Assembly: GCF_947568905.1 (NCBI RefSeq)
Contig: NC_079168.1
Coordinates: 78,616,001 to 78,680,000, forward strand
Direction of reading: 5' to 3'
DNA from: Ostrea edulis
Lineage: Eukaryota
Length of the DNA: 64,000 bases
Position numbers and translations under genes: made by a program. Shown here in pieces: positions 1 to 64,000 of the stretch (the first letter of the stretch is position 1; every line of letters starts with the position of its first letter). Below the pieces are notes generated by a model. The model did no database searches. It saw only the letters and a list, made by a program, of their open reading frames with translations, and was not told the DNA's origin.

Positions 1-1223
1 TTTTATCCGTAGATTTAAAAAATATTAGCAAATAACGTTTTCAATTTTCATAAATATTTTTTTTATTCAAAAAAATTAGAATGTCTATCTGAGTCGCCTC
101 TAATGCATGTTTTCTGAGATATTTATATTATGCATCAAATCATAGTGAAATTTTGACTCTAGAGTATCTTATTTTGCAAACATAGTACCTTTTTTATCAT
201 TCCGGGATAAATCACAAAAAATCATATAAAATACTTGAGCTTGTATCACTTTTTCGATGGTGAATTTACTGAAATCCTACTTCACACGAGGTGTTTTAAC
301 GAGCCATTAAATGAAAAATTAGTGTAATTGGCTAATTGTTTGAGGTGTGTATATTTTTTAATCTTGAAATATATACTTACAGTGCAAGGAAGAAATTCAT
401 TTTTGTGTAATCCTTGATTTTCATATGCGCCCTTTTGAAATAAGCAAACACCATCGCCAATAAATACTGCGTAAAATAGAAGGGGAAAAAATTAAAAAGT
501 ATACAATGTAGAATTACTGTTAACAGATAAAATTTAAAATGTAGATGCTATAATAACCATGGCATAAACTAACAGAAATTCGACATTTGTAGAACATTAG
601 AATGTACCTTATCAGATATCCTCTTACAAATGTCTCTTTGCAGGAAGTCTTGAATAAAATCATCTTCTACAAAACATGAAATGCGATTGTAAGCTATGCC
701 CAAGTCTTAACTAATTTTATATAATTTAGACTTACTTTAAGAGTACCAAGAAAACAAAATTTAATTTCTTTTTTCACACGAGAGAGAGAGAGAGAGGGGG
801 GAGGGGGGGGGGTCCTGATCAATATTTTCAAGCTATGTCCAGTATATAAATATAAATACGCACGACCTAACCTTTCACAAATACCGGTATGATCAACTTT
901 TTATAAAAATATACAGTAGATCCAAAGACACTCAGACATACGTCTTATTTTGTGAGAACTCTATAGGTTTGGGGAACTTCGCTCACTGGTCCCTGTCCAA
1001 ACCCACTATCCATGTCAATCTCTATCCAGAGTTATCGTTCCCGCTACGCTCCACTATATACGTAGTTGTAGCGCAGCGTAATACGCCCTCGGGTGAGAGA
1101 TTGTATCCATGTAGGGGGACACACACCCCTCCCCCGGTTCTGAAATTTCTGGATCCTCCACTTTTATAACTTAAATTGGAACGGATTAGACCAGATATAC
1201 ACCTATGCATGTATTCTACTTGC

Positions 1224-1584
1224 CTAAGAGTCGAAAATAAGCACGCATTTCTGTTCTTTTTACAGCAAAATGGTGTCGAGTGGAAACGCGATGTTCAGTA
1301 TAAAATCCCGTCCCAGTAAACTTGCTGATTGGAAACCTTTCCTCGTGAATTGCTAGTCGTGGTCTCTTCACCTTGTACAGTTCATTCGATTCATCAAAGT
1401 CATCTTTATGGCAAAAATGATCCACAAAGGTAAGAAAGTCCTGTTGCATGTCGCGGCTCCTAACTACCTGAACTTTGCAGCTGTCAGTGTCATTGGTATC
1501 TTGACGCCCTGTCTTAGAAAATGATTGAGTTTTTGCACTGTATTCCCTCTTAGATGCCTTTCTGGTGGTCTTAAATGGAAACAT
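1224..1584 (-). CDS. Putative first coding exon (about 120 aa, MFPFKTTRKASKRE...RAYFRLL) of an uncharacterised gene running off the left edge
   Basis: Part of the 141-aa ORF 1216..1641, with ATG at 1584. It ends at AG|GCAAGT, a consensus GC-type donor (exon end 1224, phase 1), with a stop two codons later if unspliced. It lies next to a promoter-like segment. No family recognised. Confidence 0.5.
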
Positions 1585-1639
1585 GAGAATGGGACGGTAG
1601 TGTAAACGATTATTTTTTGTTAATCTACTGACAACACAC

Positions 1640-2110
1640 ACAAACAGCTGATTGGAAAATTAGTGTCGTCTGCTTGTTTTGATTGGCGCACAGGAGCAAT
1701 AGGACGATTTGTGACGTCATACTTTGAAAGTGAAAGTATGCAAAATAAAACATGTTGTGGCCTGTCGAATCAATGTAAAGACTTGTTGCAATTCAATTAA
1801 TGAATATAATACCTTTGCCGCTCTTGATAATTAATGCTTCATTGAGAACAATTTGAATGAGTTAAAGGAAAGAATTAAATTTTAAAGTTAAGTTCCCCAA
1901 AATTAAACCGGAAATTCGCACATGTTGGTTCTTCAATTAGTTTTGAAATGCCTAAAATTCAAACCCGGAACAGACCACGATTAACGTTAGCATTCGATCC
2001 AGGTTCCTTCAGATAATATTCACACCAGCTTATGGTAAACATGTCAGATCTGACAATCGACGCGATGACATAACTGCGATAACAATCACACAGTGCCACT
2101 TCATTCTGAC
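1640..2110. promoter_or_regulatory. Candidate bidirectional promoter between the divergent genes
   Basis: Two reverse CCAAT boxes (GATTGG near 1650 and 1681), a perfect CRE TGACGTCA at 1712-1719, ETS-like CCGGAA near 1908 and 1965, and CpG retention relative to the neighbouring introns. Confidence 0.5.
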
Positions 2111-2237
2111 ATTGTATTTGCAAGAAAATCTTCGTTTCTCAGTGAATATTAAATATGGCCATGATTGTGTAGGAATGGTATTATGGAATGGCAACGCTGT
2201 ATCCACGACCCAGGATAAAGGTAGATGGTTTGGGAGA

Positions 2238-5200
2238 ATGATGTTGGCAATTTTCAGTCATATCTTTCTACTCGGTAGTATACAATGCTTGAATGTGAAA
2301 CCACAGAGAGAAGTTTATGCACCTAATTACAGATTTTATCATAACTTGACTCAAATTGATACAGAAGTTAAACTTCTGTCGAACTTTCCAGATTATGTGA
2401 AGGTGTACAGACATTTCATTTCCAGACAGGGTAGACCCATGTACCTTTTGCACATATCAAACTTTTCTGACTCAGAACACAAGAGCTTTAAAGACTCCCA
2501 TAGCCCAAGATACAAACCCCAGTTACTCTTCTCCTATGGAGAACATGCAAGAGAGTTCCTTCCAGTTGAGAGTGCAATATATTTTATAAAAAACCTAACA
2601 GGTGGTCTGCATTCGTCTGCAGATGTGTTTTCTAGAAAGTTTACCCAAAGAATACTGTTGCATTCAGATCTGTACATTATATTAATGGCTAACCCAGATG
2701 GACGACATTTTGTGGAACAAACTCAGAATTACTGCTGGCGAGGTACCAGTACAGGAGTGGACCTTGACCGAAACTTTGGGTGGGAGTTTGGTGGCAAAGG
2801 AAGTTCAAGTGACCCTAATGATGAAGAATACCGAGGAGAGGAAGCATTCTCAGGTGATTAAAGCCAGGAAACTTTAATGTATCTCCATGAAGGTGATGTT
2901 AGTGTTTCAGGTTATTTTGACTGTTTGTTAGCAGAATTATTACAATAAGTCATGCACAAAATTTTTACAAAAAAAGAGTCTGATAGCTTACTTTTCAAAT
3001 TAACCAGTATTGACCGGTTGGCATAAAAGTGGTCAATATGAGTATTGACCGGGCTGGTGGTCAATACTGGTTAAAACCGGTCAATACTAATCGATTGAAA
3101 ATTATTTGGTCATTATAGTCTGTTATTTATTTTAAATGTTTAAGTGACCATTATAGTAAATACTGTAATTCATAACATGCACTATCAGTTTATAATATAC
3201 TTGTAAGTCATAATATTAAATAAATAATGTACAAATGACTGTTGAATTGGGGAAGATGTAAAAGTTCCTGTTCAAATTCCTTAGTTTAACAAGAACTACC
3301 TATAAGTATTGTTTCATCAATCTTCATTTTAACTGTTGAATAAACATTTGAGGGGGTGGATGGGTGATGTTTTCATAACAATAACAGGCACACTGGTCAT
3401 CTCTGGTCCCAGCCTATGCTTATTAACACCTGTCAACTCTGCTACCTGTGCTCAGGTAATGTCCAGCTACCTTTTATTCTTAATCTGTCCAGGTACATGT
3501 ATTAAGAGGTCAGCTGTCTCCAATCGTCAAGCTATGCTATAGAACTGTGACCCTCTGGTAGGTACTGAAGATATTTCGGTCAGTTTCAGCCAACCAAATA
3601 CATGTATATGAAACTTATGAAATTACATTTCATTATCTAATGAAAAATATTAATCAACAATTGATCCATATAATGAAAAGACTTAATTTATCTTTATCTT
3701 TGCAAGAAATATACAAAAATAGGAAAATGGACAGTTTAAATCACAATTGACCACTTGGGGAGTATTGACCGGGACAGTTAAAACCACTGGTTAAAACCGG
3801 GGGCGGTTTTAACTGCCCAACCCTGGTACCAACACAACAATTATTATATCAAATACATGTAGTAAATTTTGAATTCAAAGTCCTATGGATCACATCCAGA
3901 TATGAACATTGCTGCTGATATTGCTTAAGAGTTAGGATTTTATGAGCCATCTCTTAACTCCAGATTTGTATTTCAGAGCCAGAGAGTAAAGTATTCCAGG
4001 ACATTTCTGCAGACATCGCATTTGATGCTTTCTTTTCTTTTCACTCAGGAATCAATCATATTTACATTCCATATTCAGGTTCGAAATTGTTTTTATCAAT
4101 TAATCTACTACTCTGTAGGAAGCACTCTTAGATTAAATGACTGTTCAATCCCAATATGTTTAGCATGTAAAACAGATTTTGTGGTATGTTTTGATTTTTT
4201 CAGATACAAAATCGCTGCAGCTAAAAAGAGAACCTGACAATGTCCAGGAGATGCTAAGTTTGGCCTCACGTTTGTCCCGCTGCAGTCGGTACAATTACCG
4301 ATACGGGACCTCCCATCACCTCATCAATTATACTGCAGATGGAACAATATTTGACTACATGGCAGGAATCAAAAAGGTTTTAAGTAAACTAAGACTGCCT
4401 CGATCTGTATAATAATGCATTGCTGTGCTTTTACTTAAGGAATGAAATTTAATTTAATTTAGTAAACCGCCTTTTATATTATTTGATGGATAATTCTAAA
4501 GAAAATATCAATTTTGTATGATGCGGACCAATATCGCAATAACAGCAAAATGGTAACTGAACGGCCAAACATATTGTGACATCATTCTTATAACGTCATA
4601 TAGCGGGACTAAAGGGCAACTTTGTTTATACGATATAAAGAATGTTGATAAAGTGAAATAAACCAATCAAATTGCATGTAACAAGTAAAATTAAATTATA
4701 TGTGAGTAAAGGCTACATGTACATATAGTCTTTTCAATGCAAAAGAAAAATCCGAATGTTTAATGTCAAGTAAAACATTCACCTATGTATTGGTTTTATG
4801 TGACATGTATGTTGCACTTTGTTTGACTATAATGTCAAGATACGACATCAGGCTTTGCTTACTCATATGGAAAACCAATGATTTCAACAAAATAGCCTTG
4901 GTACATGGGCGTACATATAAAAACCAAATTTGCATGAGAAGAAACAGTTTTCCACCCAATATTGTTATTGCTGCACAAATGTCAACATTTCATTTAGTGA
5001 GTAAATGATTATTAAAATTCATGTTTGATGATCAAGAAAATACTCAGACCTGCATTGTTTACTGAAACATGTGAACAAAGTCATGAACATTAGAGTTTAT
5101 GTATAACATTAGAATTTATGTATAACATTAGAATTTATGTATAACATTAGAATTTATGTAAAATTTATGCATAACATTAGAATTTATGTATAACATTAGA

Positions 5201-8200
5201 GTTTATGTATAACATTAGAATTTATGTATAACATTAGAATTTATGTATAACATTAGAATTTATGTAGAATTTATGTATAACATTAGAATTTATGTAGAAT
5301 TTATGTATAACATTAGAATTTATGTATAACATTAGAATTTATGTACATGTATAATGGTTGAGAAAAAGGCTTAAACCGTTATCCTTTATCATTACTTAAC
5401 AAATGAAAGAGCAAGGACTTGTATGGGATTTGTGCAGCAATAACACTGAAATAGATGTTATTCGACCTTGCCTTGTGTAAATATTGCCAAAAATTTCCAA
5501 ATGCATGCCCTTGAATTAAATAAATTCGATGTGAATTTGATATCCACAAACTGTGACATCATCATAATTATGATGTGATGTGGATTTTTTCAATTAAGCA
5601 TCTTAACACTGTTTCTCTTCAGATGACCTGAGTGTGAATATTTACTAAAATTAAAACTGCCTGACCTTAAGTTACATTCATATATGGAAAATAGTCTACT
5701 CAAATTTGATAATTAATAGAGAAATTTTTGATGAATTTGTGATCATTACTTTTATTTTGCACAATGAATATTGGTACTTATTTGATTTTTACAATTACTC
5801 AGATACCCTTCTCCTTTACTATTGAGCTGTGGGGAAAACAGCACCACCGCCCCAGCTGTTTTGACTTGTTTAATCCAGAAAATAGAAAACTCAAGGTATG
5901 TAAAACTTAGTCACATGTAAAGTTCTCAGTAGTTTTTGTGCATGGTGCAATTTGACTAGCAATACTTTCATTTGATATTGTGAGAGTCATTGTCTACATT
6001 TGTCATGTGTTGATAATGAAACTATTTTAAGGTATCATATGTCATCTAATCCTAGTCGTATATATATATATTGTATACTGAAAAAATGGTTAAAAATGTA
6101 TCTGTTGTTGAACGTAGAATAAAATGAATGCTTTAAAACTTGATTTTTCTTTTATATAGATGATTTAATAACATTAGAATTTTATTCAGGAGGTTGTTAA
6201 ATCCCTACATCCACTTTACATCAACATTATTATGTACCTCTCAGAATGGAAATCCAGAAATCACCAGGATTTGACCAATCCTAACGTAAGTCTGATCAAA
6301 TGTGTTCATCTGATATAATTCAACAACAAAGAGGAATGTGCAGAATTTTTCTGCATAAACAAAACACTCTCATCTGGTCTTCTGCTTCCCACACAGTCTG
6401 TTAGAGCGAGTTGGACTGAAAGCATTTGGCGTGCAAAGATGGCTATGTAGTGTCTTTGTTTCATTTATAAGTTTACTGCAGTATTGTTTGAATATCAGTG
6501 TTGGAAATTTAGCACTTAGCATAAGATTACTGTTTTTATTATACCTCATATAAAGAATCACTAGTAAAACAGAATCTGATTGGCAGAGAAAGTCACGTGA
6601 CCGTCGTGTTTGCCCTGCAACAAAACGTCGTGTTCCACCCCTTCGGATATCTCGTTTCAATTTCTTGTCCAGTTAAATGAACAAACCCGAGTGTTCCGAA
6701 TGACGCAGACAACAACAAACACGCAGCCTCGTGCATATCCATAAATTTAACGCCAAGGTAAACGAAGTTTATTGTGATGTCACAATAAGTCCGAGTCATT
6801 GTACTTTGATAGTTCGTAAGGCACAAAATATGTGGGTCTCTGATATACAATTAAATTGCTTGGTTTTGGTTGATAGAAAAAATAAGGAAGTAAATCAGCA
6901 TTCATGGAGAATGCATGGAAATACAAAAACTGATTATCATATCACGACACTGTATTTCATTGTTTGTACCTTCTAATACGTGGACGGCGCGGTGTTACTG
7001 TTAAGGTAATTTCAGCAACATACAATGTATAAATGAGCGGACTCCAATTTCAAATACATTTTTGTAGTCTTGCTTTGTTTCGGTATAATAAACAATTTAT
7101 TGCATGATAGTAAGGGAGATATGAATATTTATTCACCCAAGAAAAATCATATTCCCCTCGGGCATTGCCCTCGGGAAATATGATTTTTCTTGGGTGAATA
7201 AATATTCCTATCTCCATCACCCTCACTATCATGCAATAAATGTGTAATGTTAACCATTGTATCAAGCACTACGATGCATGTGCTAGCACTTGATAGGAGT
7301 GTATAATTACAGTATTAGGTAAGAATTTTTAAACTGACAAGCACTGATCTTGTTTTAAAATATTTGTGAGTTTCAAAACGAATACAATATACACTGTAGC
7401 TTGAGCCGAAAACTATAAACTGTGCAGCAGTATAATTGATGCATCCTCAACGATACCGCCAATTTAATGAACTCCACTTGTAGGTTACGACCTAACAATA
7501 TAATCAAAATTATATCCTTGATCTGCTCCCCTACTATTGCTACCCAAAGGATCTAATAACTTCGAGTTAAAGGTCACCTCAACATGACCTTAGATGTTAT
7601 CCAATCGGAGTGTTGCCTTGTAAATTTTTGGTGTAATTTAGTGCCATCAGAACTACTTAATATCATTTTTGAAGCGTTCTGAGAAATCGGTTCTGCATGG
7701 ATAAAATCTATGGTCATACTGAGGTGACCCTTAATTAACATGAAGTTGTTAGATCCATTGTGTAGCAATCGAAGACTAGACGAGCGGATTAAAGGATCTA
7801 ATTTTAATTCGATCGCGGCCTGACTTAATGTGAAGATGATAACTCTATTCTAAAACAATTGACCACAGCACCATCCAGTGTCCTTGCTGCATTACACAAC
7901 TATAAATTTTCTTCTGCAGCCCTAAATCACCTGTGTTGTTGATTGAATATTTACAGTCTGACTAAATAAACAAACAGGTAAAACAAGAAAACATAAGGCA
8001 GATATCATTACTTTCAAATTATTGCAAAAAATTATTTTTGCCACTTATTAATTTCTTTCCACCACTTTTTAAAAAAAAAATTGGCCATTGGCAAAAATGG
8101 CAAAGCCCAGCTTGAGCACTGATTGACACCGATTGGAATTTCTGCGCAATATTGTGAACCCAATTTGTGTGTTCCAAAGTCTTTGTATCATCTGGGTCTG

Positions 8201-9817
8201 CGTATCATCTGAGTATGACCAAGACAACTCGGATAAGTATTGTTGTACATGGGCCTCTAGTCTTGCATGCAGCCCATCCATCACTAGTGCTTGACCACAT
8301 TTTGTTAGGGATCACTATATAGAGATATTTAGTTTATCTTTCAGACAGAAATTTCTTTTCTAATGCTGGGCAACATGTTCTTAGCGACCATTATAAAGAG
8401 ATATTTGTCATTAAGACAGAATGTCCATCTCTAGTACTGGGCCATCATCAAAAACCCATGGCTGACCTCGTCCTCTACTCATCGTTGACTACCCACGGCT
8501 TATCTCGTCTTCTACTCATCGACAAGATCAGCCATAGGTATTCGACGATGGTACTGGACTACATGTCAGAATTACTAAAAAGAGGTATTTATCATTCAGA
8601 CAGAACGTCCATCTCTAGTACTGGGCTACATGTTAGAGATCCCTATAGAGATATTTATTTTTTAGTCAGAACGTCTGTCTCGCAGCAGGATTAAGGTGTC
8701 CCAAGTAAAGTTAAAACAAACATCATAAAATGTACCTCGATGCATTTCATACTATATGACGTCACAATATAAAAGTACGTCACGACATACAGGTGTATAG
8801 TTGTATCGCGGGGAAAATGTCATAATATTTTCTCGCTATTTATTGCCGTTATCTAGTGTTCAAGCTGTATGTGTTTAAATCTGTTTGCCAGATGATTTTT
8901 TCCCCCCAGTTTTCTTCGATAATATATGTCTCATATTTTTGTATATAGTATGTGCACGGAAGACTGTAAAGTAATCTTTACATCACTGTGTGACCTTGAT
9001 ATCGCCCCCGATGTGTATAGTCATTTGGAATTTAAAAGAAAACCAACACATATACATATCAACTCGGTACAAGTGAAAGATGACGATATTTTATTTCGAT
9101 TAAGGCATATTCAGAAAGGTAACTAGTTGCAGATTTAGGATTTTGATACAGAAGGTACAATATTTTGCCTCGTTTAGATACGATTTGGATGTGAATGTGG
9201 AAAATGTCCAACATTTGAGTTGAGATTATGGAAATTGCTATATTTGAGAGGATATTGTACCGATCTGTATGACTCTTTAAATTTACCATATCATTGTCGA
9301 CATATCAAGCCCAAACTGCAAATGATTTGAGTGCATCTTTCACCTGTACCGAGGTGATAAACAACTAAAAATCTAGTGGATAAAAATAGCTCTACGTCAC
9401 TTGTATGACGACGTAATAGTTAAGCAAAGGATTTCCCCACGTGATACGATGTTTGTTTATTTATGTATTGACTAACGATTTTTACTAAAAATATATGCGA
9501 CACTTGAAAGAATTTTACTTTTATATGAATATGCTGTTATTACTTGTTATTTTACTCGGGACACCTTAACCCCGCTGTGTCTCTAATACTGGGCTACATT
9601 ATCCATATTGTTAGGGAATCACCATATAAAGATATTTATCTTTCAGGCAGAACATCCGTCTCTAGTACTGGGCTACATGTTGTTAGGGATCACCATTGCT
9701 GTCTCCTTAATGGTGTGCCTTCACAGGAAATGGAGAAACTGTCCACAGCTTTACCATCATCATAGAATAGTTTCCCTGAAAACCCTGAGTTCATCATTCT
9801 CTGCAAAGAATTTGTGA
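2238..9817 (+). CDS. M14-family zinc carboxypeptidase, predicted type I membrane protein
   Basis: Phase-consistent GT-AG exons: 2238-2853, 3977-4078, 4204-4376, 5803-5895, 6190-6285, 9647-9817. Motifs: signal peptide MMLAIFSHIFLLGSIQC, GEHARE (HxxE), NPDG, WRGT, GVDLDRNF, FSFHSG (third Zn ligand), NYTADG (Tyr248 equivalent), FTIELW (Glu270 equivalent). The last exon encodes LVLGYMLLGITIAVSLMVCL followed by HRKWR. An alternative upstream ATG is at 2175. The terminal exon is less certain than exons 1-5. Confidence 0.9.
5085..5345. repeat. 19-bp minisatellite (AACATTAGAATTTATGTAT)n, about 13 units
   Basis: Direct tandem repeat visible in intron 3 of the carboxypeptidase, with a few truncated units. 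Confidence 0.95.
7123..7207. repeat. 85-bp near-perfect palindrome, probably part of a non-autonomous DNA element
   Basis: GAATATTTATTCACCCAAGAAAAATCATATT...AATATGATTTTTCTTGGGTGAATAAATATTC arms around a short CCCTCGGG-containing centre. Confidence 0.8.
7567..7734. mobile_element. Kolobok-type MITE (TTAA-flanked, about 19-bp TIR)
   Basis: TTAA-AGGTCACCTCAACATGACC ... GGTCATACTGAGGTGACCC-TTAA. TTAA flanks with purine-purine termini fit Kolobok rather than piggyBac. Confidence 0.65.
8290..8685 (+). repeat. Degenerate about 70-bp tandem copies of the intron5/exon6 junction of the carboxypeptidase
   Basis: Repeated GATATTTATCTTTCAG|RCAGAACRTCCRTCTCTAGTACTGGGCTACATGTT with AG at 8343-44, 8414-15, 8598-99 and 8664-65. 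A further partial copy at 9575-9646 leads into the real exon. Confidence 0.8.
8691..9569. mobile_element. Non-autonomous Kolobok-type DNA transposon (about 880 bp)
   Basis: TTAA-GGTGTCCCAAGTAAA ... TTTACTCGGGACACC-TTAA terminal inverted repeats with TTAA duplication. No coding capacity seen. Confidence 0.75.
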
Positions 9818-10018
9818 TTTTATGATGTAATGTTATTCAGTTTTCACTGTTTTTCAGGGAGGTAACTCTTCCATATCCACAAATCCCTACAATAACAAGA
9901 ACCCTCACATTGTGTTTAAGGAGGTACTCTACATCTTCATAATGGCTGACTTTCTTTTAAAACATGGATGAAAATATTTATATCAGCAACATTTGTCTAT
10001 TCATTTAAAAAAAACATT

Positions 10019-10260
10019 GCCCAGCTGAGTAGCTCAGTAGGTTAGCACATCGACTACTGAACTGTAGATCGCAGGTTCCAGTCCAGCAGGGGTTTTAAAT
10101 TTTTTTCAGATTGCTTTACTACTAAAACTGCATTTTTTGACTAGATAGAGTTAATTTGAAAGTTTTCAATTTCAAAATATTGTTGCACAAATCCTCCACA
10201 TTTATGTAAATTTTATGGTTTTTATCTGACTACGATGATGAGTCTTGATAAGTCACTATT
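10019..10260 (+). mobile_element. tRNA-derived SINE-like repeat
   Basis: A-box-like GTAGCTCAGTAGG and degenerate B-box GGTTCCAGTCC followed by a non-tRNA AT-rich tail. No intact cloverleaf. Confidence 0.5.
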
Positions 10261-10599
10261 CGCTATTCAGTATCTTGGCTGTTTAAGGGTTGTCACTCCT
10301 CAAACTTTTGATACAGTTCGGACATGCCTTCTAGAAAATAAACACAATATTTTGAATAGTATAGCTACATTCAGTGACCATAACTTAACTTAATACCATT
10401 TCAAACCAAAAAACTGGAATACAATGCTATGTTTCATAGCAGAAGGTTGTTTTAAAAGAAAAACCTCAAAGTCTGCTTTAAACATGAAAATTGCTTTTAT
10501 TTTTAAACTGATAGCACACAATCAAGCGAGTCACTGTCGTCATATTAGTGACACAGTATTATATTTGATTGAAGTATTGATTTATACTAGCAAATATCA

Positions 10600-10910
10600 T
10601 TAGTCCCCTACTGGCAGAGACAAAGGGGACTGTTAGTTTGCACTCTGTCCGTCCAACCGTCTGTCACAACTTAGTTTTCGGGATCTCTATTCATTATGCT
10701 TTGATTTAGGAAGCTGAAATTTGACATGTGGTTTACTACTGTATGTTTACAGATCAGCTTAGGGTTCTTCACCATTGAGTGATTTTTACAAGATTTATGG
10801 GACTTTGTGCCAAGTAAGTGTTTTTCTGACTCCTCCACTATGCTTTAACTTAGGAATTTGAAATTTGATATGTGGTTATCAAATGAGTAGATACATATTA
10901 GGTTTTATTT
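10600..10910 (+). mobile_element. HINE/pearl-like non-autonomous element, 5' part
   Basis: 5' hairpin AGTCCCCT...AGGGGACT followed by a (CTGTCC/GTCC) microsatellite, as in other HINE-type copies in this window. Confidence 0.5.
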
Positions 10911-12664
10911 CCGTTACAGCTGAATTAATTAATAATTATTCTAACAAAAATTGTAAAATTTAGTCTCATGGTTGGCTGAATTAATTCTTGCACTCTGCCT
11001 AGTTCTCTGTATTTTTTCATGAAGACATTTATAATCCACTTAATCTGATTCGCCGCTTCCTTATGACAAGAGGTCAAAATTACGATGTTTTTCTGGTATT
11101 AAAATATCATATCTGATCCAAAAATATCCAAATATAGATTTTTTAATTTTTGTTTAAACACATGAGATCTAGACATCATGTGCCAACAGCAATGCAGGTA
11201 GAAAGTTGTGAATTTTGAAGATGCTAGGTAGAAATCAAAATGCTGATCTTTATATGCTTCATTGTACAGCGTACAATGTACTGGAAGATGACCCAGTGTG
11301 GTTGTTCCTAACAATAGAACTCGAGGATTATGATATGAATGAAGAGTTGTTTATACATGTACGATGATAGAGACATCTTTGTTTGCCGATGATTCCTGAC
11401 ATGTTTTGATTATGAAAATCAAAGGAAGTGCAAAAGGTGATACAATTGAAATTTCAAGGGGACCGCACACAGAATATTATGCAAATAACTTGACTTGGGA
11501 CATGTGTTGCTATGAAATCAATCTGATTAAAATACAGGTCTCTCAAATAGCACTGTGCACTATTTATATGAATTGTATCAGATTGTATGAAATACTTATA
11601 GAATACTTGTTTTAAAATAATTTCAGTTTATATTTAAACATTAAATTTCAGCACAAAATAAACAATTCTATCCAAAAATAACATCTTTGATACCAGTTTA
11701 AAATGTAGGCTATTTCAAAACTAAAAATTGCATTTTGGAAAAAAAATGTTATTCTTTAAAATTAGTGCAAACAGGTCAAAAGACTATAAGATATTGATAA
11801 ATTTTCAGAATTGAATGTACATACTGGGCAGAGAAGAGCTACATGTACCTAATTTTCATGCAGTTCGTTAATTAGCATTACTTATTTTACATTACTTTTA
11901 TGAAGACTGTTAAAATTTAAGTGCAAAAAAGGTGAAAATAAATCAATATCTCAACCTCACTAGTAAGCACACTGTCTTCCCATTTTTAGTTTGTATTTAC
12001 TGTATTGATGTCAGAAATATACTTTGCACAAGAATTACAATGAGGAGTGACCTCCCCTTTAACCGGCCCAAGTCTCATACACAAGAACAGCACATAACAG
12101 GTTTTTTTTTTAAACAAAAGTGTTTGAGAAACAATATTCTGTACTGATGTATATCAATTTACAATTGGACTACATATACAATTGTATATATATTTATTAC
12201 ATGGAAGTCAAGACATACAAAAACATGATGATTATACACATAAAGTGACAATTTCCTGTGAAAGGACCCAAATACATTGTTACCATGATTACTTCCTTTT
12301 TTGAATGTTTTGTATAGACCGGTATACTCACTGGGTTTTTTTTTCTTCTCTCGTTTTTTATATACAAGTATACACTTTTGCAACATTTTTAATGTAATAT
12401 TTACATGTACTAAAATACAAGGATCATTTCTTATTATTGAAGTCTTGAAACATTTCTCAAAACAAAAAAAAAACAAAAAAAACCTCACTTTCTCTGCCAT
12501 ATCAAGTATTTGACACTTTCAACAAAGTAAAAATATATCTAGTGTGTGTTGAAAAGATACTTGACTGTAGGAAAGTCTCTTGGATTTCCATGCATGAGTG
12601 GGTAGAAAACTTCTGACAGGAATTGATTAGGGTTGGTATGTTTGTTAAAGGGAAAATATCTCAG

Positions 12665-12778
12665 TCACACTCCATTGATACCCATGGGGAGACTTTCTGT
12701 GAGCTGGCTATACCTTCGTCTATAGATTTCCGAAGATTGCTTGATAGTTCGACCAGTAACTAGTGACACAAATTGAAT
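12665..12778 (-). CDS. Possible terminal coding exon (IQFVSLVTGRTIKQSSEIYRRRYSQLTESLPMGINGV*) of an unidentified gene
   Basis: Acceptor CTTGTTCACAG, 37 open codons to TGA, non-repetitive sequence followed by AT-rich UTR-like DNA. No upstream exons could be linked. Confidence 0.35.
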   Translation of the reverse strand: MQFVSLVTGRTIKQSSEIYRRRYSQLTESLPMGINGV

Positions 12779-13430
12779 CTGTGAACAAGAATGTGTTAGT
12801 GAACAAAGTAGATTTACAGTTATTTATTTGAACATTTATTTATTGCATAGCTTTTGCCAAGCTATCTGAGACATTTTAAAATATGTACATTGTGATTGGT
12901 CCATAGTGATATTGTCCAATAATACATGTATTCATTATTATTGGTTAATGTTATACAATATATACATGTATTCTTTATCATTAGTCTATATTATACAAAA
13001 TATACACATATTTATATCCTTGGTCCATAATGTATCCTTTTCAGGTTAACTTAATTTACCATGACTTTGATACATGTTATATTGAATGCATATATTTATA
13101 GTAGAATTTTGAATCATTCATAGACTAATTCTCTCGAGGTTGCACCTCATGATACTGCTATAAAATAATATATGTATTGTTAAAGTTACAGTCCCTCCTT
13201 GATATATACTTCTTTATTATATACCCATCAATGTTTCGTTTTTCGATACTGTGGATTTCACGGTTTCCCGGATCACCACACAGTGGTTTTCTGATTCCGT
13301 ATCAGTATCCTCTGAAACTGATGATGTCACAATGACTCACAATGCATCAACGCAATGTCATTTGTGGAAAATGTTGACCGTATCACAAACAAAACTGCGT
13401 GCACAAAATATAATTTCATGGTAGTCTGTG

Positions 13431-15270
13431 TTTTTAGCTCTTCTGAGCCAAAGGCTCAAAGAGCTAATGCTATGGCCATTTGTGCGGTGTGCGTAAACTT
13501 TTTAGAAAAAGGGCTATAACTCAAGAACCCCTTGGCCAATTTTTTTCAAATTTGTTACAGGGTATCATTGGCCCAAGGGCTTTCATACATACTAAATAAA
13601 GGGATGTGACCCTTTAACAAGGGGAGATAATCAGGAAAATACAAACAAAAGTAGTGGTTGCTAAAAAATCTTCTTCTCAAGAACCACAGGGCAGATTATC
13701 ACCAAACTTACACGTAAGGATGAGGATATGTTGTAGATTAAAAATTGTTCAAGGCATTACCCTGGGGCAAAGGGCATGGTCTCAAGGTCACTTTAAAGTT
13801 GACCTAAATTAAAAAAAATTTTAAATTCCTTAAATCTTAGATATTTTAGTCATTATAAGGACTAGGATCATCAAATTTTGACAGTTGATGCATCTTAGGA
13901 CCTTGTGTCAAGTTGTCTCAAAAGTAGGTCACGGTGACCTACTTTTTGAATTTTGCAGGTATTTATTTTAAAATTAATTTTGATGCATATCTTGGACACT
14001 TTGAAGCCTATGATCATCAAAACTTGTCAGTTGGTGGATCATGGGACTTTGAAATGCGTCAACTGAAAAATAGGTCACCGTGACCTACTTTCTGAATTTT
14101 ATGGCTTATCATTTATAGATATATTTTAAGTTGTTATTTCAAATACCGAGAGGTTTAGAATCATCAAATCTTGTAAGTTGATGCATCTTGAGGCCTTGAA
14201 ACATATTTATAAAAAAGTAGGTCACAGTGACCTACTTTTTGAATTTTGCAGATATTCAAATTTCACATTTTCAATTTTAGATGCATATTTTGGGCACTGT
14301 AAAACCTAGGATCATCAAACTTTGTCAGTTGATGCGTCTTCAGCCTTCGGTTTGTGTCGACCAAAAAGTAGGTCACCGTGACCTACTTTTGGTATTTGAC
14401 AGCTAAATTACTATATTTCAGACACTATTTGACCTACAATCATCAAACTTTGTCAGTTGATGCATCTTGAGTCTTCGGAGTGTATCGACCAAAAAGTAGG
14501 TCACTGTGACCTACTTTTGGCATTTGACAGTTATATTTATATATTTCAGTCACTAATTGACCTACAATCATCAAACCTTGACAGTTGATGCATCTTGAGT
14601 CAATGGAGTGTGTCGACCAAAAAGTAGGTCACCTTGACCTACTTTTGGAATTTGACGGCTATATTTATATATTTCAAATACTATTTGACCTACAGTCATC
14701 AAACTTTGTCAGTTGATGGGTCTTGCATGTTCGAAGGGTTTCGACCAAAAAGTAGGTCAACTTGACCTACTTTTGGAATTGGACACCTATATTTATATAT
14801 TTCAGATACTATTTGACCTACAGTCATCAAACTTTGTCAGTTGATGTGTCTTGCATGTTCAAAGGGTGTTGACCAAAAAGTAGGTCACCTTGACCTACTT
14901 TTGGAATTGGACGGCTATATTTATATATTTCAGATACTATTTGACCTACAGTCATCAAACTTTGTCAGTTGATGGGTCTTGCATGTTCGGAGTTCGCTGA
15001 CCAGAAAGTAGGTCACCATGACCTACGATTGGAATTTGACAGCTATATTTCAATATTCAGATACTAATTGGCTTAAAATCATCAAACTTTGTCAGTTGAT
15101 ATTTCTTGGGTTCTCAAAATGTGTAAACCAAAAAGTAGGTCACACTGACCTACTTTTTTTTAATTCTTAGGATTTAACTAAAGATTTAGAATACTAAGAG
15201 GCTAAGAATAGAAATGGTGGGGTTGTACAATTTATCAGAAGAGCGATTCTAGGCCCTTGGGCCTCTTGTT
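13431..15270 (+). mobile_element. Helentron-associated non-autonomous element (HINE) with an internal about 127-bp tandem array
   Basis: Starts TTTTTAGCTCTTCTGAGCC...GGCTCAAAGAGCT and ends AGAAGAGCGATTCTAGGCCCTTGGGCCTCTTGTT (subterminal IR AGCTCTTCT/AGAAGAGCG, 3' GGCCC/GGGCC hairpin, T-rich insertion site). About 10 internal units, each carrying the palindrome AAAAGTAGGTCAC-N-GTGACCTACTTTT. Confidence 0.85.
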
Positions 15271-15350
15271 TATAATTTGGATTACATTTATTATCTTATA
15301 AATGTGGATTTAAAATGCATAAGGGGGTAGATCTATATAATAAATATATC

Positions 15351-15510
15351 ATTACTACAGTAACTTGATCCGAAGAGTTGGATCACGTCGAGTTGACAGG
15401 CGCAGATCATCAGATCAAACTCGATGCTTCGAGTCTTGTGTGATCTGATGATCCGCGCTGGTGACCAACTCGACGTGATCCGACTCTTCGGATCAAGTTA
15501 CTGTAGTAAT
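15351..15510. mobile_element. 160-bp fold-back MITE
   Basis: ATTACTACAGTAACTTGATCCGAAGAGTTGGATCACGTCGAGTTG is the reverse complement (1 mismatch) of CAACTCGACGTGATCCGACTCTTCGGATCAAGTTACTGTAGTAAT, with further internal complementarity. Confidence 0.8.
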
Positions 15511-15635
15511 ATATAGTTATCGTACATGTTGTAATTGTTAATAAAATACTGTTTACCAATGCAAATTCCCAAAAATAAATCATTGGATAGATAACAGGGT
15601 GTGAACATTTATTGTATATCTATAGAAGAACTGAT

Positions 15636-15975
15636 AGGTAGCGGTCGTCTAGTGATTAGAGCCTTCGCTTTGCAAACAGGTGGTCTTGGGTTCAATTCTT
15701 GAACCTGGCATCATGTCAAATCTAGAAATGTTTAATGAAGCTTCATGATTAATTACTAGTCCTTGGCTAGGCACCGGGCATCAGGAGGGAAAGGCATGGA
15801 TATTTTGGATAGGACCTTAAAATGGACTTCACATGTCACGGTAAGGTTAGCATGGTAGAGGACCTTCACTTCTAGGACCTTGCGTGCCATGTTTAGGTCA
15901 ACATTTGTAGCATTTTGCCTAATGCTTATTACATCAGTATATGAGTAAAAATTATCAAATGTTGTTGATCCTCAA
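15636..15975 (+). mobile_element. Degraded tRNA-derived SINE
   Basis: tRNA-like head (GTCTAGTGATTAGAGC...GGGTTCAATTC) and a 3' body resembling the better-preserved SINE copies at 23.5 and 32.1 kb. Confidence 0.5.
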
Positions 15976-16059
15976 TCCAATTTCCATCTTGTATGTAATG
16001 GATAAATAACGAGATGGTGTTGAATAGTTCAGAGAAAGCATCACCACTGGAGGCCTGGC

Positions 16060-16570
16060 TGTCCTGTCGAGATTAAATTCTTTCTTTCCATACTTGGCAA
16101 TCCTGTGGATTGATACTAACCCAATCTTGTACACTCGAGGTCTCGTTTTATTAAATCATCCCACGACAGACAGCTTTGGTCTGCCTGGAGCTCGATATTC
16201 GGTGACATGTTGGGACCTGTGATATCCACACTTTACTGCACTCAACATGATTCGGCCTACATGTCTGGAGAACATCAGTGATGTCTCTGATGTTAAGCTG
16301 AGTAATAAGAGACATAAAGGTGACATTCATTTCAGGATTAACAAGGCAGATCCATCTTATCATGACTTTGTCATTGCGTATCAGTTTCATTAAAATCGAA
16401 GCTGTTACTTTCCATTTCTCAGAACCATATAGCAACACAGGTATAATGTAGATTAAATACAAACGGCCCTGGTTGTGATAACCAGATATTTGTTTGTTGG
16501 GATTGGAAGAGGCTCTCTGCATTTTCCCAAGAAGACTTGCATCATGTTGCTGCAAGTTCACAGCTACCGT
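16060..16570 (-). mobile_element. RTE-like LINE 3' fragment (decayed RT C-terminus)
   Basis: Translation GRLYLIYIIPVLLYGSEKW...MIRWICLV...LNIRDIT...HVE matches the PVLLYGSE(T)W / MLRWI.GV pattern of RTE-clade ORF2 C-termini. Truncated and degenerate. Confidence 0.7.
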
Positions 16571-16637
16571 CAGATGACAGTCTCCCCTAGGTAACAGAAG
16601 TGTCCAAGTCCACTACAATTTCAAGTGTCTCCATCAA

Positions 16638-16985
16638 TTTTTATACGCCCGTCTTTAGACGGGACGTATTATGGTACAGCGATGTCTGTACGTCCGTTCG
16701 ACGTTTTCTCTTTATAATTTCATTTCCCTGTCACATATGCTGAAACTTGCTGTGTATCTTCTTTGTGGGTCACTCTAGATCATACTGCAATTTTGATCCA
16801 TTTCGACCATTTTTCCAGGAGTTTTGCCCCTTTATTTGGAAATAATTATTATATGGAGGGTACATAATTTGTCCGCCCTACTCCTCCCCCCACAGTTTTC
16901 AAGTGAGAGCCTTCTTATTTTGTGGAGTGTTTGTATGGGTATTGAAGATGTGCATGTGGGATGGATTTTGATTTTCTACAATTTT
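16638..16985 (+). mobile_element. HINE/CvA-like element, 5' part, truncated by a Penelope-like fragment
   Basis: TTTTATACGCCCGTCTTTAGACGGGACGTATTATGGTACAGCGATGTCTGTACGTCCG. Clearly homologous to the copy at 36640-37900. Confidence 0.7.
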
Positions 16986-16989
16986 TGAG

Positions 16990-17840
16990 AGTATGAACCA
17001 GAAGTGAACGACTCTGTGGTGTCTTTTATTTCGAGTTCACAGGGATATATCGATTCGACATATGATTGAAAATTATTATTGTTCATAGATAATACACCGT
17101 CAATATATCTAAATGTCGAATTGAAGGCCACAGCAAGAGAAGTTTTCTTCTCAAGTTGAAGTTTTTGAATAAATTCTGCTTCATATGAATATAGAAACAG
17201 GTCAGCTAACATAGGAGCACAATTCGTGCCCATGGGAATTCCAACAGACTGTTGGAAGACCTGATCACCAAAGACTACGAAGATATTGTCAATGAGGAAC
17301 TCCGGCATATTTTTATTTCAACTTTAGAGTACTTGTGCATGGTATCAGAGTGGTGTTTAACAAAGAAATTATTTGGATGACTGATCACTAGATATGTATA
17401 TTTCCGTTTTCCATTTTTGTTGAAGAAGCAACTGTCTATTATGTCAAAAAGTCTAGTCTTTAATTTATCACGAGGAATGGTCGTGTAAAATGTTGAAAAG
17501 TCATATGTTTTGATGAAGTTGATTTGAGAAAAGTTTTGCGATTTCAAATTTACTAAAAGTTTTTGGAATCCACATTTGATTTACACCACTTCTGGCATAT
17601 GTAATTGCACAGTACGTGTGAATTTTCTCCTTCACAGCTGTTAATATTTTCGTGAGAAACAAATATAGGATAGGGGCTTGGTTTTTAACACTTGCTGGAT
17701 CCAGTATCTTTGTACGGATTTGTATGAAGTTTTGGAATTCAGTATACATGTGTAGGTACGGTAACTCATATTCATCGGACCCACTGACTGGGATATTAAA
17801 TGTGTCTAAAACAGAAGCAACTGTCATTCCTCGTATACGT
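16990..17840 (-). mobile_element. Penelope-like retroelement reverse transcriptase fragment (pseudogenised)
   Basis: Three overlapping frameshifted ORFs: LTAVKEK...RSGVNQMWI, IKTYDFSTFYTTIP, GIPMGTNCAP.LADLFLYSYE...FRYIDG. The catalytic YIDD reads YIDG. Confidence 0.85.
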
Positions 17841-18029
17841 CAGAATTGCTACCAATATGCCCATTCTAGTCCCCCCCCCCCCCCCCCCCACACACACACA
17901 CGAAAGTTTTTCTCAAGCTGGGACATTTGCCACCAGGCTATGTAGTTAATCATAGAAGCTCTTCTCATTTTCACTAAGGCCAACCTGCATAGGTGCACAC
18001 CACAGCGAAAACCTTACCCACGACAATCC

Positions 18030-18620
18030 GTACGAGAAAAATAAAAGTGTTACATGTGAATATATAAGGAAAATCTTTAGAAATATTAAGAATTGCAGGG
18101 TCAGTAAAGTTGATATATACTTGGAAGCTTCCTGATATAGATTATATGTTCAAATAATGGTCCCCGAGAGTAGGGTGAGGCCACAATAGGGGATCAATTT
18201 TTTATATGCTGATAAAAAGAAAATGCATGCATATCCTTCCCAAGAACTACTGGGCCAGAAAAGTTTAAATATACATGTATATATGAAACCTTTAAAAATC
18301 TTCTCAAGAACCACTGGGCCAGAAAAGTGGAAATTCACATGAGAGCTTCATGACAGTTGATTCAAGCTTGTTCAAATAATGCCCTCCTTGGATAGGATGG
18401 GGTCACAATAGGGGATGAAATTTCTACATGCTGTTGTACAGGGGGAAAACTTTTTTAAAAAATTCTCAAAAATCGTTGGACCAGAAAAATGAAAATTTAC
18501 AAAAAACCTTCCTCATATGGAGTTGATTTCATGGTCCACGGATGTATGATGGGACCACAATAGGGGATCAAAGTCTTATATGGGAATATACAAAAAAAAA
18601 AAAAAAAAAATAGATTAAAA
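18030..18620 (+). repeat. About 3 degenerate about 165-bp satellite units of the HINE-internal type
   Basis: Recurrent AAGAACCACTGGGCCAGAAAAG...GGGCCACAATAGGGGATC blocks. The same unit occurs at 31030-31200. Confidence 0.65.
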
Positions 18621-18699
18621 CAAATTCTTTTCAAAAGTAACTAAATCATATTCAAATGCAGATGTTTCCAAGTTGTGCAGATCAAAGGTTTTTTTATGC

Positions 18700-19385
18700 C
18701 CCTGCGACTATAGTCGAGGGCATATTTTGTCCTGTTTGTTCGTCTGAAACTTTAACATTGCTCATAACTTTTGAGTGGTAAATGATAGGGATTTCATATG
18801 TGCATTACTTGTGACATGATCCTTTTTTGTACCAGAATTTTTACCTTGTGACCTTGGAGTTTGACCTACATGTACTTTAAAGAAAACTTAAGCTATTCAA
18901 TTCCTCCTGAACTATTTACGGTAAGACTTTCATAATTTGAATAGAGATTCCTTCTGGTAAGGCCTTACATTACATACTTGACCTTGGAGTTTGACCCAAA
19001 TTTCAAAACTTTATCCTTACTCTTAACATTTGACCCAAATTTCAAAAAACTTTATCCTTACTCTTAACATTTAAATACCGAGGGATAGGGCTCTCATATG
19101 TCATATATACGTTCCTAGTAACAAAACCTTTTATCGTATCAAAGTTTCTACCCTCGTGACCTTGACCTTGGAGTTTGATCTACTTTTGAAAATGTAATAT
19201 TTTAAATATCTCCTGAACTATTTAAGGTAGGGTTGACACTTGCTACTAGTATATAGATTCTTTATGGTAAGATCTTTCATGCGATATCAAGGTCTTGACC
19301 TTGAAGTTTGACCTACTTTTTAAAAGAAAACCCTGATCTTTATAATATCTTCTGAACTATTTAAGGTGGAACTTTCAATGTATAC
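18700..19385 (+). mobile_element. HINE-like non-autonomous element with TGACCTTG-type internal repeats
   Basis: Starts TTTTTATGCCCCTGCGACTATAGTCGAGGGCATA (5' hairpin), followed by repeated GACCTTGGAGTTTGACCTAC units. Confidence 0.6.
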
Positions 19386-20239
19386 AGATTTCTTATTGCA
19401 AATTTTCCGTTACGAACAGAACGATCTAACCACTGAACCACAGCGGCCAGTAAAAATTTAAGACTTTTCCTCCAAATCTGATGACGTTTCCGTATGAGTG
19501 AATGATTCTCGGACCGGAAGGACGTAATATTCCAATCAATAATTCAACCAAAACCATCTGATCTTCACATCCTACCCTTGGATATTTTACGATAAGGGAA
19601 CCTCTGAGGATCTCCCTCCTGTTTCAATGCCGAGAACAGACAGATCCTCCACACGGTACCTACCAAATGAAACAGAAGGGGGGCTGCAGCGGAGCAGAGT
19701 GTCATATAATGGTCTTTCCTTCAAGCCAGTCCCCCAAAACCTGATCGTACATACAGGCGGATCCAGGAATTTGTGAAAGGGGGGGGGGGGGTCTAACACT
19801 TAATCTTTTAGGTACTTTTCACAATCTCAACCCTATACCCCATTTACAACCCTTTGCCTGTGTACATAACATCTTAGGGAGATCTGGAGACAGTTTATAA
19901 ATGGAAATGCTTAATTTGATTAATTATTTTTTTTTATGAAATGTTGAATTTTCAATTTTGTAAATATAAAGAGAACAAACGAGGAGATAGTGGTTCGTGT
20001 AACATCAATAATGAATGGCATTAACTCTTCAAAGGAATCGTACTTTGCCACCTCCACCAGCGCTATCAATATTTAATAAATACAAGAAATTTTTAACTGT
20101 TTAAATCTAGGCTAATACAATACCACACTGTTAAGCTAATGTTCAAATAACACACTTGAATGAAACATCTCCCTGTTATGCATTGAAATAAATCTCCTGC
20201 ACACTTCCACGTACGTCAATTTTCAAGTCGCTGTTCGTA

Positions 20240-20480
20240 TTTAGTGGAACAAGACCTGTTAGTCGGAGTTAAGTTTTCGTTCTTCAGAGACATGAGAAAT
20301 ATATTGATATCAGCTTCACATGAAGTAACGGGTAAAGTAGAACCGATTTTCGTGAGCGTACGAATGTTTGGAAACATAGAAATATATTGGAAACCTATTT
20401 TTTCTCAACCTTTATGGTATACTGATGCATTAAATCTCGATTGGTGCCGTCCTTGTACAGAACTGGGATGAGCTGTAGCC
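20240..20480 (-). mobile_element. Decayed hAT transposase C-terminal dimerisation-domain fragment
   Basis: A minus-strand frame reads FPNIRTLTKIGSTLPVTSCEAD, matching the hAT motif FPNI..L..I..TLPVTSCEAERSFS. The surrounding frame is broken. Confidence 0.6.
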
Positions 20481-20571
20481 TAAAGTCTTCCTATTGACAC
20501 AAATTTCAACATAATTTATAATGCAGCACACAGGTAAATACATAAATTCTAAAAGACTGAAAAATAAGACT

Positions 20572-21366
20572 GGCAGTCATGTTTAAACAGTGTTAAATAA
20601 CATAGAACAATGCGTATGTAGGACAGTCATGTTTAAACAGTGTTGAATAACACAGAGCAATGCAGATGTAGGGCAGTCATGTTTAAACAGTGTTGAATAA
20701 CACAGAACAATGTGTATGTAGGACAGTGATGTTAAACAGTGTTAAATAACACAGAACAATGCGTGTGTAGGGCAGTCATGTTTAAACAGTGTTAAATAAC
20801 ACAGAACAATGCGTATGTAGGACAGTGATGTTAAACAGTGTTAAATAACACAAAACAATGCGTATGTAGGGCAGTCATGTTTAAACAGTGTTAAATAACA
20901 CAGAACAATGCGTATGTAGGACAGTGATGTTAAACAGTGTTAAATAACACAGAACAATGCGTATGTAGGACAGTGATGTTAAACAGTGTTAAATAACACA
21001 GAACAATGCGTATATAGGGCAGTCATGTTAAACAGTGTTAAATAACACAGAACAATGCGTATGTAGGACAGCCATGTTTAACAGTGTTAAATAACACAGA
21101 ACAATGCGTATGTAGGACAGTGATGTTAAACAGTGTTAAATAACACAGAACAATGCGTATGTAGGGCAGTCATGTTTAAACAGTGTTAAATAACACAGAA
21201 CAATGCGTATGTAGGACAGTCATGTTTAAACAGTGTTAAATAACATAGAACAATGCGTATGTAGGGCAGTCATGTTTACACAGTGTTAAATAACACAGAA
21301 CAATGCGTATGTAGGACAGCCATGTTTACACAGTGTTAAATAACACAGAGCAATGTGTATGTAGGG
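20572..21366. repeat. 51-52-bp minisatellite, about 15 units
   Basis: Unit CAGTCATGTTTAAACAGTGTTAAATAACACAGAACAATGCGTATGTAGG(A/G), with two interspersed variants. Confidence 0.95.
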
Positions 21367-21424
21367 CATAATTTATATATTACACTAATTAACATATGTA
21401 ACGCAGAATGAGACAAGAGGAAAC

Positions 21425-21580
21425 TTATACTGCCTCGCTATATACAAGATATGATAGTTATACTGCCTCGCTATATACAAGATATGATAGTTATACTGCC
21501 TCGCTATATACAAGATATGATAGTTATACTGCCTCGCTATATACAAGATATGATAGTTATACTGCCTCGCTATATACAAT
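21425..21580. repeat. 33-bp tandem repeat, about 4.5 units
   Basis: TTATACTGCCTCGCTATATACAAGATATGATAG repeated perfectly. Confidence 0.95.
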
Positions 21581-21595
21581 GTGGCACGTGTTAGT

Positions 21596-21660
21596 CTCTC
21601 TCTTGATCACGCAAGTTAAACAATGGCGAGCGTGATCAGCACTTGGCTGGGTGACCACTA
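21596..21660 (+). mobile_element. 5S rRNA-derived (SINE3-like) fragment
   Basis: GATCACGCAAGTTAAACAA...CAGCACTTGGCTGGGTGACC resembles the 5S internal A-box/C-box region (GATCTCGGAAGCTAAGCAG...AGTACTTGGATGGGAGACC). Too short and degenerate for a 5S gene. Confidence 0.5.
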
Positions 21661-22139
21661 CACGTTACACAATTCAGTATATGCACCTTTTATATAATTT
21701 TGACTCGACCTCTTGTCAAAATTGAGTAATTCTTTTTACCATATTTATGGTCATTTATATCTTAAAACACAACTTTTAAGAGCCATTCTATACAAAACTG
21801 TACACGTATAATGCTCATTTTTCCCCCGGTGAATTCCTTCACTTATCAAAAATTTTAATCATATCTTTCTTCCTTTAGACTTTTCATTCAGTAATGCTTA
21901 TGATTATGATAATAAACAGATACATAGCAACAGGCCGGCTCCCTCTTTTTTGACAACGTGCACTTTGTTATTTTTTGCATTCATAGTAAGTTTTATTTTC
22001 ACATCCTATTATAAAGTACCTTGTTAGTCATGTTGGTAGTGAATAGAAGTGGAAATATACGAGACTGTGAAGTCAACTGCTTCTCCTTCGGTCACCCCTT
22101 TGAAAACGATTCTACGTGCCTGGATAAAAATAAGCAAAC

Positions 22140-22143
<4 letters not shown>

Positions 22144-22185
<42 letters not shown>
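22144..22185. repeat. (TC)n microsatellite
   Basis: Direct reading. Confidence 0.95.
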
Positions 22186-22186
<1 letters not shown>

Positions 22187-23029
22187 CACACACAATTTGA
22201 ACCGAATGTAAAAAGTATTTGCTATTATTTTGGTATTTATTTTTATTTCGTGCCAGCAGTTGGGTCCAACGCAGAACAAAAACACAAAAATATACAGACA
22301 TTTCACTGATGATTAAAACAAGATGTTATGGTATGTACAAATATTGTGCACTGTTCATTTATTAAGCAAGAATTGGGCAAAGCTTTCTATTAGCAATTAT
22401 TACTGATTTCCTACGAAGATTTTTTTTTTAATTTTTGAAAATTAATTTGGTCGGAGGGGTTCAGTTTGGCCGACTGTTCGTAACTTCGTACTGGATACAC
22501 ACTCCAACCTCAAAGGTTTCTAGCTCAGACTTACTACTTTCCACAGCATGATCCGCCCCTCCGATCTATGCAAATCATTGATCCACTTATGTTAATTAAA
22601 AATTTCATGCATTTAATTTTGTTAATTTGTTTTGAATATAGCTGAAGAAACAGGTATTATTCTTGTCCAAAAACAATTTAATTAACGGGAGTTGTTGATT
22701 TTACGATCGGTCAAGGTAAATTGTTCCATATCAGGTTTCTGACATATTGCAAAACCCTATTCTATCTATTAATTGACCCAAATTCAAATAGAGCGTATAC
22801 TAAATATTGCAGGGTATATGCGGTAGCTACCGACAAACAGGGTTGTGCACTCTCCGTTTGAAGTTGTTTTATCTTCTGCAAATACATGTATTACGAAATT
22901 CGATCATATTTATATTCAGTGGTTTTATCTGAGTACATAAGTTATTGGATACCCTTGATTTGAACCTGACTTCGCTAGCAGTGATTTACTGTAAGTAATT
23001 GTGAAATTTATTGTGAATTGTATTCCTTT

Positions 23030-23220
23030 TCTGTACAGCCAATATTTCGTTGACGGGTGACACTGTTCTGTACAGCCAATATTTCGTTGACGGGTGGCAC
23101 TGTTCTGTACAGCCAATATTTCGTTGACGAGTGACACTATTTTGTACAGCCAATATTTCGTTGACGGGTGGCACTGTTCTGTACAGCTAATATTTCGTTG
23201 ACGGGTGGCACTGTTCGGTA
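23030..23220. repeat. 37-bp tandem repeat, about 5 units
   Basis: CTGTACAGCCAATATTTCGTTGACGGGTGGCACTGTT repeated. Confidence 0.95.
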
Positions 23221-23504
23221 GTAATGCTATAACTAAAGTTCATTACGACTTACGAATCATTTCCCAGGTGAGTTCACAAGCTCTGAATAAGAATATGCTA
23301 CTTCTAATAAAGAAGAAACTATTTGTATATAGCTCAGCTTTTCATCATGCAAACCAAAAAGAAGTAGGTTTAGACATTGTCAGTCTGTCGGTTACTCATA
23401 TACATGTAGGCTTTTAACCTCTTCCAACTTTAGGGAACCTAACATTAATGCTACATAGACAGGCAAAATATATTGAAGCTGAACGCTTTCAGTTCGAATA
23501 CACG

Positions 23505-23771
23505 GTTCCCATGGGGATCCGGGTTAGAATAGGTTCTCAGTACTCCCTTGTTTGTCGTAAGAAGCGACAAAATGGGGCGGTCCTTCGGATGAGACCGCAA
23601 AAACCGAGATCCCGTGACACAGCAGGTGTGGCACGATAAAGATCCCTGCTCCAAGGCCATAAGGGCCGAGCATAGGCCTAAATCTTGCAGCCCTTCACCG
23701 GCCGTGGTGACGTCTCCATGTGAGTGATATATTCTCGAGAGGGATGTTAAACAATATTGAATTAATCAATC
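23505..23771 (+). mobile_element. SINE 3' half (abundant family in this window)
   Basis: GGATCCGGGTTAGAATAGG...GTCGTAAGAAGCGAC...GGTGACGTCTCCATGTGAGTGA...(AATC)n tail. Homologous to copies at 29.8, 36.0, 42.0 and 42.5 kb. Confidence 0.8.
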
Positions 23772-23842
23772 GAATACACGGGGCTTTGATGAATGTTTTG
23801 ACAAACTGATATTAGAACTGAATCATACTCGGAAAACGTTAC

Positions 23843-24017
23843 TATGGAAAGCCATAGGGGACGCCCCAGTCATGTTCTATAAAATCAATTGTATTAATCC
23901 CGACCTACCCATGTTGACAACCCAGGATGTCAATTTAGTCATACCCCAACATTAACCTGGTATTTCCAACTTCAAATCGTGGAAACATGACTTGGGGGTC
24001 CCCTATGGCTTTCCATA
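23843..24017. mobile_element. 175-bp MITE with about 33-bp TIRs and TA ends
   Basis: TATGGAAAGCCATAGGGGACGCCCCAGTCATGTT ... AACATGACTTGGGGGTCCCCTATGGCTTTCCATA. Confidence 0.75.
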
Positions 24018-26719
24018 CCTTACACTAGCTGTAAACCGAACGCTTTTATAAGGAGGCGATCTGTAGCTCTACAGTCTATCCTAATTTTCCCCGGAGAGCT
24101 ACGGTTCTGCAGCTACTTAGGAGTGAGTGTTATGATGATGCATAACGATATATATATTATTATCTGTATGGATACATAGTATTGTCATTGTCTGAAAAGG
24201 GGGGGGGGGGGGGTGTTACTGGATTAAGAAGCATACCATATAACGTCGGGAATCATACCATCTGATAGAGGAAATGCTATCCATGATTAGGCTTAATTCA
24301 CAGTTGCGGCATTCTGACATCGTAACAAAATCCCTGATCATCAATTTTGATCTGCTGAATGTAATTGTTAATTAACCTTCTGGTGGATACTCTCTAGAGA
24401 TGATATAAATATGTACCGGTCATTCGAACCTTTACACCGCTGTTATGTAGGACGCTTATCCATCGAGGCCGTCTTTGAATAATGATTTATTTGATTATAT
24501 CAGTGTTATATCAAACACGTTTGTTATAATATTATGAGTACTTTACCCAAAAATGAAAGATTGGGAGGTGAATTTGTATGCTTAAATCACGATAATCGAT
24601 GTATAAATGGTTCTTTATATATACATATATAAAGCAGGGGAGGGAACTACCGTTGCGTCTTATAGTGAACAGTATAACTCACTGCCTATTGAGATGTATC
24701 TTGTGATATTACCGTGTAAGTTATCATTGTGTCTCATGTTATAATTTTTACAATAAAATTGTGTTCTGAAGGGAAAAGGAGTCAGTTCTGTCGAGTCAGT
24801 TTATTTATCTTGATAGCAGAATATTCATATCCAAGATTAGATAGATTACTTACTAGTTATGCCTTCGCGATCACAAATGCTAGTATATGATATTGATAAT
24901 ACATGAACAATTTATTGTAATTATTTATAAGCACATTTGTTTTAATATTATACACGGTAACTTCAGTAAATACACATATACATGTAAACTTTGTATATTC
25001 ACGAATATATAACACCAGAATTCGAAAATATGAGAGGGGGGGGTCGCACTACTATATACGTACTGAAAGGAAACGTCAATGGTCTCGATTACGGATACAT
25101 ATACAACAGCGAGCGAAGCGAACAGACAAAACTGAAGAATTGAAGACGGCGAACCCAAAAATATAAATGGGTATCTAGCACCAGTCAAGGTTAGATTATT
25201 TATTTTCTTGCAAGTGGAGGACAAATTATTATTTCCCCAAATTCGCTAAACACCTCTAATTATAAAATAATTGTCCCTTTAAAATATGTATTTTAATATT
25301 CAAATTTATAAATGTGATCTGGCAAGATCTGAGATTTTGTCATGCGAGGAAAAATAATTCGTTCATTTGATGCACTGCTAATACAATAATTTATGTTAAT
25401 CAGGGGCTATGGTTAATTAAGGGGCGAGTTCTTGAACGCAGCCCTGTTCTTTGCACGCCATCTAGCGTCAATTCTGTTAATGACTGTAGTTGTGCATGAT
25501 CATTTTGCAACGGAGTCAATTGATTTTGCAATATTAAAGTGCGTGCGTTTTAAAATTTTATATTAACGCCTTTTTTACCCTTTCCACGGCTCATATATTT
25601 GCCCAGTACCAGGGTATGTTACATTTTCTTACGGAATATTCTTGTGACGGTCAACTTGATTTAAACTTAATTCTAAAATTTGTAAAAGACCTAATTATTC
25701 ATTGCTTATTTTCCAATTAATTGCATACGTATCATTTTGTTTTTGTCAAAGTTTAAAAACGAAAACGATGGGATGGGAGTGTTTGATTAAGTGTTTGTAT
25801 CGATCGATTTTTTCTGTCCAATATTGCAAAATACCAATATTTCCCAATCTATCATGTCCATTGACCTATAATTCAAACAGAGCGTGCAAGTGAACAATGC
25901 ATCGAAGAGACAAACGACTGCAAGACTTCAGCTTCCAGTAGCAACGGGCAAACAAGGCCGACATTGCATAGTTATAGCATAACCTACATGTACATGTACC
26001 CACGATTTGCAACATTCCGCTAATATTATCGAAATTCGATCTGACTGAGCATTTAAATTGTAGTTCTATCCGAGTGCATAGGTTATTGGGCGGTCTCGAC
26101 TTGTTGACATTCACAACGGAGTAGACCTTGGAAAAACTGGATTTCCGGTGATTAAGAGTAAGTTTGGCCCCTTGTTTAAATCCATTGTTTGTAAGCAATT
26201 GTTGCATTAATATCGGATTAGGGATTGTGACCTTATAGTTTTCGTTGACTTGTGCAGTTCGGCTGTCATCAAGTGGAACGTCAATGACCGAAACAAAGTG
26301 CGTTTAAAGGGTCATATATACCGATGATGATAGATTTGATGCTGAAATATCTTTTGTTTGTGTCAATGAAATATTGAAATTCAGATTTATACCATTAGAT
26401 GAAAAGAGCCTTCATCATGCTCCACTGTATACAGTATAAGTTTCATCGTAGACCTGCAGAAAGGAACAGAGTTTCCCAATGTTTATGTTGTTTACACAGA
26501 GTTTAGCAGTTTGTACACCCGCTATATAAGAATTGGGAAAAACCCCTATGTACATGTATGTAATCGCACTACATGTCAGAGGCTCACACAGAGCAGGAGA
26601 ATAGAATTACACCCGGGTCAAACAGTTTGATTATTTTCAACCTGAAGCACATGAAATATGGTTCACTTTTCTGCTTAGATTCATGAAGCATTACTTTATT
26701 TTCAGATTAAGACTCCAAT

Positions 26720-28145
26720 ATGGGATCTGGTGGAAGTAAAAAGCCCAAACCACCTGCACAACCCAAGATGGTGGCTGGAGTTCCCCCGCAGCCGCCTTAT
26801 CTGGGTCCTCCCTGCGAATACCGCATGGAAAACTTCTTGGTTCCGTACGTGGTACAGTCGGACTTCGGATTCATGCCCGTTCAAGGCATGCCATTAACCA
26901 CAATAGACTTGAATGTGTACAACATGGCCCTGGGGTCACTGTATGACCTTGGATATCGTCTGGTGTCATTCTCAGTCATTCCTGCCTCCCTCACAGTCAG
27001 TGGATTTGTCACGGCTAATGTCAAACAAACACACAAATACCAAGGAATTTGTCGGAAATTACCAGAAGACGAACAACCTCAGCAATGGTCTCTAAAGGTC
27101 GTCAAGTCGTTTTTGCCCTCTAAAGTATTTACGTATGGATTGTTCCGATTAGGAGATGCTAAAATCACAGCCGATTCTAACCACATTTTCCAGACGATTT
27201 TGCAGGAGGCGGCAAACGGTGCTCGACTTGTATGCATAGAAATAACAGGTTTTAACTCCCAAAATGTGCAAGCACCTATGGCGACAAGCGCAGCGGCAGG
27301 AGCCTTTGGTGGCGCAGGTGCCATGAACATGTGCTTCTTTGGGCAAAGTCCAAACATGAGTAATTCTTTTTTATCTTCTTCAACAACCCGTTTCTTTAAT
27401 TCATTTTTCGTTCATGTGTATAATTAGTGAATACATGTACATGCCTACTATTGGAGTGTGCAATAGATTTATTCAATCAAGTTTGATCGTTACCTGTTTT
27501 GTCTTAAATGTATTATTTTATTTTACAGTTTTAGGAGTGGACATCTTCCTGGAGATTCCACGAAACCCAACTTCTGCCCGTTATGTTTACCAGTGTGTTA
27601 CAATTCCTATGAAAATCACATGGACGATGGCGATGGCTATGGGCGGGAAATGGATTGTAGAGATGGACTGGGTAGGAGTGACGTCACAATACCTTGGGAG
27701 TGGATGGAGAATGGTTGACTTGTTCATGGACCAAAACAACAGTGCTTTCCGTGATAATGCATTCTTCACTTCAAAAATAACAATCAACCAGAACTGTATA
27801 TTCTTTTTTGAAAAGGAGGAGTCCAAGATGAATGATAACACTCCCATCTATGAAGCAACAATGGTCCAATATAACTCCCCGGGGAAAATGACAGGCGGGA
27901 TTGGTACCACCACAGCAACATTTAACACGGCTTGGGAACCCGTGGTGAATCAGCTAGGAACCTTTGGATGGGAGCTAGTCAAAATCCTAGACACGCCAGC
28001 ATTGAACTTTGACGGTATGGCCGGGTTCGGTTCGCTTTCATTCAAAAAGGTCATGTGGATGTTTTATCAGAGAAAAATCGTTACAGCTGCTGCGCCACCT
28101 GCTGGCGAAAAGCCTCCACCTGCTGCAGCAACCCCGCAACAGTGA
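26720..28145 (+). CDS. Raftlin-like / four-module DUF4177-like protein, paralogue A (418 aa)
   Basis: Coding exons 26720-27359 and 27529-28145 (169-bp phase-1 GT-AG intron). Starts MGSGGSK (myristoylation motif). Four modules with G[YAW][RE][LM]V cores (LYDLGYRLV, EAANGARLV, YLGSGWRMV, LGTFGWELV) and a Pro/Ala tail. Family assignment is by recalled similarity to raftlin (LYQQGF.., QEAASQG..) and the DUF4177 GWELV motif. The CDS is firm; the name is less so. Confidence 0.88.
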
Positions 28146-29821
28146 AAGTAGTACTGCAATTTCTGATGTACATGTATGCGTGGCTCTGTGATATATTCAT
28201 TTAATTTGTAATAGTTTTATTGAAACTGTTCTCGCTGGAATGGTCTACTGTTCATTTAATTGTAACTGACTTTCACATTCTGTTTCTTTTGATGAACCTT
28301 CGAAGTGTACAGTAAATACTGGGAAGACTTTGTATTTTTGCCTTTTAAAGTTTCCTCGGCACGCCATTTTACCCCAACATTGGAACCTTCGGGCCAGTCC
28401 GGGGTCAATGAATAACTACTTACACGTAATTCAACTACTACTTAATTCAATGTGGCCGGAAAAAGAAAATATTTTGATAACGTTTAAAATGAATCTACAT
28501 GAATGTATGCATTTATGAAATGGTTGTTCGCGGGATAAAGGAATTATATAAAGGGACATGATTCGTCCACGTGACTGCATGTTGTCAGGGACTCGCACTG
28601 ATTGTATGGTCCAGTCAATACCTAGGTCCATGGTGTAGTACACACCTGGAGGTGTATAGTCATAAAATGTCAGACATTGATAGAAGCTGCACTAGTTTGC
28701 ACTTTTATATGAGGGAAACCGAAGGCTTCCATTGAAATAAAAGGAAATATGTTCAATAGCCGTTGGGCCGGTGTTGAAAACGAGGGATTCGAGATTCCAT
28801 TCTATTTGTGATGCCAATTTAAAGAACAAATGATCAACTAGTCCTGATGGGATACCAGATTTACATAAATAATAAAATATAAAACTGTAATGAACACTCA
28901 CAATCGTCAGATTCTGCTAGTGAGGCATTTCTTTGGACTACATCCCAGTGATGTGAACGTTGTGTAGATTTTTTTTTATGATATACATGTATTCTATGCA
29001 TTTTGATACTAAACAAGTTAAAACAGAGCACTTATGTCGGTGTTAACTGTAATTAGAAATAAAAACAAAAACAAAAACCAATTGCAACCGCTCAATCTGA
29101 GGCCCGGTTTATTATTGAATTTCACTACATGTATATCAAAAAAGAAAACAAACAAAAATCTTTTTCCCATGAAAAAAATTTGACCCCCAAAAGATCACGA
29201 CATATCCGAATATGAATTACACAACAAGAGGATGCCTCGACACCAATATGACTAACATGACCTTGGAAAGGTCTTAATTGACAAAAGAAATCTACATATA
29301 ATGGACATATGAAAGCTGTACTGTAAATGGTTCAGGAAATATTGAATAAGTCAGGTTTTCTAAAAGTAAGTCAAACTTCACGATCACAAGGTCAAACACC
29401 ACGGCATCACAGAAACTTGTAATTTTGTCTGTAATAATAATAGTAGGGGTTTATCACCTCCTACAAGAATGAAACTAATTTTTATTTAGAACTTTGATTC
29501 AAGGTAGTGATTGCAAAGCATCACGTGGTTTATTCATGTAGTTATTTTCGTTTCTGATTCTGGAATACATCAAGCGTTTGGGCATCAGTAATGACACATG
29601 ATTTAAACAAAGACTTGTCAGATGTGACCAGGGTAAAGTGAAAATATGTTTAGAAATATACCGGTACAAGCAAACATAAAATACAAATAAAAACTCCCTT
29701 ATATTTTTATCATCTTTTCAATAATAGTCATAGTCTCCATGTAACCCCTCCCCTGTTAATTTTCAGTCTTACAAATTCTTAAACCACCAGGCCTATTAAA
29801 ATCATAATATATAGTGTTATG

Positions 29822-29856
29822 ATTGATTGATTGATTGTATCTTGCTTAACGTCTCT

Positions 29857-29891
<35 letters not shown>

Positions 29892-30205
29892 AGACCGGTG
29901 AAAGGCTTTCAAATTTAGGCCTTTGCTCAGCACTTATGGCCATTGAGCAGTGAGGGTTCTTTAGCGTGCCACGCCTCCTATAGTCTAGGTCACCTACACG
30001 TTTGTCAATGCAGTATTCTACGGCTTGCGTGACCTAGGCTACACCTCCTACGACACGGGGCATCCGTTTTTAAGTTCATCTCCGAGGACCCGTGACATTC
30101 ACACCTGATGCCGAGCGTTTGGCGATGGAACTGTCACTCCCTGTTTTAACGACTTAGATCTGTCGCGGCCCGGATTCGAACCCCGGCCTCCCGCTTGCAG
30201 GGTAT
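29822..30205 (-). mobile_element. SINE copy carrying a nested 61-bp insertion
   Basis: (GATT)n tail, conserved body, and B-box-like GGGTTCGAATCC on the minus strand near 30175-30185. Confidence 0.8.
29981..30041. mobile_element. 61-bp mini-MITE with TAG termini and 9-bp TSD
   Basis: TAGTCTAGGTCAC...GTGACCTAGGCTA (13-bp TIR, 1 mismatch) flanked by CGCCTCCTA / CACCTCCTA. Absent from the other SINE copies. Confidence 0.7.
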
Positions 30206-30814
30206 ATAGTGTTATTAATTTCATAACATGCATACATTATTAGTGCACATAATCTAAAATGCTGGGTAAGTAGGCATAATAACCAAGGGAAGCCGTAGGC
30301 GAGGAAACATGGGCTACGTAAACGCGTCACTTTGAGCAAAAAAAATAAATAAAAAATGAATAATTCTTAGCACTTGCTGTTAATATCTTTTTCTCAATAA
30401 GTTCAGTTAATTCTTATGCTATGAAAAATAACAAAGGTTTGTTGTTGTTTCAAGATAATAGCTTGTAAAAATCACAAGGAATACGACGTCACAATGCACA
30501 GTTTATATCGGCGGTCTTATAGTTTTTTGCGACCACTTTTCGGCTCATTCCCTTGTTTGTCCTGGTGGCCATGAACAACTTTATTTCCGGTGATTATATA
30601 GACTTTCATTAACATTCATCGAGTAAAATTATATGAACCTTTCCTTGTGTTATCACATCTATGTTTGATATAACTACATCACAGTATTTAAAGAGATAAT
30701 ATGTTTTTTTCAATATTTGACTTTCAAATCTGCATGTCTAAAAGGGATACCTACTCCTGAGGACTTTATTTGAACAAACTTATATAAACTCTATTTCAGG
30801 GAGCTTTTCTTTTC

Positions 30815-31200
30815 ATGTTTTGTCTGTTGTCTGTCCTTCCGTCCGTCCGTCCGTCTGTTAACATTTTCATCTTCTCTTAAACCACTGAACCATTTTCAGC
30901 CAAACATGGTGCAACTCATCCTTGTGTAAAAAGGATTCAAGTTTGTTTAAATAAAGTTTCAACGGAGAGAAAAAAAAAAAAAAAAAAAAAGGGAGGCAAA
31001 AAATAGGATGAGGTGAATTAAAAAGTATATCACTAGGCCAGAAAAGTTGAAATTTACATGGCAGCTTCCTGATATAAAGTAGATTCAAATTTGTTCAAAT
31101 CATGGGGTTAGAGTGGAACCACAATAGGGGATCAACGTTTTACATGAAGATATACAAGAAAAATCACTTAAAATATTCTTCTCAAGAACCACTTTGCGAG
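30815..31200 (+). mobile_element. HINE fragment ((GTCC)n plus satellite unit)
   Basis: CTGTCCTTCCGTCCGTCCGTCCGTCTG followed by TTTCATCTTCTCTTAAACCACTG... and one satellite unit. Confidence 0.65.
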
Positions 31201-31224
31201 AAAATATGAAATTGGATATTTTAT

Positions 31225-32045
31225 TGAACATAGATGTCAACGGCAAATTAAAAACACAACTTCATGACAAACTAGATAACTTGAGCTTCTTCATCGTCAA
31301 CTTCCCATATTTGTGTGGCATAACCTGCATAAAAAGTGAAGATAACGAACAGCAATCAATTTCATGGATCCCATAAAGAATACAAAATTAGGAGAAGGGC
31401 AAACACGGGCCCTTGGACACACTAGTAGGTGCATTAGAGGAGTAAGTATCCCCTGTTGACCGGTCATGCCCACCATGAACCTTTCACATCAAAGCAAATT
31501 ATTGACAAATAAGTTGATATTAGAGGGTCGAATGCTGTCTGACGTGTTTCATACCAATTTGTTAAGCCGTTCTTTGCATACTGATTTTGACTACGGATTA
31601 TTCCATCTACCTAATCAAGATATAGGGCCCATGGCGGGTGTAACTGAACAAGAGGGGATGCTAACTTCTCCTAGGCACCTGATCCCACCTCCGGTGTGTC
31701 CAGGGGTCCGTGTTTGCCCTTCTCTTAATTTTGTATTCTTTATGGAATTTGATTGATGATTATCTTTAACCGTGTATTGATCAAAGATTCTTTATCTTAC
31801 TAGACCACAAAACCTCTATCGAGCATCCTGGTTTAGTTACTTCCGGTTTCTCATTTCATTTTCATCTGTGACATGCAACAACCGAACACCCTGTATGCTC
31901 TCTCAGTTAGACCAAAATTATAGGCACCTTATCTCACCTCTGGTGTGTCCAGGGATCCGTGTTTGCTCAACTCTCTATTTTGTATTGCTTATAGGAGTTA
32001 TCAGATTGATCACTGTTCGTTATTTCCACCTTTCATACTTAATCA
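31225..32045 (+). mobile_element. Cluster of Penelope-like 3' fragments
   Basis: LNIDVNGKLKTQLHDKLDNLSFFIVNFPYLC (RT-end pattern) plus two copies of the 3' block CTCCTAGGCACCTGATCCCACCTCTGGTGTGTCCAGGGGTCCGTGTTTGC. Confidence 0.7.
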
Positions 32046-32092
32046 TTCTATACGCAAAAGCATCTATGTATAAAGCGTCCATGTGTACCGAC

Positions 32093-32410
32093 CGGTCGCG
32101 GTAGCTCAATGGTAGAGCGTTCGCTTCGTAACCCGGAGGTCATGAGTTCGCGAGCCTCGATTGTGCCATGACCGCTTTAAACCTAAGACGTTAATATGGG
32201 TAGTGATTGCTCCTTCGCCGAACGCTCGGAATTATTAAAAGTGAGAATCACGGGTCTTTCGGATATGACCTTAACAACGGAGGTCTCGTATCGAGGTGCG
32301 TTAAAGAACCCTCACTGCTTCGACCTGATCGCTAAGCATAGGTCTAAATGTGTGGTTACAACTGGTGACGTTTTAATGTGAGTGAAAAATTCTCAACGGG
32401 AGGTAAAAAA
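32093..32410 (+). mobile_element. Near full-length tRNA-derived SINE
   Basis: Head GGTAGCTCAATGGTAGAGCGTTCGC...GAGTTCG (A/B boxes), body, and an A-rich tail. Confidence 0.75.
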
Positions 32411-32529
32411 ACAAAACAAATAAAAATGTATGTGTTAGTAGGTATAGATTTTCCATATTTGCTAATTGTAACCCATTCTAGATTTTCCCATCTTGTAGAG
32501 AAATCAACAGCTGTAGGAAAAACGCCACA

Positions 32530-33855
32530 ATATACATAGTGTTTACAGCCGTAGCAGTCACAACATACATATTATTTACAGCTGCAGCAGTCACCACATA
32601 CAGTGTTTACAGCTGTAGCAGTCACAACATACATAGTGTTTACAGTTGTAGCAGTCACCACATACATAGTGTTTACAGCTGTAGCAGTCACAACATACAG
32701 TGTTTACAGTTGTAGCAGTCACAACATACATAGTGTTTACAGCTGTAGCAGTCACCACATACAGTGTTTACAGCTGTAGCAGTCACAACATACATATTAT
32801 TTACAGCTGCAGCAGTCACCACATACAGTGTTTACAGCTGTAGCAGTCGCAACATACATTGTTTACAGCTGTAGCAGTCACAACATACATATTATTTACA
32901 GCTGTAGCAGTCACAACATACATAGTGTTTACAGCTGTAACAGTCACATCATACAGTGTTTACAACTGTAGCAGTCACAACATACATAGTGTTTACAGCT
33001 GTAGCAGTCACAACATACATAGTGTTTACAGCTGTAGCAGTCACAACATACATAGTGTTTACAGCTGTAGCAGTCACAACATACATAGAGTTTACAGCTG
33101 TAGCAGTCACAATATACATTGTTTACAGTTGTAGCAGTCACAACATACATAGTGTTTACAGTTGTAGCAGTCACGACATACATAGTGTTTACAGTTGTAG
33201 AAGTCACGACATACATAGTGTTTACAGTTGTAGCAGTCACAACATACATAGTTTTTACAGTTGTAGCAGTCACAACATACATTGTTTACAGTTGTAGCAG
33301 TCACAACATACATAGTGTTTACAGTTGTAGCAGTCACGACATACATAGTGTTTACAGTTGTAGAAGTCACGACATACATAGTGTTTACAGTTGTAGCAGT
33401 CACAACATACATAGTTTTTACAGTTGTAGCAGTCACAACATACATTGTTTACAGTTGTAGCAGTCACAACATACATAGTGTTTACAGTTGTAGAAGTCAC
33501 AACATACATAGTGTTTACAGTTGTAGAAGTCACGACATACATAGTGTTTACAGTTGTAGAAGTCACGACATACATAGTGTTTACAGCTGTAGCAGTCACA
33601 ACATACATTGTGTTTACAGTTGTAGCAGTCACAACATACATTGTTTACAGTTGTAGCAGTCACAACATACATAGAGTTTACAGCTGTAGCAGTCACAACA
33701 TACATTGTTTACAGTTGTAGCAGTCACAACATACAGTGTTTACAGCCTTAGAAGTCACAACATACATAGTGTTTACAGTTGTAGAAGTCACGACATACAT
33801 AGTGTTTACAGCTGTAGAAGTCACGACATACATAGTGTTTACAGCTGTAGCAGTC
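32530..33855. repeat. 29-33-bp minisatellite, about 40 units
   Basis: Unit ACATACATAGTGTTTACAG(C/T)TGTAG(C/A)AGTCAC(A/G). It generates the overlapping spurious ORFs on both strands. Confidence 0.97.
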
Positions 33856-35212
33856 AGGTTATTTTTTAACTTGTCAACGGATTATTCCTGCAGTGACACG
33901 GGGCTTCCATCTTTAAAATCATATCTGAAAGACTTGTTACTCTTACTTTTAAGTGTAATACCGGATTCGTGGCGAGAGAAAATTCACTATTTATGTTAAT
34001 TAAACGTGTTTGGTTTGCCGCTGCCTGAGACCCGGGTCTCCTGTTAGAGCTCTAACCAGAAGACTACCGCAAACGGTAAATTGTAACTCTAATTAATACG
34101 GTATATTATGTATGTTTTTCATTGAATGATAACTTTCGATTCGTAACTGTATTTATACTGGATTGTATTAATTATATCAGTTTTGTAAAGGGGAAATAAA
34201 GAATAAATTAAATGCCCAATTTAGGGACTCGGCCAATTGAACAATGAACGACATGTCATGCCATATGCAATAGACAAACGGCTGTAAGATTTTAAATGTG
34301 GTATCCAGTGACAACTAAAAAACAAGACATAATTCCCTACAAGGGTAGGACATAGAAATCCAGTGGACTTCCGGTGATTCAAAGTAAGTGTTGTCCCTTG
34401 CCTATATTAAATTGCTTGTAATCATTTGTTGGACAAACATCGGGTTAGGGATTGTGGTCTAGTTCGGCTGTCATCACGACGGCAACAAATTCATTTAAAG
34501 GGTCGCTCATTTCATAGACTTGAATTACGACCTGTTTCTGTTGACATATTCTTGTTTGTGATGCAAGATTTCTACAAGATGATGAAATTTAGAGTGAAGA
34601 CATTTGTTGAAACATCTGGTATCCTTCTCCATTGAACAAATGGGTTAATCGACGCCATATTTCTACTACTTTCTTCGATGACCTGCGGAAAGGAACAACG
34701 TTTCAAATGGCTTATGTAGTTTGTATTGTCCAGCTATTATCAAATAGCGGGAAATGGCTGAAAATGTACATGTCAGAGGCTCACACTAAACGAAGATAAC
34801 GTGAATTCATGATGCCTGAGTCGAACCATGTTTCATTAATTAACGATAAGGGATCAGCACAGACGTGCGTAAAGCACTTGAAGATTTTCCAATCGTTAAC
34901 ACAGATTTACATCCTCACCCAAAGTCCCACAAAAGTTTGAAATACCAACACTGATATTTCATACCTGTTTCTGTGTAACAAAGACGGTGCTTTACACCAC
35001 AGTAGATTTCACTTTTCAGTTTGTTGTGTTTATTAAGAAACATTCATAATTTACGAAACTTGTGGTAAGAAAGTAGCAGATGATTTCACAGCTCTAACAA
35101 TAACGAGATTCACGAAGAATCAATTATTTTCAACCTGAAGCACATGAAATATCGTTCATTTTCCTGCATTGGTTTTTGAAGCTTTACTTTATTTTCAGAT
35201 TGAGATTCTAGT

Positions 35213-38200
35213 ATGGGATGTAGTGGAAGTCAAATCTCCGATCCCAAGATGGTGGCTGAAGTTCCCCCGCAGCCGCCCTACCTGGGTCCTCCCTGCGAAT
35301 ACCGCATGGAAAACTTCTTGGTTCCGTACGTGGTACAGTCGGACTTCGGATTCATGCCCGTTCAGGGCATGTCATTAACCACATTAGACGTGAATGTGTA
35401 CAACATGGCCTTGGGGTCACTGTATGACCTTGGATATCGTCTGGTGTCATTCTCAGTTGTTCCCTCTTCGTATACAGCCGATAGTCATGTCAAGGGTGAT
35501 GTCAAACAAACACACAAGTACCAAGGAATCTGTCGGAAATTACCGGAAGACGAACAACCCCAGCAATGGTCTCTAAAGGTCGTCAAGTCGTTTTTGCCCT
35601 CTAAAGTATTTACGTATGGATTGTTCCGATTAGGATCTGAGTCGCAAACCATTGCCGATTCCAACCACATTTTCCAGACGATTTCGCAGGAGGCGGCAAA
35701 CGGTGCTCGACTTGTGTGCATAGAAATAACAGGTTTTAACTCCCAAAATGTGAAAGCATCAACGACAGCAAAAGCAACGGCAGGATTCTCTGGCAGCACA
35801 GGTTCCACGAACATGTGCTTCTTTGGGCAAAGTCCAGAAACGAGTAAATCTTTATCTTACTTAATCAAATTGCATAAAAAAGCATGTGAATTGTCGCCAT
35901 AGCGTAGTAAATATGAGTTCGCTTGGCAACCAGTTGGTTATCGATCTCGGCCTGCGTCAAATCTATGATTGATTTATCACATATTGTTTAACGTCCCGCT
36001 CTAGAATCTTTCACTCATATGGAGTCATCACCATTGCCGGTGAAGGGCTGTAAAATTTAGGCCCAAGCTCGACGCTTACGGCCTTTGAGCAAGGAGGGAT
36101 CTTTATCGTGCCACACCTACTGTGACACGGGGCCTCAGTTAATTTTTGCGGTCTCATCCGAAGGACCGCCCCATTAAATCGCCTCTTATGACAAGCAAGG
36201 GGTTTGTAACCCGAATCTCCACGGTAAGAAATGTCTAAGATATTTGACGTAGGTAGTGACTGCGGGTAGCCCGCAGCATTAGAAGTGAAAGTCATGGGTC
36301 TTTTGAATATGACCTTGAAAAACAGAAGCCCCATGTCGCCTTATGTGTTGGCACGATAAAGGACCCCTACCTGATACGGTCGTAAGCACCACTTTGTGAT
36401 GCTTTATCTAAATCTGGTGTCACCACTGTCGGTGCGGGTTCGAATTCTGCTCGCGCCGGTAAGTGAGAAAGTTTTACCAGTTTACTTTCGGAAGGTCGGT
36501 GGTCTCTTCCCAGGTACTTTGTATCTGGGTTCTCTCTTCCACCAATAAAAACTGGGCGCCACCAGATAAATGAAAAATTGTTGAATGTGGCTGAAAAATC
36601 TAAGGCAACTGGTGACTTTTTGTACGTGTCTGTCTTCAGGCTATTATGGTACAGCGATGTCTGTACGTTCGTCCGTTCGGGGTTTTCTGTATCTAATTTC
36701 ATTTCTGTCACATATCAAGCTAAAACTTATGTAGCTTAGGATCATGTTGAAAATTTGATCCATTTCGTCCTCTCTTGCAGGAATTTTGCCCCTTTATTTG
36801 AAAATACATGTAATTGTTATATGGAAGGTACATTTAATTTGTCCGGCGAACTCCTCCCACAATTTTCAAGTGAGGGTCATCTTGTTTTACAGAAGGTTTG
36901 TATGGGTATTGAAGATGTACATGTGGCAGGGATTTTGATTTTCTTCAATTTTAAAAAAAAATTACAGGTTATTGAACTTAGTCCGTTTTAAGGTAATATT
37001 ACATAGAGAGTACATGATATGTATGGTGAAGTCCTCCCACAGTCTTCAAGTGAGAACCTTCTTATTTTACAGTGTTTATATGGGTATTGTAGGTATGCAC
37101 TTGACAAGGATTTTGATTATTGAAAAAATTACAGGTTGTTGAACTTAGTCAGTTTTGAGGAATTACTACATAGAGAGTACATGATTTGTCTGTTTTTCCT
37201 TCTACCGTTTTCAAGTGAGGAGGAGAACTCGTAAGTTATTTGAACTTGTTTCTGATCCTTTTGTATATCATATATGTACAATGAAATATGTTCAAAACAA
37301 GTGAGGACCTTCTTATTTTACAGAGTGTTTATATGGGTATAGAAGATATGCATGTGGAGAAAATTACAGGTTGTTGAACTTAGACAGTTTTGAGGAATTA
37401 CTACATAGAGAGTACATGATTTGTCTGTTTTTCCGTTCACAGTTTTCAAGTGAGGACCAGAATATTTGTGTGGGTATGGAAGGATTTTGATCCCCCCCCC
37501 CCCCCCATTTATTGAGAAAATTACGGGTTGTTGAACGTAGTCTGTTTTAAGGAAATATTTCATAAAGAGTACATGATTTGTCTTTTATTTTTCCTTCCGA
37601 AGTTTTCAAGTTAGGACCTTCTTATTTTACAGAGTATAAATGGGTATGGAAGATTTGCGTGTGGCAAGGATTTTGATTTTCCTCGATTTTTGAGAAAATT
37701 ATAGCTAGGTCGTTGGACTCGGTCCGTTTGGAGGAAACATTATATTGAGTAAAGGTCATAGTTTGTCCTCACTCCTCTCACCGGTTAGAAGCGAGGACCT
37801 TTGTAAATAACTTAAAGATGTGAATAGTGCAAGGATTTTAATTTTCAACAATTTTTAATTTTCTTTGATGCTTTGAATATCTACAAGTTGTTGAACTTGG
37901 TCAAATTTGGGGAAATATCTTACACACAGAACTCTCGGTTTGTCCATCTACCACTTGTCACAAAAAGTGCAAAGAAAGTATGTCACGGCTGATACTACCT
38001 GAAGAAAGGTTCTACGAATTATGGCTTAAGAAAACACCCTATGTAAGCATTTTCACGGGCGTATTATGTACCGTTTGCAGTGCTCTTGTTACCTATAGAG
38101 GATGACAAGTAAACACTTTTCAAAAGGAATATAAAACAATACCCCCTCCCCCCCAAAAAACCAACCAAAAACCCACAACATAGGATCTTAGATCAAGTCT

Positions 38201-38867
38201 CATCGTTATTTTTTTTGTTTTAAAAATATGTTTTTATCATTATTATCTTACAGTTTTAGGAGTGGACATCTTCCTGGAGATCCCACGAAACCCAACTTCT
38301 GCCCGTTATGTTTACCAGTGTGTTACAATTCCTATGAAAATCACATGGACGACGGCGATGGACAGGAAATGGAACACAGAGATGGACTGGGTAGGAGTGA
38401 CGTCACAATACCTTGGGAGTGGATGGAGAATGGTGGAAGTGTTTATGGACCAAAACAACAGTGCTTTCCATGACAGTGACCTCTTCACTACAAATATGAC
38501 AATCAACCAGAACTGTATATTCTTTTTTGAAAAGGAGCAGTCGAAAATGAACGACAACACTCCCATTTATGAAGCGACGATGGTCCAATATCACTCTTTG
38601 GTAAAAATGAAAAGTAAAATTGATACAACCATTACAACCATAACAACATTTGACACAGCTTGGGAACCCGTTGTGACTCAGCTAGGAACCTTTGGGTGGG
38701 AGCTAGTCAAAATCTTAGACACGCCAGTAATGAACTTTGAAAGCGTCATCGGGAGGGGTTTTATTACATTCAAAAAGGTCATGTGGATGTTTTTTCAGAG
38801 GAAAATTGTTACAGTTTCTGTGCCACTTGCTGGCGTAAATCCTCCACCTGTTGCAGCGACACCTTAA
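35213..38867 (+). CDS. Raftlin-like / four-module DUF4177-like protein, paralogue B (414 aa)
   Basis: Coding exons 35213-35843 and 38254-38867 (2410-bp phase-1 intron at the same position as in paralogue A). Starts MGCSGSQ. The reading frame is intact across both exons. Confidence 0.88.
35970..36600 (-). mobile_element. Two adjacent SINE-type insertions in the paralogue B intron
   Basis: 35970-36360 matches the common SINE body. 36390-36600 is a second tRNA-headed repeat (GCGGGTTCGAATTC B-box-like at about 36435-36450). Confidence 0.7.
36640..37900 (+). mobile_element. HINE/CvA-like element with about 135-bp internal tandem units
   Basis: CTATTATGGTACAGCGATGTCTGTACG start shared with 16660. 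Repeated TTTTCAAGTGAG...GTATGGGTAT...GTTGTTGAACTTAG...ATAGAGAGTACATG units. Confidence 0.75.
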
Positions 38868-38879
38868 CAGTAAAAATCG

Positions 38880-39856
38880 GGCATATCAGCGAAATGGAAA
38901 TTAAAGACCAGATATTTATGTAGCACTATCCCATTATCACCTGCATATGGTGTTTATGGCTCTCAACTGATTCGATATGTGAGAGCATGTTCTGCGTATG
39001 ATCAATTTTCAAACCGAGACAGGCTACTGACAAATAAATTGATGTTAAAGCGGTTTTAACTGTTCCGTTGGAAATTAGCATTTCGAATATTCTATTGTTA
39101 TGGGTCAGAACAAACCATTAGTATAGCGCAGCAGAATTTACTAACAAAATCCAATTAAACAATTTTAAATAAGATTTATTTACAATTAATAATTGAAAGA
39201 TAATTGTAATAATAGCAAAATACTAACTTACAGTAGGTGAATAATAAATACAAGCACACAAAAATGATAATCCAAAATCGTAGTTCCCATGGAAATAAAA
39301 TTCAAATGAATAAAATGTGTCTAACGAGAGCTTTTTTTTTATCTTAAGAATTTCAGTGTATACATGTATATAATAGGAATGAATTTTCTAGTACACTCTT
39401 GAAAGACGATGATGCAACCATTACGTAATCTTTCTACTAAAAATAGCTTAGTCTAGAACAATCTCGATCACAGGTGTTAATGACAAGTAAACATAACCTT
39501 CTAGAACAATCCAGGTCAATTTAGTGCAAATAGTCAATAGTACACAACACTACGGTCGTTTTAATGATCTCATTTGCAAACACAATATGTCGTTAGGTCG
39601 AATACTGTCCGATACCGTATATCACATACTAATTGTTATGTCGTTCTGTGCGTACTGATTTTGACTACGGATTACTCCATTTACCCTATCAAGATGTAAG
39701 ATTAAAGGCAGATGTGACCGGTCAACAGGGGATGATTACTCCTCCTAGGCACCTGATCCTACCTCTGGTGTTTCCATGGGTTTATGTTTGCCCTACTGGC
39801 AATTCCTTATTCTTTATTGGGGTTAAGAGATTGATCACCGTTCCCTATCTTCACCT
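38880..39856 (+). mobile_element. Penelope-like 3' fragment inserted just downstream of the paralogue B stop codon, split by a solo LTR
   Basis: YLCSTIPLSPAYGVY.SQLIRY.RACSAYDQF..R.RLLTNKLM pattern at 38910-39095, resuming at 39550 and ending with the family 3' block. The paralogue A 3' UTR sequence resumes at about 39860. Confidence 0.75.
39096..39549 (-). mobile_element. Probable solo LTR (454 bp, Gypsy-like 4-bp TSD)
   Basis: TGTTATGG...ACACAACA termini flanked by CTAT / CTAC. It interrupts otherwise contiguous PLE sequence. AATAAA on the minus strand lies near its 3' end. Confidence 0.6.
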
Positions 39857-40329
39857 TTTTGTGTGCATGTGGCTCTGTGATCAATTTAACTCATTCGTAA
39901 GAGTTTTACTGAAAGTGTTCTCGTTCGAATGTTCTTACGCAACTGACTTTAATTTTCTGTTTTCTTGATGAACATTTGAATTGTGAATAAAAGAGAAACA
40001 GTTAAAGAAAATGCGTTTGGTAACTTTTAAAATAAATATGTCCTCTTTAGAAAATGTACATGAATGTATGCATGTATGAAATGGCTGTTTGCAAGATAAA
40101 GACATCATGTAAAGGGACAAGATTCGTCCATGTGACTACATGTTGTCAGGGACTCGCACTGTATCGTCTTGTCAATACCTAGGTCCCTGGTGTAGTATAC
40201 ACCCGGAGGTGTATAGTCGCTGCAAAGGTCAGACATTAATAGATACTGCTCTAGTTCGCACATTTTACGAGGGAAATTGAAGGCATCCATTGAAGCTAGA
40301 GCTTGTTCTGCTTATGGTCAGTTTTTAAA

Positions 40330-40740
40330 TGGAAACAGGCTACTGACAAACAAGTTGATGGTGTAGGGGTTCCAACAGTCTCGTTTAAAGTCATCATTTC
40401 GCAAATTCTATGGTCGTTATAACGATCTGCATTGCCATTACAACCTACCATTGGGTCAAATGTTGTCTGACGTGTTTCATACCGATTGTTAGGCCATATT
40501 TGGTACACTGATTTTGACTACGGATAACTCCGTTTACCTGATCAGGATATAGGGCTCACGGCGGGTGTGACTGGTCGACAGGGAATGCTTACTCCTCCTA
40601 GGCACCCGATCCCACCTATGGTATGTCCAGGGGTCCGTGTTTGCCCAACTTTCTATTTTGTATTGCTTACAGGAGTTTTGAGATTGATCACTGTTCGTTA
40701 TCTTCACTTTTCATTGATCATTATCTTCACCTTTCATTAA
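40330..40740 (+). mobile_element. Penelope-like 3' fragment
   Basis: AGGCTACTGACAAACAAGTTGATG...CTCCTAGGCACCCGATCCCACC...GAGATTGATCACTGTTCGTTATCTTCAC, homologous to the 31.5 and 39.6 kb copies. Confidence 0.75.
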
Positions 40741-41534
40741 AAACGTGGGCTTCGATATTCAAGTGATCAACGAGGACTGTGGAGGAATACCAAATTTACA
40801 TAGAAAGAAATATAACTAATTAACACTAACAATCGTCGGATTCTGATAATAAGATACTTCTTTGGACTGCAACATCATCAGGTAATCAAAGCGATTCGAA
40901 GTCAGGTGAACAGCGAAACTTGTTTAATCCGACATGCTCTGGGAGATAGATTTAGTGGGGTGTTTTTTTTTTTTCATTGAACAGTGTATCGAACATGAAA
41001 ATAGATAATTGGGAAGGAAAAGATAAACAACCATAGAAAAATAAGAGGTATATGGGCCAAAATGCTCACCTGAATCACACCGCCACTGCTGTTCATCAGA
41101 TTTTTAACCCCTTTTATTTCCACGATTTTTTTGGGCCTGACTTTTAATCCACAAAACATAGGGATTGTGTTCTGGAGAATATTTTTTAAATGACTTTTTG
41201 TCCATATTCATGTACTAAGTAACATATGATCCCCTATTCTAGTCCCATCCTTAGACGTTGGGTCCATATTTTGAAAAACAAAACTCCCAAGTCCACACAA
41301 CTTGGAAATGTTTGCAAGTCAATATATGATATACTGTGGTTTTGCGACTTTTAAAAAGAAAAGTTTAAAATTTCCTATAAATGTACGCGGGCATTTTCTC
41401 ATGTAAAACTTTGAATGCATATTTTAGCCCTATCCTTACCTCAGCGGCCATGATTTGATAAATTATGAATCTGCATTACATTGGAATGCTTGCATGTTGA
41501 TACACATTATCATGGCCAGTGGTTCTTGAGAATA

Positions 41535-41538
<4 letters not shown>

Positions 41539-41581
<43 letters not shown>

Positions 41582-41653
41582 GAACTGATCGTTGATCATT
41601 TATTCTTTTAAATCATATATATACATATAAATGTGTGTGTGTGTGTGTGTGTG
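41539..41653. repeat. (AT)n and (GT)n microsatellites
   Basis: Direct reading (41539-41578 and about 41633-41653). Confidence 0.95.
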
Positions 41654-41832
41654 AACAGAGCGGATAAAAGGACTCTGTGGTTTACTATGGTTAAATTAAG
41701 TACATTATGAGCATTTTCGCCTTTTCTATATTCGAATTTTACCGGCTTACAACTTATAGAAATGTACAGTAGTATCGTTGTGAGATTCTTCGGTGCTATA
41801 TACATGATTAAAGTCAACTGATAAAAATAAGT

Positions 41833-41930
41833 CGTACAGGCCTTTAACCAATCAGTACACTTTGTCGTACAGGCCTTTAACCAATCAGTACACTTTGTCG
41901 TACAGGCCTTTAAGCAATCAGTACACTTTG
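41833..41930. repeat. 33-bp tandem repeat, 3 units
   Basis: GTCGTACAGGCCTTTAACCAATCAGTACACTTT x3. Confidence 0.9.
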
Positions 41931-41999
41931 AATTGTAGGAGATCTCGCATCACCTCTCACACAGTTATACTTTATCCCGTACATGCTACCGTACCAGCA

Positions 42000-42715
42000 C
42001 GATTGATTGCCGTCCCTCTCGAAAATCTTTCACTCACAAAGAGGTGTCACCACTGCTGGTGATGGGCTGCAAGATTTAGCCCTATGATCAGCGCTTACAG
42101 CCTTTGGGCAGGGAGAGATCTTTAACGGGGCCTCGTTTTTTGCGGTCTCATCCGAAGGACCGCCCCATCTAGTCGCCTCTTACGACAAGAATGGGGTACT
42201 GAAGACCTATTCTAACCCGGATCTTGGTAACAAATATCAAGAGAGTGTGACACATGAGTTGTAGGATATAACACATATTCCCTGAGGTAAAGCGAACATC
42301 GGTGATCACAATAGGCCTAAATATCACAAATGTCTCCCCGTCACAAAACCTGAAATGACGAGTGAATCTGTAGATGACGGCATCGAAAAACCAAATTCCC
42401 CGTTGAGGTCTCATCGTATAGAAATCCATCTCAGAGATCGATATTGTACTTTTTTGATTGATTGATTTAACGTCCCTCTCGACAATATTTCACTTATATG
42501 GAGACGTCACCGCTGTTCGTGAAGGGCTGCAAAATTTAGGGATATGATCGGTGATTATGGCCATTGAGCAGGGAAAGATCTTTATCATATGCTACACCTG
42601 CTGTGACCCGGGGCCTCGGTTTTTGCCGTCTCATCCGAAGGACCACCCCATTTAATCGCCTCTTACGACAAGAAAGGGGGTATTATGAGGACTTATTCTA
42701 ACCCGGATCTCCACG
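42000..42715 (-). mobile_element. Two SINE 3'-half copies (42000-42225 and 42455-42715)
   Basis: Both show GATTGATT tails, CACTCA(C/T)A..GAGACGTCACC and GGTCTCATCCGAAGGACC...TCTAACCCGGATCT. Confidence 0.8.
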
Positions 42716-42973
42716 ATGAGAAATTTCTAAAAGTTGTATGTATTCCTATGTAATTCTGTCCCGAGATAAAACATCAAATTAATAACTTCATTTTCACTGT
42801 TTAACACTGAAACCTATATTACAAAGATCAACAGTGAATATATTGACTATCACGTTAATCAACACCCAACTCTAGGCATGTAACAACTAACACGTTCCCT
42901 TTGTTTAATATAAGGATGTCTTGTCGGGATGTACAAACAATACATCCTTTTATAAAAACTGAATTTCACTCTC

Positions 42974-44191
42974 TCATCGACCAGTTTGGCTGTCTGGGTG
43001 AATGGACTCGGATTTGTGTCTGCAAATCAAACGTTTTACTTCATGTCGAAATTTGGCATCAAAGAATCCATAGATAAAGGGGTTAACCACATGATTAACA
43101 ATATACAGTCTGTACAAAAACAGCAGTCCTATGATAACCGAGTCGGGTTTTCTCCAAAACGATTGCACAAAAACAGACTCGAGCAGCATGATAACTATTC
43201 GAGGCAAGTATGCGATCACAAACACCATTGTGATCGTCATGAACATGTACGAGTATCTGTAGTGTCGAAAGTGGTACTTCATAGCCGGAAAGTTTGCTTT
43301 TAATAAAATATCTTGAGATTTTCTTTTGGTGCAAGTTGTTTCATCTTCTGGGCGAGGTCTTTGATTGTCACTGCTTTCATGATCATGCAGGTTACTAGGA
43401 TTTTCTTCGAATTCTCCCCTTTCTACACTGTGAGGATCAGATGTCTCAACACTTCTGGTTTTTCGTTTTATATCAGAAATGGTGGAGACTGAAAGTTCAG
43501 GTCGAGGAATGGTTTTCATTCCTCTTAACGACTTTCGGTACACCATGACCTTACTGTAGATAGTTTTCCCAATGAAGATGTAACAAATCGTGATGACGAT
43601 TATACCAGACACAGCAAAGACGAACAGAAACACGTTGTATCCCAACAGTGCCCCCGCCTTGCCACTGTGACCACATCGGTACCCCACCAACGTAATATTG
43701 TCCGAACTGTAACTTTCATTTACCACGCGAATTTCCCCATACAAGAATAGTGTAGGAATTGACAGTATTGTGGCAACGGTGACTGTTCCCCAAATTACCA
43801 TTCTCTTTATCTTTAAAGACCACTTCTTGAAGAACGGACGACACACCTTCAGGTATCGTTGGAAAGCAATGACCATAAGCAAAGTTCCCCCAGACATGGT
43901 TGAAGCCTGGCTGAAGAACCACAAAATGCGACAGAGGGAATTCCCTGGAAATCTCACAGGCAGAAGATTCAGGGCCAACGCATATGAGGATCCAATGATA
44001 CACGAACAAGCGTCTACAGCCGCCAGAGAGGGGATGAAGTAACGATCGTCGCTCTTCTTAGACATCCGAAAGACATAGATCAAGATAACCAAGCCATTTC
44101 CAAAGACTCCAAGAATCAAATAAAGGCACAACACTATGTTATTTCCGACCAGGTAATCAGACAGTTCGGAATTCCACGTCTCAAGATTCAT
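42974..44191 (-). CDS. Intronless class A (rhodopsin-like) GPCR, peptide-receptor-like, 405 aa
   Basis: Seven hydrophobic segments: TM1 GVFGNGLV, TM2 LAAVD, TM3 Cys plus IAFQRY, TM4 W...P, ECL2 Cys, long ICL3, TM6 AYLP, TM7 NPFIY. The ligand cannot be assigned. Confidence 0.95.
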   Translation of the reverse strand: MNLETWNSELSDYLVGNNIVLCLYLILGVFGNGLVILIYVFRMSKKSDDRYFIPSLAAVDACSCIIGSSYALALNLLPVRFPGNSLCRILWFFSQASTMSGGTLLMVIAFQRYLKVCRPFFKKWSLKIKRMVIWGTVTVATILSIPTLFLYGEIRVVNESYSSDNITLVGYRCGHSGKAGALLGYNVFLFVFAVSGIIVITICYIFIGKTIYSKVMVYRKSLRGMKTIPRPELSVSTISDIKRKTRSVETSDPHSVERGEFEENPSNLHDHESSDNQRPRPEDETTCTKRKSQDILLKANFPAMKYHFRHYRYSYMFMTITMVFVIAYLPRIVIMLLESVFVQSFWRKPDSVIIGLLFLYRLYIVNHVVNPFIYGFFDAKFRHEVKRLICRHKSESIHPDSQTGR

Positions 44192-45316
44192 GTCCCCGAA
44201 TCCTATGCATCAACAGATCTTTGTCGCCGAATATGACGGTCTCGTATCAAGTGAAAGGATTAGATAAAGTAGGCTCCTTAAAAACGATCCGAGATTTCCT
44301 GAGTGATACACGTGCTTTTAAAGAGTTTGAAATCGGGGAGTTCTTTTGAAGTGTGTCAGTGCTGTACGTAATAGTAACCTATAGTGTGCATGTCCGGTTG
44401 CACTAAAGGCATGTCAGTAGCTCTCGAATTTCCGATTTCTATGTGACCGTCCGATGTGTCTACAATAATTTATCGCTTGTACAAATGAAGTGCTGTTTGT
44501 TTCCTTGGTGTTGCAAGTTTTCTAAATGCTAAGGCGTGGAGAAGTCCTGATGAAAGTAGAACCGTTTTCTCACACAACAAAAGTTCAGTTGTACTATCAG
44601 AGTGCATTGGTACATGGCGGAATTTTAGGAATGCTGTAGTGGGATATTATAAATACCTTTATTCAAGTCAAACACTCCTGGCATTATTCAAAACAGATCA
44701 ATTTGTCGGGAAAAAGTCACATAGGAGCAGCGGAGGATCTGGAGGAAGGGGGGGGGGAGGTTACAGGGATTGCAACTCCCCCTTCACCCTTTAGTTGAGG
44801 ATCTTTTTAAATAGATAATATTTTGACATTTGTGGGTCTTCATCTCCCACCTTTCTTGGATTCGATAGAAAAGATAGACGTGGGTCCCCCCTTTGAAACT
44901 TTTCTGGGTCCATGTCTGAAAAGGCTTCTATACATTGTATTCACACATCAATTCAATTATTGCTTTCATCAATTAAATTGATGTGTGCATCAATGTGGTG
45001 GAACTATTGCTCGCAAAATTTAATTTGGAGCTTTGATGATCTCTTTAATTCAATTGAAGATATCTTTAATTTTTACAACGATTTTGTATAAGGCATTAAT
45101 GAGCACATCATTTCCTTTAAAGAGAGCAACAATTCAATTTCAAAGATATTGAAAATAAATCTTAATAACTAATTACTCTCTCTAAATGAATTGCACACAT
45201 CCAAAGCATTAATTCAATGGAAGAGGGCGATAATTTGCTTCTCGGTGCTCTTCATTGCATCAGAACGGTGACCAGTTTATTCATATACAAGTTGTTCCGC
45301 CATCAGCAGTGTTTAC

Positions 45317-46484
45317 TGTGGCCTATGGCAAGCCCTTTTACTATTTATTCGTAAAATAAGATATCTCTGTAAGTTAGAGAGATATCTTTTTACGCTCTTT
45401 GTCTTTTTCTTTAAACAAATGAGATATCTCTTTGCGCTTGGGAGATATCTCTCAAAGCTAGAGAGATATCTCTCAAAGAGAAAGAGATATCTCTCTAGCG
45501 TAAAGAGATATTTCTCTATCAATGTTAAAAGAGATATCTCTTTAAATTTTCAAAAAGAGATATCTCTTTAACCTAAAGAGATATCTCTTTAGATTTTTCT
45601 CACGGTGATCATAATGACTTGTCCCTGTTGCATTGTCATTGAAATGATGTAACCAGGGGCGGATCCAGGAATTGCGGTTACGGGGGGCACCACTTTATGA
45701 GGCAGTGGGTCCAGGGCAAAGCCCTGGTGGGGATCCAGGGGGCAAAGCCCCCGGAAACTCATGGATTTTACATACATGTATTTTATGGGGCTTGAAATAT
45801 TTCTCCTATTTAGTCATTTGTACTATTTTCTATCATTTTGATAAGGTGAAATTAATAAAATGACCCAAATTTTAAGGTTTTTCTGGAAAAAATTAAGTTC
45901 TCCCAATAAAGTAATTCAAGAAATCAAAAGATTTTGTCATCTATTTCTCCAGGAGTGGAAGAAATTATTGCTTCTTTTATCGTTTAGTACATTTTCCAAA
46001 ACAAGATACCGCAATTTACCTTAAATTTGAGAATTTTAGGGGGAGAGCGCGCCGGCTGCGCCCCCCTCTAAATCCGCCACTGGAGGGGCGGATCCAGGAA
46101 TTGTAGTTACGGGGGGCGCCACTTTATGAGGCAGTGGGTCCAGGGTGAAGCCCTGGTGGGGGTCCAGGGGGCGAATCCCCCGGACACTCCTGGATTTTAC
46201 AGATTTTATGGGGCTTGAAATATTTCTCCTATTGAGTCATTTACCCTATTTTCTATCATTTTAATAAGGTGAAATTAATCAAATGACCCAAATTTTAAGG
46301 GTTTTTTGGAAAAAATTAAGTTCTCCCAATAAAGTAATTCAAGAAATCAAAGGATTTTGTCATTTATTTCTCCGGGAGTGGAGGAGATTATTGCATATCG
46401 TTTAGTACATTTTCCGAAACAAGATACCGCGAATTACCTTAAATTTGAAAATGTTATGGGGCTAAATCTGCCACTGGTCAAAAT

Positions 46485-46522
<38 letters not shown>

Positions 46523-47406
46523 GTAATGCCAAAGCCGGGAAAAAGATTGTGCCAACAGGCGCTTGCTTGATATTTTTATTAAAACTTACTATGCAAATTA
46601 TTAAGCAAGCGCCTGTTGGTGAATTCATCCACAGAATACACCGTGTAAAAATACATAATGCATTAGTATGAGGTATCAATATGAAATGGTGGATTCTGAG
46701 GATGACTTCCTGTTCTCTCTGTAATTTCTGCATCCCTTGTTCATAATAAGCCTTTTGATTTTGCAAAATGTTGACCTCCTCATAATATTATTGCATAATA
46801 TATTTTCCGTTTCGTTTCCTTTTCCGTTCCGCGTCTTAGCAACACCCCAGCCATCATGGTAAGATTTGCTTTGGCGGGCTTCCGTTTTAGGGAGAATTCC
46901 TTAAGTATTCAAACTAATAAAAATATTGGAAAGAGATATCTCTTTCTCTTTGAGAGATATCTCTTTTTCAACGATTAAAGAGATATCTCTTATACTTTGA
47001 GAGATATCTCTCTAGGAATTCTTAGAGATATCTCTTTAAGTGAAGGAGATATCTCAAAGTAAAAGAAATATCTCTTTAAGTGAAAGAGATATCTCTCTAA
47101 GTGAAAGAGATATCTCTTAAAGTATAAGAGATATCTCTCTAAGTGAAAGAGATATCTCTCAAAGTGAAAGAGATATCTCTTTAAATGTAAGAGATATATC
47201 TCAAAGTGAAAGAGATATCTCTCAAAGTGAAAGAGATATCTCTCAAAGTGAAAGAGATATCTCTCTCAGTGAAAGAGATATCTCTTTTTAGAGAGATATC
47301 TATTAAGATTAAGAGATATCTCTCCTTTTAAAGAGATATCTCTTTAATTAAAAGAGATATCTTATTTTTCGAATATATAATACAAGGGCTTGCCATAGTG
47401 GCCACA
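45317..47406. mobile_element. About 2.1-kb fold-back-type DNA element with subterminal GAGATATCTC arrays
   Basis: Left TGTGGCCTATGGCAAGCCCTTTTACTATTTATTCGTAAAATAAGATATCTCT is the inverse of right AGAGATATCTTATTTTTCGAATATATAATACAAGGGCTTGCCATAGTGGCCACA. Arrays at 45358-45590 and 46930-47365. Confidence 0.8.
45654..46476 (+). mobile_element. Head-to-tail dimer of an about 400-430-bp GGGGCGGATCC-type MITE
   Basis: Copies 45654-46082 and 46083-46476, each (C)AGGGGCGGATCCAGGAATT...AAATC(C/T)GCCACTG and highly similar internally. Followed by G36 at 46486-46521. Confidence 0.85.
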
Positions 47407-49167
47407 TTTGAATGATCAGAATAAAATGGCACTAAGCTAAGTGTTTTACACAATTAGAAGTAATGTTAATTCCTATGTAGCATTCATCTTCTGTTGGTTT
47501 GGTCCTCGAGCAAAGATATATCAAACTGTTAGTGTTAGGTGTCTTAAAACAAGTATTTACCGTTTTATCTTTCAAATGTGCAGTAACATTTTCTACTTGG
47601 GGCTCTTTCTGAAACTCTTTGATTCCATTACCAATTCTTTATCAGGTACATCACTATTACAGTTTAGTTTTGCACGATACTCTTGAATACCTTTTGAAAT
47701 TTTCAGGCCCTGGTCGCTTTCACATATTCTTGTCAAAATCCTCCATTTCAGGCATGTCAAACTTTAAAACCATTTTTTTCCCTTCGTTTTATATAAATTA
47801 TTGTTTTCATTGCAGTTATATTTTCATGGCTTTGGTCAACAGTTAAAATAGTGACAATTATAAACTACAACAAAACTTAGACTGAATAGTGCTTCTATCT
47901 GGCAGAAAATAAATTTAATAAAAGTAGCATTCCCCAGTGTATGGTTTTCATTAGCTCAAAAAGAACAAATTTGAATTTTTTCCCCAGTTAAAATGTAAAA
48001 TTTAATTGTAAACCACATGTATCTTATAATAGTTATAGTTTAGCATAGTTCAAATTATTATGCAAGGTTGTGAATATGCTCAAACTTTACAAGTCTTACG
48101 AAGATATGATATTGTATATTTTTTTCAGATTTATGGGGGGGGGGGGGTGTACTTGTTGTAGAGCTGATAGCTTCTAATATAATGCGTCAACAGGTGATTT
48201 TCTTACTCAAATCCTTATTCCAAGATAATAATCTGTAAATTAAAAACAATTAATTCAAGGTTTAGTCCATAAAAATTAGGGAAAAGACCAATACTGACGT
48301 CAAATGATATTTCCTACAGTATTTCTTTTAACATATTTGGGCTCACAAAGTATACATTATGAAAATATTTATTCCAATTTATTAGAATAAATGATTACAT
48401 ATCATTAAATAAAGGGTATATAATCTATGTTGCTTATTACAGCCCATTTGTTTGGAGAAATAATAATTATTAAGAAAAATAAAGAAGGAGGAGTGCATTT
48501 TCCTTAATGTTGATGGGGTGCTTACTTTTGAGAAGCAATAACAATGAAAATGGCATGTCAACATATATATTTTTCAATGTCCATCTATTACTGGAATATA
48601 TATTTATCTTGTAAAGGCAATTTTTTCATGATGAGTCCATTTAAGGCTGAGTATAGATCTACCTTAGTTAATAAAAAAATAGTTTTCCTGTAAACAGACT
48701 ATTTTTAAAAAAGGCCTCTGAGAATTGGCATAAATCAGAGGCTCTCGACATTTTAAATATACTTAAGTTAATAAAAAAATTGTTTTCCTGTAAACAGACT
48801 ATTCAACAGTTTATTTACAGGAAGACAATTTTTTTATGATATATATTTAAAACATTGAGAGCCTGTGGCATAAATGATACATTGTAAACCCCTGCACATA
48901 TCCTGTGACTAGTGATATTGCACATGGGTATCACAAGGAATTCAAATACATATACAAGCATATGTGCCATAACTGCACATACTTATCATTTAGTTTTGTT
49001 ATATCATCAAAAGCATAATAAGATATGTGTTTTGTCATCATACTTTTATCAAATCATTGGTTTTATGTCATTCCTTGTCTAGTAATACATGTAAATATTC
49101 ACATACAGTTAATGAATGATATTGCATAGTTGAAATACATGAAAGACATGTGAATTATAAAATACAT

Positions 49168-52100
49168 TTACCAGAGAAAATAATATATTAGATACACAAT
49201 GCCCAGCAGACACACAGACACCAGCATCGTCTTCCTGTTCTCTTTGCGCAGCTCCTTCAAATCAGTCTCTGAAAAAGTGAAACCCATTGTCATGGTTCTC
49301 TACTCAAACGTCCATATTTTTAAAAGGACGAATTAGTTCATTTATGCTAGCCAAGGGTTTTCCGTCTGCTCCGTTCCCAATGATGAAGAACCCTGGGCTA
49401 GCAAAGATGAAATCAGTTCAACAAATTAATTGTCAAGTTTAAAATTGTCCTTCAAATTATAAAAGCGATAAGAATGGGAACACCCTGGGTCATATTTAAA
49501 AATATGTTTGTTTTCCCTCTCCCGACCCTAAATTTCAGAGGAAGGTCGGTAGGTAGGTAAAAAGTTTTTTTTTTAGCTCGCAGAATTTTATTTAGTATTA
49601 AATAATCATTAACAACACCGATACCAAATCGTCATGAAGCACATCATTCCATGTTTCCTCGTCAAACTCATATAGTCAGTTCTTGCGTAAATTCTGCTTT
49701 GATTGCCACGTTTCGCAATTAGGGGAAGGTGTCGATATTTCGGACAGTACTTCATGTATTTCGGAAATGCTCATTATCTAACCACTAAACTTAGGCATTG
49801 GACTACATATATACATATTGGTTGATTCGACAAACACTCGGGTTTCTTCAGATTTTTTCTGCTATCTATGCCACATACTAATAGTCACACTTAAATAAAG
49901 TTAGGGAGAATGTTGCAGCTATGGACAATGGTGTTATTTTGGACACATGGTGTTATAAAATTGGTAAATTCGGTTGCTGTCTTTTATTTGTGGTTCACTG
50001 GCATTTTATGTTTTTGTTTTTGCACATTATCTTAATTTATATATGATAGTGATTTTCTTTATATTTTTAAATAATATCGATTAAAAGAGAATATCACTCC
50101 AAAATTCGATAACAGAAGCCAACAATTGTAGTCAACCGAATTTTCGCTGCCATTTGAGCAAACGATCAGTCTTGTGACTCAAAACAAAGCTCGACAGTTT
50201 GATAAAATGTTTTCAAGGAACTGTTTATGTGATGAAAGAACCTATAAAATCGATATTAGTAAGTACAAGAAGAATCATTTTATTGATTAGTTATGAGCTT
50301 AAAATTGAATTTGGCTTGTAAGTATTTAAAATCGGCCCCAGAATGCCGCCTCCAGCTGGAGGCGGTGAAGACCACCTGTATTTATATCATTATTTTTTAA
50401 GTTTGGATCGAAACCAAAGAAGATATAAAATACTGATCTGCACCATAAAAAAAAAACCTTCACCAGAATGGCATAATAAAAACTTAAGGGTCAGTGTTAA
50501 TTTTCAGACTCGGTCGGGCGAGGGGAAACAAACAATATTTTTATTTTGGCCCTGACTGGTGTCAATCTTTAATATTGATATAATGTGGTGAGTTCCTGTA
50601 CCTGATACCACTCATGGAGTGGAGTGTCTGAAGCTGTTCGGGAATTTAAAACACTTAACTTTATATGGAGAGCTGGTGGTGTCTCATGTTAATTGTAATC
50701 ATTCTAACTGAGAATAAATGAGAATGCTCACCAAATGAGGAGAGCTTCTGTTTAATCTGTTTCTCCTCCTCCCATAAAGACTGTCTAAAATTGAACAAAA
50801 CATGTCTGTCACACGTAACATGTATACACTAGAACTCACACAGGCCTATGTGGCTAGTGATTATGTTATTAACACAATGTTTGTTGTCATTAAACATGGC
50901 TAGTGATTATGTTATTAACACAATGTTTGTTGTCATTAAACATGGCTAGTGATTATGTTATTAACACAATGTTGGTGTCATTAAACATGGCTAGTGATTA
51001 TGTTATTAACACAATGTTTGGTGTCATTAAACATGGCTAGTGATTATGTTATTAACACAATGTTTGGTGTCATTAAACATGGCTAGTGATTATGTTATTA
51101 ACACAATGTTTGTTGTCATTAAACATGGCTAGTGATTTTGTTATACAACACAATGTTTGGTGTCATTAAACATGGCTAGTGATTTTGTTATACAACACAA
51201 TGTTTGGTGTCATTAAACATGGCTAGTGATTATGTTATTAACACAATGTTTGTTGTCATTAAACATGGCTAGTGATTATGTTATTAACACAATGTTTGGT
51301 GTCATTAAACATGGCTAGTGATTATGTTATTAACACAATGTTGGTGTCATTAAACATGGCTAGTGATTATGTTAACACAATGTTTGGTGTCATTAAACAT
51401 GGCTAGTGATTATGTTATTAACACAATGTTTGGTGTCATTAAACATGGCTAGTGATTATGTTATTAACACAATGTTTGGTGTCATTAAACATGGCTAGTG
51501 ATTTTGTTATACAACACAATGTTTGGTGTCATTAAACATGGCTAGTGATTATGTTATTAACACAATGTTTGTTGTCATTAAACATGGCTAGTGATTATGT
51601 TATACAACACAATGTTTGGTGTCATTAAACATGGCTAGTGATTATGTTATTAACACAATGTTGGTGTCATTAAACATGGCTAGTGATTATGTTATTAACA
51701 CAATGTTTGTTGTCATTAAACATGGCTTGTGATTATGTTATTAACACAATGTTTGGTGTCATTAAACATGGCTAGTGATTATGTTATTAACAAAATGTTT
51801 GGTGTCATTAAACATGGCTAGTGATTATGTTATTAACACAATGTTTGTTGTCATTAAACATGGCTAGTGATTATGTTATTAACACAATGTTTGTTGTCAT
51901 TAAACATGGCTAGTGATTATGTTATTAACACAATGTTTGTTGTCATTAAACATGGCTAGTGATTATGTTATTAACACAATGTTTGTTGTCATTAAACATG
52001 GCTAGTGATTATGTTATTAACACAATGTTTGGTGTCTTCATCATATCAAACAGGGCTAGTCATTATGAATTTGTGATATACACGTATAACATAATGTTTG

Positions 52101-55100
52101 TTGTCATCAAATTGTGGCTTGATGTACATGTATATCAAAGAGAATGACAAAGTTCAAAGTCCTCTCAAGCAAAGAAGGCAAACAAGGCAGATGCCTAAAT
52201 GAGACAACATTTGATGTCATCAGTTACAATTGAGTATTATGATATATTAAGCAAAAAATAATTCTAGATTCCTGTGGGTGAAACACCAGCCTTATAACAG
52301 ATTCCAGAAAAGGACATGCAATTTAAGCTTTTAGAACTTAAATCAGATCTCATTACAAATACTTACAATATCTATATTAAGGGCCATTCAATCCATATTC
52401 TGATCCTGCTAGAATTGGTATTTTGTGAATGGAGAAAAAATTCCATATATTGTGAAGTAGGACTTAAACTCCAGAGGTTGGACACACAGCACATAGAAAT
52501 ACTTGATTCATGCGAGTTAGATACATGATATCTGTGAAATGGTTGTCATGTTCTAGTTACAAGGTAATTAAATATTGGTAATACCTTTCAGTCTCCGAGA
52601 GTTCCTTCAGCCGTAGAGTATCATCAATGGTCTGCAACCTTGAATCACAGTCTTTGATCTTTATTTCTAGGTCATCAATCTGTCGTTAATCAAAATGATT
52701 ACAGGTATATATAATAATAAACTTCATCTCTGATTTTTATTTGTAATCAGTCCTAGGCCTACATACAGAATTGCAAATCCAAGTACAACTTTGTAAATAA
52801 AGAGTATAATTACATATGAATCCACAAACAAAATATCATGGTGTGTTGCAGTAGGGAAAACAAATCATATTGAACACACCTACATGAAATTGTTCCTAAT
52901 ATTTACAGAATAGATAGCTCAATCTATGCAACTTTCTAAAAGAATTAATCCTTTTTATCTTAATCAAATTGGACATGAATGATCGATTTGATACTTTGTG
53001 GAAAAATTAGTGATGCTTTCATTTCATATGAAAATTCAAGACGATTCAATTCTTTATACATGTGTAGCAGTCAGGGCATTAGTATTGTAGTGGTCAGCTG
53101 GATTCAATTGCCGGTGGCCAGTTAGCTTGGTTGGTAGAGCACCTGACTAGAGATTCGGGGGGCCTGGGTTAAAATCCCGGTCTGGTCCGTTGCATTTTCT
53201 TCCTTCCGGTTACATTTGGTGCCATAGACCAGTCCCTGGAACTGACAGGTTGAAATGCCTGCTAGGGATAAAGATCCTGGGTTGATGTCTTTAAGTGTAA
53301 AGACATTTAAGGAGCGAGGAATGTAGCGGTCAGCCGGGTTTGATTGCCGATGGCCCAGTTGGTAGAGCACTTGACTAGAGATTCAGGCAGCCCGGGTTCG
53401 AATCCCGGTCTGGTCTGTTGCATTTTCTCCCTTTCTGTTACACATGTATACTTAAACAAGGTTCAGTCCTTTATAGAATCAGACAGGGTTCAGTCCTTTA
53501 TAACACTAGACATGATTTAGTCCTTTATAACACTAGACAGGGTTCAGTCCTTTATAACACTAGACATGATTTAGTCCTTTATAACACTAGACATGATTTA
53601 GTCCTTTATAACACTAGACATGATTTAGTCCTTTATAACACTAGACAGGGTTCAGTCCTTTATAACACTAGACAGGGTTCAGTCCTTTATAACACTAGAC
53701 AGGGTTCAGTCCTTTATAACACTAGACATGATTTAGTCCTTTATAACACTAGACATGATTTAGTCCTTTATAACACTAGACAGGGTTCAGTCCTTTATAA
53801 CACTAGACATGATTTAGTCCTTTATAACACTAGGCATTGTTTAGTCCTTTATAACACTAGACATGATTTAGTCCTTTATAACACTAGACAGGGTTCAGTC
53901 CTTTATAACACTAGACAGGGTTCAATCCTTTATAACACTAGACATGATTTAGTCCTTTATAACACTAGACATGATTTAGTCCTTTATAACACTAGACAGG
54001 GTTCAGTCCTTTATAACACTAGACATGATTTAGTCCTTTATAACACTAGACATGATTTAGTCCTTTATAACATTAGACATGATTTAGTCCTTTATAACAC
54101 TAGACATGATTTAGTCCTTTATAACACTAGACATGATTTAGTCCTTTATAACACTAGACATGATTTAGTCCTTTATAACACTAGACAGGGTTCAGTCCTT
54201 TATAACACTAGACAGGGTTCAGTCCTTTATAACACTAGACATGATTTAGTCCTTTATAACACTAGACATGATTTAGTCCTTTATAACACTAGACATGATT
54301 TAGTCCTTTATAACACTAGACATGATTTAGTCCTTTATAACACTAGACATGATTTAGTCCTTTATAACACTAGACATGATTTAGTCCTTTATAACACTAG
54401 AACACTAATCCAGTCCTGTCTATGGCTGTGTAGGGTAAGCAGATTCCACAAAAATGAGCACAATACAATTTTTCAGTCATGAAATCTGGTTTCTCTATTT
54501 GAAAGCCAATGTTTTGGGAAATGAAACTGTCACCTAAAAATGACCTTTCATCAAAACTGTATTTATAAAATGTCTTAATCAACAACAATTATGATATCTG
54601 ATATTGTGTTTAACAATCATAATAAATTGTTAAATCCAGTGTGCGAAATTAACTGTGGACTGATAGACAATGTCCATAGAATATCTCATCGGTCTGCATC
54701 TATCAAAACCTGTCTATGTATGAAATCTGACTAGGTCTCATAAACATTTGTGTTGCATTGATTTGTTCCTGCCCACCACTTTGCTATAATAAAATGTTCC
54801 ACAATCTGATGAAAAATCATTTGAATCAAGAATACTCCATTTTTAATAAGAGTGGGGAATGGAACAGAATCAACTCGAGATGTACTTTATAGAGGGCAAA
54901 GCCCTCTCACGGCCCTTCGGGCCGTGAGAGCGGAGCTCTCCCTATAGGTAACACGTATATACATGTTTAAAAGGAAAATATAGGAAAATAATGAAAAATT
55001 AAACCATACCTATGGAACTTGAAAATTTTGGTACTAATGGCGTCGATTCGAATACTATCGCGTGGACATGTATTTCTCCATTTTGAATCTCGTCTACCCT

Positions 55101-55906
55101 AGTTCACGTCGTTCTGAGATGTTACATAAAATTCGTAAAAGCATGTAAATCTTATTTTCTTAATCATATATAATCACTCCACCATTAACGCCATGTTTGT
55201 TGTTGTGGTTCAAACGCTATGTTTGTAAATTTGCTAAATAACGACGCTGAATATAACGTCACAATGTACTGTTTACGTCAAATTGCGTTATATTTCCCGC
55301 ATTCAATATATAGGCGGATCAAATATCCAAAATTAGGATGCTTTGATACAGCTCCGTCCTCGTGCTAACTTCGGGTTGTTTTTGTTCTGTTTTGGATAAA
55401 GATACTAATGCCAAAATTTGTTTGCTTCGCCCTCAAACATGGTCACGCCGTAAAACATATTAGCTTTCATCTTCGTGCATCTTTCATCAGTTTCTCCGTT
55501 CCAAACGTTGCATTTAGAACTGGGTTAAAAAAAAATAACTTAAAATCTGAAAATTCATAGGGTGAGAATGAAAATGAGCAAACTGGCAGTGAGAATGCTA
55601 GGCTTATAAGAAAGGCTGTGACTGAGAGAAACTCACTACTGAAGATCAGTGGTTGCAGTTTACACTATAGACCTTTACAGATAAAATTGCTGACTCCCGT
55701 GTTCTCACTGGTTATATCCCTTAATTGTCCAATATAATAAATAACTGCATTTTCGCCGATATCAGTTGGATATATCGGACGGAATAGTACCAAGCATAGG
55801 CTCTCCCCATTTCTAAGTTGGTAAATAAATAATTCTATTCCTTTATTGTAAACGTTCTATTTAAAAAACAAACAAATTATACCTGTGTTACAATGGTCTG
55901 CACCAT
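49168..55906 (-). CDS. CCDC167: Coiled-coil domain-containing protein 167 homologue (90 aa, C-terminal TM)
   Basis: Phase-consistent exons 55906-55883, 52679-52585, 50784-50732, 49268-49168 give MVQTIVTQIDDLEIKIKDCDSRLQTIDDTLRLKELSETERQSLWEEEKQIKQKLSSFETDLKELRKENRKTMLVSVCLLGIVYLIYYFLW. LRKENRKTML plus the TM tail matches the recalled CCDC167 motif LRQENRKNML. Confidence 0.85.
49488..50552. mobile_element. Probable about 1.06-kb non-autonomous TIR element in CCDC167 intron 3
   Basis: Left GGGTCATATTTAAAAATATGTTTGTTTTCCCTCTCCCGACC is an imperfect inverse of right GGTCGGGCGAGGGGAAACAAACAATATTTTTATTTTGGCCC. Confidence 0.45.
50850..52040. repeat. 45-48-bp minisatellite, about 26 units
   Basis: CATGGCTAGTGATTATGTTATTAACACAATGTTTG(G/T)TGTCATTAAA repeated, in CCDC167 intron 2. 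Confidence 0.97.
53063..53442 (+). mobile_element. Miniature LTR retrotransposon (TRIM-like) with tRNA-like LTRs
   Basis: Two direct repeats (53086-53214 and 53322-53442), each TGTAG...GTTACA. PBS-like TGGTGCC at 53217, purine tract AAGGAGCGAGGAA directly before LTR2, CATG on both flanks (53059-62, 53443-46). Each repeat holds A-box-like and B-box-like motifs (GGTTCGAATCC in LTR2). Confidence 0.7.
53455..54401. repeat. 27-bp two-variant minisatellite, about 35 units
   Basis: AGACATGATTTAGTCCTTTATAACACT and AGACAGGGTTCAGTCCTTTATAACACT interspersed, in CCDC167 intron 1. Confidence 0.97.
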
Positions 55907-55970
55907 TTCAGAAAACGTGGATTTGTTTACTTCCGGAAACGGAGTGCTACATTAGTCGTTCGTAAACCAA
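55907..55970 (-). promoter_or_regulatory. CCDC167 5' UTR / proximal promoter
   Basis: ACTTCCGGAAAC (overlapping ETS-like sites) about 25 bp upstream of the ATG, in a CpG-retaining patch. Confidence 0.4.
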
Positions 55971-58900
55971 GTCGAAAATTTACCCTACAAAAGCAGCCGA
56001 TCTATTAAGCATGGAGAAAATGACAAATTATTTTTTTATTGTTTCAGTAGAATAATTCCTTATTAATAAAGTGTATAAAAGTTCTAAAAAAGTAAGGTCT
56101 TATGCATCGTCGCAAGCCACTACTACATCAAAAATGAAATAAAATATTGAAAATTGAAAAACATTTATTTTAAAGTTTTGAACAAAGAAAGATTTGTAAA
56201 TTTAGAAATAGGGCACTTTATCTCGGAATATTGAAAGATATGACAAAATTGTAAACACTGGTAGTAAAAAAAATCACACTTGGGGAGAAAAAAAAAAAAA
56301 AAGAAAAAAGAATTTGTAGAATGTGCGACTTGAACTATACATAGAGGAGACATTATTCTCAAGAAACAAATGCCTATGCCAAAAACATAAAAATACGACA
56401 TTGGCCCTTAGAAATCTGAAATCTATGGGATAAATGTTTCCACCAATCCATAGAAGTTTGCAAGATATTTAGAAAACAATCAAACGCAGAAGACATGCTG
56501 TCTGAATTTTCTAGAAATTTAAGTGCGGTTAATATATCCGCCCAATGAATGAAAAGGAAATAAAGTATAATATTCCTAAACACATAGACTATTGAAATGA
56601 TCTAAGAGTCTAGCACAAGGTTTATTTGATGATTTGCAACAAAATTGTTTTGATGATTAAATCGTAACTTTAAAGACCCAACTTTAAGTTAACGCCCCCA
56701 AAACAAAAAGAAATATTGAACGAAAATTATAAAAGTGTGCTCTTTCCAGTCTGATGAATAGAGCTAGTGAAGGGTTTGGTTTTAATCACTGTCCTTTCCA
56801 CGCGGAAAAAAAGCAAGTGAATTAAGGTTTAATCCATTCGAGTACTTTCACGATTTTGTTAATAAATCATATAATCAGTTAAATGTGCTCGTCTGTCATA
56901 CCTCTGTACAATACATTCCTGGGATCAATTCAAATTTTATGTGAACCTTATATATTTCAATCGAATGTATACTAATTCACATCAAAATCAACAAAAATAA
57001 GATTGAATTGATCTAGTACGGCCCCTAGCTGCCCCACCACTTCTATTTTGAACGGAAGGTAAATCAAAATCCACTGTAGGACGATATCTTACGATTGTTG
57101 AGGTAACGAATGATTAGGTCCTCCGATTGACGACATCGTAAAGTGAATAGACATACAATAATGTACATGTATGACCAGTAAAATAAGATATCCGGAGATA
57201 TTAACACATGTATTTCCATTTCATTCAATGAATTATATGTTCCCTTCAATTTTAATCCATGACACGTCCAGTTATCGTTATAAATTTGAAGAATGCAAAG
57301 CAACGATGAACATAAATCTGATTGGTTGATATTATTTCCAAATAATTCGAGATAGATACAATGATTAAAATATTTGGCGACATACGGAACTAATTTAATT
57401 TATGAATGATCTTTCTATGATCAAAGAACAATTCTGCAGAGTGGTCAAAAAAAAAAAAAAAAAAAAAATAAAATAAGATACTTCCATTGAAAAATTAGAG
57501 AACTACATTGTATGTGTAGCAAGTAATCTGACATTTTGAGGAGTCCTTTCCTACTGGAAGTCGGTCAAATTCCAATTTTTTTTTTTTTTTTGCACGTGTG
57601 ACAAGGCTTCCAAGTCCAAGGGACACAACTTTGTCAAAATCTATTCAACCAAAACCAAATAAAAACTTTACCTGGACGTCCTGATGATGCATCTTTATAC
57701 CAAATTTCAGTTGAGTAACAGAGATAAAGAACAGCAACTAATTTATGACGGAATGATGAAAAAGGGCAACACTACATGCACCAGATATTTCATTGTGGGG
57801 GCATAAAAACCAAAAACAAAAAGCACTTCATATGGTAGTCGGAAATATCTGTCATTGCCCCAGTTTTATTATTTTGATATTCACAGTAAAACCGTTAATA
57901 AAGCTGAGGAAACATCAGATATTTCAGATTAAGTTCAATATTGAGCTGTAAGGCAGTGGAGCAGGACAGTAAACATATTCCACACCCCATCTACCACACA
58001 AATATACAACAATACAAAATGTTTTATTGTTTTCATTGTTTAATAACTTGTATCTATATTTTCACACAAAATTAAATATATTTTGGTGAAGTTTTGTTAA
58101 TGGTGTTCATGACATTACAGTTTGAGAATTAAAAAAAAATCCATTCTCCCTATAAATACCATAACACCACAAAGACAGTGTACTAGCTTTCACCTTCATG
58201 TCCGTACCATGCAAAACCTGTCAACATGCACACATAACACAATAAACATCTTATTTGTCCTAAGAGTAGGAACAATGTTGCAAGACAAAACTCGGCTTGT
58301 AAAACATTTTACTGTAGAGAATTCCTTCATTATGCACTATAACAAATTGATTTTATATTCATCCGAAAGAAAAGAGAAACATGTCTCCCTAATATGGTAG
58401 TAATACCTAATTCTGTAATTTTATAAAATACATGTATAATTTTATTTCCTTTCTATCATACTCGTATAATATATATCAAATCTGTAACATAAATCCCTTG
58501 CTTCTATTGACTTATATATAAAATACTAGTTGCATAAAATTTTCTATCGACTGATATATTTCCACACTTATATGCAGTAGAATACCCAATGAGATAATGT
58601 AAACAAAATAAATATTTATGAATGACAATGCCCTAGCAAATATATACTTGATAATACATTACTTAAAATTTTAAAGACTGGAAGGTTTGTATGGACGGCA
58701 AACAGAAGCTGCCAAAAATAGCAAAGCAACAAAAATCAATATTATCAAAATGCTCATTAATCAACAAGATTGAAATAATACATGTACCACAAACTTTCAT
58801 GAAAACGACATGATCTGATAATTACATTCCATAATCAATCACAGAGCATGACTTGGATGACAGGACATTGACTATAATTTAAATACAATGAACTTTTAAG

Positions 58901-59418
58901 TCTTAAAAACTATAAGTTAACACGGGTTGACTAGATACAGTTCATAGGATTTCTGGAAGGAATCACAAACATCACAAAATAAATATCAAGTAAAAATCTG
59001 AAACACCTATCTAAACAATGATTTACAATAACAAATTAAATACTCCTAGAGTTTAAAAAAAACCCAAACCTGTATGCCCCTGAATCTCTGATTACGAGGG
59101 CATAAAAATCGAAGATTCTCCCATGAGATTCAAAATACTAGTATCCCAAATACATAACACTCTATCAACTCAATACAATAAAATATAGTCAAGGTTTATC
59201 AAAACACATTAATCATTAACAATGCATTAATATTTTCGAAGCAGTGGAGGATTGACAACATCATCCTGATCGGCCGCTCAATCCATATAGCACCATTAAT
59301 ATCCAAAGCATCACAATCAAATACTTCTAATACTCATCAATCTTTACTCAAAGTAGAGAGGACTCCACAGAAAAAAAGGAAAGCTCTCTTCACCAAGATG
59401 CCTGCACCACTCCTAAAC

Positions 59419-62400
59419 CTATCCTCTGAGAGCTAAAAGTAATAACACCAAATACAGAATTAAAAAACAATAGAGATAACTTCATTTATAATTTAGCAAG
59501 TTCTTTATTTGTTATTGGTACACTAGTACCGGGTAAGTCATTCATGAATATCTTTTTTCTATAGTTAAAAATTAATATAATAAGAGCGCTGTTGACTTTA
59601 TTTTCAATTAAACTACCTATTACATCTATGAGACAAATGTATGGTATCAGTAATCTAAACATTGTAAATTGAAATGAAATTTTTCATGACCTTACCTTTC
59701 ATCACCACCGATTCGTCAAATGCTCTCTCCTCTCTTCTATACACCATCAAATCCAACAGAAGAGAATATACATAAAAACACATGAATCAAATGAATAAAT
59801 GAAAGTATTGTACGTCTTTGGCACCAATATAAAATATCACAGATAAGCAATTCATCCAGGGTTCCTGAGCGTGTCACCTTCGGGTTGTATGACTGCGTTT
59901 TAGCTTTGCCTTAATATCGGTGGATCGGATTGGCCGAATTTTGTGTGGATCAAAGCCATGATATGGCTCAACATCGTACACTACAGACATTGGAGACGGA
60001 GGTCTGTGGCGCGCCGTTAAACCGCTGACTTCTTCGTCGTACAGTTCGTAAGTTCCTGACATTGTGCCTGATATGCTGCGATGTCTGGCGTCCAGCAGAT
60101 CAGAGGCGTAGTCGCTGTAGGAAGAGTAATGACATCTGGGTGTTGAACTCAGGCGTTCAGCACTCATGTGGGCCTCCCTATAAAATACACATGACAAGGG
60201 ATTTTCATCATCACTAAAGTGTTAACCCATCTCTTTCACCAGTAATACAATGAAGTAATCCATTTATTTTAACAAGAGTACTGCCAACGCTGCATAATAC
60301 CCCCGTGAAAAGCTAACATAGGGTGTTTTTCTTACACCATGATTTGTAGAACTTGCCTTAGTATCAGCAATCATCAGGGTGTGACACACTTTCTTTGCAT
60401 CAAATAAACAAGACAAATCATGTACTCTCTATGTAATATTTTCACTTGGCATAAGATGTATGTGTACCAAGTTTAACGGTCTTTGATCCAATGAATCAGT
60501 CTGCATCCTGCTACTATGACTTTAACCTTTGACCTTAAGAAACAATAGGCATCCTCCACTTGGCATAAAGTGTATGTGTACAAAGTTTGACGGTCCTAGC
60601 CTCAACAGTTAAGTTTTTATACTACCTACAAGGTTTTCCAACTAAGTGATACTGTGACCTTGACCTTTGACCTATAAAATTGAAAAACAATAGGCATTTT
60701 CCTCTCATCATGGTGATCAAATGTACCAAGTTTCAATACCCCGGAGCTTATGGTTTGGTTTGTATCCTGCTAAAAAGGTTTTCCAACTAAGTGATACTGC
60801 AATGACCTTTGACCTATAAAATTGAAAAGCAATAGGCATCTTCCTCTCATCATGGTGATCAAATGTACCAAGTTTCAATATCCTGAAGCTTACAGTTCAG
60901 CTTGTATCCTACCTACAAGGTTTTCCTATTAAGTAATACTATGACCTTGACCTTTGACTTTGAAAAACAATAGGCATCTTCCTTTCATCATGGTGATCAT
61001 ATATACGAAGTTGTAATATTCTAGAGCTTACGGTTCGGTTTGTATCCTGCCCACAAGGGTTTCATACTAAGTGATACTACGACTTTGACCTTGAAAAAGA
61101 ATAGGCATCTTCCTCTCATCGTGGTGATCAAATGTACCAAGTTGTAAAATCCTGGAGCTTACTGTTCGGTCTGTATCCTGCACACAAGGTCCGGACAGAC
61201 AGACAGAGCAATACCATAATACGTCCCATATAAAAACATGTCTCCCAAAAACCCCATGTTTACAAGTTTTTGCCTTTGATAACTTTATAAATTGTAAAGA
61301 CAGCCACTTCCTCATGAACGCAATGCCGATGTAAATAATGCCCAGTCATATGAATCTTGATAGACATAGTATGTCTATTTTAATGGTTGGGAATTCCGAC
61401 AGAAAATAATGAAAGCAAAAATGTAAATGCAAGAAATACACGAGGATAACTGTAATGCTTCATGCTGGAATACGCTAGCGTGAAGTATTAACTTGCTTAA
61501 TGAAGTATGCTAGCGTGAAGCATAAATTCATTTCTTAAATGGTCGTGACCCTTCAGGAAGGTAACGAAATCTTTTCCTTTACCTTTAATTTACAATATAC
61601 ATGTATGTAAGCATGTGCATAAAGTTTTTTTTAAAATACTAATTCTCTCCTGGTCATGCATGACAAAAACAATATGGGTCCGGTTACTGAAGGAGAGCCA
61701 TTGCAAAAACTCTAAAAACTGGTCTAGGAGTAATGCGAAGAAAAAAACCCCACTCAAGCTGACCATTACAAGAAATTGAACACTTTTGTTTTAATAAAAT
61801 CAAATAAAAGTAGAGCTGTACCTGATATTAGATTTCTTTTTGCTGTAAGAGTCCAGTATGTGTTGAGCCCTCCTGATCTCAGCCCTGTTTTGTAAACGAA
61901 TCTGTTCTATCTCGTGTAACAGCTGTCGACTCTCGCTGCCCGAGTAGTAGTTCCTGGAATCTGGCTGATAGTCCAGTGACTGGTCACTCAGCGGTCGAAA
62001 TCTTGGCTCTCTGGGCTCCGGTGAAATAGACCCAGTGGACAGCTGAGTAGGAGAGTACAGAGTATTACTGGGGGGTCTGGCATCCGAGGAAATACTACGG
62101 GGGGAGTCCCTCTCCCTGGTCTGAGGAGGTACAAGATAGGTGCTGTAGCCATAATCCACAGACGATGGTAGCTCATCTGCCACAGAGAAGGCAATCTTAG
62201 GAGAGAAGGTCAGCTGTCTGTTGTGGTTGGGAGGCCTGGAGGAATGGGCAGAATCTCGAGGTGAATACGTTGAGTAGTAGTCATGTCTATAAGATTCTAA
62301 GTCATGAAGGTGGTCCTGAGTACTTAATGACCTTGGTGAGAGGTAGTCGTGGTGAAGTCTAGGGCTGGGATGTGATGTTGTTCTGTGATGGAGTGATGGA

Positions 62401-64000: not shown

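What the first reader, a model, noticed from the sequence alone, without database searches (positions are those of the whole stretch)
26720..38867. Tandem raftlin/DUF4177-like gene pair: frozen scaffold, hypervariable loops
Seen: both proteins consist of four repeats of a strand-hairpin-helix-G[YAW][RE][LM]V-hairpin-strand module. Between paralogues the scaffold is almost identical (a run of about 45 identical residues, VKQTHKY...GLFRLG, and 1 change in PKMVA...VQGM). The loop segments are heavily replaced: IPASLTVSGFVTAN vs VPSSYTADSHVKGD (10 of 14 differ), QAPMATSAAAGAFGGAGAM vs KASTTAKATAGFSGSTGST, MAMAMGGKWIV vs TAMDRKWNT, NSPGKMTGGIGTTTAT vs HSLVKMKSKIDTTITTITT, ALNFDGMAGFGSLS vs VMNFESVIGRGFIT. 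Paralogue A loops are G/A/F/M-rich; paralogue B loops are more polar and charged. Known: vertebrate raftlin is a lipid-anchored raft protein involved in poly(I:C)/TLR3 and TLR4 endocytosis, and DUF4177 proteins are short single-module GWELV proteins. Inference: this is a membrane-anchored, pseudo-fourfold scaffold displaying up to eight variable hairpins, possibly a diversifying recognition or membrane-inserting family in bivalve immunity.
Basis: partly seen in the sequence, partly recalled or inferred. Interest (0 to 1): 0.78.

Follow-up and report, generated by a model that had tools for sequence, protein, structure and literature searches.

The report
Tandem oyster raftlin genes, one remodelled
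Two neighbouring oyster genes are this genome's only detected relatives of the membrane-raft protein raftlin: one keeps the ancestral sequence, while the younger copy has lost constraint on its hairpin tips, which is ordinary duplicate-gene divergence and not a hypervariable immune family.

Summary
Two 2-exon genes (A 26720-28145, B 35213-38867, + strand) encode proteins of about 415 aa that are 78% identical. Their differences are strongly clustered (permutation p<1e-4).

They belong to the raftlin family. Pfam Raftlin matches the C-terminal half, and the AF2 model matches chordate raftlin models at TM 0.60. Both start with an N-terminal MG...S acylation motif and contain four dodecin/DUF4177-like modules.

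The hypervariable-loop reading fails. The A-type loops are nearly unchanged in Saccostrea cucullata and two other oysters, although synonymous sites are saturated. Of 60 polarisable differences, 55 arose in B. B-type loops also occur in a second oyster contig.

A codon model shows a B-lineage shift at about 41% of codons, from omega 0.03 to about 1.4 (2dlnL about 120). This omega is not significantly above 1 (P=0.29).

The near-identical scaffold reflects purifying selection, probably helped by A/B gene conversion (relative-rate test 9 vs 36, p=7e-5, in the scaffold only).

Three searches find only these two copies in the genome. No RNA evidence was obtained for B.

Verdict: a conserved raftlin homologue plus a derived duplicate with relaxed or shifted constraint. 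It is a new member of a known kind and of modest interest.

The parts
26720..27359 (+). Gene A exon 1. Encodes the MGSGGSKK start and modules 1-2. The last base is the first base of a split Ile codon.
   Evidence: ORF and GT donor at 27360. The same exon structure is seen in the orthologue contig L005 and in the spliced cDNA contig L011.
27360..27528 (+). Gene A intron, 169 bp, phase 1.
   Evidence: GT at 27360 and AG at 27527-27528. The junction ..M-I-LGVD.. matches P0005 and P0007.
27529..28145 (+). Gene A exon 2, with modules 3-4 and the stop codon. This is the part that matches Pfam Raftlin.
   Evidence: PF15250, 31.5 bits against a cut-off of 29.4. Also found by a genome scan with the HMM.
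35213..35843 (+). Gene B exon 1, with an MGCSGS start.
   Evidence: ORF and GT donor at 35844. Identical to residues 1-210 of P0007.
35844..38253 (+). Gene B intron, 2410 bp, swollen by high-copy repeats.
   Evidence: Acceptor AG at 38252-38253. Word depths are about a thousand- to ten-thousand-fold higher (up to ~1.9 million) at 36003-38195 in DNA runs.
38254..38867 (+). Gene B exon 2, with the stop codon.
   Evidence: Identical to residues 212-414 of P0007. Pfam Raftlin scores 26 bits.
35462..35503 (+). B patch 2: tip of the module-1 hairpin (residues 84-97).
   Evidence: 10 of 14 residues differ from A. A's version is identical in Saccostrea cucullata.
35633..35656 (+). B patch 3: pre-helix loop of module 2 (residues 141-148).
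35753..35809 (+). B patch 4: disordered linker between the two halves (residues 181-199).
   Evidence: pLDDT below 50 at residues 179-206. Ala/Gly-rich in A-type genes and Ser/Thr/Lys-rich in B.
38349..38372 (+). B patch 5: pre-helix loop of module 3 (residues 243-250).
   Evidence: The B-type version is shared with contig L006.
38466..38498 (+). B patch 6: tip of the module-3 hairpin (residues 282-292).
38589..38648 (+). B patch 7: pre-helix hairpin of module 4 (residues 323-342), with a 3-residue insertion.
38727..38768 (+). B patch 8: tip of the module-4 hairpin (residues 369-382).
26138..26719 (+). 5' flank of A. Parts of it can still be aligned with the 5' flank of B (34364-35212).
   Evidence: blastn blocks of 77-100% identity.
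28146..28942 (+). 3' flank of A. Parts of it can be aligned with 39869-40871, downstream of B.
   Evidence: blastn blocks of 73-84% identity.

Best explanation
A and B are the only two raftlin-family genes detected in this oyster genome, which is Ostrea edulis or a very close relative. Each encodes a cytosolic protein of about 415 aa. Each has a predicted N-terminal myristoylation site (Met-Gly...Ser6). B also has Cys3 for palmitate, and A has a Lys-rich stretch instead. Each protein is built from four dodecin/DUF4177-like modules (strand, loop, helix, long hairpin). A is the ancestral-type gene and is kept almost unchanged across oyster genera, loops included. B is a younger tandem duplicate. 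In the B lineage about 40% of codons lost the strong purifying selection they have in A-type genes, moving from omega about 0.03 to about 1-1.4. These codons are concentrated in seven loops or hairpin tips, the inter-half linker and both tails. They exchanged Gly/Ala/Met/Phe for Ser/Thr/Asp/Glu/Lys. The rest of B stays nearly identical to A because of strong purifying selection, probably reinforced by gene conversion between the two copies. Shown here: the gene models, family membership, fold, direction of change, the shift in selective regime, and the conservation of the A loops. Inferred: that the proteins are acylated and membrane-bound as vertebrate raftlin is; that the Gly-plus-hydrophobic hairpin tips contact the membrane or a partner; that B has therefore lost or changed that contact; and that gene conversion occurred.
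For: Family. Pfam Raftlin is above its cut-off on A and on A-type orthologues. The AF2 model of B has pLDDT 81.7 and pTM 0.82, and its best match in the ESM Atlas is a chordate raftlin cluster (TM 0.60 over 307 residues). MG...S is the consensus start across 49 family members. Full-length relatives occur in Pecten, Mytilus, gastropods, Owenia, Ptychodera, Acanthaster and Holothuria. Modules. The DSSP pattern is; hhalign between modules gives E=7e-7 and 1e-5, with the remaining pairs in register; single modules resemble dodecin, with 64 of 67 residues aligned at Z 5.4. Direction of change. 55 changes are B-derived against 5 A-derived (binomial p=1e-11). A-type loops are conserved against orthologues whose dS is saturated. 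B-type loops are shared with contig L006: 32 quartet sites support B+L006, against 11 and 5 for the alternatives. Regime shift. In my own branch-site model the no-foreground lnL is -3909.4 and the B-clade lnL is -3849.3; 52 of the 66 sites with posterior above 0.9 lie in the patches. B is still constrained: B vs L006 gives scaffold dN/dS 0.055/0.42 and patches 0.18/0.43. Gene conversion. In the scaffold of exon 2, B is the odd one out at 9 sites and L006 at 36 (p=7e-5; synonymous sites only 5 vs 22, p=0.0015). In the patches the counts are 11 vs 16, not significant. dS(A,B) is 0.11-0.24 in the scaffold, against dS(A,L006) of 0.59. Copy number. Two loci by protein, Pfam HMM and profile searches of the whole genome.
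Against: No RNA evidence for B was obtained. The runs that cover B are DNA, and the two small runs that hold 44-45% of A's words hold nothing of B's exons. With the B-clade foreground omega is 1.36, so neutral relaxation and weak positive selection cannot be told apart. The gene-conversion case rests on one B-type outgroup contig of unknown species and on exon 2 only; the contrast between scaffold and patch asymmetry is itself of uncertain strength and was not formally tested. A partition by secondary structure alone does not separate fast from slow codons (omega 0.35-0.46 within the fold), so 'loops' here means specific hairpin tips that I defined partly from the A/B differences. I had no model coordinates, so whether the tips share one face is untested. 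Acylation and membrane binding are predicted, not shown.
Confidence: 0.55

Rival explanations
1. Adaptive neofunctionalisation. Soon after the duplication, positive selection re-coded the hairpin tips of B to a polar, charged surface and gave it a new partner or membrane specificity. Selection now keeps these tips distinct from A despite gene conversion.
For: Whole-gene dN/dS between A and B is 0.51, and about 92% of polarised replacements fall on B, so omega on the B branch is near 1 even though three quarters of the protein is frozen. In the post hoc patches dN is 0.41 and dS 0.34. The stem-only branch-site test gives 2dlnL=17.8, P=2e-5. The replacements are directional, toward Ser/Thr/Asp/Glu, with charged residues rising from 9 to 17. 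B-type tips persist in a second oyster at omega 0.42.
Against: The stem-only fit is degenerate (branch length 0, omega running to infinity) and fits worse than the B-clade null (-3853.5 vs -3849.3). With the whole B clade as foreground, omega is 1.36 and P=0.29. The patches were chosen from the differences themselves, which inflates dN. Gene conversion shortens the apparent silent distance and is known to produce false positives in such tests (established knowledge).
Confidence: 0.25
2. B is a redundant copy drifting toward a pseudogene. Its loops simply decay first, and it is little or not expressed.
For: About 41-47% of codons fit omega=1 in the B clade. There is no RNA support for B, while two small runs hold A but not B. 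The B intron is swollen by repeats.
Against: The reading frame and both splice sites are intact. A B-type exon 2 is intact in a second oyster at dS 0.43, with scaffold omega 0.13 and patch omega 0.42. NCBI predicts B as a protein-coding gene. The remainder of the protein is as conserved as in A.
Confidence: 0.12
3. One reading: a membrane-anchored scaffold that displays hypervariable hairpins, as a diversifying recognition family in bivalve immunity.
For: The differences do cluster at hairpin tips and loops of a repeated scaffold. The same columns are the most variable and gap-rich in the wider family (entropy 2.77 vs 2.12 bits, p=1e-6). A divergent Saccostrea echinata protein (P0008) changes or deletes some of the same loops.
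Against: Only two copies exist in the genome. A-type loops are conserved across genera. The changes are one-sided, in B only. Omega above 1 is not shown. There is no signal peptide, and a cytosolic acylated protein is not exposed to pathogens. No expression or immune data were found.
Confidence: 0.05

Closest known systems
Vertebrate raftlin / raftlin-2 (RFTN1, RFTN2; Pfam PF15250)
   Same: The Pfam Raftlin model matches the C-terminal half. The whole-length predicted fold matches chordate raftlin models at TM 0.60 over 307 residues. Both have the N-terminal Met-Gly(-Cys) start; vertebrate raftlins are membrane-targeted by acylation of the N-terminal Gly and Cys (bioRxiv 10.64898/2026.06.12.731942, read).
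   Different: The oyster proteins are about 415 aa, while the chordate model is 608 aa, so they lack the long insertions. The N-terminal half gives no Pfam hit by sequence. A has Ser instead of Cys at position 3, followed by a Lys-rich stretch. No function has been tested in any invertebrate. NCBI names most of the invertebrate proteins looked up 'uncharacterized' or 'hypothetical'; one Holothuria record is named Raftlin.
DUF4177 (Pfam PF13783), short bacterial single-module proteins
   Same: The GWEL(V) motif follows a helix. There are weak Pfam hits on module 4 (E 9e-4 to 7e-3). A bacterial cluster containing DUF4177 aligns structurally (TM 0.52 by the row, 145 residues).
   Different: The scores (17-20 bits) are below the cut-off of 25. 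Here four modules are fused in one chain, with long hairpin extensions.
Dodecin, ribosomal protein S6 and ACT-like beta-alpha-beta-beta units
   Same: Single modules superpose on them, for example tt0972 dodecin with 64 of 67 residues aligned, rmsd 2.5, Z 5.4.
   Different: A Z of about 5 is a common arrangement and not evidence of homology. No solved structure matches the four-module assembly (Foldseek E>0.01, best VIA Z 6.4).
Asymmetric divergence of tandem duplicates with partial concerted evolution
   Same: One copy is conserved and one derived. Silent-site similarity between the paralogues exceeds that between the presumed orthologues in the conserved segments only.
   Different: Conversion tracts could not be delimited, and only one outgroup contig for B was available.

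Membership tests
Raftlin (PF15250) | Match to the family HMM at or above the curated cut-off (29.4 bits) | tested here: met
   A exon 2 scores 31.5 bits, and the A-type orthologues P0005, P0006 and P0008 score 37.9, 39.3 and 32.8 bits. B alone scores 26-27 bits, just below the cut-off, but is 78% identical to A.
Raftlin (PF15250) | Homology over the whole length, N-terminal half included | tested here: inconclusive
   Neither exon 1 gives a Pfam hit at E<=1. The whole AF2 model, however, aligns to chordate raftlin models over residues 10-414 (TM 0.60), and a full-length profile finds 146 cluster representatives, many of them full-length invertebrate relatives, one named Raftlin.
Raftlin (PF15250) | N-terminal Gly2 (myristate) and Cys3 (palmitate) membrane anchor | tested here: met
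   By sequence only. B starts MGCSGS. A starts MGSGGSKK, with Gly2 and Ser6 but no Cys3, and basic residues instead. M1, G2 and S6 are invariant in the oyster set, and MGxxxS is the consensus of 49 relatives. The acylation itself was not tested.
Raftlin (PF15250) | Location in lipid rafts and a role in receptor signalling or endocytosis | not testable with these tools
   No invertebrate study was found.
DUF4177 (PF13783) | Match to the family HMM at or above the cut-off (25 bits) | tested here: not met
   16.9-19.9 bits, on module 4 only.
DUF4177 (PF13783) | Shared module fold | tested here: inconclusive
   An Atlas cluster in which 40% of members carry DUF4177 aligns at TM 0.52 by the row and 0.28 by the query. 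The modules are homologous to one another (hhalign E=7e-7 and 1e-5).
Diversifying (immune-type) recognition family | Many paralogues or copy-number variation | tested here: not met
   Two loci in 895 Mb by protein, Pfam HMM and profile searches. These counts are lower bounds by the tool's own note.
Diversifying (immune-type) recognition family | Variable segments differ between orthologues, and omega exceeds 1 | tested here: not met
   A-type patches are 77-82% identical across oysters with saturated dS, the same as the scaffold. B-clade omega is 1.36, P=0.29.
Diversifying (immune-type) recognition family | Exposure to non-self (secreted or on the cell surface) | tested here: not met
   Read directly from the sequence: the N-termini are polar and Pro/Lys-rich, with no hydrophobic leader and no transmembrane stretch. 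No predictor was run.
Concerted evolution by gene conversion | Paralogues are closer at silent sites than orthologues, in part of the gene | tested here: met
   In the scaffold of exon 2, dS(A,B) is 0.24, dS(B,L006) 0.42 and dS(A,L006) 0.59. The relative-rate test gives 9 vs 36 (p=7e-5) in the scaffold and 11 vs 16 in the patches.
Concerted evolution by gene conversion | Delimited conversion tracts, or mosaic alleles in the population | tested here: inconclusive
   Two A/B mosaic contigs exist (L009, L010). They carry no private differences and switch only inside identical stretches of 37 nt or more, as chimeric k=31 assemblies would.

The most novel reading that the evidence does not exclude
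B is a neofunctionalised raftlin. Seven hairpin tips, which by module topology probably lie on one face, were driven by positive selection from a Gly/Ala/hydrophobic surface that touches the membrane to a polar, charged one. Selection holds them distinct from A while gene conversion keeps homogenising the scaffold. That would make the pair a natural loop-swap experiment on what the conserved raftlin tips do.
Probability: 0.22. Interest if true: 0.5.

Novelty: new member of a known kind. Interest (0 to 1): 0.3.

Why it matters
Raftlin has been studied only in vertebrates, and its structure and working surface are unknown. This pair shows three things. The family is old and widespread in invertebrates. 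It is built from four related dodecin/DUF4177-like modules. The Gly-plus-hydrophobic hairpin tips are strongly conserved in the ancestral-type oyster gene. The derived copy B has changed exactly those tips on an otherwise identical scaffold, so it offers a ready-made comparison for testing what they do. For oyster biology it is an ordinary lineage-specific duplicate, and nothing here ties it to immunity.

Tried and rejected
1. Word search with the bare exon gave only fragments because of the tool's length window. The listed 243-aa ORF 27414-28142, with the scored region limited to the exon, reached the full-length proteins.

2. A metagenome scan for further Ostrea copies found nothing. I could therefore not obtain the A-type gene from the species that carries L006.

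3. The A/B mosaic ORFs P0010 and P0011 at first looked like gene-conversion alleles. Their contigs have no private differences and switch only within identical stretches of 37 nt or more. One of them joins B's 5' flank to A's intron. I rejected both as assembly chimeras. The 'other letters' in run X11 at 35365-35411 are A's own unitig laid on B.

4. hhalign of the N-half against the C-half with 8 sequences was not significant (E=0.52). Module-wise comparison with more than 40 sequences was.

5. A PDB sequence search and Foldseek against the PDB found no relative.

6. A partition by DSSP class does not capture the fast codons.

7. The stem-only branch-site result (P=2e-5) was set aside as degenerate.

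8. RNA check. No run is on record as RNA. X11 and X14 proved to be DNA, because their contigs cross exon/intron borders.

9. The L006 intron does not align with B's intron, so no shared-insertion evidence of orthology was found.

10. A look-up of the contig that encodes P0007 returned nothing.

11. Earlier scan notes contain nothing on raftlin.
Full report
OBSERVATION. Two open exon pairs lie on the + strand. Gene A has exon 1 at 26720-27359, a 169-bp GT..AG intron, and exon 2 at 27529-28145. Gene B has exon 1 at 35213-35843, a 2410-bp intron, and exon 2 at 38254-38867. Both introns are phase 1 and split an Ile codon. The B model is identical to database protein P0007, which NCBI names 'uncharacterized protein LOC125652799 [Ostrea edulis]'. 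The window is therefore from O. edulis or a very close relative. The exons are 79% and 76% identical at the protein level. The clustering of differences is far beyond chance: 52 adjacent difference pairs against 22 expected, and a longest identical run of 45 against 19 expected.

WHAT THE PROTEINS ARE. Pfam Raftlin matches the C-terminal half. It scores 31.5 bits on A against a cut-off of 29.4, 26-27 bits on B, and 33-39 bits on three oyster orthologues. DUF4177 gives only weak hits, below its cut-off, on the last module. A profile of the oyster proteins finds 146 cluster representatives. Many are full-length, at 350-440 aa. They come from scallop, mussel, gastropods, an annelid, a hemichordate and echinoderms. 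Nearly all are named 'uncharacterized', and one is named Raftlin.

An AF2 model of B built on 49 sequences is confident (pLDDT 81.7, pTM 0.82). Its best match among ESM Atlas models is a chordate raftlin cluster (TM 0.60 over 307 residues). A bacterial cluster containing DUF4177 comes further down the list. No solved structure matches the whole protein.

The model shows four modules. Each has a strand, a loop or short hairpin, a helix, and then a long hairpin that begins with the G[YAW][RE][LM]V motif. Module profiles match one another: m3-m4 E=7e-7, m1-m3 E=1e-5, and the other pairs are weak but in register. Single modules superpose on dodecin-like units at Z about 5.

All family members start MG...S. 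B has Cys3. A has Ser3 followed by Lys-Lys. Vertebrate raftlins are membrane-targeted by acylation of the N-terminal Gly and Cys (10.64898/2026.06.12.731942). The genome holds only these two loci by protein, Pfam HMM and profile searches.

ARE THE LOOPS HYPERVARIABLE? No. A-type genes were recovered from Saccostrea cucullata (P0006), from a spliced cDNA contig of another oyster (P0005/L011), and from a genomic contig (L005). Synonymous sites between A and these genes are saturated. Even so, the 'variable' patches are 77-82% identical, the same as the scaffold at 80-85%. Several loops are letter-for-letter the same in Saccostrea.

I polarised the A/B differences with three outgroups. This gives 55 changes in B, 5 in A and 25 ambiguous (p=1e-11). 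B mainly lost Ala and Gly and gained Ser, Thr, Asp and Glu. B-type loops recur in exon 2 of a metagenome contig, L006. Quartet site patterns support B+L006 at 32 sites, against 11 and 5 for the alternatives. The loops are therefore paralogue-specific signatures and not hypervariable segments. In the wider family the same columns are the more variable and gap-rich ones (entropy 2.77 vs 2.12 bits, p=1e-6), as loops usually are. Many still keep a Gly-plus-hydrophobic tip, which B has lost in several loops.

SELECTION. Nei-Gojobori estimates for A vs B give dN 0.113 and dS 0.22. In patches defined from the differences, dN is 0.41 and dS 0.34. In the scaffold, dN is 0.03 and dS 0.18. Classes taken from the model's secondary structure do not separate fast from slow codons (omega 0.35-0.46 in the folded part). 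The fast codons are specific hairpin tips together with their flanking strand ends.

I wrote a branch-site model A (F3x4, five taxa). Without a foreground branch the lnL is -3909.4. With the B clade as foreground and omega2=1 it is -3849.3. With omega2 free it is -3848.8, with omega2=1.36, 41% of sites in that class, and P=0.29. The background omega of those sites is 0.03. Of the 66 sites with posterior above 0.9, 52 lie in the patches. A stem-only foreground gives P=2e-5, but the branch length goes to zero and omega to infinity, and the fit is worse than the clade null, so I do not rely on it. B vs L006 still shows constraint: scaffold omega 0.13 and patch omega 0.42. The shift in selective regime in the B lineage is thus solid. 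Positive selection is possible but not shown.

WHY THE SCAFFOLD IS SO ALIKE. Purifying selection explains most of it (scaffold omega 0.18). Silent sites add a second signal. In exon 2, dS(A,B) in the scaffold is 0.24, against 0.42 for B-L006 and 0.59 for A-L006. With A as the reference, B is the odd one out at 9 scaffold sites and L006 at 36 (p=7e-5; synonymous sites only 5 vs 22). In the patches the counts are 11 vs 16. A generally faster L006 lineage would raise both classes. The pattern instead suggests A/B gene conversion confined to the similar segments. Flanking non-coding DNA can still be aligned in blocks, mostly 73-84% identical. Two Logan contigs that looked like A/B mosaics are best explained as k-mer assembly chimeras. 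This part of the argument rests on one outgroup contig of unknown species.

EXPRESSION. No listed run is on record as RNA. Runs X11 and X14 cover B but are DNA, because their contigs cross the exon/intron borders. Two very small runs (117 and 47 million letters, each a small fraction of one genome's length) hold 44-45% of A's words and nothing of B's exons. This suggests transcript-derived data in which A is present and B is not, but it is an inference. An A-type orthologue is certainly transcribed, since L011 is an intron-less contig with the full ORF.

HOW IT PROBABLY WORKS (inference). By analogy with raftlin, both proteins sit on the cytosolic leaflet through N-terminal acyl groups. Within each module the topology runs strand up, loop, helix down, strand up, tip, strand down. 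This places both changed elements at the same end of the module, so the tips may form one face. I could not check this, because the model coordinates are not exposed to scripts. The conserved Gly/hydrophobic tips of A-type proteins are candidates for contact with the membrane or a partner. B, with its polar and charged tips, would bind differently or not at all.

VERDICT. The sequence observation is confirmed. The raftlin/DUF4177-like assignment and the four-module build are supported. The idea of a hypervariable, diversifying immune family is not supported. This is a conserved invertebrate raftlin homologue plus a derived tandem duplicate. It is a new member of a known kind and of modest interest.

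Noticed in passing
window 32526-33856: A minisatellite between the two genes. The unit is 33 bp and there are about 41 copies at 90% match, with higher-order periods of 97 and 163 bp. It produces long spurious ORFs on both strands.
   Followed up: partly
window 35874-38195 (B intron): High-copy repeats fill most of B's intron, with word depths up to millions in DNA runs and many internal 'joints'. A's intron is only 169 bp.
   Followed up: partly
window 42974-44188 (-): An intron-less 404-aa ORF with a full rhodopsin-family 7TM domain (Pfam 7tm_1, E=1e-26), 4 kb downstream of B.
   Followed up: partly
window 2112-2858 (+): An ORF with a zinc carboxypeptidase M14 domain (E=1e-23), probably an exon of a larger gene.
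   Followed up: no
L009 and L010 (Logan contigs ERR13868514, ERR13868501): These contigs switch between A-type and B-type sequence only inside stretches shared by both genes (37 nt or more) and have no private differences. They look like chimeric assemblies of close paralogues, and are a caution for anyone using such contigs as alleles.
   Followed up: yes
P0008 (Saccostrea echinata, 410 aa): A divergent oyster raftlin-like protein that alters some of the same loops and deletes the last hairpin tip outright. I did not determine whether it is a second paralogue or a fast orthologue.
   Followed up: no
window 23512-23771, 29824-29979, 35966-36201, 42002-42713: A dispersed repeat of about 250 bp occurs in both orientations around and inside the gene pair (72-83% identity).
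   Followed up: no
window 53418-54479 (+): A 354-aa ORF with only low-complexity, repeat-type Pfam hits.
   Followed up: no
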